The translations under genes and the position numbers were made by a program. Positions 1 through 64,000 of a stretch of 64,000 bases of DNA are shown one piece after another. The DNA is taken from positions 31,312,001 to 31,376,000 of the forward strand of contig CM097885.1 of assembly GCA_044892525.1 (NCBI GenBank), in the 5' to 3' direction. This DNA comes from Schmidtea polychroa (taxonomy: Eukaryota). The notes below the pieces were generated by a model. The model saw only the letters and a program-made list of their open reading frames with translations, had not been told where the DNA came from and did not search any database. Position 1 is the stretch's first letter; every line of letters starts with the position of its first letter.

Positions 1-1372
1 ATAAGTTTCACGGAAAGTTCATTTTTGTGAGAAAATTTTTATCCACCGCAGACATCGACTTTCATAAAACACCAAAACTGACAAATACGGACTTTGATAT
101 GGCAACAACTTTATATTCTAATGTTAAAACATTTCAGTAGCTATTTTGCACATACATAAAATTAAGATAAAATTAATTCTTAATTTTACTGTAAGCTTCA
201 GTAGAAAATCATATTTTATTAACCATAATTATTTAACTCTATATATGTTTCCATAAATTATACTGTTGGACCAAAACTGAATTTAGGCTCACGTAATAGT
301 AACGTAGCACGCAGAAACAATATTAAGTAAAGTTAAACAAATACACGTTAATACATCAACTAAACTTATAAAACACCAAAATGATAAATAACAGGAAGTA
401 AACAAATGCAAGTTAATCACGATAAAAGAAAGTAGGAATGAAAAAGATTTCCACAAAATATCATTAAAAAATGAACTAAGGGTCAGAATTATAACAGAAG
501 TGATAAGAAATACTAGAATATTCTATGAAAATGACGAAATCCACCATATCTACCAAAACTAGTTGAAATTAACTAAAATATAAAAATTTAGAAATTAAAT
601 TATCAAAAACTAAAATAAAATAACCCAAAAATTAAAAGAAATAAGAATTATATAATAAAATCATAAAGTAGCATAAAATATTATTAAAAAATTGGCATAT
701 TCATCATGGTGGCGAAATTAATTAAAAATAAATAAAATATAAAAATTAAAAAATAAAATAAATCATAAATTATAAAAAATCGCCATCGAAATTGATGAAA
801 ATCAAAATCCAAATTAATCAGAAATAAAATAATACAAATTTGTTTTATTGAATCAGTGCGGACATATACTAGCACACCAAAATTAAACTATATATACCGA
901 CGCATTTCAGTCACAATTTAATCAGAAATTTTTGGCAGAACAAAATTTTCGTTTGAAATACATAGTTGAATACTGAATGTAAAGGAATTTCTATTGTACG
1001 TATGTTATACTCTAATTATTTGATATAACCAGAGAGTTGATTTTGTGTTTTGTTGTTTCATTTTCTTAAAACGAAATCACTGGCTAAAATTCATACTTTT
1101 CGGCCCACAGCGACTATCATAAGCTACAACTTAGCACAATTAGATATCGAAACAAACTACGAGGAGTGGCAGTATTTACTATACCAATTATTGGAGTAGT
1201 TTTTACTACGCCGTTTATCTGAATCTCCTAGGAGCCTTTGTGGACACCGACTAGTTACAGGCGGCTACAACTACAATAATCACGAGAAATAGTGAACAGT
1301 AAAAATAGAATTCAATGCACAAGCAGCAATTTTAAATGCCCTTCACATGGGCTATTTCGAGATAGTGATTCT

Positions 1373-1538
1373 AGGACATCTCCCCCATCTGTTATAACCC
1401 CCCCCCATTATCGTTTACTCGCATGACCCCAACATATTATATATATAGTCAGAGTTTATCCGATAAGATGTTTTGTCCCCCTATTGGTATTGGTCGCAAG
1501 GGTAAACAAGACAATGAAAAATATTAATACCTTAATGA

Positions 1539-1577
<39 letters not shown>

Positions 1578-1748
1578 CATTATTATAATTATTATTTTCA
1601 AAGAACTATCATAAATTTAGTATAAAGATATATGAAGATATATAAATACTATATATAAATAAAATTAGTATAAAGATAATTGGATGGGAGTCATATTTGT
1701 TTAGGGGGAGGGGTGAAGTCCGGGGGATGTCCGGAGAGGAGATGTCCT
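1373..1748. mobile_element. Putative MITE (degraded) with short inverted ends
   Basis: AGGACATCTCC at 1373-1383 is inverted as GGAGATGTCCT at 1738-1748; C-rich/G-rich subterminal runs; internal (ATT)n. No TSD identified. Confidence 0.35.
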
Positions 1749-3582
1749 GATACCCAAGATAGTGTATATCAATTCAATATTTCATAAAAAGGGTGTGTTA
1801 ATTATTGCATACCCGACCTATACTCTACCAGTCCGTATTTTCTAGAATAGAGCAAGTGAAGTTCATATTTTCTATATACATGTCGTCTATTTCACAAAAC
1901 CAAGTTGCACGATAATGTACTTCGATAACATATTTCATAACCTCGCTATTACGACTGGTTGATGTGTTCCGTGCCAAGACGGAGACTCTCAATTTTCAGG
2001 TTCATAATATGTAGAGGGTACCGTTTAGACCTAAGGCCATGCGAAAACACCTTCAACAAATTGATACTTTGCACTCTCAATCGATGTAAGATCGATCGGA
2101 GATGCAAGTCTTGAAAATCCAGGTCAAGCAACAAGGGACTCAGGATAACCGAACCTTGATCGACCAATACCTAGTTGAACAGATAGAAAATGATTTTCCC
2201 ACTCAATCACGGAACCCAAATCCGCGAACTACTATACTTCTTCCAGTCCCAAACAACTGTCAATCAAGCGACAGGCGGAAAGGGGCCAATAACTCCTGAA
2301 TTATTCCTGCATTCTGCTCATGATAATTGATATAAGAGTTCGTGTATAGCAGGAATAAAAATGGTGTGCTCCGTGTTGTGTTCGTTGTTTCCTTGTATGA
2401 GTAAAAGATTTCCTTAACCCACATTATATTATAGGAGATAATACACCCTACTCTAAATTTCATGGGTTTTTTTAAATTATTAGAGCATAGAACAAGGGGG
2501 ACCTAAGAGAATTCAGACACAGGCCTTCTATCGCAGTCTGCAAACCTATTCCAGTGCTTGGTGATTATAGTGTACAGAAGTACGCTCACTTTTCCCGAGT
2601 ATTCGCCGACACATTACCAGCGTTGATTGCTCAACGGGAGCCGAATAGTGAAGTAAGCAGTTGTATCTTGGGTTGCGTCAGAAACCACACGAAAGAGTAG
2701 AATGTGGATTACCTGCGACTCACCCATACGTACACATTTTGCCCCATATTCCATAATCGCGACAAATACTTTTCTGATCGTCACTGTCTTAGTTTTATTC
2801 ACATTCTAAGGCCATAGAAAACTTTGTTGATCTAACTTATTAATAAAAAGAAAACACCGTCAAAGTTTCAATTCTGCAATGTAAGTTCATTGTGTCATGG
2901 TTGTCGAAATTGTCAGAAATGAAAATTAAATATATATATCAAAATTTGGTTTTGTTTAAATCACATAATAAGTTTTATTTCGAAAAGTTAATTATTTTCT
3001 ATTTTAACTATAATTATTTTTAATTTAATAATTTTCCGATAACAAAATTACTCATTTCATTTCTACATAACAATTTTGATATTTTTTCCCTCGCAATAAA
3101 TTATCTTATACAAACAAAAGCTGTTACACAATTCCTGATTTGTTCTTTTTATATTGTATCAGTAGCAAGTTTAATTATTAAATCTTTTTTGGTAATCATT
3201 AAAAATAATAGTTAATAGAATATAATATAGTGAACATTTGTGATTGATTAGATAATTTCTGGCTCATATAAATTCTTTAATTAATTACAGTCATTCAAAC
3301 AAAGGTAGAAAAAGTAAAAAACAAAACTTATGATGCTGACTTGAAGATAAACGTCAAATTTTAGTATATATAGTTACATAAATTTACATAAATTGTCCAG
3401 AAATAAAAGTTAAATACACAAAAATTGTAATGTTATTTAAAAAATACGAATAAATTGATTGATACCATCAATTATTGAGCACTAAACTTGACAGGACGCG
3501 GTTATATCTTAATTTTTTAGAAAGTCCAGTAACAAGACGGAGGCAAATAAGTTTAAAGTTTTCATTTTTTAGACGACTGATG

Positions 3583-4580
3583 AGTAGTAAGATGTGTCAC
3601 CTCCAGGACATGTCACCTCCAGGACACATATATATAAGTAGGTCAAGTTAAAATTAAGTAGATCAAGTTAAAATTATGTAGGTCACGACTATATAGGTAT
3701 TAAAATATGTAGGTCAAGTTACTTTAAATATATGTTACCTCCAGGACACTATATAAATAAATAAGTCAAATTAAGTAGGTCACGACTATATAGTTTATAA
3801 AAAATATGTAGGTCAAGTTATTTTTAACATGTATCCCTATAATATATACATCATTCAAAAGATATTTGAGAGTAGAGTACAATGATCATACCTTCAAAGG
3901 TGTATGGTGAATCCCTAACCTTCAAAAGGTGCAAAACCCTCGAATTTTTTCAAACTCTATAATACATGTCATTCAAAAGGTAATTGAGATGTGAGTATGA
4001 TGGTCATACAATCAAAGGTGTATGGTGAGTCCTTCACCTTCAAAGGGTCAAAAAATTTCGAATTTTTTCAAACTTTATAATATATATACATCATTCAAAA
4101 GGTATTTGAGAGTAGAGTGTGATGGTCAAACCTTCAAAGATGTATGGTGAGTCCTTACCCTCAAGTGTCAAAAACTTTGATTTTTATTCAAACTGTAAAT
4201 TGATCATTTCAACAAATCTTTCAATCCCCAAAATAAATTTCCCAACTCAAAAATTTCCCAAATTTTAAAAATTCCCAAAAACAATTTTCCCAACTCAAAT
4301 TTTTTCAAAAATTAAAAAGTCCTAAAAATGAAATTCCCCAAATTTCCCAACTCAAAATTTTTCAAATTTTAAAAAGTTTTCAAAACTATTTTCCCAAATT
4401 TTCCAACTAAATAGTAAAAGAATGTTTTACAATTTTTTTTTTTTCCTCGAATACATCAAACCAAAAATTTAACAAGGTTCGTCACACAAATCTAATTTTG
4501 AAATCAAACAAATGAATTTAATAAAAATTAAAATCATCGACATACACAACAGCCGTTCGCCCGCCCGCCCCGAAGGGGCT
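3583..4580 (+). repeat. Left terminal inverted repeat of Polinton 1
   Basis: Reverse complement of 18701-19719. Differences seen by eye: one substitution near 4323, homopolymer length (T12 vs A15) and an 18-nt expansion of the GC repeat on the right. Confidence 0.96.
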
Positions 4581-4659
4581 GGCGCGGTAGTTTGTAAATT
4601 TGGTTTAGTTTGAATATTATTTTGAGTATTAATAACAAAGGTAAAGAAATAAATGTTTA

Positions 4660-5217
4660 TTAAATGTATATAGTATGATACTCATTAATATACATTGAAC
4701 ATGCTTTACATTTGCGAACATTTGAATCATGGCATTTAGAACATACAATTACATGTCCGCAAGGTAAAAACAAAACCGATACTTGATTTTCTTTACAAAT
4801 GTAACAAGTTAAATACATTTTCCTACCATCATTGAGTTTTTTCCTTAGCTTATTTTCAATCAATTCGGATTTCGATATCCATTCATAAATCAATCTACTA
4901 CTATATCCTGGTTCCAGCCTTAAATCCATACAATTCCAAAAGCATTCATTCAATGAATCATTATCTACTATTGCTTTGTCTAAATGCATCAAATAAATCG
5001 ATAACTTCAAAATGCATTCATTGTAATTAAATAAATCAATCAAATATCCAATGGAGGAATGTTTGAAAATTTCTAAAATTTTTATGGTTTCCTTTTCAGT
5101 GAGAGTATCATAATTGTTCATAAAATCTTCAACGGGGCAGTTTAAAAACTTGAATGATCTCGTGGTCATCAGTAATTTCTTAATAAATTTATGAAAATAC
5201 TTATATTCTGCACACAT
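4660..5217 (-). CDS. Accessory protein with C-terminal IAP/MDM2-type RING finger (putative E3 ubiquitin ligase); no BIR motif seen
   Basis: C-terminus CYICKENQVSVLFLPCGHVIVCSKC...CKAC..I...HTIYI fits the C3HC4 RING of IAPs, including the hydrophobic tail. Confidence 0.85.
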   Translation of the reverse strand: MCAEYKYFHKFIKKLLMTTRSFKFLNCPVEDFMNNYDTLTEKETIKILEIFKHSSIGYLIDLFNYNECILKLSIYLMHLDKAIVDNDSLNECFWNCMDLRLEPGYSSRLIYEWISKSELIENKLRKKLNDGRKMYLTCYICKENQVSVLFLPCGHVIVCSKCHDSNVRKCKACSMYINEYHTIYI

Positions 5218-5580
5218 TTATAAGAGATACATTAAAACAACTCATTTATTAAACAAGAAAATAATTTAAAATCAATAATGGTAATTTTAAGGATTATCTT
5301 CGATAGATTTTATTGAATAATGGTTCATTAAAAAGGTCTTGAAGAGCTCTATCCAATGGTTATATATTTGAAGATATAATGTTTGTGCACAATATAGTAA
5401 GTATTATTATTTTTATTATTATTTTTATTAACAAACTACATTCTAATAAAATACTTTTATACATCAAATTATTAAAAAAAAAAAAAAAAAAAAAAAAACC
5501 GATAATTATAAAACGAAAAAGAGACTTTACAATAATTTCTATTTTACAAAAAATCAAACAAGTCCGATCACAGAATTAAA

Positions 5581-8500
5581 TTAATCTTGTAGATGTTGAT
5601 TGATGAGATCGGGATCTGCTCCTGATTGAATATCATTATCGTCATTATCAATGACATCAACCCCTAAATAATGACCATATGCAAAACTAGAGTTTTTCTC
5701 TACCCAAGCTCTTTTATCATCATGATTAGTTAAAGCAATCTTTGAGTTTTTAAAGGTAAAAAGCTGATGATTTCGGGTTCCTATTCTAGTCTGAGGTACA
5801 GAAATAACTGTGTTGTTGTTGTAACAGTCTAAATAAGATTGATGTTTTATATCTGTACCTGGTAATTTTACGCCCTTAGCTCTCATAGTAGATTTATTTC
5901 CTAAAAGACTGTAGCACTTTGGTCGCAAGAAAACCCACTCACTATATCCTACACCCTTACTCTCATCCTTAAACTTTCCTATAACTGAGTCGAGTCTCCT
6001 AGAATATAAAGGATGAGAGGGATCATAATTTGAGGTGTCTAACAAGTCATCCGAAATCATCGCTGGCAAAAGAACGTCAAGCTTTACATTTTTGACCTCT
6101 AAGAAGAAACTATCGGTATCACCCGCAACTATATTTATATCACAGTTAAACTGACTCCTATATTTTGATAATTATATGTACTGTAATTGATACATCCTTA
6201 GTTTGGATAAATCCAGCACTGATTGTCCGATGTAGCTGGGTCTATCCAAACATATAGACTCCTTATTGAGATGTACACCAAAAAGATCATCATCAATTTT
6301 GATGGTTTTTCTAAATGATGGTTTTGATGAATATGTAATTAATTTTTCCGCGGAATTACATAGTCGTAAATTTAATCTCTTCTTAAGGTTTTCAACGGAT
6401 TTACCGTACAAGCTATTATTATACAATTTGAATAAATCTCTGTACAGTTCACTGCTTGCTTCAGCTCTTAGCTGTGTATTTTTATTTATATAATTTTTAA
6501 AAATCGGTGCTTGCTTGAATTTTGTAGCTCTATGGATGTGTACAACTTTGGCACCAAGAGACAAATAAAGCTTGAGAAGCCTCCAATGAAGAACATGGTT
6601 CTTCTTTGGCCAATGCGTGAGCATCAACTTTCGAACCAGGCGGGCACATTTTCTCAGGAGCAAGAGGAAAGTCATTTAAGAAATCATGAAAAATTTCTGG
6701 AATATCTATATCCACTTCTATGGTATAACCATAGGGAAGGATTTCAATGTCAGCATTCATGCACTCAAGCAATACATCATTCAATCCATCATACACCCAA
6801 GTGAAATCAGCAAAAGGAAGATTTTGGCTAAGAGCCCAACCATACAGATTATTTATATCAATATATAATAATTCTGTATTATCAGAAGCAGCAACGTAAT
6901 GTTTGTTAACAAATGTTAACCCACCACGTATTCCTCCTTCGTAAAAATTGAACATTTCCATGTCCTGTAAAAGTTCTATAGGCTCAGTTAATGTCATAAG
7001 CGCTGAGGCCCATGACATACCCGGAATACCATAAAAGTTTAGAGGTTCTAGACCATTGTATGCAATGGCCTTGGCACGAAATTGTTGGAAATAGTCCGCA
7101 AGGAGGAATACATCCAATTTTTGATAAGTTAACATATAGTCAGCCAATTTAGTACAACGTTGTTGAGTCCAAATAAGTTGAGCCTTAGCATACTCATCTT
7201 CAGTAACACCAGACCAAATAGGAGGCAATTCATAAGTGGTTTCAAGTACATCCAAATCAGTCGCATAATCATAAGGAAATATGGCTTTAGCATCTATTAT
7301 TAACCTATCAAAAACCGACGAAGTCAAAGGAAGATCAGTTAGAGTTTTTACAGCCTTAGCCAAAGAACAATTAACAAATTGTATGCTGTCGATAAAACGA
7401 ACAGCTAATTTTTTAATGTGAACAATCATCGAGATAAATTTCTCTGTGCTTGTGGGTATTATATTCAAATTCCAAGAAGGAAAACCATTGAGACCATATT
7501 TTAAAATATGGTGTAAGTCGTAGCCTCGTAAATTATGAAATACAATCGGCAGCTGTTTATAAATTCTGCGAGCCATATTACATTTCCTACAGGCTGCACC
7601 GAGATAATTACCAGTAAAATGGTCATGATCTCGAACAGCAAGGGATAAAACCTTCTTGCAAAGATAGCAGTTCCTACAAGATTTGAATTGTCGTTCCTCA
7701 GCAAAAGTCATAGGTCCTAACCGTTTTTTCCCTTCAAGCTCATAATAAGGTAGGACAATTGTGACAGCAATTTCCTCTACTTTTTTAAGAAATTGAGGTA
7801 TACAATCAAGACCATAAAACTCGTAATACGATTTTCTATTGTTAAGATTATTTATTAATAAAAGACCTGCTGAAATAGGTAAATGTATTTGATGATGTTT
7901 AACATCTTTAGGTAAAACCGATTCAAAATCGGCATAAATAACAAAGGGTGGGGTGATTCTCTTTGAATGATTTTGAAACTCTAAATATTTATTTTCGGGT
8001 AAAGTGTAAAGGGTTGTACCCGTTTGATTTTTACTGCATAGGGCCACATGTTTAGTGAAAGCATTGTCTAATCGAAAACCGTTAAGACAATGTGGGCACC
8101 ATTTGCATCTTATTTGAATACTACAGTCATTATTACGATGGCAGTTCATTAAACGTGTAATGTTGGTCACTGCGGTGTAATGATAATTATCCTTATTTTC
8201 CAAGAGTAATAAATAAATTCGAGTACCGATAGTAACCGTTGATCTGTGAATTATACTTAAGTGGGGGTGTTTAAAAACATAGTCATTAGGAACCTGATCA
8301 TCATCAACTATCACAGTAGGGGTATAAGCCAGAACATTTATGGCAAGATTTAAGTCTAAATTTTTCTTTTCGAATTTAGGTATATTACACAATTTCATCG
8401 GACAATCCGTGACTTCATTGTAATTAAGAATATTTAAAAGATTTTCATATTTTGAAACTCTTTCAGGGTGGCTACCTATTTCATCTTTTTTCAAGAGCGC

Positions 8501-9660
8501 GAGAATACTATAAAGGAAACACTTATGATCCTTATTTTTAACATTAATAATTGCTCCTTTAGATTTCAAATCTGCGGGTGTACGAATGTAACTATGACCA
8601 GATAGGCGACAAATAGGAGCAAATTTAGTCAGAATGAAATCAATCTCTAAGATATTAATTACTCTCCAGCCACTACCTAAATAGGTAAACTTTTCAATTT
8701 TTTCGTTTAACTTATTAACTCCCTCAATTAAAAAGTTATCCGAAAAGATCTCGGCGTTATTTGAAAAGTAGTTGTCACGGATTTCCCCATCTTTTTCAAA
8801 TCTTATAAGAATAGCGAATTGAATTTTGACGCTACCCATGTTATTTATTTCAGATGTTAACTTTTCAGTGATTTTATCCGTTATTATAATTTTAATTAAT
8901 TGTGAATCGGTAATATTAAATCGAATAGTTCGAATGGCGCCATTTAAATTTGATTCTATTATCGGCTCAATCGCTAAAGATGATCCACCTATTTGATTTA
9001 TAGTATTTATAGTATTATCATTATTTATATTTTCATTTATAGCATTTATAGTATCAATATTATCATTTATAATATCATGATTTATAGTATATTTAATATT
9101 ATTACATTCGTCATCACTGAGTAGAATGACTTCATTTTTAATAATTTCGTCGTCACTGATCTCAATAACTTCAGTTTTTATAATTTTATTTTTAATTTTA
9201 GACACCCTATGTTCAGCAGGTCTTTTGTTAGATTTCTTTTTTGTGTTATTATTTAAAATATTTACAATTTCAATGTTATTCTTATTTATTATTTTAAACA
9301 GTTCTTGTTTATTTGTTTTGAAAGAATTTAAGTGCTGAGAATGTTGACTATAAAATTCCTTATACCTTACACTCTGGGAAGTTTTGCATATGGGGCAAAT
9401 AAAAAAGTTGATGCCATTAAAAGGTTGGCGATAATATTTCTTCATATTTTTGTGGCATTTATTGTCATGACCCATAGACGAATTACAATATTTAGGATAA
9501 AATTTGCCTAATAAAAGTTAAATAATTATTTATTGAATGAAAATGTATTATTTATTTAATAATAATAATAATAATAATAAATGTAATTTAATCTTTCATT
9601 TAAAATTTGTCTATAATATTATCAACTATAAAATAATTAGTTAATGTTAAATAATGCTAA

Positions 9661-9743
<83 letters not shown>

Positions 9744-10373
9744 TACTACTATTACAATTACTATTATAATTATTACTATTACAATTACTATTTTAATGAT
9801 AACTGAAATAATTTACATAAAGTTATATTTACATTATATTTACATAAAATCTATATTATTATTAAGTTATTAATTAATTAAAAACTATATATTAATAAAA
9901 TGAAACATACATTTTGATTCGTTATTCGAAACTGAGTCCCCAATAGGGATGGGAGCATTCAAATTATACGCAACGGAGGTATCCACTACTGCGGCATTTA
10001 TTATTGGAAAATTCTTGTTATGAGAAACAGAAGATTCTAAAATGTTAATGGTAATACAATTTTAATTAAACTAATAAATTACCATTTTGGAATATGTTTG
10101 AAATATCTAATATGTCGTCATTTTCGGTAATTGCGGCCCAATCACCAAAATAATTGTCTAAATAATAAAGATAATAATAATAATTAAAGTATTTATAATA
10201 ATTATAAATATACCATTTCCATCATTTCCAGAACCTAATCGCCTATTGAAGACTGACGAGTTAACGGTACGAGTTTCTAATTGTAAATTTAATTATTTAA
10301 TATAAATAAATAAATAAAAATCCTTACCATTTCTCGAAAGAACCACATTGATTTTAGTATTAATTGATGACAT
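5581..10373 (-). pseudogene. Protein-primed DNA polymerase B (5 exons: 10373-10328, 10276-10214, 10157-10083, 10036-9911, 9507-5581); frameshift ~6624-6631 and in-frame TAA at 6172-6174
   Basis: Motifs: vOTU-like NKDHKCFLYS...HYTAV; ExoI YADFES; endonuclease-VII-like CYLC..RDHDHFTG..CRKCN; ExoII FHNLRGYD; ExoIII YQKLDV; PolA YIDINNLYG; PolB KLYNNSLYGK; PolC AGDTDS (read in frame after the TAA). Joins ORF-track pieces 6530-9475, 6172-6675 and 5581-6069. About 1414 aa if repaired. The family call is firmer than the 5' exon model. Confidence 0.93.
9662..9795. repeat. (ATT)n microsatellite inside predicted pPolB intron 4 (9508-9910)
   Basis: Long ATT run degenerating into ACT/ACAATT variants. 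Confidence 0.9.
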
Positions 10374-10537
10374 TTTAAAATTGTAATAAAATAATTATGA
10401 TGAAATTTGTATTACAATTGTTTATAACGTGATAATATGCCTTTGTTAATCATGCACGGAGCATGCACCGTTCATGACGGACTTTGTTATTATTGTAATA
10501 ATATAAAACATAATAATAATTATAAAAATAATAAAAC

Positions 10538-10575
<38 letters not shown>

Positions 10576-10626
10576 ACATAATAATAATTATAAAATAATA
10601 AAAACACATTTTTATAAAAACATTTA

Positions 10627-11030
10627 TTATTTAATAGACATAAGCCATCCTAAACAATGTTGTCCGCACGTACGAGTTAAAGGGTGTTGATACATTGTTT
10701 TATTATATACAATAGGTTTGCCCATTGTTTGTAGTTTCGAAACCAATAAAGCAGGATAATAGAAACCCATAGGATCGAATACATGTATCTTATCTGGTTT
10801 CATATAGATTGCAATCCAATGCTCTCCGCCGAGATGAGATGAATGGGTATTGACGATTATGGCTTGATTATTTTTCAAAAATGGTATTTTATCGAGAGGA
10901 AAAACTCCTAAAAATTCATTTCCTAATATTTGTTTTCCAATTCGATTAACCTGAACAGAACTATTTTAATAAATTAAACAGTATAAAAAACAACTTACTC
11001 CATGACAACTTTCTGTATTTCTGTATACAT
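10627..11030 (-). CDS. Adenain-like cysteine (maturation) protease, 2 exons (11030-10999, 10960-10627)
   Basis: FLGVFPLD...IIVNT...GEHWIA...FDPMG...YQHPLTRTCGQHC (His/Asp/Gln/Cys). Removing a 38-nt intron GTAAGT...AAAATAG gives MYTEIQKVVMDSVQVNRIG...; ATG at 11030 directly follows the MCP stop (alternative ATG at 11003). Confidence 0.92.
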
Positions 11031-12254
11031 TTATACCAGAACGGTTCTATTTGCAGTAATTTGAACTTCATTTTCAAATACTCCATATATTATAACATGC
11101 ACAGGTTCTGTAATAGCTTTTGCAAACTTTATATCTAATCGTAAATTTCCATTTTGAGGTAATTGACTCTGATTCAAATCAAAATCTGGGGCCAAAACAA
11201 ATGTAAAGAATGGATATTTGGATTTGAATTCTTCAAGAGTTATGCCGCAATTCAAATTTTTATCTAAATATCCCATATTTCTAACAATACTCTGCATATA
11301 TGTAGCACAGTAATTGTCACTATCGAAATCTTGAGTATATGTTTCTCGATAATCAGTATTTTTCGACAAAGTTAGAGATGTAACACCAAAGGTTTTGAAA
11401 ATTGAGCTGGAGGCACTATATAAACCATTATATTGTGCTTCACCTTGAAATGTTACCAGAATAAAGTTTGGCATTCTTCTATCTCCAAATATTTGTTCCT
11501 TATAGAAGGAAGAAGCACCTTTGGCTATTGCAAATGAAACAATTTCTTTTGTTTTCAGAGGATAGATTGCATGCTTAGAATTAAGACCCAACTGATGACC
11601 TGCTAATACCGACGGATCAACTCGAACTCTTCTTACTAGTAATTTTGCATCAACTAATTGACATATTGGTTGACCAGCACCACTAGTTAATGATAAAGAA
11701 GAATCGGTTCTTTTCAGTCTAATGTGTACATTGACTCCTGGAAGTAAATATTTTGGTTGATCCATAAAATCGAGTTGTAATGATGAACACATGGTGAAAA
11801 TCTTTGAGCCTTTAATCCATTTTTTCCGTTCGTCATCACTTGCTGCATAACCCATAGGAGTAAGACATGTATTTTTGGTGTCGGTATTATAATTTAAAAT
11901 AGTTTCTATTATCGCCTTGTGGATATATGTATTGTTGCCACCTTCAATCTTGATATTATTAAATCCAAGAATAGCATCTTTAAAAAGTGTATGAAACAAA
12001 AAATTATTAGGTATTGTAGCATCAGCATCACCCAAAGCCTTTTTATCTTTATCTATAACCTTGATTTGAACAGTCAATAAAGTATCATTCAAATCTAAAT
12101 ATTCTGTTTGAGAACCATTGATGTAAAATTCTACATCATTTCTACTATCGGTAATTGAATTCATAGGAAAAACTTCCTCAAATGCCCCAAATTCTATTAC
12201 AGCCTGGGGCGATGGTCTATCAAATATGCATAATTCAGATTTACCACAAATCAT
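11031..12254 (-). CDS. Major capsid protein (double jelly-roll, Polinton PY/hexon type)
   Basis: N-terminal CGKSELCIF...EVFP...VEFYING...YLDLNDTLL..QIKV and C-terminal FVLAPD...GNLRLDIKFAKA..VIIYGVFENEVQI match animal Polinton MCPs; intact 407 aa. Confidence 0.93.
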   Translation of the reverse strand: MICGKSELCIFDRPSPQAVIEFGAFEEVFPMNSITDSRNDVEFYINGSQTEYLDLNDTLLTVQIKVIDKDKKALGDADATIPNNFLFHTLFKDAILGFNNIKIEGGNNTYIHKAIIETILNYNTDTKNTCLTPMGYAASDDERKKWIKGSKIFTMCSSLQLDFMDQPKYLLPGVNVHIRLKRTDSSLSLTSGAGQPICQLVDAKLLVRRVRVDPSVLAGHQLGLNSKHAIYPLKTKEIVSFAIAKGASSFYKEQIFGDRRMPNFILVTFQGEAQYNGLYSASSSIFKTFGVTSLTLSKNTDYRETYTQDFDSDNYCATYMQSIVRNMGYLDKNLNCGITLEEFKSKYPFFTFVLAPDFDLNQSQLPQNGNLRLDIKFAKAITEPVHVIIYGVFENEVQITANRTVLV

Positions 12255-12619
12255 TTTGCAAATATAGTTCCATGTCCTTTCATTCGTTTGTTTATACGTG
12301 ATATTCCATGTCTTTTACGTTTTGGAGCTGGAGCTGGAGCTGGAGGTTTTTCTTTTTGAAACATACCAGCAACCCCGGGTAAAACTTTCCCTAATTCAGC
12401 TAAAGCATTTGATTTTAGAGATGGTAATATTTTCTGTTCATTCATAATAACATCTTTTGCAGTTTTCATACCAAAACTACCAATACGTTTAAGAATAGGC
12501 AATGCAAATCTACCAATTGTTCTCAACCATCCCGATCCGTACTGTTTACCAATAAAATATGGTAATTCACCGCCAGATTGGCTATCACTATACATACTAA
12601 TAATATCAGAATTAGCCAT
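12251..12619 (-). CDS. Virion core/membrane-active protein (Polinton protein with Q-x-G-G / Q-x-G-x-G motifs, functionally pVI-like)
   Basis: SQSGGELPYFIGKQYGSG followed by an amphipathic segment WLRTIGRFALPILKRIG and a basic C-terminus; sits between penton and MCP with overlapping start/stop codons. Confidence 0.75.
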   Translation of the reverse strand: MANSDIISMYSDSQSGGELPYFIGKQYGSGWLRTIGRFALPILKRIGSFGMKTAKDVIMNEQKILPSLKSNALAELGKVLPGVAGMFQKEKPPAPAPAPKRKRHGISRINKRMKGHGTIFAK

Positions 12620-13679
12620 CTACTTTACGAAAATGTAATGTCAAATGAGTTTTTGAACCTTTTGGAAAGTTTATAAGTTTTCCACTATCATCACGAATAT
12701 TTATTTCTATATTGTTTATACATGAACTTGCTATTGGTAAATACATGGGATTATCGATATTTATATTGACAACTTCATCATGTTCATATTTTCCAATCCA
12801 TACCGATTTCAAAAGAGGAACACTGGAATCACCAACAATTATGGGTTCGATAATGTTAGTATATATGAACATTTGTTGATGATGTTCTAGTATTCTTGGT
12901 TTGCGTATACCAGTCGATTTTTCTCTATATTTTTGCTTATCTAATCCAAGTGAATTTGCCAAATTTTTATCAAATGTAACTTCGCAAATATCCTCATTCA
13001 AACTGAAGGTAAACATCAAATCTTTCACAATTTCCAAATTTTTAAATATGTGTGAACAATTGAACTTTAAATATTTAAGTAATACATCAAGTTTATCAAA
13101 ATATAATTCATCAGCAAAGGTGAATGATTCTTCAACTTCATCATTATACGACACAGATATTTTTATTTCTTCTTTCACTATACTGTTTGCTTCAAATAGA
13201 TTAAAACGTAATAAATACTCGGTCTCCATAACAATATTTTTCAGCTTATTGCAACCCATTCGTTTGGCATCTTCAATAGTTTCGAATGTTATTGTAAATG
13301 GTTTAAAATCACAACTGATATTTAATCCATCCTTGTAAAATATATAGCAATGCGAATCTAATATTTGGTTCGGAATATGATATGTTTTATCATAATTACT
13401 AATAATAAAGATACCGCTACATGTTTTCACAATATTCCTTTTGAAATCAATCTTACATTGACTATAAAATGGGAATGTGTTGTACACGAATGTAAAATCT
13501 TGCAGTGCAACTTCCCAGTCACCATTTAGAGAAATCGGATTCTGGAGATTGACCATAAATTTACTGGCTTGATTGTCTGGATGAATTAATGGGCAACTAT
13601 TGCTCGGTAAAATAGTATAAAAATTCACTTTACTAGGTCCTTTGCTGATATCCATGACGGGTTTTGATAACCATGCCAT
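12612..13679 (-). CDS. Minor capsid protein (penton, single jelly-roll); start may be Met at 13655
   Basis: FYTILPSNS...PDN..SKF.VNL..PISLNGDWEVAL and MFIYTNIIEP..VGDS.VPLL...PMYLP....INNIEINIRDDSG..I.F....LTLHFRK are typical Polinton penton motifs. Confidence 0.9.
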   Translation of the reverse strand: MAWLSKPVMDISKGPSKVNFYTILPSNSCPLIHPDNQASKFMVNLQNPISLNGDWEVALQDFTFVYNTFPFYSQCKIDFKRNIVKTCSGIFIISNYDKTYHIPNQILDSHCYIFYKDGLNISCDFKPFTITFETIEDAKRMGCNKLKNIVMETEYLLRFNLFEANSIVKEEIKISVSYNDEVEESFTFADELYFDKLDVLLKYLKFNCSHIFKNLEIVKDLMFTFSLNEDICEVTFDKNLANSLGLDKQKYREKSTGIRKPRILEHHQQMFIYTNIIEPIIVGDSSVPLLKSVWIGKYEHDEVVNINIDNPMYLPIASSCINNIEINIRDDSGKLINFPKGSKTHLTLHFRKVDG

Positions 13680-14254
13680 TTGACATAGTATTGTTTATCC
13701 TTGCCGACCTTTTTAGTTTTCAATATTTTTTGAATTCTAAATACCTTTGGAGGAGGAATGACTTGTAATTCCTGCTCATAAAATTTCCCTTGTACAATAT
13801 TATTATCACTGTCTTTGATGACATACATTACAGGATTCTGTTTAGTATTTATTTTTGAAATTACAAAGACTTCATCACTCCAATTTGTATCAAAATTTTT
13901 AATAAATGGTGATGCACTAATTTTACTAATTCTAACACGATCACCGACTTTATATTTAGGTTTTGCAATTTTTACAGATTTCTTAGAATAGAATGTTTTT
14001 GATGTAATATCAACCGGTCTCAATCCATTCAGTCCTCGATGTGATGAATGATTATAACTTGTTATTATTTTCGGTAAAGCATTTACCCATTTTTTATTAC
14101 CTTGATGCACGAATAATTTCTTTAATCTATCTCTCAGTGTTCGATTAAATCTTTCAACATGGGCAGCTTTGTATTGAGAATGTACCGAGTAGTGATTTAT
14201 TTTCAGTTTATCGAGGATTTGCTTAACTTTGTTATTGTAGAATTCTTTACCTAA

Positions 14255-14319
<65 letters not shown>

Positions 14320-14707
14320 CCAAATCTGTTTGCAAGTTATTAGGATGTCCATCTTTAAATAAAATATTAATTGCCTTTGACATTTCATCTGCAGATTTTG
14401 CCTTGACTGGTATTGCTCGTGCAAACCTGCTGAATACATTAATACATGTTAAAATATATTTATTCCCATTGTTAATTTTCGAATACGGTATCATCTCCAT
14501 CAAATCCATTTGCCATAAATCGTCAATACCAAATGTTTTATATGCTCTTGTTGGAAATCTTTTCCGCATTGGTTTGTTCAAACTGTACGCAAGCTGATCT
14601 GATAACCACTTCTGGGTTTCTTTTTTCGAATTCGGAACTCTTTTCTTTAATTTTGCCACTCCACCGAAACCGGCTTCGTCTTCTGGGTTCGTCCAAATCT
14701 TCTCCAT
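13625..14707 (-). CDS. Retroviral-like DDE integrase with C-terminal chromodomain; 69-nt intron 14251-14319
   Basis: WQMDLMEM...LQTDLG|KEF...HVERFNRTL (D, D, E); KYKVGDRVRIS; GKFYEQELQ; chromo-like YYVKWHGY..PSWI. The poly-Ile run in the ORF track is GT(ATT)21TTAG. Confidence 0.95.
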
Positions 14708-14765
14708 TACAGCAAGAAGATTTAAAATTAAAATTTAAATTAGGTAATGAAGGATTAGCACCCAT
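14538..14765 (-). CDS. Putative small N-myristoylated protein overprinted on the integrase 5' end
   Basis: Starts 3 nt after the upstream stop; MGANPS fits MGxxxS; has a CC pair and basic PRRRSRFR. No homology recognised. Confidence 0.4.
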   Translation of the reverse strand: MGANPSLPNLNFNFKSSCCNGEDLDEPRRRSRFRWSGKIKEKSSEFEKRNPEVVIRSACVQFEQTNAEKISNKSI

Positions 14766-14768
14766 TGT

Positions 14769-15302
14769 TTATGATTGATTTCCTACAACTCCACCTAATA
14801 ATGATAATGCCAGAGGTATCAATGCACCAATAAATCCACCTTGTTGTTTATATATAATTTTCCTCATTTGCTTACGATTTTTATTATTTACTAATGATAA
14901 CAAAGGTTTCCTATGTTTGCTCAATAAATGCTTTTTTGATTTACTGATTTTAATTTTGCCTTTGACTACTTTAAGTATAATATTGAGTAAATCATCGACA
15001 ACAAAATTTGGGAATGATTGCAATATATTCATTCTTTTCATACTCGGGGCCTTTAACAATGCATTAAAAAATGGAAAACTGCGATGATTTTTAATTACTT
15101 TTTTACCGGCTTTACGGGTTTTACGGGTTTCACGTTTAGGTTTAGGATTTTTCGAAATAAGATTCATTGCAGAGAAATTTTCAGTTACAAGTTTTTTAGA
15201 TGGTGTATAACTAGTTGTTGGTGGAACCTTTGGAACTTTAATACTCTTTTTAATACTTTTTCTTAATTTCCTAATATTTTTCACCCTTGCTTTTAGAAAC
15301 AT
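14769..15302 (-). CDS. Basic DNA-binding core protein with C-terminal pX-like hydrophobic tail
   Basis: Very K/R-rich 177 aa; ends KQQGG-FIGALIPLALSLLGG, resembling the GGFLPALIP motif of adenovirus pX and Polinton core proteins. Confidence 0.75.
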   Translation of the reverse strand: MFLKARVKNIRKLRKSIKKSIKVPKVPPTTSYTPSKKLVTENFSAMNLISKNPKPKRETRKTRKAGKKVIKNHRSFPFFNALLKAPSMKRMNILQSFPNFVVDDLLNIILKVVKGKIKISKSKKHLLSKHRKPLLSLVNNKNRKQMRKIIYKQQGGFIGALIPLALSLLGGVVGNQS

Positions 15303-15320
15303 TATTATTCATAGAGGTTT

Positions 15321-15947
15321 TCAACTTTGTTTATAAACCATGGCACCTTTTGGGTTGAAAATATCTGTTTTTACTCGTAAATCATCGGGACATTGTTGTG
15401 TGAAATCAAGAAATATATATCCATGAGGTATTTTTGTAGCATCTTGAAATGCACTGATAAGAAAATTACGATTGTTAGGGTATGCTTGACGTGCAAGAAA
15501 ATCAATCACTGTTGCATCTCTAGGATTCTTGAAAATAACTAAATATTGTACATTTAAATTACGTGTTCGATGTGCACCACCTTGATGAAATAGATTTTGA
15601 GTTATAAAAATAACAGTTACACCAACGTGTCTACTGATTTTAGTAAATAAATTATTGAAATTCTTTTCTTTATTAGCTTCTTGATACAAGTCATCAATAA
15701 TTATGACATCCCCCTTCTTTAGTCTACTGGACCAATTTTTATCAAATCCCTCTACTATTTTCATATTTTTCAATTTACAGAAACTTGATTGAGTCAATCC
15801 GTGTTCTTGATCAGCACCTCGATGCCAATAAATTTTGTTAAATTTTGATTCAAGTAAATGTGATTTTAGTAATTTGCAAACAAACAAAGTTTTGCCGCTA
15901 CCACTTGGTCCGACTATTTGATATACAGCATCATTTCTTAGTTCCAT
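15321..15947 (-). CDS. A32/FtsK-like genome packaging ATPase
   Basis: Walker A GPSGSGKT, Walker B IIIDD, FTKISRH..VIFITQN, R.N..YLVIFKNPRD. Confidence 0.95.
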   Translation of the reverse strand: MELRNDAVYQIVGPSGSGKTLFVCKLLKSHLLESKFNKIYWHRGADQEHGLTQSSFCKLKNMKIVEGFDKNWSSRLKKGDVIIIDDLYQEANKEKNFNNLFTKISRHVGVTVIFITQNLFHQGGAHRTRNLNVQYLVIFKNPRDATVIDFLARQAYPNNRNFLISAFQDATKIPHGYIFLDFTQQCPDDLRVKTDIFNPKGAMVYKQS

Positions 15948-16062
15948 TTTTAATATTTATTTAAAAATTAATTTTGTTTATATCGTAAAGAATAAATTGA
16001 TTTAATTACTCTATAATATAATATATATATATATACTTGATTTTTATAAATATTCAGTAGAA
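15948..16062. promoter_or_regulatory. Putative bidirectional promoter between the structural gene block and the TBP-like gene
   Basis: 115-nt divergent intergenic region with TATAATATAATATATATATATATA (~16012-16035), TATAAATA and an Inr-like TCAGT before the ATG at 16063. Confidence 0.5.
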
Positions 16063-16575
16063 ATGTTGACAAATATTAATTATAGAGGTCGTGTGTCTTT
16101 GGAAACTGTTGGTATGATGAATTTCCCCAAGTGTAAACCACAACAATATGTCGACAAAACTGGAAAATATACTATTATATTTTTCAAAAATGGTAAATGT
16201 CGTATAATGGGTTGTAAGAAGCCTATCGAATTCAAGAATTTGCAATATAATATCAAAGATATTCAAGTTCAAAGTCTTACTATAGCTACCAAGGTTGAAC
16301 AATCTATTAATTTGAATAATTTAGCAAAGTTATTAGATGGAGATTGTATATATGAGCCTGAATTATTTCCCGCTCTGCGTTATACAAAATATAATCCACT
16401 ATGTGTAAATATATTTTCGAGTGGTAAAATAGTTGTACTAGGTATTAAAAATTTAGATTTTCATACTATTGTTGAAGGAATTATAAACGATGTAAAGGAT
16501 TTGATTGGATCTTTAACAATTTCTTCAAATATAAGTAATGAGGATTTGCTTGAATATTTATTCAACAATGATTGA
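16063..16575 (+). CDS. Divergent TATA-binding protein (TBP) homologue
   Basis: Two-repeat TBP pattern: LTNINY / TIIFFKNGKCRIMGCK (repeat 1) and IQVQSLT..INLNNLA..IYEPELFPALRY...VNIFSSGKIVVLGIK (repeat 2; cf. cellular YEPELFPGLIY...LIFVSGKIVLTGAK). Confidence 0.9.
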   Translation: MLTNINYRGRVSLETVGMMNFPKCKPQQYVDKTGKYTIIFFKNGKCRIMGCKKPIEFKNLQYNIKDIQVQSLTIATKVEQSINLNNLAKLLDGDCIYEPELFPALRYTKYNPLCVNIFSSGKIVVLGIKNLDFHTIVEGIINDVKDLIGSLTISSNISNEDLLEYLFNND

Positions 16576-16936
16576 ACATGAAGGTAACTGTTTTTATTTT
16601 AAATTTATTGATTTTTGTTTAGAAACTATACTAAAAATTTTGATTGATAAAATTGAAGATTTTTATCCGAATTTGAACAATTCCTTAATGTATTGTGCTC
16701 CAGAAGTTGTGTTTTACAAAATTTATGAAATAACTGGAATAAATGTAATAGATTTAATTCATATGGATCATGCTACGATTACATGTTATACCGATGATGT
16801 TGAAAATTGTGATTTTTGTAAAAATAATATGCAGAATACTTGTGGGGATGATAGTTGTACATGTTTTGTAAATCTACAGAAACGAGAAATAATTCATGCA
16901 TTACTTGTGAAATTGCGAAAAAATGTATTGTTGTAA
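16568..16936 (+). CDS. Cys/His-rich hypothetical protein (possible Zn-binding)
   Basis: ATG at 16568 overlaps the TBP-like stop (ATGATTGA); cluster H..C..CDFC..C....CTC; AATAAA at the stop. Confidence 0.6.
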   Translation: MIEHEGNCFYFKFIDFCLETILKILIDKIEDFYPNLNNSLMYCAPEVVFYKIYEITGINVIDLIHMDHATITCYTDDVENCDFCKNNMQNTCGDDSCTCFVNLQKREIIHALLVKLRKNVLL

Positions 16937-17138
16937 TAAAATATAATTATATTTGTTTTGTGATAACCTTAACTAACCTATAATATTTCTTTGTGTACAA
17001 TAAATCATTTCAGACTTTGTTATTTAGCATAAAATGAACTAGTTGATCACGTTTTGATCATGCCTGTCACTTGAAACTTGTTTACAATGAAATTAGTATA
17101 AAATATCTGGTTCAAATTATTAAATATTATAACTACAA

Positions 17139-17730
17139 ATGGATAATCAAATTACAGGTTTGTTGTCGTTTACACATATTCCATTTATTAGTTTTTTAAT
17201 CTAGGAGTTTTGAAGAGAAAAAATGCAGATGCCGCTCAGGAATTCGGAAAACGGAAATTTAAAGAAGCGACATTATCCTCGGAAACCTTGGTCAATGTTC
17301 GAGTGGATACAAAAAAGCCAGTCGAATTCATGCAATACAAACTAAATTATTTGTATTGTCCAATTTCCTATACATTTAAGGTAAGTTTCTATAAATTATT
17401 TTGGATTTTATTATTATTATTTATTGTTAGGAACCAGTAACTCTGGAAAAATGTTTCTACAATGTGAGACTTTCCAAAATCAAGTTTCATGACAAGATGC
17501 TATTGGGACAATTATTTCAGAGGATCAATGAAAATATTGAATTTGATGATGAAGATATGTTCATTAGAAACGATTTGGATATGATTCCCAATGGTGGTAA
17601 GATGAGCAAAATAACCTGCATGGTTACCATATTAATTCAAGGGTATAATGTAAGCAGAGACCGAATCAAACCAATTTGGAAAATTATAAAAGCCGAAGAT
17701 AAGTTTGAAGAGGAACATTGTTCATGTTAA
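17139..17730 (+). CDS. Hypothetical protein, 3 exons (17139-17157, 17205-17380, 17431-17730), 164 aa; possible OB-fold ssDNA-binding protein
   Basis: 47-nt and 50-nt GT-AG introns join ORF-track pieces 17210 and 17464 in frame; TATAAAA about 40 nt upstream of the ATG. The SSB function is inferred only from the C-terminal beta pattern. Confidence 0.7.
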
Positions 17731-17802
17731 ATTTATTTAATACATCTTTATTAGTGTTTTGGTGTTTTTAAATCATTGAAAATAACTAAAGTTTCAAATT
17801 TA

Positions 17803-18188
17803 TTAATCTTCAATACAATCTCTTTTCATTATATTTTCAACAATATGATCAATACAATTAGTAGAAACAATAGATTCATCTTCTTTAGATTCATTTGGTA
17901 ATTTATCTGTTGTAGAATTCTCAATACATGACTTAAGTTCTTCACTAGGCAAATCAGTATATTCATCTTCTTGCTGGGAAATATTTTCAGATTCATATGA
18001 CATATCATCTTCATTAATTTCATCGTCTGAATACGGCCATTTTAATTTCTCTGGAACATTCATAAATTCTCTAATTTTTACATTAGATATTTCCTCTAAT
18101 TTTTCAATCAAAAAGTTGATTATATATGCTAAATAAAAAAAAAAAGAATTAATAAACATAAAATTCATATTTTACCTTTTTCCGACAT
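17803..18188 (-). CDS. Acidic hypothetical protein, 2 exons (18188-18176, 18128-17803), 112 aa
   Basis: ATG TCG GAA AAA G|gtaaaa...tttttatttag|CA TAT gives MSEKAYIINFLIEKL...; the poly-T 'FFFY' in the ORF track is the intron pyrimidine tract; D/E-rich body. Confidence 0.65.
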
Positions 18189-18700
18189 GGTTGAAAATAA
18201 TTAAAATGAAAAAATAATTATGTTTATACTATTATTCAAAAGCAACAAGATGATCGATAGATAGATTATAAGAAAATTAGATATTTCAACACGATACATA
18301 TAATAAAAAGACAAGCAAACTTGCAATGATATTTAACGTTTCAGTTTTTACATTTTTTTTTTTAATATTTATTTCAATTATTTCGACAACACAAAAAAAG
18401 TCAATTTTTTTTTTTACTAATTAATTTTCAGCCTAACCTACAACTTTTCACAAAAATCCAAAAAAAAAATGAGACCTTTTTAATGAACCATTATTCAATA
18501 TAATCTATCGAAGGTAATCCTTAAAATTCCAAATTTAAAATGTTCGCAAATGTAAAGCATGTTCAATGTATATTAATGAGTATCATAATATAAACATTTA
18601 TTTCTTTACCTTTGTTATTAATACTTTGAATATTGTAAATAATAAAACTATGTATCAAATAATAATATTCAAAATAAACCAAATTTACAAACTACCACCC

Positions 18701-19719
18701 AGCCCCTTCGGGGCGGGCGGCGGGCGGCGGGCGGGCGGGCGAACGGCTGTTGTGTATGTCGATGATTTTAATTTTTATTAAATTCATTTGTTTGATTTCA
18801 AAATTAGATTTGTGTGACGAACCTTGTTAAATTTTTGGTTTGATGTATTCGAGGAAAAAAAAAAAAAAATTGTAAAACATTCTTTTACTATTTAGTTGGA
18901 AAATTTGGGAAAATAGTTTTGAAAACTTTTTAAAATTTGAAAAATTTTGAGTTGGGAAATTTGGGGAATTTCATTTTTGGGACTTTTTAATTTTTGAAAA
19001 AATTTGAGTTGGGAAAATTGTTTTTGGGAATTTTTAAAATTTGGGAAATTTTTGAGTTGGGAAATTTATTTTGGGGATTGAAAGATTTGTTGAAATGATC
19101 AATTTACAGTTTGAATAAAAATCAAAGTTTTTGACACTTGAGGGTAAGGACTCACCATACATCTTTGAAGGTTTGACCATCACACTCTACTCTCAAATAC
19201 CTTTTGAATGATGTATATATATTATAAAGTTTGAAAAAATTCGAAATTTTTTGACCCTTTGAAGGTGAAGGACTCACCATACACCTTTGATTGTATGACC
19301 ATCATACTCACATCTCAATTACCTTTTGAATGACATGTATTATAGAGTTTGAAAAAATTCGAGGGTTTTGCACCTTTTGAAGGTTAGGGATTCACCATAC
19401 ACCTTTGAAGGTATGATCATTGTACTCTACTCTCAAATATCTTTTGAATGATGTATATATTATAGGGATACATGTTAAAAATAACTTGACCTACATATTT
19501 TTTATAAACTATATAGTCGTGACCTACTTAATTTGACTTATTTATTTATATAGTGTCCTGGAGGTAACATATATTTAAAGTAACTTGACCTACATATTTT
19601 AATACCTATATAGTCGTGACCTACATAATTTTAACTTGATCTACTTAATTTTAACTTGACCTACTTATATATATGTGTCCTGGAGGTGACATGTCCTGGA
19701 GGTGACACATCTTACTACT
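18701..19719 (-). repeat. Right terminal inverted repeat of Polinton 1
   Basis: Reverse complement of 3583-4580; ends CTTACTACT followed by the TSD. Confidence 0.96.
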
Positions 19720-19899
19720 CTGATGCAACTAATTTATTTAAGATATTCCAAATCGGAACATATAATTGTAATAATATTTATAGTGCTTCCAAATGCATAA
19801 TCTAGAAAAGGAAGTACTATTATTATTGATATATTATTGATATAGAACACATGCATACAATACTTTACTTAAAAAAATAAAATTTTATTTTATAATACA

Positions 19900-20280
19900 T
19901 TCATGCCGGTTAGGGCTAAAGGGGAGAGATTCTCACGCTTAAAATTCTAAGGCTTCTTTCATTCATCAATCAACGATAAGTAGAGGCTCAATCGTTAGTA
20001 CGGTTGTATTTCTTCGGTTAGGCTCAGTTACAAGTTTTCAGAGTTTGTATACATCAGGTAGTCTATTCTTCGGCAAGGCTCAAGTTTTCAGAGGTTTTTT
20101 GAAGTTATCCATCAGGCAGTTCATATATAATCCAGTTGTAATGTTGATTAGGAGAAGCTTTCACGATAGCTTCTGTCTGATAAGTTCGTAGTCATTTGCA
20201 TATTTTTCGGTAGGCTTAAGGCTTTGGTATTAAGACTTTGAGTAGAAAGACTCATAGGTGATGTGTGTAGCGAGAATATT
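19900..20280. repeat. Diverged interspersed repeat (possibly LTR remnant), related copy at ~36135-36520
   Basis: Shared colinear blocks GGAGAGATTCTCA, TCAATCGTTAG and GAGTAGAAAGACTC. Confidence 0.4.
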
Positions 20281-20887
20281 GATATACATAATATAATAAA
20301 GATAAAAAGAGCTGTTAAGGTTATGAGTTAATATAATAATGATACTCAAATATTTCCATATCAGTCATCAATTAGCAAGGTCATATTGTCCCGGTTATAT
20401 AATTATTTTATTATAAATTATTATTACATCACATTCCAGTCACATTGGTTGAAAAATGGTTACTTAAAAGAGAAAATTACTGACTAAAATCTTTTATTAT
20501 TGATTAATATTATTTCATAAAATTCAAAAGATTTTTAAAAATAAAACAAACTATTTAAATGAATGGAAACAACAATATGTAATTAATTTAATTAGATTAT
20601 TTTTGAGAAAAATATTTTTGATTGAATTTTATAACAGAAAACTTGAGAAATTATAAAAGTGAAACTGAATGAATTTTCGATTCCAATCAATATCTTAAGA
20701 AGTAATTAATTATAATTATAATTAATGTACAGCATGTTAAGTGGTAGAGAATTTTAAATCAAATAAAATTAATATTTTAAAAGATTAAAACAAAATTATT
20801 TAACAGATTGTTTTCTTAAATTTTGAAATTGTTACCGTTATTGATCCATTTAAATAAAATAATTATTAGTAATATTGAAATATGGGT

Positions 20888-21900
20888 ATTAGGGGATGCA
20901 ATACCGGATCCCTTTGCAGATACCGGTATTGTTTAGAGTTCTTGTAGTTTTTCAAACACTCCATAAAATTAATTTTTATTTTCATGACAATAAGTGTTTT
21001 CCGGAAAGGATGTTTCAATTTAACAAAATTATACAGCATACCCGCCAAACTATTCCATCTGGTACTACAATTTAAAACTAGATTAATTTCCCGCATAAAT
21101 CTTGTCGTACATATTTTTGAAGTGGCTTTCTGAAAATTTTAACTATTTTTCTCCCTTTAGTGATCAAAACATTGAAAATAAATTCATTTTCTGACTGCCT
21201 TTAATAATGAACCGAAAAATATTCGTCTTAATCTCTACCATCCTTATCGAAATCATCAGATTCTTTCTTGACCATTTCCAGAAAGCGTTGAGAAATTTTC
21301 TGTTTTCTATTAAAGAAGTTTAAGACATCCAAAAGAATGTTTGGAACAAGGCATTTTGTTGGTAGATCGTTGGATCATGTTCAACAGCGTTCACCACGCT
21401 GGTTCCGTCGGTAGTTAAGCAAACAAAGTAAAGTCAAATAATTTATCTTCAAATAACCTTAAACATACTTTGACCGTCATGCTACCAACCGCTCTCATTA
21501 AATCAAGATTTTCAAACTTATTGATGAATGTGAAGGATTTAGAACTGTAATAATTATGAATATTTAAGTTCATAAAACATATGTTCCTGAACTCGTTTAT
21601 TTATCTAACGTCAATGAAAACTTGACACCTGTTTTCAGTTCACGAAGTGTATTTATTCACTATCTTTTATGTTATTATTGTGGTCAACCACAATGTCCTT
21701 AACTGAATGCGACGAGTTAGGAAACTTATACCCATATTGATGTATCATTCGCCTTAGATCATTAGACGCGATGAAGACACAGAATAGAATCCCGTCTAAA
21801 AATATTAAGTGAGAAATGGTTTCGTATAAATTATTTGGACTTGAAAATACTCTGTTATTTTAGTTTTCTTCTGAAGCACTTTATCCTCAATTTTAATTAT
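20888..21900 (-). pseudogene. Degraded hAT transposase remnant related to the 41178-44067 family
   Basis: Minus-strand fragments KKTKITEYF, LDGILFCVF..NDLRR, KFSLTLD, VCLTTDGTSVV, CSTRWNSL; TIR-like TAGGGGATGCAATACCGG at ~20890. Confidence 0.7.
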
Positions 21901-22103
21901 AAACCCAGTAGATCGATCGATGAAGATGGTAGTATAGGTCAAAGAAGTCGATGCTTCCGAAGAATTTGAACCAGTATATGTTACAAAATAATAGAATGTG
22001 CTGTTCTTAAGTGAGTATGTAGCGCTGGCATTGAACCTCACATCGTTTTAATTATTTTGTTACAACGTTTGTATTTGGTTGATTGAATGCCAGCACCCCT
22101 TAA

Positions 22104-22335
22104 CCCTTTCGCCCCTATTGGGACAATACGTCCCAGAAACTTTCATCATGATCCTACTGGGATATTTTCAAAGCAATTTGCGGTGTTAAAGTTTATTATT
22201 ATCCCAGGACTTTCTAGGATATTCAGAAGCGCCACGATTACAAAAATGAGAATATTTCATATTTAGGTCAATATTAACAAGTTCCAATATATAAATTTAG
22301 CATAGTGTCATTAGCAGAAAGTCGGTGCGAAAGGG
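22104..22335. mobile_element. piggyBac-type MITE
   Basis: TTAA|CCCTTTCGC...GCGAAAGGG|TTAA. Confidence 0.85.
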
Positions 22336-24933
22336 TTAAGTAATAATACCAAACGAGTGATTTTGTGTGCGACAATTTGTTATATTCTTCATATTCGATT
22401 TTTTTTCTGTTCTCCTGGAAAAAATGTAAACAAAATAATTTAAAAAGGGTATTAATATGTCAATTAATAGAAATTAATTTTACAATACATGTAGTTATTG
22501 TAAATTACACCTGCTTAAATGTAAAAACAATATTTTTAATGGAAGTAAAATAAATATATAAGATAAGTAATTAATAGTTTACATGTATTGCTTCTATTTT
22601 TTATTATAAAAACTTCTTTCAATTTTCACCTCTGATTTTTTTTCAATTGATATTGTATTTATTAACAAATTGACTATGAATCAGTAAATATATCGATGCT
22701 TTTTTATATTCACGAATTTTCGGCACTCCCTTTTTCAAGTGATTTTTTAAAATTTAAATTCCGATTTTGACACGAGTTAAGTTTTTATAAAATAATTAAT
22801 TTACAAAAATAAATGATGACATAAAACAGATTTAACCTACCACTCCAGATAGATGAATTTTTCACTTATATGATTTTAATGTTATAAATAAAAACCCACT
22901 AAAGTGCAGGTCTGACTGTAGTGGTTATGGTTTAGGACACTGCATCAAAACACTTTACATTTTCTTTAGTGGTGGTTGGTATCATTAAATTGACTCACCA
23001 ATTTAATATATTTCATCTTTCTAGAAATTAATTTTAGTCAATTTTGAAATAGCATTCAGGTAAGATGTTTAATTTCAAGTATATATGAGATCATTATATA
23101 TGAGATCATATATATGAGATCATTATTCAAGTTCTTAAATATTACTTTTATTTAATTATTTATTTTTAATTAGTTTTCAGGTTTTTTAAGAATTTTATGA
23201 AATTTATTTTATAATTATTTTGATATAATGTAGGTCAGATATATTTTTAAATTATAATTAAATAATTAAATCAATTGCCAAAAATGTTTTTTTCTAAAAT
23301 ATTTCTAAAACAAATATCATAAGTTCTATTAAATATTAAACTTAATTTTAACTCAAAAATAATTCTTACAATTATATTTCGTCTTTTATATTTCGTTTCT
23401 ATAAAAATACATTTAAAAACATTTTCATCGATCATATGTTTCTAAAAAATGTCTAAAATAAAGTTATTATAGAAATGTATTTCAGCGGCGTATTTCTATA
23501 TATCGAAAGTCTGCATTTGTGTTTGTGTTTGTGTGCAGTATTTAATTTTTCTACCACTTTTAGATTTCTATAGTGTAAGGTGTATCTCATTGCACTATCA
23601 ATGAGACATCAGCGTGAAATCGAAGTAAGTATGCACTAATGCAAGATTATTGATTTTTCCTTATATTATAGGAAACGTATTTCAGTGGTTTTTGGTGTAG
23701 AATTACAGCTGGCTCTTATTTTGGGCATCACCCCAAAATTACTTGTGACATAGTCAATCTTATAGATCTGCACTTTGGTGGGTTATGTATAAATAATTAT
23801 TAAGTTTAGCTATAAAACGTGTCTTCATAATAACTAAATTGTATTCAAAAAGAATAACGAAAGGTAAATAAGTCCGTTAAAAACAGTGTTATCACCAGTC
23901 TCTGACTTGTTTGTTCAATTTTTAAACTGTATATAATGCAACTTATCAAATTTATTAGCTCATGAAAGCATTGAACTTTATTGAACTTTCAAACTGGTAT
24001 CCAAATAATTTTGAGATTTGGTCTCCTGATGTGCATTCCCCAATGGATATTGAAATTATATTTTTAATGAAAAGACAAAAGAAAGTCAGAACAATTTATT
24101 TTTCTAATTTTGGGAAACTAGGTCTTAATGAAAATTGATGTATTACAAGATAAAAACTCAAAAAATCAGCCAATAAATGTGAAAAAACAGCCGACATTTT
24201 TCAGCCTAATCTGGGTGAAAATTATATTTTTTACACTTTAAGACAAATGTACTTAATTTTAATAAACACGATTATAAATTACCGGTTCGACGTGTTTAGC
24301 GTACCATTTCTTTCTGAATTCCATATTACAGCTTTCAAAATACGAATCTGCAATAAATTGAGCGAATAAATATCTAATAATTACAAATATAAATAATTGT
24401 TTTTCCAAAAATTCCAATGAATTTGTTAGACTTTCTGTTATGATTTAGACATGCAAATCTGATCATTTAATAGTTTAATTTTCCATTTCTTTGGACAATA
24501 TTGTGTTATAGAATGTTATTTTAATCTCGCGCTTTTAAGTGTTAAAAAGGTTGTTCATTTTGTGAACCAGTTCCATCTTTGATCCATTTCCTTATACAAT
24601 TGTCTCACAAATGTCTAACATTGTAAAAACTTGTATTTTTTAATTTCTTTTGCAGTAGTATATAATGAGGACTCTAGCGCACTTTCAAGGTCATGGAATA
24701 TCAAGATTAAATATAGACCAATCCAATCATTTTTTTTATTTAATTTAATTACTTCCTTTTTTTTAATTTATTACTTTTTATTATATTTTTATTATTATTT
24801 GATTTTAATTAATACTTTTGTTAATTTTAAATTTATTACATTTATTAATTAATTATTTTATTATTATTTATTTTAATTTAATTACTTCTATTTAGTTATC
24901 TTATTATAATTTATTAATTAATTATTTTTATTA

Positions 24934-25667
24934 CTCCCTCTGTCCGGTAATATGGTATACATTTCAACAAAAATCGTAGATTATCGTGAATATAAAAATA
25001 AATAGGCAACTGTCATGACATTGTCATAGTAAATATTCATGACAATATAACCTAAAATATTTGACTTAAGTAATATCATTCTTAGTTAAAAACTTACCGC
25101 TCAAACATCAGTGTTTCTTGAGGTAGATAAAATTAGTACCGCTGCAAGACGAATATGGAAAATGTGGAAGGAAATTTGTTAAATTTAGAAAGAAGAGATT
25201 CAAAATATAAACAGTTAACTAATTTCAACTCCATACAATCGCTGCAACATGAAGCTTCGCCACACACAATTGACGAATTAATAAATTGTGTTCAAGATGC
25301 ATTTCATCAATTAGAAGCGAATACTCTCGATAACGTTTTTACAACATTGCAAGCATGTATGGAGTCAATTATGTTAGCAGATGGAGGAAATGGCTATAAA
25401 ATATCTCATTTAAGTAAAGGAAAACTTCGTCGCGAAGGTCGACTGCTAGAAAAATATGTATGTTCTAAAGAAGCATACAATAAAGCCAAATCAAATTTCG
25501 AGTGAACTTATTAATATTAATATTTATTTTTTTAAATTTTATTTAATATTTACATTAATATTTATTAAAATGTTTCAAATAAAGGTAATATAATAAACTT
25601 GTCATGTACATTTTTTGATTTATTTTATTTTTTCGCAAATGTATACCATATTTCCGGACGGAGGGAG
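24934..25667 (+). mobile_element. Internally deleted mariner (plant-like DD39D/Stowaway-type ends) inserted in the left TIR of Polinton 2
   Basis: TA|CTCCCTCTGTCCGG...CCGGACGGAGGGAG|TA; ORF 25155-25505 keeps the transposase C-terminus SIQSLQ..TIDELI..TLQACM..GGNGYKISH; the empty site is visible in the opposite TIR (~27680-27715). Confidence 0.88.
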
Positions 25668-25794
25668 TATATTTTTATTTTCTTCAGTTTTTTTTTAATT
25701 ATAATTAATATTATTATATTTATTAATAATTTATTATTATTATTATTACTTTTTTCCCTTTTTTTATAATTATTATTTTATTTAATTTAATTTA

Positions 25795-25846
<52 letters not shown>

Positions 25847-26192
25847 TTTTTTTTTATTTATTTATTTATTTATTTATTTTTTACATTTACCTTTAATTTA
25901 TTCTACCAAGAACAAAATTTATAACAAGAATATTGCAATTTGAATAAAATTTTAATTAGAAATTATTTAATTTATTATAAAATAAAACGCTGAGTTAATT
26001 TTAGATAAACCGGATATTAATTTTTCGGAAAAAAAAAATAAATAAAATAATCACGAAAATAATATATTTATTACTTGAAAATAATTATATAAATTAATTG
26101 GACAAATGAATAATTAAATGATAAAACACATTTTAATTAACTAAGTCAAATAATTCACAATACATATTTTATTATTCACATAAATTTAATTG

Positions 26193-27163
26193 TTAAAGTG
26201 CTTGTTTCGATTTGCATTCATTTCTAGACATAGCAGTTGCAATATGCATTTGACAAATCTTATAATGACCGTAGGCATAACTTTCATTACAATTGTACCA
26301 ATACCTTTTATCGTCCAAACATTGGAGAGCTCGTTTTTCTGTCATGAAAGTATACAACTGATGATTGACACTTCCTATTCTTTTTTGTGGGATGCTCACT
26401 GCTCCACCATCAGTATAGACTTTTTTATAGGCTTCATGTTTAAGATTAGAATTTGTAGGTCTTTTCCTTTGGCTTTTAGAGTGTTTTTATCACCTTGGAG
26501 TGAGTAGCACTTGGGTCGAAGAAACACCCATTCTTTATATTGATTTCCTTTATTCTCATCCTTGACTTTCCCGATTACCGAACAAATTTTATCTGAGAAC
26601 AATGGATAGGCCACTGGATAATTTGAAGTATCTAGGAGCCCATCGGCAATCATTTTTGGATACAGTTGTAAGTGTAAATCAACATTTTTACACTCTAAAA
26701 AGAAGGAATCTGTGTCACCGGCTACGATATTAATTTGACAATTGAATTCTTCTCTATAACTCTGTAGTTCCTTATATCGAAACTGGTACATGCGAAGTTT
26801 AGATAAATCAAGTACGGTTTGTCCAATATACATTGGTCTATCTAAAAACACCATTTCCTTATCAAGTATAACAGTAATGAGATCATCAGCAATCTTGATG
26901 CTACGACAAAACATAGGAATACTACAATAAGTTTTCAATCTTTTGCTTTTGCTGCATAATCTCAAGTTTATACGTTTCTTAAGGTTTTTCACGGTTTTAC
27001 CGTATAAACTGTTGTTCTTTAACTTATAATAATCTCGCTGAAATGAATCTGTACTAGCTGCTCTCATTTGAGTATTGTAATCAATATAGTCTTTGAAAAT
27101 AGCTATTTGCTTGAATTCTACAGCGTGATTAACTTTGTGACTTTTGCGCCATAACTCAATCAT
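26193..27163 (-). pseudogene. C-terminal fragment of protein-primed PolB (Polinton 2), 5'-truncated and frameshifted near 26460
   Basis: KLKNNSLYGK, YIGQTVLDLSK, AGDTDS, LDTSNY, GKVKDE, LRPKCYS, DDKRY; clearly homologous to, but distinct from, the pPolB at 5581-6675. Confidence 0.92.
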
Positions 27164-27567
27164 TCAGTCAAAACTCTACTATTAATAACATTAATTATTA
27201 ACATCTAGGTATGAAATGCATATTGTAACTGCTATGTCTAGAAATGAATGCAAATTGAAACCAGCACTTTAACAATTAAATTTATGTGAATAATAAAATA
27301 TATATTATGAATTATTTGACTTAGTTAATTAAAATGTGTTTTATCATTTAATTATTCATTTGTCCAATTAATTTATATAATTATTTTCAAGTAATAAATA
27401 TATTATTTTCGTGTTTATTTTATTTATTTATTTATTTTTTTATTTTATCTAAAATTAGCTCAGCGTTTTATTTTATAATAAATTAAATAATTTCTAATTA
27501 AAATTTTATTCAAATTGCAATATTCCTGTTATAATTTTTGTTCTTGGTAGAATAAATTAAAGGTAAA

Positions 27568-27610
<43 letters not shown>

Positions 27611-30600
27611 TAAGAAATTATTAATAAATATAATAATATTAATTATAATTAAAAATTTATTAAGATTTTAACCGAAGAAAATAAAAATATAATAAAAATA
27701 ATTAATTAATAAATTATAATAAAATAACTAAATAGAAGTAATTAAATTAAAATAAATAATTAATAAATTAATTAATTAATAAATGTAATAAATTTAAAAT
27801 TACCAAAAGTATTAATTAAAATCAAATAATAATAAAAATATAATAAAAAGTAATAAATTAAATAGAAGGAAGTAATAAAATTAAATTAAAAAAAATGATT
27901 GGATTAGTCTATATTTAATCTTGATATTCCATGACCTTGAAAGTGCGCTGGAGTCCTCATTATATACTACTTTTTGCTTATACTGTTCTTTAGTTTTCTT
28001 TTAATATGAGTAAAATCCTATTACATATGCAACATTTTGAATGTAAAAATTACGCGTGTTGATAGAGAAATCAAAGTGTAAATGTATTCACTTTTGCCTT
28101 TGAGAAAATTTAATATTTTTTTATTTAAATTTTATGGAATATCGGAGCAGGTAACAAAGTAAATAAGTGGAATCATTGTTTTGAATTCATTAGAAATTAA
28201 ATTTAAACCCAAATGATATTTTAAGTAAAATTACACTCTAAAAATGTAATTAATGCAATACCAATACTTAATATGAAATTTTGAAAGTCAAAATGAAACG
28301 GACTAAAAGTATATTATTCTTAAACATAAATGTACACTCTTTAAATCAGAGGTTCTTAAAACGGGGAGCACGAGAATTTCACTGTGGGGACTCGCATTAT
28401 ATAAAATGTATAAAATTATGTGTAAAAATAATACGTTATTTGACAATAATATAACTACTTCATAAATTTAATTGACTCTTAATATATGATGAAAGCCAAA
28501 AGATCGAAACTAGTCTACTATTGGGATTTGCACTGGGTATCACGAAGCTTGTAATGTTTATAATATCACCGTTGTGTTTTATTGTTATATTTGTAGACTA
28601 AATCATTAAATGAATGTAAGTAAATTCAAGTGTATTATATTTCATGCTTAAAATAATTAATTAAATAATAATTAATCTAAATAATTATTTATTCAATTAT
28701 TACATAAAACCGTCTTATCTTATCAAAAGATTTGCCAGTCTATTTTTAAATTAAAATTATAAAAAAGCCTTAGTAATTATAAAATAAAGTTAAACCTAAA
28801 TGTTCAAAAAATTTACTTAATACAAATTTGTCATTAAATTTTACTATAAAAACTAATATGAAAAAATAGCTTTATTCTGTAACACATGAAATTTTATTTT
28901 TTTAAATTCATTATTTTTACAATTCAAAATTTGCTTTTTTGATTAATATTTTTTAATAACAATAATAAATAATTTTTATTTTATATTATTATTTCTGAAT
29001 CTTTTGGAAGTCACGGAGCACTTTTGATTATAGAAAATATTTTCGGAACTCCAAAATCATTAATGTCATAAAACTAACAATAAAATACGCATAAATATTT
29101 TTAACTAAATAAAGAAAGATGGAAAAAATAAATAAAATTACAAAAAATATTTAAAGCTGAATATTGCAAGGAAAATTTAATTTTCTATTAAAAATCTTTT
29201 GTTAAACATGGAAAAATCGAAGGAAAGATGTACGATGATAAGTCAAAAACTATTTGTGAAAAAAACGATATAAAAATTTGAAACTATTATTTCTAGTTAT
29301 ATCATTCATTTAGCTCTATAAATATCTAAATGCGGAGAAATCATCCATCTAACCCTTCCTTGTACAATTTCCAACTATTCAATTTATACAACATTAATCA
29401 AGTGATATTCACAATTCCTTATTGCCTCTTTTAAATGCTCTTTGACATATGACAACATAAAGAAATAGGAATTAGGAAGATATGAATTATAAAGTGAGTA
29501 GTATAAGATACGTACTAAAACCATTGTAACTTATAAAGAAAAAAGTTGGCCCTTTCTCAACAATAAAATCTTTAATATGCATATGAAAGTCTTCAGAATT
29601 TAACAAGCCTAGTTGATCTTTCAAAGGTCACAATTTGGACTGAATTGGATCGTATTGGTAAATCCGTGACACGTTCCGTTAAAAAATTTAAAAATTTTTT
29701 TTTAACTGTATATATTCGTAAAATAAAAGTGTGTCCCACACGCTCCGAGCGAGTTAATTCGTGTTATGTTTTCATATTGGTTCCTGTGGGATATTTGGGA
29801 TATTTGGCTTGAGAGCCATCTTTCTGGTCGATTAAAATTTCAATCTAAAACCTTGTAAGACTCTAAAATTTGTCAAAAATTCTCTCTGAAATTAAAATTT
29901 TAGCAGCTGCAATGATCGCCTACATTTTTAAGCGATTCCTCTTACAAATAAATTAATTTATATATAAACTAGAGTCAATTATATCTGACAAACGAAAGGA
30001 GAAATCTTAAAACTAATCCAATTTTCACCAAAATCCCCGGTTAGATTGAGTTGAATAATTAAATATATCTAATTAGCCTAAATGGATATATTTATTATAA
30101 ATATATTATTTATCCAATATAATTTATTTATATCGAAATGTGAAAAATAGGACTTTAGTGAACTTGTATTTCTGAAAAACAGATTGACAAAACGTATATG
30201 TTAATAATTGAGTCAATTTAAAAATAAAAATATTAATCTCATGAATTTATGATTACATATAATAAACATATAATTAGTCAGAAAACGCATCCTTTAGTAG
30301 CGCACTCATGATTTATATTTTGTAGAGGACGGGAGTAGAATTGGACGATAAAATCTATTTTTAATGCAAATTCAATAAAATTTATTAGGCAATTAAAACA
30401 AATTATTTACAAAGTAAAATTCAATTTATAGAGCCTTATTTTTATAAATAGTTTTCAAACTTTTTATTGTACAAATTAAATTTATTTTTAAAGTTACGGG
30501 ATTTGTAGAAGAAAAATCGCAGTCCATAAACTTCACACAAATAAATAAAATCTTATATTTTACTTCTTTTGAAATATCTTTTCTTTATTGAAGTTCTATG

Positions 30601-31467
30601 TATACATGAAACATAAATTTTAATTTTGTTTTAGGAAACATTTCTTTTTGTATTTATTTTTTTTGTGAAAGAGGCAAACTCTGCACTCTGAGTGCGCTAT
30701 TGTAATTTTTAACAAGCTCAATAATGTTGCAAGTTCGTGTAAAAGAAAAAGATATTATAATTAACCTTTATATTCAATAATTTTCATATTAATATTTGTG
30801 AAAATAAAGATAAAAACAATATATAAGGTACACGATATTTCGGCACAGCCTTTATCAAGTGTATATTTATATTCATAATTATATTTTTAAATGTATATCA
30901 TAATTCCAAAACTATTGCATAACGCTGATAGTGGGTAGATGTGAGTCCAGTATAAGAATATGAAGTAATGAGCAAATATACATCCATTTCATTTTATTAA
31001 TACGCCGTCTAAATAAAGGAATCAATCATTCCAAACTGAGAATGTCTTTCACACCCTTATTGAGCATTAATAGCTTTTATAAATTGTCAGTGGTTAAAGA
31101 TCTTGTTTTGACGATAAAATGTGACCATATCTACTGAGATTTTATCCCCATCGACAGAATGAACTGAGATTGCCAAAAGGATCTTTGTTGCAGATGCCAG
31201 GAGAGGAAATCGATGTGTCATTGCTTCCCAGAAAGGTAGCAAGGAAATTACTTGGATATTATTAGGTAGAGAATGTTTAATGTAGGCTGATCAGTCATCT
31301 TTGCATACGAGCAGTTCATGGAATATATATCAGAAATATATTGCTCAGTAGATATAGGTAGAACAAGTACTAGCCAAGGATCAAGAACACGTAGTTTTAT
31401 AAACGTTAACAAATGCTTATTTACCACCATCGACATATAAAGACAGTTTATTTATCGATGCCTATGG

Positions 31468-32392
31468 CATTGTTTCCCACGGTGGGGCGCTGTGCTTCAG
31501 AGGTGAGATACGTCAGCAATTATCAACTATTCGACATATATTTTTTAATATAATATGCTCATTCACGACTAAATATAACAACGTACAAACAGCAATTTTA
31601 TCAACCATTATTTTTGCATACTGGCAATAGTGATTATCGAAGTTTCATTGCTACTTCAAAACATATGATTTTTGAAAATACTACGGTAGGGCATGGTACA
31701 ACCGTTTGCAGTGAAAAAACGCATCTATAATACAGGTTGGTGTGCACAACCAATTAAAGATGCGTCACTACAGTAAATTTCAAGACTTGAATTTTGATCC
31801 GTATAGATATGAGATCATTATTCAAGCTCTTAAATATTACTTTTTATTAACATTTTTATTATAAATTATAATTAAATTTCAGGGTTTTTTAGGATTTTTA
31901 TGAATTTATTTGGAATTATTTCGATATAATGAAGTCAGATATATTTTTAACTATAAATAAATAAAGTAATTAGTCAAATTTTGTCATGTTCTATTAAAAA
32001 AACTAATATTAAATTTATTAAAAATTGAAGATAAATCTTACGAAATAATGTCTTTATATATAAAACTTAAAGTTGAGTTTCGAGAATTTTCGTCAAAATT
32101 TTTTAAGTAATTTATTGCAATGATTTATTATAGTGCGTTTATTCATTACAACGATTATACATATCGAAAATTTGCATGCATTTTTTAATGTGTTGTATTT
32201 ACGTGTGTCAGTTTATTTTTTCTACCACTTGCTCACTTTCTATATTAAATGCGTTTATTCATTGCAACGCTAAAAATCAACACACAAGTAAGTTTGTATG
32301 TTTATATAATATACACGTATTGATTTTCTTTTTACATTATAGATGCGGTTGTTCACTGCAAACGGGTGTTTAAAGATTGTCGGGAAACACTG
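31468..32392. mobile_element. hAT-type MITE interrupted by a Tc1-like element
   Basis: CATTGTTTCCC...GGGAAACACTG ends; shares internal sequence with the uninterrupted copy at 33912-34102. Confidence 0.65.
31699..32368. mobile_element. Non-autonomous Tc1/mariner-like element
   Basis: TIR CAACCGTTTGCAGTGAAAAAACGCATCTATAA / TTATAGATGCGGTTGTTCACTGCAAACGGGTG, following TA; same family as 58890-59924. Confidence 0.75.
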
Positions 32393-33911
32393 GTCTAGGG
32401 CTTGTTGTGTAGATATTAACTCGGTAGTCATAAACTCTGAATATAGCCATGTCATCAGATTGTTTGTTATATTGTAAACTTGAGAAAAATATGTTAACTG
32501 AATGCCAAGCAAGGATGAAATTAATTTACCACATAGGTTAACAATGTAAGTCATTGCCGATTGTTAATTACTTATATTACAAAGTAGTAGTTAATGAAAT
32601 TATATATGCATTTTCAGATTTTATTAGAATTATTCTATTAATATTCTGATAATTTAGAACATTTTAAATCTTAAGGAATTTTTTTTGTTCGACTTCATGA
32701 ACATGCCTCGTGAGTCAGTAGGTTGTATATTGTATTTATTAAAAAGCTTGACTATGAATCAGTAAATATATCAATGTTTTTGATATATTTACTGATTCAT
32801 AGTCAGGCTTTTTAATAAATACAATGTAAATTGAAAAGAATTCAGTGGTGAAATTTGAAAAAAAGTACTTATAATATATATATATATTATAAGTTTTCAA
32901 TTTAAAATTTAAAGTTTTTATCACAACTTTTACGTTCTTTGGTTTATAAATAAAAATAATGCAATTAAATATAGTTTATTCAGCCGAAACTATTCACAAC
33001 TACAAGAAATATTTAACTGCTTGGACTTGTTGAGGCGCAGCTGACAAAAATAATTGAACTATCCATATAATAATGAAAATTAATTTTAAGCCTTTTGTTT
33101 AAATTTACACCATTGAAGTCATAAAGTCAAACTGGTATTAAATTATACGTAATAATGCGAGATAAAAAAATTTTAATATTTTTTTAATTATTAATATTTA
33201 ATGTATTTCTATAATATTTTTCTATCGAATTAAATTTGACACCGCAAACAAAATACATAATATATGAATACAAATTTTTAGAAATTTATTCACAAAATAC
33301 TACTTAACTTGTTAAATAGAAAATTAAATTATGTCTTCAGAGATCAGATATTTTTATAAATTGATAAAATAACAAATATAATTAAGAGAAAATAAATATA
33401 ATTACCTTCTAGAGTTGTTATTTTAAAAACAAATTTATTTCCTGACATCATACAATAAATTTTTAACTAGTTATTGAATAGAGAGAACTTTTTCTTAAAT
33501 TAGATAATTATCTTTGATATCTATTGATGTAGTAAAACAAATGAAATAGTTAATTTAATTTGCTATTAAATGAAGTTTTATAAAAATTTTAATTAAAAAA
33601 ATCTTTATTCTTTTGTAAGAAATAATTTTTAATTTTAAATCCTAAAATGAGAACGATTAGAAATTTTTTAAAAATTGCTATTATTTTTCAATCCTCTCTC
33701 TAGAAATATCTATAACAAGCTGATAGTTGAATATGACTCTTAATCCGAAAATTAGAGTGATTCGAAAGTTTTGAATTACTGTTTGATGAAAATCATTTAT
33801 TTTATGGATGCTAAAACCAATTTAGTAAAACAATGCACGAAGAAAAATTAATTTGCAACTGAAAGTTATTAAAATATAAATAACTTAAATTAGTAATTTG
33901 AACCCTTAGAT

Positions 33912-34102
33912 CAGTGTTTACTATAGTGGGGTATCAGGCCTCAGAAGTGGATCACATCATCAATTATCAACTATTCCATATATTTGCATACTGACAATAC
34001 TGATTATCGAAGTTTAACAGCTACTTCAAAGGGATCGGTGAGGCATATCACTTTTGAAAATACAACGGTGTGGCATGGTATAAAGAAGGTCGGGAAACAC
34101 TG
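33912..34102. mobile_element. hAT-type MITE
   Basis: CAGTGTTT...AAACACTG ends; degenerate 8-bp flanks CCTTAGAT/CTCTAGAG. Confidence 0.6.
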
Positions 34103-36728
34103 CTCTAGAGTGTCTGTTATAAATTTTACCATAGGTTACATCTCACCCTATGTTATATCTATACATTTATTATATCAAAGTTTTTAATTAAGTTATTTGC
34201 AGCAAACACAAACATATGAAAACATTTGAAGTCGTGCATTGAATTAAAAAAAAAAGAATAAACAGGATAAATTAGATAAAAGGCCAATTTATATTCCATT
34301 TGTTGGGTTGTTAAATTTAAAATGATGTAATTAAAAATGGAATATTGGAAAATTCAAAAGACCAATAAATTATCGAATTAAAATTTGAAAATCGGATCAG
34401 ATGCATATGAGATGATGGAAAAACTCATGGCAAGAACGGATTCATCAGAATATGCTCAGAAAGGGCCGAAATACAAGAAAATGTACAAAAACAGAAAATC
34501 GTTAATTAATTAATTAATTGAGAAAAACCGAGTCAATGAAAAAGAAAGAAGAGTAAAAAGTGGATTTTGGAAAACTATTATCATTAGTATTGGCAAAACG
34601 GGAAAAAATATTATCGCGATAGAAACGCGTAGTGGAAAAATTAATCATTTCTTTCAAAGGAGAAAAGATGAACAGGCCGCGAGGCAGAGCTTGTCAAAAG
34701 CAGACGATATAGTTGAAACAAAATTAATCAAGGCGATCATTTAAATTAAATAAGGTAGACCAAATTCAGAAACAATTGGCATTTAATCATATGTATATTA
34801 TTATTTGAAAAATACTCTTGGTTGTCGACAAATTTGAAAATAGTGAAAATCTATATTTTGTTAACTTTTTAAAAAGTGTTGTGGAGCGCACATTTTTGAA
34901 TCAAACAATACATCTAGTTAAAATCTTTCAAATAGATAATTTAGATATATTTATATTTTCATATGTTTTATACAGATAAGTTTTTCAGATGTGGTCTAGA
35001 CTTTCAAAGATTTTCCTTTGAAAACATCGATTTCTGGACTATATATGAAAAAATTTTGTCAGCAACGATTTTATCTGAAACGGTGTGTAGTGAGCAGCTA
35101 GGCGGATTTATCGAAAATTAAATAAATCTTGTATGAAAAAAGGCTTTTTAAAATGATATTTACAATCAACTCTAAAATTCAGTTTCAATAAAAATCAAGG
35201 AAATTCTCCTCATTTAATTCTTAAATAAATAAAACTTTGTGTGTGTGCGTAATTTTCATTTTCATTTACGCGTTTATTTTTTGATATTTTGTGTGTGCGT
35301 GCTGTTTGTCTTAGATTGTCTTAGTTCGTGTCTGAGTACGAGTTAACTTTTTGGAATTCATTATCATTCGTTATCACTCTATCTTGTTTATAACAAAATT
35401 ATAAATAAAATTACCGGAGGAAGATTGTCATGACAAACGGGACGATCGATGGGAACTTTGAAAAGAAAATGACAGTAAAATGAAATGAGAAATAAGAAAA
35501 AGGATTGAAACCAAAGAAATTAAACAAAAAAATAAAACAAAGGTTAGTACTAATTAATTAGTAAAAAAGGAAAAGGAATTTTGAAATCGGAAAAAAGAAA
35601 AACAACAATATTCTTATCTTGACAGCTTGCTAGTGATAACGTAATTGCCGGGAGAAGGCGGTTGAAAAAAAAAGGAAAAAGGGAAACTATCTTGACAGCC
35701 GCCACAGATAAAAATGGAACAGTCGGCGAAGGCAGGAGAAAGAAAGTGGAAAGACACTTGATTATCTTGAGTGCCACAATATAAGCAAGCTATATCAAAG
35801 ACAACTATCAAACTATCAAAGACAATGAGAGAGATAAAATTAGACAGAAGCGGGACAAAAAGTGACGCAAATTTAAGAAACAATTTGAGAGACAATTTGA
35901 GAGACAATTTGAAAGATAAAATTATTGGAGAAAAATTAGATAACGTTGGATGAAACGTTGTTGGAGAAACGATTTGTGGAAAATAATTGAGTATTTGAAT
36001 AAATTTGTGAAGAAGGTCAAAGAAAACAACCAACTCAAAGTCCCAGTTGATAAACCAATCAGTAATCTGTGATCTTTTAATCCGGTGGTATACGCAAGTG
36101 CTAAAAAAATCAAATTTTATTTTATTCAACAAACTGCCGGCTATTGCTGAAGTGGAGAGATTCTCAACCCTTAGGATTCTAAATTTCTTAATCTATTAAT
36201 CTATGAACGACAAGCTGGTGTTCAATCGTTAGAACTGGGTTTCACATAAGTTTCGATCCACTAGGCAAGTAATATGATAAACATGGCAAGCCATGGTCTT
36301 TGGGATTGTTCAGCTTCGGTTATATGAGAATATCATCATAGTTCCTCGTTATCAGTTTCATAAGGACATCAGCAGATTCATCAGTTGTATCATGGAGATG
36401 TCTTCAATCTCATCAGTCTAGCAATCAATTCATTGATAGGCTGTTTTAGGAATGGCCTAGGAACTTTTAGTAATTTTTGGAGTAGAAAGACTCCCAGTGC
36501 GAAGTTTATAAAGAGAATATTAATTTACTTATTATAGTAGTTATAGACAGAGGTGAATAAGGGGTACATGTATAAATACATATATAAAGTCATAAAAATT
36601 TATAGAATCATCTTGGGGCAGAATCCCTACAAGGATTCTTACATTTACCCAAAGAGAGTGAAAGTATGTATGCATATAGATGCACATAGATTATGCTATG
36701 TCACAATATATACATGTAATAATAGACA

Positions 36729-36729
36729 T

Positions 36730-36783
<54 letters not shown>

Positions 36784-36802
36784 ATATATATATATATATA
36801 TA

Positions 36803-36873
<71 letters not shown>
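36729..36873. repeat. (CA)n(TA)n microsatellite
   Basis: Direct observation; explains the IYIY ORFs. Confidence 0.97.
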
Positions 36874-36879
<6 letters not shown>

Positions 36880-37399
36880 CAACAGAAGATGTACTCAGTA
36901 CATATGAATTTGATAACATAAGAGACCTTTTTAATGGGTATATTATTACATTGGTCTTTGGGTTAATAATATTATCGGGATGGTATATTTAAAATAGATT
37001 TAGGTCAATTATATATATTATTATATTTAAAATTCAATTACATTCAATCATATTTAATAATATCAATTAATTAGTTTTGGTCAGATTAAGTAATTAAAGT
37101 AATTAATTAAAATTCTGGTATAATATCAAGTTATATAATATTAATTGAAATTGATAAAAGTAACCATAAAACACAAATAAATATGGGGATTGCATGGAGT
37201 ACTATATATAATATATATACTCCATATATTATATATTATATATGTTTTGTTAGATCAGATATCAGTGTTTCAAGAGATATATAAATTTAATTTAAAGAGA
37301 TTTGTGGATAAATTGTATGAAAATATAATAACCATAAAATACAAATAAATAAGAAATGCTTTGAATACAAAGTACATATATATTATAAAATCATTCTTT

Positions 37400-37900
37400 A
37401 TAGATATGTTGTCGGTAGATTTGTTAGCTGCTATTAATTGCAGCCACACAGGCTTTTTTGGTCAGGTCTTTTATCTCAGTATTAGATAAGCCAATAACCC
37501 TGAGTATTGGGTCGTTATTTTTATCTCAAGAACCTAAAGTGCCTATTACGATGGCATATAAAGTGTGTGGGCGTTTATGTAGCCGTCCAACTCCATATTG
37601 TTGCATTTCAGAACTACGATGAATGTTGCGTGGAGAGTCAAGTATGTTATGATTAATCACACAATTCCGAACGGTGAAATTAAGACGGGAGTGGATGAAG
37701 ATTTTAAAGGTATTTATTTTTTGCTAGGGGTGAAGATGAGAATGGAGAATTTTTATTGTGTCTTGGAATGCGGTATCAAGTCTTTCATTGATGCAATGTT
37801 TCGTTTTATGAGAAAAATCCACCCCAAGGTATCTATACATATTGGAGTCATCAATTTTAGGAAGAGTTTCACCATTTAAAGAAATTGGGCGATAGTTGTC
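37400..37900 (-). pseudogene. Remnant of a NeSL/Utopia-like (restriction-like endonuclease) non-LTR retrotransposon
   Basis: Minus-strand fragments MYRYLGVDF, RHNK and LYAIVIGTLGS*DKNNDPILRVIGL...KKACVAAINSS*QIYRQH resemble the C-terminus of this clade. Confidence 0.55.
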
Positions 37901-38875
37901 TTCATGGTTAATGTGAAAGTAACCGAATTTCGAGGGTTTAAAGCGAAGGTTAACTTTCGATGCTAGGGATATGGTAAGAGATATTCGAGTAAGAATCAGA
38001 AAAAAAAATAATAATAGTCAAATCAACACTAAAAATCACATCTTCACATCACACTAGGAATCAATAAACGGAGTAAAGCTCCAGGCATAAACGAATTACA
38101 GTTTTTATTTCACTGCCAAACAGTGCAGTCGGTTATATCCAAAATTTCGTGTAATATATTTTTTTAAAAAAATTTTCAAATTGTATATTAAACTAAAATC
38201 TAGTTAATTTGAAGTTTCTCTTAGAATTACATCTGATCATTTTATAATTATTCAAAGCTAATAGCCATCGACCAGTAGTTAGGCAATCCTATTACATATG
38301 TTATGAAGTTACCCGGTAGACTATCATTTAGAAATCCTCATAATTAACTCCTTAAATCATGAAACCATTAATTAGTATTTAAAAGCATTAATTTACTATT
38401 TTGCATTTAAACTTAACTTACCTTACCTTTACAATATAAATTCAGAAAATCTTTGATAAATAACCACCTTAAATTATATAACCATTAACCACTTCCTCCT
38501 CGAATATACAGCAGTTACGCACAGTATTAATAATCTTAATCTAAATTATCTATATACATATATTCAAATTAAAAATGATGATTCGCAATTTTTCATAAAG
38601 GACCCTCTCAAATCGTATAATAATCAAATATCATGTTATTAGCCCTAATCTAAATTACCCACAAATATATATTCAAGTTAAAAATAAAAGTCTGTATTTT
38701 CCATGATTAACTCCCCTCGAGATTTATATTAGTCAAAATGACTATTCGAAACATTAATCTAAATTACTAAATTAATAATCCTAAACTTATAAAAATATAA
38801 TTTTCAAAGTTTTCCTAATGGCCACCTCCAAGCTGTATAATAACAAGAATTAATGTTATTGTTAATAGTCTAAAG

Positions 38876-41123
38876 CAGGGGTCTCAAACTCAAACTGGCC
38901 TGCGGGCCGCATTAGACTAGTATCATGAGCAGGCGGGCCGCAACATAAATAATTGTTTTCCAGAACATGTGGAGTCTGAAACACCGACGTTAATATTTAT
39001 TTAATTAAAAACTCAACAAAACTAAAAAACATTTTATTTTAATATTTTAGCATTCATTATGCTGCTTTCTTACATTAAAATACTAAAATTAATGTTACTG
39101 TGAAATCAATCCATGTTTTGCCCACTTACCTAGCATCGTTTAGCATCAAACAAGGCATCAATGTTAGGTTTAATGTCCTGTGATGAAACCAGTCTTAGAG
39201 ATGCTTGCAGATGTTCATCAGTAAGCCTAGATCTTAATGGCGATTTGATAATTTTCATGGAAGAGAAAAATTGTTCGCAAACATACGTACTTCCAAACAT
39301 TGCTATCATCCTTGCAGCAGCAGAAAGTAACATAGGAAACCTTTCTTTTGAAACAAACTGATAAAATTCTAGAATTCCGACATCTGAATACTTTTGCTTC
39401 AATATGGAATCACACTGAAGATCTACTAATTCCATCTGCAGTTCCTCTGCTATATTTTCAATCTCAACGGCGAATGGTGTTGCAAAAAGCTGAAAATGTG
39501 GTTCAAGTGCCTTAAAATCGTTAAAACGTAAAACAAATTGTTGATGCAAATCTGAAATTATATCTGCATATTCTTTCAGGGATTGGTTTTCGACTTTTCA
39601 TAAGGAATTCAAAGTTGAGAAATGGGCTAAGTTGCCTACAATAAGCTGTCTTTGAAATAAAGACAATTTGACTTTGAATGATTTAACACTGTCATACATC
39701 TGTGTAATGACTTGTCTTTTGCCCTGAAGTTTTAAATTTAATGCATTCAAATGACCAGTTAAATCTGTCAGAAAGGCAAGGTCGCAAATAAACTTGGCAT
39801 CAGTAAGCTGTGGAACCTCATTCTTTTTGAGTTTCATGAAAGAATAAATCTCTTCTCTAAGTGCAAAAAAACGATTCAGCACATTTCCTCGACTCAGCCA
39901 TCTAACTTCGGTGTAATAAAGAATTTCCCGATATTCGCTTTCTATACTTGCTAGGAAAGAAGTGAACTGTCGGTGATTTAAGCCTCGTGAACGTATAAAA
40001 TTGACCGTTTTCACAACCACATCCATGACACCCATCATTTTAATACTTTTGCTACACAGAGCTTCTTGGTGCACAATGCAATGTAAGCTAGTGAAATTAT
40101 TATTTGGTATATTGAGGCTTTGTAGTTTGGTCTTCACCAATCCAACAACACCGATTGTTTGTGAACACATAGCTGGCGCTCCATCCGTGACCATTGATAC
40201 AAGTTTGTTCCATGGTAATCCAGCTTTTTCAAGACAATCTTCCAATCCTTTAAATAAATCACGTCCCGTTGTGGTATTCTTCAATGGTACCAAGTCTAGA
40301 AATTCTTCCGTTACATTAAATTTACTGTCCACTCCTCTTATAAAAATTGCGCACTGTGAAGTATCTACCAAATTCTGTGAAAGGTCGCGATGATTCAGCT
40401 ATCATCAGGCTTAGCTCAAAACTTGTTTTTACTGAATTTTCTGCAAATTGGCTTAAATTCGAAAAAAAGTTTCGTTGCTTATCAAATCCTATTTTAAGCT
40501 GGTTAACTTTTTCATCTCGAATTTTTCCAGTATATTTATCATATTTTTCACGATGCATAGTGTCGTAGTGCCGGCGAAGGTTGAACTCCTTTGGTACTGC
40601 GATAGTCTGCTGGCATATAAGGCACTGAATTTTATCTCTCGCCTCTGTGAAAAAATATAAATTCTCCCACTTCTCTTGGAAAACCCTTCTTTCATCAACG
40701 AGTTTTCTTTTTCTAGATAACGAAGTCATTTTGTGATGGGTATAAAAAATTTTAAATATGCCAATTATTATTTGTTGATTGAAATAACATTAAATTAAAA
40801 TAAACAAAAATTTAAATTATGTAAAATATATGTATTTTTAATATAACTTATATTTTTTTAATTTAAATAATTTAAATAATAAAATCAATAATTTTTAAAA
40901 TAAATAAACTGCTTTCGATAAGATTCATAAGAAAGACGTAATAAAGCCATTATTAAATTGTACTAGACGTCATATGTATAAATAAAAATAATTAAAAAGA
41001 GTAGTTTTAATTTATACAGCCAATTATGATTTTAATTGTTAAATAAGTTTGGTTAAATTACAAATCTATGTTTTTTCGTTGCGGGCCGCATGCGGCCCGC
41101 GGGCGGCGTGTTTGAGACCCCTG
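38876..41123 (-). mobile_element. hAT DNA transposon (Buster/Charlie/SPIN-like) with disrupted transposase at 40729-39130
   Basis: TIR CAGGGGTCTCAAAC/GTTTGAGACCCCTG; 8-bp TSD GTCTAAAG; CLIC..NLRRHY..H, TDGAPAM, HCIVHQ, VRWLSRG, FGSTYVCEQFFS. An internal deletion near 40372 removes the first catalytic Asp region; stops at 39598 and 39130. Confidence 0.95.
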
Positions 41124-41177
41124 GTCTAAAGTATACATAGGTGGTAATCTTATAAAAATATAAATTTACGTTTATTA

Positions 41178-44067
41178 TAGGGTTCGGAATCCCGGAATCC
41201 CGGGATTCCGAAATCCCGGGATCCCGCAATTTTTAGCAATCCCGAAATCCCTGGATCGAGCACTTGATCCCGGGATTTGATTTTTTAAGCCTAAAAGGAA
41301 AAATACCTTACAGTTTCCTTAAAAATTCTTTAAAACAATCGTTTTTGGTTGAACATTTTCAAATTTAAATTTTTTCGGTTGAGATTTGAATTTTGTCATA
41401 TAGAAAATACATGGAATTTTTTTTGCATTCAAATTCTTAAAATATATAAATTTTAATAATCGAAATTCTTGGAACTTTTTTTTTTCAATATTCAATTTGT
41501 AATTATATTCTTAAAATTTTTTGTTGGCGCTCAGACGTAATTAGTATATAATTGTTTTCACGTGTTATTGTTTTTGATTATTTTAAAGTGTAGATTTAAT
41601 TAAATTATCATTCGCACTATTTGAACAACAAATTTTAAAAATATAATGGCTTCTTACATAGACCATGAAAAGAAAAGTAATTCTGCTGTTTGGAAACATT
41701 TTTTACGAGAAGAAAAAGGACAGACAGCGATGTGTAAGTATACCGACTGCAAAAAAATTCTAAAAATTGGGGGTGGGTCAACGAAAGGTCTCCATACGCA
41801 TCTACTTTCCGTCCATAAAATTAACATCACAACAGCTACTACTTCGGCTAACACATCAGATGAACCACCAACAAAAAAATCGAAAACGTTAACCAAGTAT
41901 TTTCCGATGCTGGAACGAGAAGAAAAATCACTTCCTGCTACACTTGCAAGGTTAACCGCACTTGATGGGATTTCATTTAACGTTATATGCCGTTCTTCTG
42001 ATTTACGTGCAGGTCTTATAGCAACAGGATTCAAAAGTTTACCTACAACAGTCAACACAGTGCGCAAAATAGTTGTAGATTACAGCAAAAAAATTAAGAA
42101 TTCATTAATTACGGAAATAGATGGCAAAAAAACCCACAATTCGGTGTTGGTGAGAGATTTTCCTTATCGTTTGATGAATGGACATCACTACGTAACCGTC
42201 GGTACATGAATATTAATTTACATGCTCAAAATTGTCAGTTCTGGAGCTTAGTCTTAATTCGAATAACAGGATCAATGCCTGCAGATAAATGTATTGAGCT
42301 CCTAGAACAAATGCTCGCAGAATATGGACTTGATTTGCGAAAAGATATCGTCGGAATTATGACTGACGGAGCAAGTGTAATGAAAAAAGTTGGGAGATTA
42401 TTACCTGTAAATCAACAATTATGTTTTGCCCATGGTGTGTAACTGGCCGTAATTGAAGTACTATATCAAAAGCAAAATATAGAAACAGATCAGCAATTCG
42501 ACGAAGACGAACAATCAGAAGTAGAACACGATTTTTCGGAGAGTAACGACGATGAAATCTTTTCTGACAACGAAGAATTGGTTGATCTCGATTCTGGTCA
42601 TAGGCATGGAGGAAACCAAAGTGTTGTTACTGAGATAAATTCCGCTCCAGTGATCAAAAAGGTACGAAAATTGATAGTAATGTTCAGACGATCGCCAACA
42701 AAAAACGATATCTTGCAGAAATATGTTGCGGCTGAATTTGGGAAGCAAATAACTCTAATAAAAGATTGCAAGACTAGGTGGAACAGCCTTTTGTCAATGC
42801 TTGAACGTATCTATTTATTAAAAAATTGTATTCAAAAGGCATTGATAGACATAAGTCTACCTGAAGGTGAATCATTTGCTTTATCTAATGATGAGCTTAA
42901 AATGATATCTTCTATCATTAGTGCTCTAGTACCAGTAAAAGCAACAGTCGAGGCCCTTTGTCGTCGGGATGCTAGTCTGTTCACATCCGATGTTGCTTTA
43001 ACTTTTATGTTAAAAAAACTTAAAGATTCTAACAACGTTATATGTCAAAAATTGCATTCAGCTCTCATTCTTCGCATGCAACAAAGGCGGACAGATATCA
43101 GTGGTGTACTTCAGTATTTACATAATGGTAGGACAAACGTTCAGTCCGAATCTGAAATAGCGCTCATAACAGTTCCATCTGCCGTAAAATGTCGCAAAAT
43201 AATAGTTGAGTTACTCGAAAGATTAGATGCTGCAAATCCAGCTACAGCACTAACAGCTCATGAGTCCGAAGTTGAATCTTCTGTTTCAAATGAGACACCT
43301 ATCGAAATTGTTTCAGATTCTTCTGATTCTCCATTTGAATCTCTTTCCTTTTCTCTTGAACAACCTTTAACTATTGCAGACGAGCTCAATAAAGCTATAA
43401 AACAAGCACATTTTCTGAGGATGCCAATTCGATGTGAGATGCTGTCAGCGAAAATTCAATAGGAAATAGTATTGTTTGAAAATGGAGGAACACGTGGTGA
43501 TTTTTTGCAAAGAGCGTATGATTTTCTAATGACAATCAAACCAACCAGTGTAGAGTCCGAACGTGCCTTTTCTGCGGCCGGACTTTTTGCAACGAAAATA
43601 AGAAGTCGTATGGGCGATGAAACTTTGGATGCACTATGCTTTCTTAAAAGTTATTTTAAAAATAACAAAGAATAATTAGGTATTTTTTATAATTATTTAA
43701 TAATTAAAAATGTAACTTTAACAATGAACTCTTTATAATTTATTAATTAAGAATATTATAAACATAATGAATTTGATGTATAATATTATAAAAACATTCA
43801 TTTTCTTTGTAATTTAATAAACTATTTTTTATAAACTTATTTTTGAATGTGTCATTTTTTTTAAATACCCGTTCTTGAAATATATTAACATATTATTTTA
43901 ACAAAATTAATCTCTTTCTTTTTCTATTAATTTGGTTAAAATAGTATGTTAATATATTTAAAGAACATGTATTTAAAAATTCCGGGACTAATCCCGGGAT
44001 CCGGGATTAGGAAAATGCAATCCCGAAATCCCGGGATTGAAAATATAGCACGGGATTGCCAACCCTA
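41178..44067 (+). mobile_element. hAT DNA transposon with BED finger; transposase pseudogene 41646-43675
   Basis: TIR TAGGGTT.GGAATCCCG/CGGGATTGCCAACCCTA; TSD GTTTATTA; subterminal AATCCCGGGA repeats; VWKHF..C..C..HL..H, TDGASV, CFAHG, TRWNS, PTSVESERAFS; frameshifts ~42135 and ~43410-43460, stop at 42440. Confidence 0.95.
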
Positions 44068-44307
44068 GTTTATTACTATTATCATTATTAATATTATTGT
44101 TATTATTATTATTTTATTGCTGTTACTTTATTATTACGTTTTTTTTATTATTTATTTTCCACTACTCCCAGCGCTCCCACTAATTTTATTATATATAATT
44201 ATCTTTATATATTAATTATATTTATTCAAAATCATAAATTCAAGTTTTCCTTAACTACGCCCCTCCCCGGGTTAAAATAATATGATCCAATACTACATTT
44301 ATTAATA

Positions 44308-46368
44308 CACCTAATTCCAGATGTTAAAAGTCTCTATAATACATGTTGGTGTATTCATCAGTTGATGACTCACCATTTATGAGAATGTGAAGTTATTTAC
44401 TTCATTTCATTTATTCAATTTTACAAGTAAGTTTTTTAATTTAAGTAACTTTTAAGGTTTGAATTTTGATTTTATAAAATTATGAGATCACTATTCAAGC
44501 TTTTAAATGTTACTTGTAGTCAATATTTTGATTATAAATTATTTTTAATTAATTTTCAGGTTTTTAGGATTTTTATAACTATGAATTTATTTGGAATTAT
44601 TTCGATAAAATGTAAGTTAGATTAATATTTTTAACTATGAATAAATAAAAAAATCACCAAAAACATTTATTTTTTAAGACATTTAAGAAAGAAGCGGAGT
44701 AGTTTTTTAAGTTTTTTTAATGTTCTTTCTCCAGCTCATTTATATGGTAAATTTTGTCATTTTATGTAATTCTATGAATTTATTATTTTTTTATACAAGT
44801 TATAAAAATTTACGATTTTCGAATTTTTTTCCAGAGAAATATCTAAAAATCTAAAGAAAAAATAACTTCAAAAATATTTAATAAATAGATTTTACGATGT
44901 CTTGTCGTCCTTTTATCGAAAACTCAAAGTAGAGTTGTCCGATTGAAAATCCAAAATTTTTTCTGCCATGAATTTTAATAATTTAAAATTAATGATATGT
45001 TAACAGTATGTTAATTACTTTCTACTTTCGGAATAAAAAAAGCTATATTAAATTTGCGTGTATTTTATATTATGTGTGCTGTGTTTGTATGTAAAATTAT
45101 TTTTCTGTCACCTAAATCCACAATATAAGTTTCTATAATCTAAAAAAAAATCGATAAAATTATATTATAGCAACACACAAACTTACCTGTGTTCAAAAAT
45201 TTAATGTTCCGAATGTTAAAAGTTTTATTATAGGAATTGAGAAAGTGACAGAAAAATAATTTTACATACAAACACAGCACACATAATATAAAATACACAC
45301 AAATTTAATATAGCTTTTTTTATTCCGAAAGTAGAGAGTCATTAACATACTGTTAACATATCATTAATTTAAAATTATTAAAATTCATGGCTGAAAAAAA
45401 TTTGGATTTTGAATCTGACAACTCAACTTTGAGTTTTCGAGAAAAGGACGACAAAACATAGTAAGATCTATTTATAAAATATTTTTGAAGTTAATATTTC
45501 TTTAGATTTTCAGATATTTCTTTGGAGACATTTCCATTTTGCGAAGGTGAAGATCTGACAATGTAAGAATTTTTTTATTTAATTACAAATAATTAAAATA
45601 TTTACAGCAAATCAGATATTTCTAGTCAAACGCCTTTGTGTGAAGATATTCAACAAGTTCAATCGACATCTTTGGAATTGAAGAAAAAAATTCGAAAATC
45701 GTAAATTTTAATAACTTATTTTAAAAAAATATTTTCAAAGAATTTTAGAAAATGACAAAATCCGTCTCATCAATGCATATGAAAATGGAGAAAATTATAA
45801 AGATTTTGGAAGATTACTGGGAATCTCCAAAGAATCGATTGGAACCATTATTTCTTAAAAAATAAATGTGTTTGGTGATTATTTTATTTCTTTTTAGTTC
45901 AAAATATATATAACTTACATTTTATTGAAATAATTCCAAATTCATAACATGTCATAAAATACCTAAAAAAGCACCTGAAATTTAATTATCAATATATTAT
46001 AAATATATTATAAATGCTGATTACAAGTAATATTTAAGAGCTTGAATAATGATCTCATAATTATATGAAATCAAAATTCAAGCCTTAAAATATACTTAAA
46101 TTTAAAAAACTTACTTCTAAAACCATAAATAAAATTGAATTGAAAATGAAAAAATAAAATAAACTCTCTCATAAATGGTGAGTCATCGATTGATGAACAC
46201 ACCAACATGCATTATAGAGACTTTTAACATGTGGAAACGGGTGTATAAAAAAACTTTTAACATTCGGAACATTAAATTTTTGCACACAGGTAAGTTTGTG
46301 TGTTGCTATAGTATAATTTTATCGATTATTTTTTTAGATTATAGAAACTTATATTCTGGATTTTGGTG
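44308..46368. mobile_element. Tc1-like non-autonomous element containing an inverted nested copy of itself (45109-46243)
   Basis: TIR-like CACCTAATTCCA at 44308 and CACCTAAATCCA at 45109, with reverse copies ending at 46243 and 46368; long inverted homologies; HTH fragment IRLINAYENG..FGRLLGISKESIGTII at ~45760-45850. Confidence 0.7.
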
Positions 46369-46672
46369 TATAGTCTATACACGAAATTACACATAAAGAA
46401 CTAATAAAATATCCAAACATATAAAATCAAATCTGGTATTTCTTTGCTATATGAAATTTCCAATAAAAATTTAAATTTTTTTTCCATAAACATCGAATTC
46501 ATCAACAGAATTATCTCCTCTCTTAGAAGATTTTAGACTTAAATTTAATTTTGGCTATTTTTGACTAAATTTCACCATTTCACATAGATGAATGATATCT
46601 ACAATCAATCTAAAATAAAATTAAGGTTTAAAATTCCACAATTATAAATCGTGAAAAATGAATAGCTTAGAT

Positions 46673-46933
46673 CAGGGCTTTTCAAACTGGGGTCCGTGAG
46701 CGATTTTATGAGGGTCCGTATCGATTTTGAAATATATGAAATTTATTTTATTAAACGTATTTAGTTAAAAAATTTCTATAATAATTTCTTTTTAATAAAT
46801 TTAATTTTATAAAAATATTAATAATTATATATCAGGTTTTACAAACAAAATAGTAATTTTTTAGTAAAATGGTCCGTAAACTAAGCGTAATAAAAATTAG
46901 GGGTCCCTTGTTTAAAAAGTTTGAAAAGCCCTG
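46673..46933. mobile_element. hAT MITE
   Basis: TIR CAGGGCTTTTCAAACT/AGTTTGAAAAGCCCTG; TSD GCTTAGAT. Confidence 0.93.
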
Positions 46934-47818
46934 GCTTAGATTATGGTAATATTAATAAGAATCAACAATTAATTTCTGATATGAATAAATTCTTTAAAAC
47001 ATGTTACAGAATAATTTAATGAAGTTATTTATTATGTTTATTATATAAGCTTATGTTAGTAACAAAGTTTTAATTTTATAAAACCAATTCTGGTTGGTCA
47101 TTGGTCTTCTGCCAGAAACTTATTGTGGTCCTTTCCATCCATGAGAAATTTTAGTTCATTGGGTTCCGATGGAGGGATCTTAAGCGCCCATCCTAAATAT
47201 TTTCAAAAATAATTTCTTATACGTTAACATTTATAGTACCTCCAGCATGAGGATGTTTATTTATCACCCATTTTTTTGTTTTCTAGTCGTTTGTCGGCTT
47301 CAGCTGTTCCAACGTTATTTTTCTACTCTAATCCCGTCACGTTTGTCGATAAAGAGTTTTTCTTTCCAGAATGACGAGTAACTGCACGTATTTTAAAATT
47401 TATGGTCCCAAATGGCAATAAGTATTAACATACCTTACGCAACGGAAATTATTTCAGTTTTGGATTTGCATTAGATTTAAATTAGATTAAAATTTAGCAA
47501 TCTTTACACATATAATAAAATATAACTTTCATTGATCATAACAATTTTTTTTAAGAATTTAATTGCTATTCTACATATTCTAAATAGTCTAAAAATTTAA
47601 TACAACCGTTCCAAAACCTTACCAATTAATAGGTGATGGTGCATTGGTTGAAAATTCCATTCTGTGTTATTGTTTTTCAAAAAATGAAACCTTTGTAGAA
47701 ATAATTGATAGTTAAACTGCTTAGCCCTAAAACTAAGAATTGGTACCATCTTGAATTGGTAGCTGTGGAAGTTGAATTTTCCGAAATTGTAATTAAACGG
47801 CAATCTTAAAATTTAGAT

Positions 47819-48166
47819 ATGTCACAACACGATCCGGACATTGAATCAATTACTCGGCTCAGAACCAAATGGATTTGTTACAAAATCCACGAGTGGAATC
47901 TGGGACAAGACTTGGACAATTTTGGACCCGTTATCCGAAGCGGACCACAACCCGAAGCCTCGGCGTGGGTTAAAAATGAACCGGGTAATAATTGGCTAGA
48001 TGAGGCCCGAGATCAGGCCGTGATAGCAGTCGCAAGTGCCCAATACAAACTCCGGTTGATTGAGGCCCAGATTCGCGCAGTCGCAGCAGGTAGACCTACC
48101 GAAGAAGCCGAGGTTGAACCAACCCCTCCTAGGAAACTGGGAAGGCCTCGGAAGACCGCTCCATGA
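47819..48166 (+). CDS. GC-rich orphan ORF/exon with C-terminal AT-hook-like GRPRK
   Basis: Markedly higher GC than its flanks, open for 115 codons, preceded by TTTAG; no family recognised. Confidence 0.4.
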   Translation: MSQHDPDIESITRLRTKWICYKIHEWNLGQDLDNFGPVIRSGPQPEASAWVKNEPGNNWLDEARDQAVIAVASAQYKLRLIEAQIRAVAAGRPTEEAEVEPTPPRKLGRPRKTAP

Positions 48167-48452
48167 GCCTAACAAGGACCCCATGACTATGGCCCTAATG
48201 ACTGACATTTTACATTACTAGTACCTTAGTGTGATTTTTCTTTTTGTATTTATACTTTGATTTTACTTAACCATACTTTGGTTTAATTTTGACTATCTAT
48301 CATTATAAAACGAAATTGTTCGGTTTATTCATTTTTTAAGCTATTTTTCTTTTTTAAAGTATTATTACAGCGGCACAGAATAAACCTGAACGTTTACTAT
48401 TGAACATGTGTCCATACAGGTCCATCTAACTAGATATTTCTTTAAATTTTAG

Positions 48453-48833
48453 TGTTCCGACTCCTTGCGGAAGGACGGGGAGCAAGCTCAGCAGCAGGTG
48501 GAAGGACTCCAGGCCAGGATCTCGAAATTCCTAGGGCGATGCCGGGAGCTTGAAAGCACCTGGTTCAGCCCTACCGAAATGAAGAAACGATTGGCGCTCA
48601 TTCAACAGCTCCAATCCCAAGCAGCCCAAGACCAGACGGAAATCCACGCCCTGAAGATCCAAATGCGCGCTCTAGAGATCCAACTAAACCAGCGGGTCAT
48701 CGTCACGGTGCTGACTGAACGGATCCGACCCCTGCCAACTGAACTGGTTGAAATCTATCCACCAGCTCAGACTAGTAAACCCAAGCGCAAACGGATGGGA
48801 CGAGATACCCGGGAGAAGCTAAAGAAACACTGA
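48453..48833 (+). CDS. GC-rich orphan exon/ORF, coiled-coil-like with basic NLS-like end
   Basis: GC-rich open frame after a TTTTAG acceptor-like site; Q/E/L/R-rich helical segments; KPKRKR. Confidence 0.35.
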   Translation, partial: CSDSLRKDGEQAQQQVEGLQARISKFLGRCRELESTWFSPTEMKKRLALIQQLQSQAAQDQTEIHALKIQMRALEIQLNQRVIVTVLTERIRPLPTELVEIYPPAQTSKPKRKRMGRDTREKLKKH

Positions 48834-50467
48834 CTAGCCGAGCAGCAACGGCTGATGGACCAAGCATCGTCCCGAGTGTAAAGAGGCTTGTAAATACATG
48901 TACCAAAAAAATAATTTGATGAATTTGTGTAAATTCTGGTTTGTTTGATGTCTGATTGATGAGATGACGAAATTGTATTTGGGAAAGCAATCAAGACTTC
49001 TTTAATTCACTTCTTGCGAGCACTCACCCTCTTGATACAGTACCAACGTTGATCGCTCAACGAATATCAAGTGGAGAAAGTAATCGTTTGTATTATGGGT
49101 TACGCTGGAAACAGCACGAAAAGGTAAAATGTATGCTTACCTGTAACCCACCAGTGCAATTACTGTTGATACTTGATCCGGTTCTTATCATGGATGTAAT
49201 TACAAGATTGGGAAGAGTTTTTATCAACAGAAATGTAATAATTTTACAAAGTTCTATTGGGCACGCCAGTGTATTGCACTTATATAGATAAAAATGGACA
49301 GTGTGATGGGAATAGTCTTGAGGGTCACCTATGCAACGGAACTAACGTAGAATATACCATGTAGAAAAGCAATTTCGCCTCACCCTCGATAAAAAATTTT
49401 AAATGTGAATCTCAAACAGTTGGTTGTAAGAATACAACGGATCATATAAAAGTGTGATACACCTTTTAGCAGTAGAGAAAACCAACAAAAGAAACGTTCG
49501 ACCAGTCAGGGACTTCCAGAATTTAAGTTAATGGGTTGAATGCCATATCGAAGTTGTGATGTCTTCTCAGAAACCAATCATCAATGGCGAAGAATGTAAA
49601 AAGAACTAGTTCTTCTTGGTCTATGTAATAATTATGTTCAGATTCAGTTGAAGAAAGTTTTTGGGACTACCATGTAGTACGATATGTAGGAAAGACGTAG
49701 TGTCTGACCTGGTTAGGATTCTGTTTTAATTGCGCTCTTATACTTAACTCAAAGATTCAGCGCAAGATGCTTTTTTCTGAGGCTGATCTTCGTAAGAACA
49801 TAATAAATTCGTGCAAACATTACAAAATGTTTAATCTAACGTCGATAAAGTTGATAGAAGGGAGCGTTTGAAGTTTCTATCAACGTCATTCATGTGGATA
49901 ATGATCTTTTTCTATCACATATTGCGGGAGTAGTAGATACTGTGTAATTGAAAAGAATTACTCATGATGACTTGGATTCGGTTTTCGAAACTTGGTGTTT
50001 TATAAAAAATTCTTTTATAAGAAATTTAAATAGACAACGCGCTGAATTTTATCTCAAAAGAAAGCAAAACCTTTACGAATATATAGAACGTGAAGATAAA
50101 ATATCATTGAGCCTAGCGACCAAAAAGAAATGACAAAGGACAAAGAAACCACAAAAACATTAAAGGCCCATTTGTAAGTCAACCTGCGACTCTCGCAAAG
50201 CTGTTTTCTTTTATAATATTATGCGCATTCAGGTTCAGATAATGACATTATCTCATCAAAGGTGCACTTTAGTCAAGAATGGAGAAGCCTGTGATTTCTT
50301 TTGACCGATGTTTAACCCAAAAATCGAGATGACTATCATAATAGTCACTATTCTGTCGGCACCCATGTATTTGTCAAATTACCAAACACGAAGTGTGACA
50401 CCCAATAGCCAGTCGTCATGGTCACCGGTGTGTATTCTTGACCAATGTGGATGTTGATGTATTACAT

Positions 50468-50664
50468 CAGTGTTTCTCAAACTATGGGTCGCGAAAGAAT
50501 TTTTGGTGGGTCGCGATGACTAGAATAACTAGAGTTAAATAGAGTTATTCTCATTAAATAAACATTTATTTTAAAATTAATCTTTGTCATGTGGGTCGCA
50601 ATAAAATTTTTGGCATGAAATGTCAAAAATTTAGGTCGTGATCAAAAAAGTTTGAGAACCACTG
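50468..50664. mobile_element. hAT MITE
   Basis: TIR CAGTGTTTCTCAAACT/AGTTTGAGAACCACTG; TSD TATTACAT. Confidence 0.92.
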
Positions 50665-52292
50665 TATTACATGGACATTTTTATATTTAAAAAATATATT
50701 TAAAAAGTATGATGAGTCATGTGTCTTTGTTAAAATGTCTTTGTTATGTAATAGACCTTTGTTTAAATTTATGTCTTTGTTACGTAATGTGTCTTTGTTA
50801 CGCAATGTATCTTTGTTACGTTATTAAAAAAATTTAAAATTTTTTAAAAAACACCCCGGGGGTATGACGAAAGTAGTGTGAGTAGTTCCCGATTTGTTGG
50901 GATGGGGTAGCCCTACAAACGTGACCATTTGTGTGCGAGTGTGTGGTCAGTATGGGAACATAGTAACTAATGACCATGGCCAGTATGTTGGATAAACGTT
51001 TGATCAGCCCGTATGGTCAATTGGTAACCAGTGACAACTAAAGTGTGTGCCGATACGTTCTATGTTGAGATCACATGGTCACACGCGGGGTCAACTTTTA
51101 TATAATATTTAGTAACCCTAGTACCCTCTGCTACTTACAATGAGTAATTAATGAGTTGTCTTTACTAACTTATTTCGAGCTAATATATTTTACAATAATA
51201 ACAATACAATTTATATAACAAATAAATATTTCATTACACAAAAGTATTTTTTTCAGAAAACTCTATTTTCAGATATATTTTAAACAAAATACATTTAATG
51301 AAAATCTTTTCAATTATTTTTGGTAGGTATCATCTAGTTTAGTTAAATTGGGATAATATGTTGTACAATTCCATATGTATAGCACGATACTAGTAATAAA
51401 AAAACAATATCCATAACTATTCCAGTTTTGATCTAAAAATTGTAGGTTTAAAAAATATTCATTATTAGTGAAATTCAAATTTAACAGTAAACGTTAAAAT
51501 ATAAAAATATAATCAAAATACATTCAAAGAATGTAAAAAAAATATTTGCATAAAATATGTTACAAAATCATGTATTTATTATTTCACTGTAAAATACAGA
51601 TTGGTTATCTAAATATATAATTCTCTTTGTATGTATGTGAATGGGTGATTATAGAAAATAGCTTAATTAAAATCAGGAAATGGAAAATTTCATTATAACT
51701 TTTAATTTTCATCGACATCATGGTATTTTTATTTTAATGTTATCTGAAAATCGACTTTCCTCTATCGAATGATGCATAATTTGTCCAATTTGAACCATTA
51801 ATTCCGTCATTTCAGACGGGTTAATAATAATTATGCATACAATCCTGTTGAAAAATAATAACCTTAGTTTAAACACCGGCCATAAAGCGTTTGTAAAACG
51901 AAAAATAATAAATGTTTGCATTTTAGCCTTGTCCATTTGAAATCACATAGTTCACTAATTAAATTATCTTTACCATGACTATTAGATAAAATTTAAAATC
52001 AGTAAGTTAAATTTATTTAAATATAATTTTAGCATTTTAATTAATGAGATTTTAAAGAAATAAATGGTAAAATTGAATAAATTTTGTGTCATTTAATTGA
52101 GAAAAGGTTATAATTAATGGGATTCAGATAATTTACACCGATTAGAGCGAAATGGGTTTTAATATATGTATTTGTGTACAAAGAGTAATCATAATAGTAA
52201 CATACAATTAAATAACTTTTATTTCATATGGAAAAAATTCAATAATACAAGCATAAAAATGTGTATAATACCAGAAACAGTCAGAATTATGA

Positions 52293-52409
<117 letters not shown>

Positions 52410-52454
52410 TGTTCAATCAGTTAGATGAAATTTAATTCTAGCCTTTATCCAATA

Positions 52455-54070
52455 TTCATTTATTATTTACAATTTTAAATTCTCTCATTTTTCTGAAATT
52501 TTAAACTATTGAGGCGTGGTAATTATTAATATTGATGTAACTATTTGCCATAAATATAATTACTTCGATTTAAAATATATTAAAATAATTTAATATCGAT
52601 TTTAATATACAAATTTAACAAAAATAGTTATTTTGACTAACTGGTCAAACTTATAACATTTAAACTATATTAATTAAACTATATCATTTAGAATTATTTG
52701 CAAGAAATTTTAAAAATTTCGAATTTTAGTACATAAAGGCTCTACATTATTATGAAGAATATCCACATCAATATCAAAATTACTTAATAAATTGCTTCGA
52801 TAATTATTTCGTGTTTCAAACTGTGTACTTTTGGGTGTTGACTATCCTCGTATTTGTCGTATGCCTCATCTGAATACTCCAGTGACGTTGTCTCATCATT
52901 ACCTTTAATAGCTGCAATTGTTCTTCTTGGATTGTAGTTCTTCTGTTGATAGCTTTCGGTTCGATTTACATAATAATTGTCATTTATCATATTTGAATTA
53001 GCTCGCAAATTCTTTCTTTTCAAATTTGTATAGCAAACGTAAGTGAAATCCTTGACATTGAATAATTGAAGAGTTTCGCCCTCTTTTTATTTTCGACTGA
53101 TGTGATCAGTTTTCTTTCATGTCCAGCATTCCAGTTGTAAGCTACTGACGTTTCTCTGTTTGAAATTATTATTTCTGTTTACCGATTCCTTTTGAGCAAA
53201 GTTTCTGTAGCTCCTGTTGTTTCTAACACCCAGTGAAGCCTAGGAAACATTAATATGTTCCAAAATATTGTTTACCAATTTTAATATCTTGATCTTTTAC
53301 AAAATTAGTTAGAAGACGCTTTTCTATCTTTTCTTCTTCCCATTAATTCGCTATTGTTTTCGTTATCTTTTTTATTTTCTTTATAAACGTTTTGACTGAA
53401 TCTAATCCTTGTTCATAACTCAAAACCTATTTTAGATCTTATTGATGTTGTTTTCGAAAACGCATATCGAATTTCTCTTTCATATTCTTTCTTTCGGCTG
53501 TTTCATAATCTTCCATTGGCGATCTACACATTAATGTTTTAATGAAAATTACATACATCTTAGTTGTTGTTTTTGTTACGCAGAAAAACCTTTGGCAATT
53601 CTTGAATATTTTTCTATGTGATTACATTTGTGTAATTTTCGGGCAATTATCAGTTTATCAATAAATCCGTTGTCATGGGGGTTATATTCGATGCGTTTAA
53701 TATGAAGTCTACACATATTTATTATTTGCGATTTTAAATTCTCTCGTTTTCTGTAAATTTAAACAGTTGAGGTGTATTATTTATGTTACTATTTACCATA
53801 AATATTATTACTTTTATATACTTTAATATAATTATAAAGTGATGATTACTTAGTAGCAGCATTAATTAAATTGTAAAACAATTAAATGATAATTAAAGCC
53901 TTTTGCTGCGAATAATATATTTGTATTAATTATATTATTCGCTGCAAAAGGCTTAAATTATCATTTAATTGTTTTAATACTTCAATATAATTTTATATAT
54001 TTATGATATAATTTAATATAGATTTTAATATACAAATTCAACACATGTAGTTATTTAAAACTATATAACT
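52455..54070 (-). mobile_element. Highly degraded LTR-retrotransposon remnant (two diverged direct repeats flanking decayed coding-like DNA)
   Basis: ~52455-52640 is repeated at ~53715-54060 (TTTTAAATTCTCTC..TTGAGG..CCATAAATAT..GATTTTAATATACAAATT); the interior is only weakly gag-like. Confidence 0.4.
53874..53976. repeat. ~100-bp foldback palindrome (MITE-like)
   Basis: AAAACAATTAAATGATAATT.AAGCCTTTTGC.GCGAATAATATA ... TATATTATTCGC.GCAAAAGGCTT.AATTATCATTTAATTGTTTT. Confidence 0.8.
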
Positions 54071-55005
54071 TTTTTATATGAGTTTTGGACCTTCTTGCAA
54101 AATCCAAATTCATCAAAATTAAAAATGAATGAATACTTCTGAGTTAATTGCAAATTCGTATATATTTTTGCATTCATAATGAATCCCTCGTAAGTGCGAC
54201 GTTCAACACATTTACTTAAAAGCAGTTTCAATTTGGAAATAGTGTATGATATGATATATTTATTTTATTCTTTTATAAATTACCTTTAAATATTATGTTA
54301 AATTACGCTCTTAAATATTTTTACGATATTAACATTATTTAGTAAAAGTCCCATTCAGCATCTAATAGGGAAAGGATACCTTTAAAAATGGTTTCCCGAG
54401 TCAAAAAAACATTGTTAGCCCTTCTCAGTTTATGCTTTTTTAAATCAAATGACAAGAAAACCGTATTTCTTGAATCAATGCTACTAATTTTTAAAATTAT
54501 TTAATAGAAAAACAAACCATTTCCTTGGTGCTTGCAAGACCACGATTAAAAATTGCAATGTTTGGTGTTGTTGCTGCTGGTAAGCAAAATGCAAAACTTG
54601 AACAAAAGGTTAACGGGAAAAAATAGTTAAATGAATTTAAACCCTTGGAAGACTGAAAGAAATTAAGCAATAATAAAAATTGTGAAATGTTATTACAATT
54701 TTAAGTTTGATGAAGATTGAGACTAATATTGGTAAAATAGTAGTTGATGAAAGAAATTCAGTTGTTACACATCCCAGCGTTGCCGAAATTAAAATTATAG
54801 CGAAAGGTTCGGTATTATTAAGGTGACTAGTCAGATAATTCGATACCGAGACTGTAAAGTAAGATCTCTGAAATATTGAAAAATTAAATGTAATTTATAT
54901 CATCAAATAAATGTATTAATATTAAAAAATAATAAAATTTTATTAAATAAATAACACTTGTATAACTTTTTTGCATTTATCTATAATCATTACTTTGCTG
55001 GCGGA

Positions 55006-55128
55006 TAGGGTTGTCACATGTTGAGAGGCTCAAAGTAGGACAAATCGATAACTTACTACAGTAATACATAAGACAAATATCCAAATTGTAGGACTGTTCT
55101 ACCGAAAGTAGGACGTGTGGCAACTCTA
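55006..55128. mobile_element. Small hAT MITE
   Basis: TAGGGTTGTCACA...TGTGGCAACTCTA; 8-bp TSD CTGGCGGA. Confidence 0.85.
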
Positions 55129-57399
55129 CTGGCGGAGGCAGGCTAAGCTTAATAAAACGAATTTTTTGGGAAATGTATTGTTTCCAACTTCATGAATGAA
55201 AGGATGCTCTCAGATAGAAGCGACCAGATCTTTTGGTATCAGACTATCATATTTTTCTTTGTAAAATGATTTGAATGTTATAGCTTTTACTGTTGATAAA
55301 AATGTAAAATCATACTTGGAAAGGTTTCTTGCCAATATAGATAAAAAATTATAAGAGCGAAGAATCATGCAGTTGTCTGAAAGAAAGTAAATGGCCATCG
55401 AAAAAAAAGACAATATATTATTTAATAAAGTTTTTGCTTTATATGAATTACTAACCTTTTTTTACACGGGAAAAACGTGATGGCTTATAGACTACCCTAA
55501 TATTATTTGCAACTATTTCTTTTTAAAATTTTACTAAATTTTTATAATTAAACATTTTGTTTAAAAGAAATATTAGAATTTTACTTTTAACATTAAATGT
55601 GTGAAGTAAAATTTACGAGGTTAATAAGTTCAAGTAAAGGGAATTCTTTGGTAGAAACCTAGTATTCATTTAGTTTTTTGAAATAAAGATATAAACTCAT
55701 CCCTCAGTTAACACGGAAGAAGGGTCTTATTCGCCTGAACAGATATTTAATGCTGATGAAACGGGTCTCATTTTGAAAAAAGAATCTATTCTCTATTACC
55801 CATATACTTATTAGTCTCGATTTACTCGGTTTCGTTTAACACGGTGAGCTAGCATTACTTCCAAACTAACGAAAACAAAACTAAAACTAATACTCAATTA
55901 TTAATTGATCGAAATCGCGTCTTTAAATTTTAATATCGACACCTTTGGGTTCTGGAATTAATATCTTTTACAGATTCATTCAACATAGCTCCTCTAGGTA
56001 AGGGGTTATATGATTTTATTCATTTATGAAATGCATTAATTATAATTACAATAAATATTTTATACTTATTAAAAAATTGACAATGAATCAGTAAAGATAT
56101 CGATGTTTTGTAATATTGACGAATTTTCGGCACAGCCTTTTTGAAGTGATTTTGATGAAAAAATTTTATCGTGCCTAAAATTATATAACGCATGTATTTT
56201 AATTTGAGACTCATAAATTATTGCTTGTGTCTTTAAAATTTCGTTTTGATAAAAAAGATATTTCTTTTGTGACTTACACTTGTCATTGATTTTTAAAAAA
56301 AACTGGTTAGATCATTATTGTCATATTAAAAATTAAAACAGAAATGCTAGAAAAGACAAGCGAAATTTAAAATCTTATATTTTTTTATCACCTTTGACCT
56401 GTTTTCCTTTTTTGATGTTATTTCATTTAGTTTTATTCTGACAAAAAAATCAAAACTTTAACTCTACACCAAACAAATTTCAGGCGTAAAATTTACCACG
56501 TTTTATTATAATTTTTATTATTTTTACATTTGATAAAGGCAAAGTTAAAATAAATGAAATATCATTTCCATTAATCAAATATTTGTTTTCATTTATTCTA
56601 ACAATTAATAAGAACAATTATACCTACATCACAAATTTCTGTAATAGCAAGCCCCGTACCTAATAAAAAGATGATAGCCCAAGGCAAATTTCGATTAGTA
56701 TAATCCCATGTTAGTAACCTATCATTGCCCGGATCATCTTTACGTAGTAAAATAATTTTTTATTCAAAGAATTATTACTTGAAGGGTCATGATTCCAGAA
56801 ATCCCATCTAGTAGGCCATATATAAAGCAATATAACGACTAACACCATTGGGGTAGCATCGGAAACATACCTAAATTATGAAAATATAGTTTAGAGTTTA
56901 TGATTTTTGATAAAAACAGAATGATTGAAAAAGTATAATTTAGTTAAAAGTACTAATTTATTAAATGACAAATATGAAATGTTATTTTATTAACTTAAAA
57001 TTATATTTTTAAAAAAATTATTCAATTAATTACAAGCGACTTGAAAAATAGGTGACCTGTAGGCAGTCGTAATTATGATACTACACCAAACACCATTGAG
57101 ATACATTTCCTATAGTGGTGGTTGGCGTGTAAAGCAATTGCTTACTCACCAATTTATTTACCAATTAATGTTTAATTTTAAGTAAATTTTAAGGCTTGAA
57201 TTTTGATCCATATAGATATGAGATCATTATTCAAGTTCTTAAATTTTACTTCTAGTTAACAGTATAATTATAAATTATTTTTAATTAATTTTCAGGGTTT
57301 TTTTAGGAATTTTATGAAATTTATTTTTAAGTATTTTGGAATTATTTCGAAAAAATATGAGTCAGATATATTTTAATTATAATTAAATAAATCAATCAT

Positions 57400-57936
57400 A
57401 AGAGAGGGTAATGAAATTCGGCGCCCCAAGGATAATTAATTGTGACAAATGCAAGCCATGTGAATAAAAATTGTAATGAAGATTGCAGAAGACCACAATA
57501 TTGAAACAAAATATTCAAGGCATAATATCATTCAGCGAATGGACAAATTGAGAGAACGTTCCGAACTATTAGAGAAGCAACATAGAAAACGCTTCAAGAT
57601 AAATGACATAAATAATTGGATGAACTTCTTCCTGAGGTCCAATTTATGATGATTTCAATGTTCCGAAAAACCATTAAGAAAACTCCAGCTGAAATGGTGT
57701 TTGAAAAAAAGATTTATAGTGAATGGTTTTCTAAAACATCGATAGGTGAAGGAATCAATCAAATAAAAAATCGCGAATTTCAAATTGGAGATTATTTTTT
57801 GGTAAAAATGGATATTCGCAATAAAAATCAAAATAGATATATGGGGCCAAAGGAGATATTAAGAAGTTGCAAGAGCGGAGTTATGAAATAAAAATAGAAA
57901 CATTTAGTAGCTGAAAGCTTTCAAACAAGGGAGGCG
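57400..57936 (+). pseudogene. Ty3/gypsy integrase 3' remnant with polypurine tract
   Basis: FGAPRIINCD, ANGQIERTFRTIRE, KTPAEMVF, FQIGD.FLVK..RYMGP; purine run AAGGGAGGCG followed by TG at 57937. Confidence 0.75.
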
Positions 57937-58889
57937 TGATGTGTTCTAAAATATGAATTAAATTATTATTATATGTTGAAATCTTTACTTATACATTAAT
58001 TATTTTTATAAAGAAACTCCTCTAACAAATTATGATTTGATTTATATTATTGTTATTAAATAATAAAGCGTTGTATTCGAAATCTTGATTCTAAATGGAA
58101 TCCATTGATACCAGAAGTTCTGTATTTAGCAATTATGAAATGGAAAAAAAATTTAAAAAAAAAGAAATAGAAAAATTTAGGAAATTTTATGAAATTTAGT
58201 TGTCAATTTTAAAAGATATTATTAAAAGAAATATTGAATAATTAAAATATTAATAAAAGATATAAAACTATTTGTCAAAATATAAATAATTACATTTGAT
58301 TACAGTCCGTACTAGTAGCATTGATTTTAAATCCACAGCCCCATCCTATACTACCAACCTTTCTTAAAATCCACATTACAATTACAAATCCCGTGAGACC
58401 AATACAAGAAATTTCTGCAAATCTAATTATAAAAAAAAATAGAAATGAAAATTCATGTAAGTTATAAAATATCTTATAAAAATGTTTCATTATTATATTT
58501 AAACTCGAAATTTGATCTATTTTTATATATCTGTTGTTCTAATTTGGGTTCAAATTGACAGTTATATTATATAAATTATAAAATAGTTGTAGCAATGTCA
58601 TTTCAAACATCAATTAATAATTTTATGCTTTCAAAAATAATTCATTATAAAATTATCAGATTAATGAAGGTTTTGAAATTGAAATAATTAAAGAATTAGA
58701 CTTGACAAATATTGATTACTTTGATTCAGTTTATGAATTTTATTCTCCTAGTAAATATTTGGAATCAACATTAACGGAATTCACGAAGAAACGAAATATC
58801 AAGTTCTATGAACAAATAATGAATACAATAATAGTATTATATGGTCAATCCTGAATGAATGAATTGGATACAGTGAATTGAATGGAATA

Positions 58890-59924
58890 CACCCATTTGC
58901 ACTGAATAAACGCATCTATAATATGGGTTGATATGTACAACCAATTATAGAAGCGTCATTTTTTATGATAAAATTTTTTGGAATGGATGTGGTTAATTTA
59001 ACTACATGCATTCAACTACTTATTTAGCTATTTGTATTTAGCCATTTTAGAAATGGCTTTCAAGTAATTTATTTTTATTTAAAGTAAACTTTAAGGCTTG
59101 AATATTGATCCATATAGATATGAGATCATTATTCAAGCTCTTAAATAATACTTTTTATCAACATTTTTTTAATTATAAATTATTTTTAATTAATTTTTCA
59201 GGAGTTTTAGATGTTATTATTATTATTATTATTATTTGGAATTATTTCAATATAATGTGAGTTTTATTATTATTTTATTAAGTAATTAAGTAACAAATAC
59301 AATTTATTAATTTATTAATACAGTTTATTATTATATTTTTTATATTTATAAATTATATTTCTGATTGATTCTTTGCGAATTCCTAATAATCGCCCGAAAT
59401 TATAAAAATCTATAGAAATATTAATTTTTAAATTTAGGTTAATCGAATTTACGATTTTCTAGTTTTTCTAGTTGAGATTTCAGGGCAATGTGAAATACTA
59501 AAAACTATTAAATTTATTAAAAATTTAAGATAAATCTTACGAAATAATGTTTTCATTATCTATAGAACTCAAAGTTGAGTTTTCGGAATTTTCGTTAAAA
59601 ATATTTTCATTCATTTTTTTCTAAAAAATTCTAAAAATGTCTGTAAATAATTTATTATAGTACGGTTATTCATTACAACGATTCTACATATCGAAAATTT
59701 GCATGCATCTTTTACTATGTATTGTGTTTTTGTGTCAGTTTATTTTTTCTACCACTTTCTCACTTTCTATATTAAATGCGTTCATTCATTGCAACGCTAA
59801 AAATCAACACACAGGTAAGTTTGTATGTTTATATAATATATTACTATGTTTTGTGTTTTTGTGTGTCAGTTTACATTATAGGATTTTTACATTATAGGAT
59901 GCGTTTATTCAGTGCAAACAGCTG
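58890..59924. mobile_element. Non-autonomous Tc1/mariner-like element (family of 31699-32368)
   Basis: TA|CACCCATTTGCACTGAATAAACGCATCTATAA ... GATGCGTTTATTCAGTGCAAACAGCTG|TA; shared internal GATATGAGATCATTATTCAAG block; minus-strand HTH remnant FGRLLGIRKESIRNII. Confidence 0.78.
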
Positions 59925-60545
59925 TATTGAAGTTGTCATTTTGGATGTTGAAATTATATCAAGTAACTAAAATAATTGTGTTTTGTTTATTATGTATGAA
60001 AAACAAAATAATTCAAAAGGTGCACTCTTTCCCTTGTTCTCTAATATCATTTCTACATGGGTCGGGCTTCCCAACCAAATAAATTATTCATTTATCTTTA
60101 ATTAATTTTTATATATTGAATATCTTTTTCTGAGGACTCCACATTGGTGTATATGTGTTTCTCTCAACTTTCGCTATTCGTACATACCAGTTTCCCTCGG
60201 AATATGTCATCTTGATATTTTTCAAATTTTTAATTAATTTTGGATTTTTATAGGTTTTATGATTTTATTGATTTGTACATTTGATTCCCCCTTTTTTTTG
60301 CAAATTTATTTGCAAATTCCAACTTATTTTGAGCTTTATTTATTCGAACCCCAGCCGTATGATGAAATGTATTTGTGTTTTGGATTTATATGCATCCCAT
60401 AAATCGTCAACACAACTAAACTGCGTATTAGGCAAATAAAAAAAATAGTAAAAGAAATTAATTGTAAATAAAAAATACTTAATGTTATTTACCCTTAAGT
60501 GGTCGCACTTTTTCATCATAAATTGATGTGGCAATATCACGTAGA

Positions 60546-63500
60546 TGTAACGTGTCACGAATTATATTATTCATCTTGAAATATTACTTTAATTACTTTA
60601 ATACACGTAGGTCAAATGTAAAATGTTTGGATGAAATCGGCAGTGTAATGAAACTTTAACAATGAATTAAACTTGAAATGTGTCATTTGACGCATGACGA
60701 TTACTTAAAACGTTAGCTGCAACAATGTTTAATAAAAAATTGTCCTCCTGGGCCAAGTCGGTTGTTCGGTTAATATTACTTCTATTATTATAGTGACGAT
60801 ATTTAGATTGTTATATTGTTTAAATATTCGGATTTTATATTAAATATATATTTGAAAATAGCGTGTTAGTTTTAATGATTATTGATGTGATTATTTAATG
60901 TTACTGACGACCACGCCGAAATCGTACCTTTGGCGAGATCACAGCAAAAGCTGAAAATTGTGGAATCTTTGCCAAAGAATATTCAAGATTTAATTTATCC
61001 AGTGATAAAGAAGTTCTTTGGAGGAAAAGAACAAAAGGCAAAGTACTGGCTTGTATATATTGAAGAATTTATGACGATAAATTCGCTCAATTTAGAAGCA
61101 GCCTTCGATTTGTTATTACATGGAGACGCAAAAGAATTATGGATGGCTTTTAAGGAAACACAAAAGACTCCGGTCTCAGATCAGGAGGTAAAAAGTTGGT
61201 TTATTTTAAATGTAAAATTCAAATGTTTTTTGCAAAATATCGAAGACATAAGTCTGATAAAGCAGAGAACGGACGAAAGGTTTGAAAGTTTTGTATAAAG
61301 AGTGAGGAAATTAGTGTGCGAAGTTCTTTCCGCAAATCAAACAGAAGACATGATTGTCAAGGATATTGTAACAAAACGTATGTATTCAGAAAAAATTAAG
61401 GATGATATTGCAATGAACCCAGAGGTGTCTCTTATAGAAATAAAGAAATTGAATGTAAATTTTGAAAATATTTTACATACAGAAGACACCAGAGAGGTGT
61501 TTGTATTGGAAGATGATACGAAACAATCGTCGTATGCATCCGTAACAAGGAATAAAATCCCATTAAGGCAGAATGTTCATCAGTTCCAAAGACTAACCGG
61601 TATATCAGTAAAAAAAGAAGTTACGACAAGTATGACAATAGACAACATGGTACTGAAAGAAGGCGAACCTCAGAAAGCTTATTGGTTAATGAGAGACCCA
61701 ATAGGACTATGATTATTTTGAAACCGGATTACCGGAATCAGGATTGCCACTTTTACAACCCGGTCAATGTTACTGTTGTGTTGAATCAGGCCATATTCGG
61801 AACAATAGTCATTTAAACAATTGCTGTTTAATATGCAGTAAAAATATTCATTTTTTTAATAACTGCCTCTATTAAGGAGTAATAATACAAGATGAATTCA
61901 CTGTATTCAAGAAGAAAATAATTTAGGAAATCTGACTTATTCGTATGAAGACCTTGAGAAAGATGTCACATCAGAATCTGAAGTAAATGAAATAGGATCG
62001 ATTACAGGAGGTCATAGGATAAATGGCAAAGACTGTCCTTTAAACGAGATACGCTCCATGGCAAACATTTCGTCTGTGGAGTCGTTGAATTAAATGTGCA
62101 AAACACAGAAAACCGAAATGATATGATGTTCAAGAAGACGGATGGAAGGTGGTGGAGTGTTGTGGAATAGTGATTGAGATGTTGTGGGATACAGGTGCAT
62201 CGGTAACTGTAATGTCAGAGGCCATATGGAGGAATTGTGGCAGTCCAGTTTTGAAACCGGTTGATATGGCGATCAGAGGGACGTTTGGAAATAAGCCGAT
62301 ATTATGCTAAGGTGACTTTACAACTTCGATTGTTTGGAATGATTTGTCTCAGAAAGTGAATGTAATTGTGGTTAGGTATATAAATCCAAGTTTTGAGGGT
62401 GGAATGAATTTGATTTTATCTTTTAAAATAAAACTTGTGCCAGATACGTCAATTGCATTAATAGATTCAGATACGGTTGGTGTTAGCAACAGTGATACCG
62501 AACGATGTCAAAAAGCGCTGGATGGTTTTGGACCAAATTCAGACCCAAAGCTGGTCGAGTTGGTAACCATGTATAGTACGATCTTTATGGCATGAGAATT
62601 TGATCTAGGTTGTGCTAGTTTGGTTACACATGCTATAAAAACGTCTGGAAATCCAATTATTCAAAATCATAGGCTCATGGCAATGCAGATGGAATCATAG
62701 ATGGATGATATGATTATGAAATTATTGAAAATTGGCAATATCAGGAAATGTCAAAGCCCATGGAACTCATTTACGGTCGTGGTATGTAAGAAAGAAAGGA
62801 TCTATCAGGATGTGTCAAGATTTTAGGAAGGTTAATGAAGTTACTGAAATATTCACTTTTCCAATTCGATTATTTTTCCGGATCTTCAGTTTATTCGTCC
62901 CTAGACTTGGGGCAGGCATATTTTCAGGTACATGTGGATGAAGACTCTCAGTTAAAAACAGCCGTTTTCTACAAAGAAAGGAGAGTTTTGCTACAATCGA
63001 ATGCTATTTGGGTTATCCACAGCTCCAGCATCTTTCCAAAGACTTATGCACATATTATTTGATGATATTTTGTAAAACGGTGTTGCAGCATATTTAGTTG
63101 ATGTTCTGATATATGGAAAATCTATCGAAGACCACAATAGAAATTTGGAGGAATTATTCAAGCTAAGTAAATCAGCAGGATTAAGGATCAATCCTAAGAA
63201 GTGATGTTTTTATAAGAATGAATTGATATTCTTGCACCATAAAATTTCAGCAGAGGGAATATCCACGAATAACAATATGATAAAGAGAACGATTGAGGTT
63301 GAAATACCGAAATACAACAAACAACTACGTTCAATTTTGGGATTAGCAAATTATTAGAGCAAATTTGTTCCAAATTTTGCTGAAATAGCCTAACCGTTGT
63401 ACGAAGCTACAAAGGAACATGAAAAAGATATTAAATGGAATGACAAGTGTGAAGAAAGTTTCCGAAATCTTAAACAGGCATTTAAAGTCATAGAATATGG

Positions 63501-64000
63501 TTCAAGTCTTTTACGTGCTCACGATAAAGGATACTGTCTAACTAGAAAAGAACTATTAGCAATATACGATTACGTCATATATTTTCGGCATTATTTATAT
63601 GGAAAAAGGTTTGATATCCATACGGATCATAAGGCTTTAAAGTTCTTAAAATCAACTTTGAAACCAATAAGTCCACAATTGCAAACATGGTTGAGTGAGT
63701 TATCAAGTAATGAGTTTGATTTAAAATATAGGAAGGGTGAAAATCATACAAACGCTGATGGACTATCGAGGATATTGTTAAGTTATTGCTCACAATGTCA
63801 AACCGAACACAAAGAAACCAGAAACCGTAACCGTTATTTGGTATTAATAATTGATCAGTTCAGCAAAATGGTAAATTTAACGCCTACTCAGAACCAAGAT
63901 GAAAAGATTGTATGTCGTGTACTTTTACACAATTGGGTATACAAATTCAGTAAGCCAGCTTACATTGTTTCGGATAGAGGTAACCTTAACAACTCTTTTT
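60546..64000 (+). mobile_element. Degraded Ty3/gypsy LTR retrotransposon running off the window
   Basis: Candidate LTR TGTAAC...GTTAC (60546-~60904) then PBS-like TGACGACC; gag 60930-61712; degenerate knuckle CYCCVESGH; protease LWDTGAS (~62185); RT RMCQDFRKVN, SSLDLGQAYFQ, APASFQR, YLVD; RNase H KELLAI..YLYGKRF.IHTDHKAL; integrase IIDQFSK, IVSDRG. Many stops and frameshifts. Confidence 0.92.

Follow-up and report, generated by a model that had tools for sequence, protein, structure and literature searches.

A recent high-copy Polinton of Schmidtea polychroa with probable spliceosomal introns in core and accessory genes

Structure and gene content of the element

The stretch of Schmidtea polychroa DNA analysed here (the window; 64,000 nt, contig CM097885.1, positions 31,312,001 to 31,376,000) harbors a Polinton/Maverick of 16.1 kb at positions 3583-19719, bounded by identical terminal inverted repeats (TIRs) of ~990 nt. 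As is typical of Polintons, the TIR ends are of the (AGT)2//(ACT)2 type and a 6 bp target duplication, CTGATG, flanks the element on both sides. At least 150 near-identical copies of the protease gene of this family are found in the genome. The features, including ten putative introns (I1-I10), are as follows, in window coordinates.

3577..3582, unstranded: left target-site duplication, CTGATG
3583..4570, unstranded: left TIR, starting AGTAGT (arms 100% complementary)
4660..5217, minus: RING-finger accessory frame, stop to stop (PF13920, E 4.5e-10)
5581..9507, minus: last exon of pPolB, disrupted around 6.2 kb and 6.6 kb (PF03175)
9508..9910, minus: putative intron I4, 403 nt, phase 1, ATT-repeat body (comparative)
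9911..10036, minus: pPolB leader exon 4
10037..10082, minus: putative intron I3, 46 nt, phase 1 (exact joint in X1 contig)
10083..10157, minus: pPolB leader exon 3
10158..10213, minus: putative intron I2, 56 nt, phase 1 (exact joint in X1 contig)
10214..10276, minus: pPolB leader exon 2
10277..10327, minus: putative intron I1, 51 nt, phase 1 (unspliced in the sole probable-RNA contig)
10328..10373, minus: predicted first coding exon of pPolB, ATG at 10373
10627..10960, minus: adenovirus-type protease exon 2 (PF00770)
10961..10998, minus: putative protease intron I5, 38 nt, phase 2 (comparative)
10999..11003, minus: first coding exon of the protease, 5 nt
11031..12254, minus: major capsid protein (MCP), double jelly-roll, no intron (predicted fold)
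12251..12619, minus: small conserved core gene, PW-like judging by position
12612..13694, minus: minor capsid/penton candidate (position and relatives only)
13625..14250, minus: integrase exon 2 with chromodomain
14251..14319, minus: putative integrase intron I6, 69 nt, phase 1, ATT-repeat body (comparative)
14320..14707, minus: integrase exon 1
14769..15308, minus: conserved core gene, PZ-like judging by position
15321..15956, minus: A32-like packaging ATPase, no intron (PF04665)
16063..16575, plus: TBP-like gene, single frame (PF00352)
16568..16936, plus: two-exon accessory gene (16568-16583, 16623-16936), no Pfam family
16584..16622, plus: putative intron I10, 39 nt, phase 1 (comparative)
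17139..17730, plus: three-exon accessory gene, no family found
17158..17204, plus: putative intron I7, 47 nt, phase 1, least supported by its composition (counterpart in lineage L121)
17381..17430, plus: putative intron I8, 50 nt, phase 0 (comparative)
17803..18188, minus: two-exon acidic accessory gene
18129..18175, minus: putative intron I9, 47 nt, phase 1 (comparative)
18729..19719, unstranded: right TIR, closing with ACTACT
19720..19725, unstranded: right copy of the target-site duplication

The packaging ATPase (PF04665) and adenovirus-type protease (PF00770) both score above the Pfam cut-offs, and a protein-primed family B polymerase (PF03175) is present. The breaks in its last exon had gone unmentioned in the preliminary description of this locus. 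The rve and chromo matches of the integrase fall below the Pfam cut-offs; 241 homologues were recovered, and their alignment agrees with a retroviral-type integrase. A structural model of the MCP (pLDDT 87) matches the capsid proteins of iridovirus, PBCV-1, mavirus and Sputnik; the single-sequence fold reached a pLDDT of only 34, and sequence searches against solved structures gave no match. The penton candidate lacks a Pfam match and is assigned from its position and relatives. Pfam searches with the accessory exons returned nothing useful, and an Atlas search with the last exon of the three-exon gene gave only matches at 0.75. Each of the genes for the MCP, penton, ATPase and TBP, and each of the two small core genes, is one uninterrupted frame, as previously proposed, and the MCP, penton and ATPase align over their full length with relatives.

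Properties of the putative introns and their effect on the encoded proteins

The preliminary description had listed nine GT-AG introns in five genes, seven of them 38-56 nt long and seven in phase 1. All nine were recovered with the same lengths (I1-I9: 51, 56, 46, 403, 38, 69, 47, 50 and 47 nt), strands and phases, the exceptions to phase 1 being I5 and I8; the count was too low, with I10 interrupting a sixth gene. Putative introns thus interrupt the genes for the polymerase, protease and integrase, together with three accessory genes; the RING gene may contain a further one, which could not be located.

The nine intervals I1-I9 have GC contents of 3-26% and all run from GT to AG on their respective strands. 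Among 190 GT..AG intervals of 35-70 nt inside five of the element's long coding frames, none reaches the A+T content of ≥0.84 displayed by eight of the nine introns; the composition of I7 (A+T 0.74) is matched by 12% of this null set. The excess of phase 1 is weak, since its significance (7/9 against a 30% background, P = 0.004) drops to P = 0.03 (5/7) when the pPolB leader is counted once. The host had been credited with short, AT-rich introns, and 16 of 20 rough intron calls in its chaperonin genes are indeed 35-61 nt long; a planarian intron length peak of 45-85 nt is given in the available text of a published account (PMC13594981). With GT-AG ends and host-like length and composition, the gaps resemble U2-type spliceosomal introns.

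A concentration of introns in enzymatic or early genes, as once suggested, is not supported, given the widely shared intron of the capsid-module protease, the intron-free ATPase and the intronless integrases of two lineages. Placement near the 5′ end of genes is the better description, the first intron lying within 46 coding bases in five of the six intron-bearing genes.

The expectation that ORF-based annotation would mangle these genes was borne out. Read unspliced, the protease is left without a start codon and pPolB without its leader and first cysteine, while the integrase acquires a false poly-isoleucine run. Removal of I5 would provide the protease start codon, while removal of I6 would reunite the integrase core, split immediately downstream of the second catalytic Asp. 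At the start of pPolB, a conserved Cys/His motif has its first Cys codon interrupted by I4, whose removal would complete it. This motif lies upstream of the first shared Met and is kept in all six lineages, and its translation needs both I4 splicing and an upstream start. TP and vOTU domains have been placed at the front of pPolB in the text available from one study (PMC11161782). The four leader introns I1-I4 preserve a single stop-free frame. Leader exons 1-3 each terminate in AATG; an origin of the leader by duplication of exon-intron modules was rejected (0/6 leader exon pairs beat shuffles).

Conservation among copies and lineages, and transcript evidence

Sister copies were predicted to keep the GT/AG boundaries, and among 79 of them there are no intron losses and a single mutated donor. 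In one set, boundaries are kept in 39/39 copies for I1-I5 and 38/38 for I6-I9; in a second, in 40/40 for I5 and I6, 38/38 for I7 and I10, 36/36 for I8, 34/35 for I9 and 21-22 of 21-22 for I1-I4, with no intron-less copy. A wholly different pPolB leader occurs in 18 of 40 copies. Intron lengths vary: I9 measures 41-52 nt, covering all three frames, and I6 measures 45-132 nt. The lengths of I6 (77/78 copies) and I10 (75/76 copies) are divisible by three and both introns are stop-free in this family, and so could be read through. Faster divergence of introns than exons, anticipated from the outset, holds among close copies for indels (5.43 against 0.28 per kb), mostly through repeat slippage, but not for substitutions (4.79 against 5.39 per kb).

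Nine of the ten intron sites are found again in other, diverged Polinton lineages within the same genome, which are ~50% identical in pPolB. The I4 acceptor site is the same in all five other lineages examined, the I5 site in all six other loci tested and the I9 site in L115; protease intron identity is below exon identity in only five of six lineages. By eye, L110 has a 46-nt first exon followed by a phase-1 intron like I1 and a second phase-1 leader intron like I2, the leader introns of L110 and L127 are all phase 1, the I10 acceptor is shared with L111, and L121 has a counterpart of I7. The I8 site is the same in L121. A tblastn search with leader exons 1-4 found no match in other lineages.

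The L277 version of I6 is 33 nt long and contains an in-frame stop, while the integrases of lineages B and C lack this intron. It is also missing from 25/25 aligned homologues, which had been called as single ORFs and are therefore biased towards intronless ones. In the integrase tree, the sequences of this genome form one clade (96/94), which includes one outside protein, and the outgroups lack I6; the tree is compatible with either order of gain and loss. The absence of I6 from two lineages and outside relatives suggests that it was likely gained within this host, and a short duplication of exonic sequence at the splice point is its likely source.

Junctions in transcripts had been proposed as a check on splicing, and probable ones were found for I2 and I3. 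One contig, from a single run (X1) of one study, omits exactly 10037-10082 and 10158-10213, giving exact CT..AC joints for two of the four introns lying wholly within the compared stretch; none of the listed runs is recorded as RNA, and the RNA nature of this run, as of X2 and X3, is a guess. I1 is read through in the same contig, which is gapless across 10214-10495. The contig has a single variant base, which occurs in 2/22 genomic copies of the second set, both intron-bearing, and in 0/39 of the first. No I5 joint is among the 15 joints listed of 34. An X3 contig breaks off after 6 letters of I6, leaving 18 over, and is only a hint. Parts lacking cover or a joint carried no weight as evidence, and long non-canonical joints (e.g. 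11115 to 12493) derive from diverged contigs and were not counted as splicing. I2 and I3 are thus seen removed in a probable-RNA contig and the other introns are likely spliced, with I4 and I6-I10 resting on the comparative evidence.

The retention of I1 where I2 and I3 are gone bears on a further reading, under which the introns are genuine but I1 mostly stays in the message or the first part of the pPolB leader goes untranslated, yielding few full-length polymerases or a downstream start. The unmatched leader exons 1-4 and the replaced leader of many copies would fit this. Reads, however, appear cut at a repeat inside I1, and so an I1-spliced form may be hidden; the stop-free frame across I1-I4, the uniform phase in L110 and L127 and the Cys/His motif further argue for a translated leader, making this reading unlikely, though not negligible.

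Alternatively, copies in decay might have acquired the gaps through AT-rich insertion or microsatellite expansion, with no splicing involved. I4 and I6 consist largely of ATT repeats, I6 reads as poly-isoleucine, and the pPolB of the window is broken; yet the exact RNA-like joints, the boundaries common to all but one copy and to the diverged lineages, and a last pPolB exon that is open in 11/20 sister copies also bearing the gaps leave this explanation scarcely credible. Only marginally less improbable is the insertion of introner-type mobile elements into the provirus, for which dinoflagellate polinton-like elements provide a precedent in the text available (PMC11957031): only one of 36 intron pairs compared within the element (I2/I6, both ATT-rich) beats all 300 shuffles, and the sites are fixed and inherited, not scattered between copies.

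Origin of the introns and comparison with known systems

Polintons copy themselves from DNA to DNA and lack a reverse-transcription step, so that an intron, once gained, would likely be inherited by all descendant copies. We favor, with a probability of about 0.85, a recent high-copy Polinton with ten GT-AG gaps that the host spliceosome likely excises and that were likely acquired piece by piece in this host. This reading builds on the anatomy, kept boundaries, sites common to lineages and two exact removals in the probable-RNA contig. Transcripts of the element would be made in the nucleus and undergo splicing as those of a short-intron host gene do, and the intron bodies would then drift by repeat slippage. 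A dependence on splicing would further mean that the genes are expressed in the nucleus in a host-like manner, a point relevant to the question of whether such elements behave as transposons or viruses.

A long adaptation to the host had been postulated; the long residence is supported by sites common to such diverged lineages. Adaptation itself would mean that the introns are selected, spliced transcripts evading nuclear small-RNA silencing or being better exported, and are not passengers. The 5′ position of first introns would suit this, as would reports, in the portions available, that planarian Polintons are PIWI targets (PMC8532177) and that introns impede nuclear RNAi in Caenorhabditis elegans (PMC5554785). 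Lineages with intronless integrases have many identical copies likewise, however, and the MCP, penton and ATPase manage without introns, leaving selection doubtful next to the piecemeal gain favored here.

The element resembles vertebrate Mavericks, as far as their description is available (PMC8097293), in its size of ~16 kb, long TIRs, (AGT)2//(ACT)2 ends, 6-bp target duplication, module order (integrase, minor capsid, PW, major capsid, protease), pPolB and ATPase. It differs in that its core genes all share one strand and that it carries TBP-like and RING genes; moreover, intact vertebrate elements are described with eight 'intronless ORFs', whereas pPolB, protease and integrase are split here. 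In the available text on nematode Mavericks (10.1101/2022.07.12.499685), introns lie in host-derived cargo and the core genes are called intronless, unlike the present core genes. The dinoflagellate maverick-polinton-like proviruses contain introner families in full-length elements, mostly inserted after integration, according to the text available (PMC11957031); the ten introns here are, in contrast, mutually unrelated and at fixed sites across copies and lineages.

That Polinton genes are usually annotated as single ORFs, as the preliminary description stated, agrees with the accessible parts of two studies, one using a prokaryotic gene caller as Polintons 'do not contain introns' (PMC10120064) and the other treating predicted introns as decay (PMC8097293); a third, in its available text, deals with group I introns only (PMC12220804). 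Intronless core genes are a commonly stated Polinton trait rather than a formal criterion, and one that this element seems not to share. The introns in its core genes thus contrast with published intron-free descriptions, while exons may already be annotated in Repbase or in supplements. Surveys assuming intronless genes would score intron-bearing, recently active lineages as dead or miss them. The system further offers a rare animal dataset on intron gain, combining several lineages of one genome that differ in whether they carry a given intron, young copies in the hundreds, and outgroups free of introns.

Adenovirus transcripts and the Drosophila P-element likewise need the spliceosome of the host for the production of their replication or transposition proteins, and regulated splicing is established in both. 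Such reliance is likely in the present element too, whereas regulation is only hinted at by the contig retaining I1. Splicing might constitute an on/off layer, in which the protease start codon, the polymerase's initial metal ligand and the integrase core hinge on the host spliceosome and regulated I1 retention keeps integrated copies latent in most cells; we consider this improbable, but, if true, it would represent a P-element-style splicing switch in a polintovirus, acquired through intron gains in one animal lineage.

The Polinton element and its introns

A complete Polinton/Maverick at positions 3583-19719 holds all of the introns claimed in the preliminary description. Its terminal inverted repeats (TIRs; ~990 nt, arms 100% complementary) end in AGTAGT and ACTACT, and CTGATG flanks the element on both sides as a target-site duplication. 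Pfam matches above the cut-off comprise pPolB, an adenovirus-type protease, an A32 ATPase, TBP and a RING finger, while the integrase and a chromodomain fall below it; the integrase identity was confirmed by 241 integrase homologues. The major capsid protein model, derived from a 25-row alignment (pLDDT 87), resembles the iridovirus, PBCV-1, mavirus and Sputnik capsids in structure comparison. The introns and other features are as follows.

10277-10327: I1, pPolB
10158-10213: I2, pPolB
10037-10082: I3, pPolB
9508-9910: I4, pPolB
10961-10998: I5, protease
14251-14319: I6, integrase
16584-16622, + strand: I10
17158-17204, + strand: I7, three-exon gene
17381-17430, + strand: I8, three-exon gene
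18129-18175, - strand: I9, acidic gene
16063-16575: short TBP-like gene carried by the element, also found in metagenomic relatives (e.g. L130, L137, L144)
18470-18700: inside the right TIR, inverted likeness (by eye) to the RING gene's 3' end and upstream stretch (4620-5340), like a deleted remnant of a formerly longer repeat
25846-27607: small element, seemingly a non-autonomous derivative, in which nested inverted repeats enclose a C-terminal piece of pPolB (26396-27163)
39130-43462: hAT-type transposase pieces on opposite strands
39130-39597: hAT dimerisation domain (Pfam)
41625-42209: BED finger (Pfam), on the strand opposite to the hAT dimerisation domain

All nine intervals originally proposed have GT-AG boundaries and the lengths attributed to them. 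Seven introns are in phase 1, the protease intron is in phase 2 and I8 is in phase 0. Among 190 GT..AG intervals of 35-70 nt in five long coding frames, none reached the A+T level seen in eight of the nine introns, I7 being less distinct from this null by composition. The tally of nine nevertheless left out a tenth intron, I10, which escaped notice through being in frame; an acceptor occupies the corresponding position in lineage B, a diverged Polinton lineage of the same genome (G000). As had been anticipated, the lengths match those of the host: a rough intron finder (limit 400 nt) called 20 introns, some possibly false, in nine of ten host chaperonin loci, all AT-rich, with phases of 10/6/4 and 16 of them 35-61 nt long. 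In planarian genes, an intron peak at 45-85 nt is given in PMC13594981. The best match of a host chaperonin is one protein at 93%, ahead of two long entries labelled as fish (62%) and plant (55%), another protein at 71%, and a series of tapeworm and fluke sequences at 64-66%; the host is probably a free-living flatworm resembling planarians. We estimate at roughly 85% the probability that the whole set consists of genuine introns within a true Polinton, with higher confidence for I2, I3 and I5, and the lowest for I7 and for I1 as constitutively spliced.

The suggested concentration of introns in enzymatic or early genes does not hold: the capsid module includes the intron-bearing protease, and no intron interrupts the ATPase. 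What emerges instead is a 5' position in genes; in five of them, 46, 5, 16, 19 and 13 coding bases precede the first intron, against 388 in the integrase.

Sister copies and RNA-like evidence

The family is young, since all 40 scored DNA matches show 98-100% identity and the protease proteins are identical in 150/150 scored matches. The last pPolB exon is disrupted near 6.6 and 6.2 kb in the window copy; of 20 sister copies inspected, 11 keep it open throughout. Two samples of copies were compared: 39 other DNA matches, for which the query itself included introns (set 1), and 40 of the 150 protease matches, chosen regardless of introns (set 2). Loss of the boundaries in sister copies would have counted against the introns; GT-AG is intact in 39/39 copies of set 1 for I1-I5 and 38/38 for I6-I9, while none of the 40 set 2 copies lacks an intron and the I9 donor is mutated in 1/35. 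Lengths vary among copies for I4 (376-466 nt), I6 (45-132 nt) and I9 (41-52 nt, all three frames). The expectation that introns diverge faster than exons is borne out for indel events against set 1 (5.43/kb versus 0.28/kb), but not for substitutions (4.79/kb versus 5.39/kb). A different, multi-exon acidic pPolB leader lies upstream of the common capsid/integrase module in 18/40 set 2 copies (L296-L335), with divergence starting near 10446, likely a module swap.

Four sequencing runs were aligned to 9870-14262, one of which, X1, is RNA by guess. A 527-nt contig of X1 exactly skips I3 and I2, with CT..AC ends, and by piece lengths ends at 9911, the I4 donor. The junction check proposed earlier thus succeeds for these two introns in one presumed-RNA contig, but I1 is read through (continuous over 10214-10495), although reads seem cut at its internal repeat. 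I5 is absent among the 15 joints listed for this region. The contig could alternatively derive from a retrocopy; the single variant base listed for it is shared by 2/22 set 2 genomic copies and 0/39 of set 1, and both carriers bear all three introns, which favors splicing. Another run from the same study contains a poly-T loose end.

Intron sites in diverged lineages

Several further Polinton lineages occur in G000, and intron positions could be compared across them as had been recommended. The protease intron and its 5-nt first coding exon occupy the same site in 6/6 loci tested, a seventh (L126) being scrambled there; in outside relatives (e.g. L169, L177, L187, L194) the protease ATG, judged by eye, immediately precedes the domain. 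The I4 acceptor and a downstream Cys/His motif are common to 5/5 lineages examined; in L110, too, the first exon measures 46 nt and the leader introns are in phase 1. Counterparts of I7 and I8 are found in L121 and of I9 in L115; none was seen for I3 in the diverged lineages, though I3 does have its joint in the presumed-RNA contig.

Lineages B and C lack the integrase intron in 36 rows (some representing the same place twice), and five other rows carry it, one of them degraded; 18 further loci include 12 with the intron, three without and three unplaced. In L277 it is 33 nt long and holds an in-frame stop, so that a full integrase there requires splicing. The insert is missing from 25/25 aligned homologues, and a loose pattern finds the contiguous motif in 88/96 outside loci. 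A tree of the integrase piece after the intron (36 rows, five skipped) groups the G000 rows and one outside protein in a clade (96/94) whose inner branching order is not resolved. On these sequences, the simplest reading is a gain inside this clade, possibly followed by loss in some lineages. A 6-nt direct repeat of exonic sequence brackets the intron in L277 and lineage D, which suggests that it may have arisen by short duplication.

Other arrangements were also observed. In G000, many pairs of pPolB C-terminal matches lie ~10 kb apart on opposite strands, facing outward; the one pair inspected (L128/L129, C3:7000500-7018199) has two pPolB genes, no integrase or capsid match and, by eye, roughly five GT-AG gaps, rich in AT, whose sites differ from those of the window element. 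In a high-copy sister lineage (L114/L115, C1:86970100-86990099; 92% protein identity), genes for the ATPase, integrase, capsid and protease are present, with no pPolB match within 10 kb on either side; together with the pPolB-only elements, it could form a split, complementing system. By eye, an antisense, intron-bearing homologue of the three-exon gene lies within the last, long intron of the L121 pPolB leader (4032-5129), and an apparent antisense Cys-rich gene precedes the same acceptor in L113 (7880-8330).

Predicted splicing and comparison with known elements

The host probably transcribes the integrated copies and removes their introns in the manner of its own short introns. Splicing would create the start codon of the protease, complete the codon for the first Cys in the motif at the front of pPolB, and bring the integrase core back into one piece. 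DNA-to-DNA copying lacks an intron-stripping step, so each gained intron would be inherited while its body drifts. The introns may be passengers, may act as a switch or may protect against nuclear silencing; planarian Polintons are reported PIWI targets (PMC8532177), and introns are described as hindering nuclear RNAi in C. elegans (PMC5554785).

Outside Repbase, supplements and the 2006 paper of Kapitonov and Jurka, which lay beyond the literature searched, we found no account of spliceosomal introns inherited in the core genes of animal Polintons. Endogenous viruses of Polinton kind are said in PMC10120064 to "do not contain introns", and the account of nematode Mavericks (bioRxiv 10.1101/2022.07.12.499685) calls core genes intronless and places introns in cargo genes. 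Introners are described in dinoflagellate proviruses (PMC11957031) and group I introns in some PLVs (PMC12220804). The vertebrate Mavericks of PMC8097293, whose core genes are called intronless there, agree with the window element in their end motif and 6-bp duplication.

Follow-up and report, generated by a model that had tools for sequence, protein, structure and literature searches.

Among the closest described systems are the TBP mimics of the beta- and gamma-herpesviruses (KSHV ORF24 and its kin), which, according to the available part of PMC12529657, are associated with a variant late box, TATTWAA. For the TATA-binding protein (TBP) in general, the available sections of Ravarani 2020 (PMC7221094) describe the basic patch of helix H2 as the site for TFIIA, Mot1/BTAF1, TAF1 and Brf, and place the TFIIB contact on two Glu of the C-lobe, the same Glu that are used by Brf1/2. 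Closer to the element studied here, a TBP-like gene was labelled in at least one MELD virus in the Fig. 5 legend of Starrett 2021 (PMC8502044), whose available text is silent on the function, spread or promoter box of this gene; the available part of its supplement, including the labels of Fig. S2, contained no TBP. The main texts of PMC10748475, PMC8097293, PMC11131425, PMC11161782 and 10.64898/2026.06.19.733378, as far as available, do not mention TATA or TBP, and in the available part of PMC10675990 mirusvirus-like elements are the only ones for which TATA-binding proteins are named. A lineage-wide TBP family with re-tuned surfaces and a matching box appears to be undescribed in the searchable literature, where we found no account of either the family or the box; Repbase or GenBank third-party annotation may exist. 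The novelty that an earlier note on this DNA had left to be checked was narrowed because the PMC8502044 legend already labels a TBP-like gene and because variant late boxes have already been described together with TBP mimics in herpesviruses (PMC12529657).

In this study, which was based on a window of 64,000 nucleotides (the whole stretch of DNA that was analysed) and on related loci from its own genome and from metagenomes, we attempted to establish what a TBP gene does in a Polinton. The reading that we favour, with some reserve, is that an early-made TBP reads the box YATAAACR and recruits host TFIIB and Pol II, beyond the reach of the host TBP regulators.

The element (Table 1) was assigned to the Polintons on its long terminal inverted repeats (TIRs), which start with AGT repeats, the end motif that is a defining mark of Polinton/Maverick termini, on a 6-bp target-site duplication, and on a protein-primed PolB, an RVE integrase (rve under the curated cut-off) and, by Pfam, an A32 ATPase and an adenain protease. 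Its terminal arms, one of 863 nt and one of 138 nt, are both 100% complementary. An imperfect inverted repeat continues beyond the perfect arms (18540-18730 against 4570-4720), and the 3' end of the RING gene is copied at the right end; in the terminal repeats (3583-4450), a 10-mer occurs five times and an 11-mer three times, besides tandem units of ~120 nt, and none of these is the box. The PolB of the copy in the window is broken into three ORF pieces, with a frame change at ~6530-6675 and a stop at ~6172, and in the integrase frame a triplet repeat at 14200-14300 is read as an Ile run and probably also includes an intron. Introns of the GT-AG type, ~50 nt long, were found in element genes (at 10998, 10327, 17381 and 18175 of the window); such short, spliceosome-type introns fit transcription by Pol II. 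On likeness and gene order, we take the ORF at 11031..12254 to be the major capsid protein (MCP) and that at 12612..13679 to be the minor capsid protein (mCP), while the 122-aa and 177-aa ORFs are presumably the genes named PZ/gasderminX-like and PW/cupiennin-like, respectively. The profile of the putative MCP matched the like-placed ORF of locus L126 at 9e-98, with no capsid match in Pfam, and a variant of the box, one base off, lies directly upstream of the putative mCP. The ssDNA-binding-like neighbour of the TBP gene (24 loci) gave only T7 gp2.5-type proteins in the top four rows of the structure comparison, at middling Z scores of 6.7-7.2, and a search of the ESM Atlas with this family returned no match. 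Related elements (L052, L058, L095-L120) carried genes for a ubiquitin-conjugating enzyme, a dual-specificity phosphatase, and PLA2-like, KilA-N and C2H2 proteins.

Table 1. Features of the Polinton element in the window (window positions)
Feature	Position	Strand	Basis or remark
Left target-site duplication, 6 bp CTGATG	3577..3582	+	
Polinton/Maverick element, 16,137 bp, long TIRs	3583..19719	.	ends AGTAGT / ACTACT
Right target-site duplication, 6 bp CTGATG	19720..19725	+	
RING-finger ORF, 185 aa	4660..5217	-	Pfam zf-C3HC4_3 4.5e-10
Protein-primed PolB	5581..9475	-	DNA_pol_B_2 1.2e-8
Box 53 nt before ATG 10373 (apparently spliced unnamed ORF)	10419..10426	-	start assigned after site seen
Adenain-type protease, main exon	10630..10965	-	Pfam Peptidase_C5 7.2e-7
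Putative MCP, 407 aa	11031..12254	-	no Pfam match above noise
122-aa conserved ORF	12251..12619	-	sequence family
Box inside 122-aa ORF, 42 nt before putative MCP gene	12289..12296	-	
Putative mCP, 355-aa ORF	12612..13679	-	gene order and likeness; no Pfam match
Box inside 355-aa ORF, 101 nt before 122-aa ORF	12713..12720	-	
RVE integrase with chromodomain	13625..14707	-	Pfam rve 1.4e-5 (under curated cut-off), Chromo 2.9e-4
Box with C at position 1, 66 nt before integrase ATG	14766..14773	-	
177-aa basic conserved ORF	14769..15302	-	homologues at 22 loci
Box 87 nt before small conserved ORF starting 14765	14845..14852	-	start assigned after site seen
A32-like packaging ATPase, 208 aa	15321..15947	-	Pfam Pox_A32 2.3e-7
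Box inside ATPase 3' end, 33 nt before 177-aa ORF	15328..15335	-	
Box, intergenic, 35 nt before ATPase ATG	15975..15982	-	-35 kept in 22/23 genome copies examined
TBP-fold gene, compact, 170 aa, head-to-head with packaging ATPase; without upstream box	16063..16575	+	
Box inside TBP 3' end, 56 nt before 132-aa ORF	16482..16489	+	
132-aa Cys-rich ORF overlapping TBP stop	16538..16936	+	unassigned
Spliced gene, conserved family, T7 gp2.5-like ssDNA-binding fold	17192..17730	+	predicted structure comparison
Acidic ORF	17803-18168	-	probable first exon from 18189
Box before acidic ORF	18221..18228	-	

Elsewhere in the window, a PolB remnant of another family was found at 26396-27163, in nested inverted repeats (24730-27894). 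Its matches in the own genome are mostly inverted pairs ~10 kb apart, dozens among 149 rows (for example C1:10206157 minus with C1:10216883 plus), which suggests palindromic elements with two PolB copies. The fragments at 39130-43462 resemble what we take to be two hAT-type transposases.

The 170-aa ORF, which has no internal stop, was matched by Pfam PF00352 (E 2.3e-17; 63 bits against a curated cut-off of 22.9), although this sequence match was confined to residues 66-131, which is the second repeat. All 35 sequences of solved structures that matched it at E<=0.01 contain TBP. The identity of the protein to solved TBPs is 22-26%. The AlphaFold2 model (mean pLDDT 93.8) found solved TBPs in Foldseek at a best E of 1.6e-9, and in the VIA overlay its residues 1-149 were placed on residues 164-337 of human TBP (Z 13.1, rmsd 2.7, 149 residues), while the nearest unrelated fold reached Z 6.7. 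The ESM Atlas also gave TBP-labelled clusters, with automatic labels and a recognition score under the usual bar. As modelled, the protein is a two-lobed TBP saddle in a single chain with both repeats; this agrees with the earlier note, which had described an intact ORF in a duplication-bounded element, with both repeats and no N-terminal extension, and a C-terminal tail of ~20 aa has to be added to that description.

The surfaces of this protein were compared in a 91-row family alignment, from which all of the conservation counts were taken; yeast positions follow Table 1 of PMC12529657, in its available part, and were mapped using our own alignment. Three of the four canonical intercalating Phe are kept (F41 91/91, F102 90/91, F118 91/91), while the fourth, at the F99 position in the replaced first stirrup, is K25 (Lys in 58/91), with F21 present in 84/91. 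The Asn pair N69/N159 is half retained, N4 being kept in 86/91 and the second position being Ser (S71) in 88/91. The C-lobe Glu pair for TFIIB is intact (E98 87/91, E100 91/91), its first Glu being lost in some more distant relatives, and the own genome has a host TFIIB with the contact Arg-Thr. In addition to N69, the yeast positions F116, L189, F190, P191, F207 and V213 are kept in the family, while six others were changed and then fixed: V71 to Asn (88/91), V122 to Arg (89/91), T124 to Met (91/91), N159 to Ser (88/91), V161 to Thr/Ser (90/91) and L205 to Asn (91/91). Both clades of the family, A and B, have the same set of substitutions (V71N, V122R, T124M, N159S, V161T, L205N). The near-invariance of the DNA-face residues (N6 88/91, R47 89/91, M49 91/91, N116 91/91) is as expected for a new specificity and not for decay.

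Repeat 1 is shortened, with an Asn-to-Phe spacing of mostly 35-36 residues (58/91) versus 46 in the host TBP exon. The canonical basic patch of helix H2 in lobe 1 is missing from the window ORF, where the spacer is 20 versus 33 residues. In host and plant-type TBP, the H2 region has 33 aa with 8-9 Lys/Arg; it is deleted in seven clade-A proteins including the window ORF (18-23 aa) and acidic in seven clade-B proteins (28-32 aa, 1-2 Lys/Arg, 3-7 Asp/Glu). The earlier note, which had read by eye the three Phe, the replaced and the intact stirrup, the short repeat 1 and the Ser for Asn, was right at each of these positions and missed the loss of H2.

The gene is widespread and well preserved. In its own genome (781 Mb), all 150 scored matches, drawn from 4076 first-look candidates (a figure that is not a copy number), were 99-100% identical and without an internal stop, and three further Polinton families (L122, L124, L125) carried TBPs that were 53-58% identical. 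The head-to-head layout of TBP and ATPase was found in 4/4 families examined in this genome, and when a TBP-less, capsid-bearing family was sought there, both further families that were fetched carried TBP. A protein search gave 107 relatives at E<=1e-3 (of 157 candidates), mostly of 144-165 aa, and a search with the TBP profile yielded 868 representatives at E<=1e-10, cellular TBPs among them. Among the best 80 of 184 confirmed metagenome matches, 37 loci had Polinton core genes and 43 had no core gene on the retrieved stretch; for those of at least 3 kb among these best 80, the proportion was 26/35. In IMG/VR, the TBP profile found one locus only, a giant-virus-like contig with a longer TBP, and the ATPase and capsid queries (single and aligned) found no loci.

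The dN/dS ratio was 0.05-0.50, with a median of 0.20, in all 25 pairs with a dS of 0.05-0.8 (of 3081 pairs), from which the Polinton TBP family is judged to be under purifying selection at a dN/dS of ~0.2; the absence or neutral decay in sister copies that the earlier note had named as a refutation was not borne out. The values for 678 distant pairs (median 0.43, up to 1.0) were not used, since in AT-rich DNA the synonymous sites become saturated, and the differences among near-identical copies in the own genome (7 non-synonymous versus 6 synonymous) are too few to show selection alone. In an unrooted tree of 43 TBP rows (29 Polinton-linked, P0161 and P0189, and 12 host, cellular and giant-virus rows), the Polinton-linked TBPs, together with P0161 and P0189, which have the family motif, were separated by a long branch (SH-aLRT 99) from the host, cellular and giant-virus TBPs. 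They split into two deep clades (support 97 and 96), and the ATPase tree had the same two clades (100/99 and 89/87), between which the ATPases are ~38% and the capsid proteins ~27% identical. Because of its spread, the purifying selection and the matching TBP and ATPase clades, the TBP gene is, as far as these comparisons reach, old in the Polinton lineage and not a recent capture.

The host genome also has a canonical TBP (L022/L123) and divergent TBP paralogues (L023, L024, L025/L026, L027/L030, L028/L031, L131, L132, L137), as well as more than one gene that its motifs mark as Brf1-like. Locus L135 (3682-4596) holds a divergent TFIIB-like gene of full length and without introns (304-aa frame, 33% to the near-host TFIIB) in which the contact Arg is kept and the Thr is replaced, and which accounts for 13/21 TFIIB matches in the own genome. 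It lies within a 7.9-kb tandem unit (C1 23.85-24.19 Mb, C3 38.2-39.1 Mb) that has a Polinton PolB fragment 1.9 kb from the TFIIB-like gene, possibly by chance.

In the search for a promoter signal, 120 nt before the first in-frame ATG were scanned for each gene family, with near-duplicates dropped at 60% anchored identity, and every word of 6-8 nt upstream of 92 genes (those for ATPase, integrase, protease and capsid proteins and genes linked to them) was scored against shuffles; the terms 'early' and 'late' are assigned here by gene function. The top word in these 92 dereplicated late-type genes was ATAAAC (83 versus 8.8 expected from the shuffles), and YATAAACR was found on the sense strand of 78/92 and on the antisense strand of 0/92; since the loci are related, these counts and the p-values overstate independence. 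The box was present before 24/26 ATPase, 11/12 putative MCP, 12/15 integrase, 16/18 177-aa, 6/6 122-aa, 7/11 putative mCP and 2/4 protease genes, and also before 9/11 PLA2 genes and 12/16 genes of one unnamed family. Before TBP genes it was found in 0/59 cases (sense strand), before the ssDNA-binding family in 2/19, before PolB in 1/4 and before three small families in 0/9, 0/6 and 0/9. It occurred in both clades (56/68 and 33/40), most often 30-45 nt from the ATG. Many boxes fall within the preceding gene, where they occur in either of two frames and can be up to ~100 nt before the start; where the box overlies the ATPase end, box-forming codons were used in 23/25 cases versus 50% expected, and the same codon test for the 177-aa gene was not significant (4/7). 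We conclude from these counts that the sense-strand box marks virion- and packaging-type genes and is absent before the TBP gene.

In the window element, 7/11 boxes had a listed ORF start no more than 120 nt away (against an expected 5.6%; p 5e-7, which is generous as the loci are related), or 9/11 when starts that were assigned afterwards are counted, with 2/11 lacking a nearby start; in the whole window the motif was at chance (22 versus 23.3 expected). The protease gene of this copy had no box in front, and no YATAAACR sites were found in the terminal repeats proper.

Five loci that had been picked by their ATPase alone (L126-L130) served as a control. L127, in which TBP is present, had the box in front of three genes (PLA2, 177-aa-like and integrase) and an ATAAAC core before its ATPase, while in L126 (11.8 kb, from PolB to the protease), L128, L129 and L130 no TBP was found by the profile search and the core genes were box-free. 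In L126, L128 and L129, the box preceded 0/13 starts and another TATA-like word preceded 9/13; these TATAR words (TATAAG, TATAAAG), 18-102 nt before the starts, are perhaps a late box of their own. This pattern fits a co-occurrence of the TBP gene and the box, in a small control of four partial contigs, three of them from one clade at 51-56% GC, in which a TBP gene may lie outside. The TATA-like words in the TBP-less loci mean that TATA-like late boxes may pre-date the element TBP or not need it.

On the reading that we favour, a minimal TBP would be made early from a box-free promoter, along with PolB and the ssDNA-binding protein, and its re-tuned saddle would recognise YATAAACR in front of every virion-type gene, those for packaging, capsid and integrase included, with an expected preference for YATAAACR over TATAAAAG. 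The intact Glu stirrup of the C-lobe would bring in host TFIIB and Pol II, while the loss of the basic N-lobe helix would exclude the protein from TFIID/TFIIIB and from contact with Mot1/BTAF1, TAF1 and TFIIA. We infer that the box is bound by the element TBP, that host TFIIB is used and that the gene classes follow each other in time as early and late. The lost Phe and the lost central Asn could speak against DNA reading, as they could mean weak or no DNA binding. The earlier note had proposed a promoter-specificity factor acting on a single late promoter of the element; the factor gains real but indirect support from the selection, the DNA-face changes, the Glu pair and the stranded box, but no single late promoter was found in 15948-16062, since almost all late-type genes are preceded by a box of their own, which in many cases lies within the gene upstream.

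It is unlikely, in our judgement, that a host factor (TBP/TFIID or Forkhead) reads the box while the element TBP serves as a decoy, titrating TFIIB or dampening host transcription in some other way. The word ATAAACA fits the Forkhead core, RTAAAYA, but the other Forkhead words are hardly used (GTAAACR 3/92; RTAAATA 9 sense versus 6 antisense) and the box is strictly one-stranded; the Forkhead reading was ranked low on these patterns. Host TBP may read TATAAACA because it is one base off the TATA consensus, given as TATAWAWR in the available part of PMC2396422, and the TBP-less loci have TATA-like words at like places (9/13). However, canonical TATA is not enriched (TATAAAA 3/92) and C at position 1 is common (18/33 clade-B boxes). 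A decoy would also agree with a TFIIB Glu pair that is the best-kept surface of a protein whose DNA face is altered, whereas the altered residues (N6, R47, M49, N116) are themselves near-invariant, and the dominant-negative mimic that the earlier note had offered as its alternative is the less likely reading.

The idea that the TBP reads the box with an unrecognised element-encoded partner or via Brf-type adaptors, instead of simply recruiting host TFIIB, seems to us distinctly improbable. According to the available part of PMC7221094, most viral TBPs occur together with a TFIIB-like protein of their own, and Brf1/2 rely on the same Glu; several ORFs beside the TBP gene carry no assigned function, and the own genome has a multi-copy divergent TFIIB-like gene. 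However, Pfam TFIIB matched 0 of the 101 Polinton ORFs (13, 15, 73), among which a very divergent or spliced copy could escape, while the host-side TFIIB-like control scored. Of the unnamed neighbours, only the ssDNA-binding family is common to both clades, the spliceosome-type introns point to Pol II, and the N-lobe patch that Brf1 needs is also gone. It is very improbable that the TBP is a repressor that keeps the virion genes off in integrated copies, or that it acts at the termini in replication or packaging: the conserved Glu pair (E98, E100) and the box-free terminal repeats argue against it, even though tight silencing of capsid genes would pay in a host genome with very many intact copies and a core promoter can be blocked by a protein bound there. 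The view that the gene is a host TBP, captured recently and drifting without function, is effectively refuted by the median dN/dS of 0.20, by the presence of the gene in two clades with such dissimilar ATPases and capsid proteins, and by the long branch (SH-aLRT 99) that splits the Polinton TBPs from the host TBP and its paralogues; the several divergent paralogues in the host genome and the 7 to 6 count among near-identical copies, too few alone, are what it has in its favour.

If the element TBP is such a switch, the late-gene logic of the herpesviruses would have been invented independently in a 16-kb element, and there would be evidence for a staged virus cycle in integrated animal Polintons, as well as a natural TBP/promoter pair that is orthogonal to that of the host. 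The broader claim, that the large and ancient Polinton lineage has a one-protein switch built on the smallest known viral TBP, with YATAAACR specificity, use of host TFIIB/Pol II and a shed regulator surface, may be as readily wrong as right. A named factor and an 8-bp box make it testable whether the Polintons of animals are true viruses that pass from an early to a late programme, and by what their capsid genes are switched on; the box would be a sequence rule that sorts uncharacterised Polinton genes into early and late. Moreover, the cellular, acidic-helix and helix-less TBPs are a natural experiment on the residues of TATA specificity and the need for the N-lobe helix, and the compact TBP with its own box could serve as an orthogonal transcription tool.

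Compared with the cellular TBP and TRF proteins, the Polinton TBP shares the two-lobed saddle, three Phe, the first Asn and the C-lobe EPE(L/I)FP stirrup; in contrast to them, it has lost the lobe-1 stirrup with its Phe, H1 is shortened, H2 is deleted or acidic and the second Asn is Ser. The Nucleocytoviricota usually encode their own polymerase. Their TBPs have likewise lost the N-lobe regulator patch (PMC7221094, available part; BFVD matches), but they mostly lose the TFIIB Glu as well (~40% kept) and are accompanied by an encoded TFIIB (PMC7221094), whereas the Polinton TBP keeps the pair (87/91 and 91/91) and no TFIIB was found on the element. With the Polintons, Mavericks, adintoviruses and MELD viruses, as described in the available part of PMC8502044, the element shares the full core gene set, with its capsid genes as putative members, the TIRs and the 6-bp target-site duplication. 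The likeness to herpesvirus ORF24, as far as the available description of that protein goes, lies in a virus-type TBP fold with polar DNA-face changes, the positions V122, T124, V161, L205 and T215 being altered in both, and in a variant TATA box before virion-type genes, which in the Polintons is a different box and known by sequence only; herpesvirus late genes use host Pol II, as would the Polinton genes in our proposal. However, ORF24, in the same description, has 752 aa with a Pol II-binding N-domain, an extra C-domain and additional DNA-binding capacity, needs five other viral factors (it works with ORF34) and is without the TFIIB Glu, while the Polinton TBP is a bare saddle of 150-170 aa with a short tail that keeps the Glu pair. 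The Polinton TBP probably works like ORF24 in its logic; it is of separate make and not a member of the ORF24 family.
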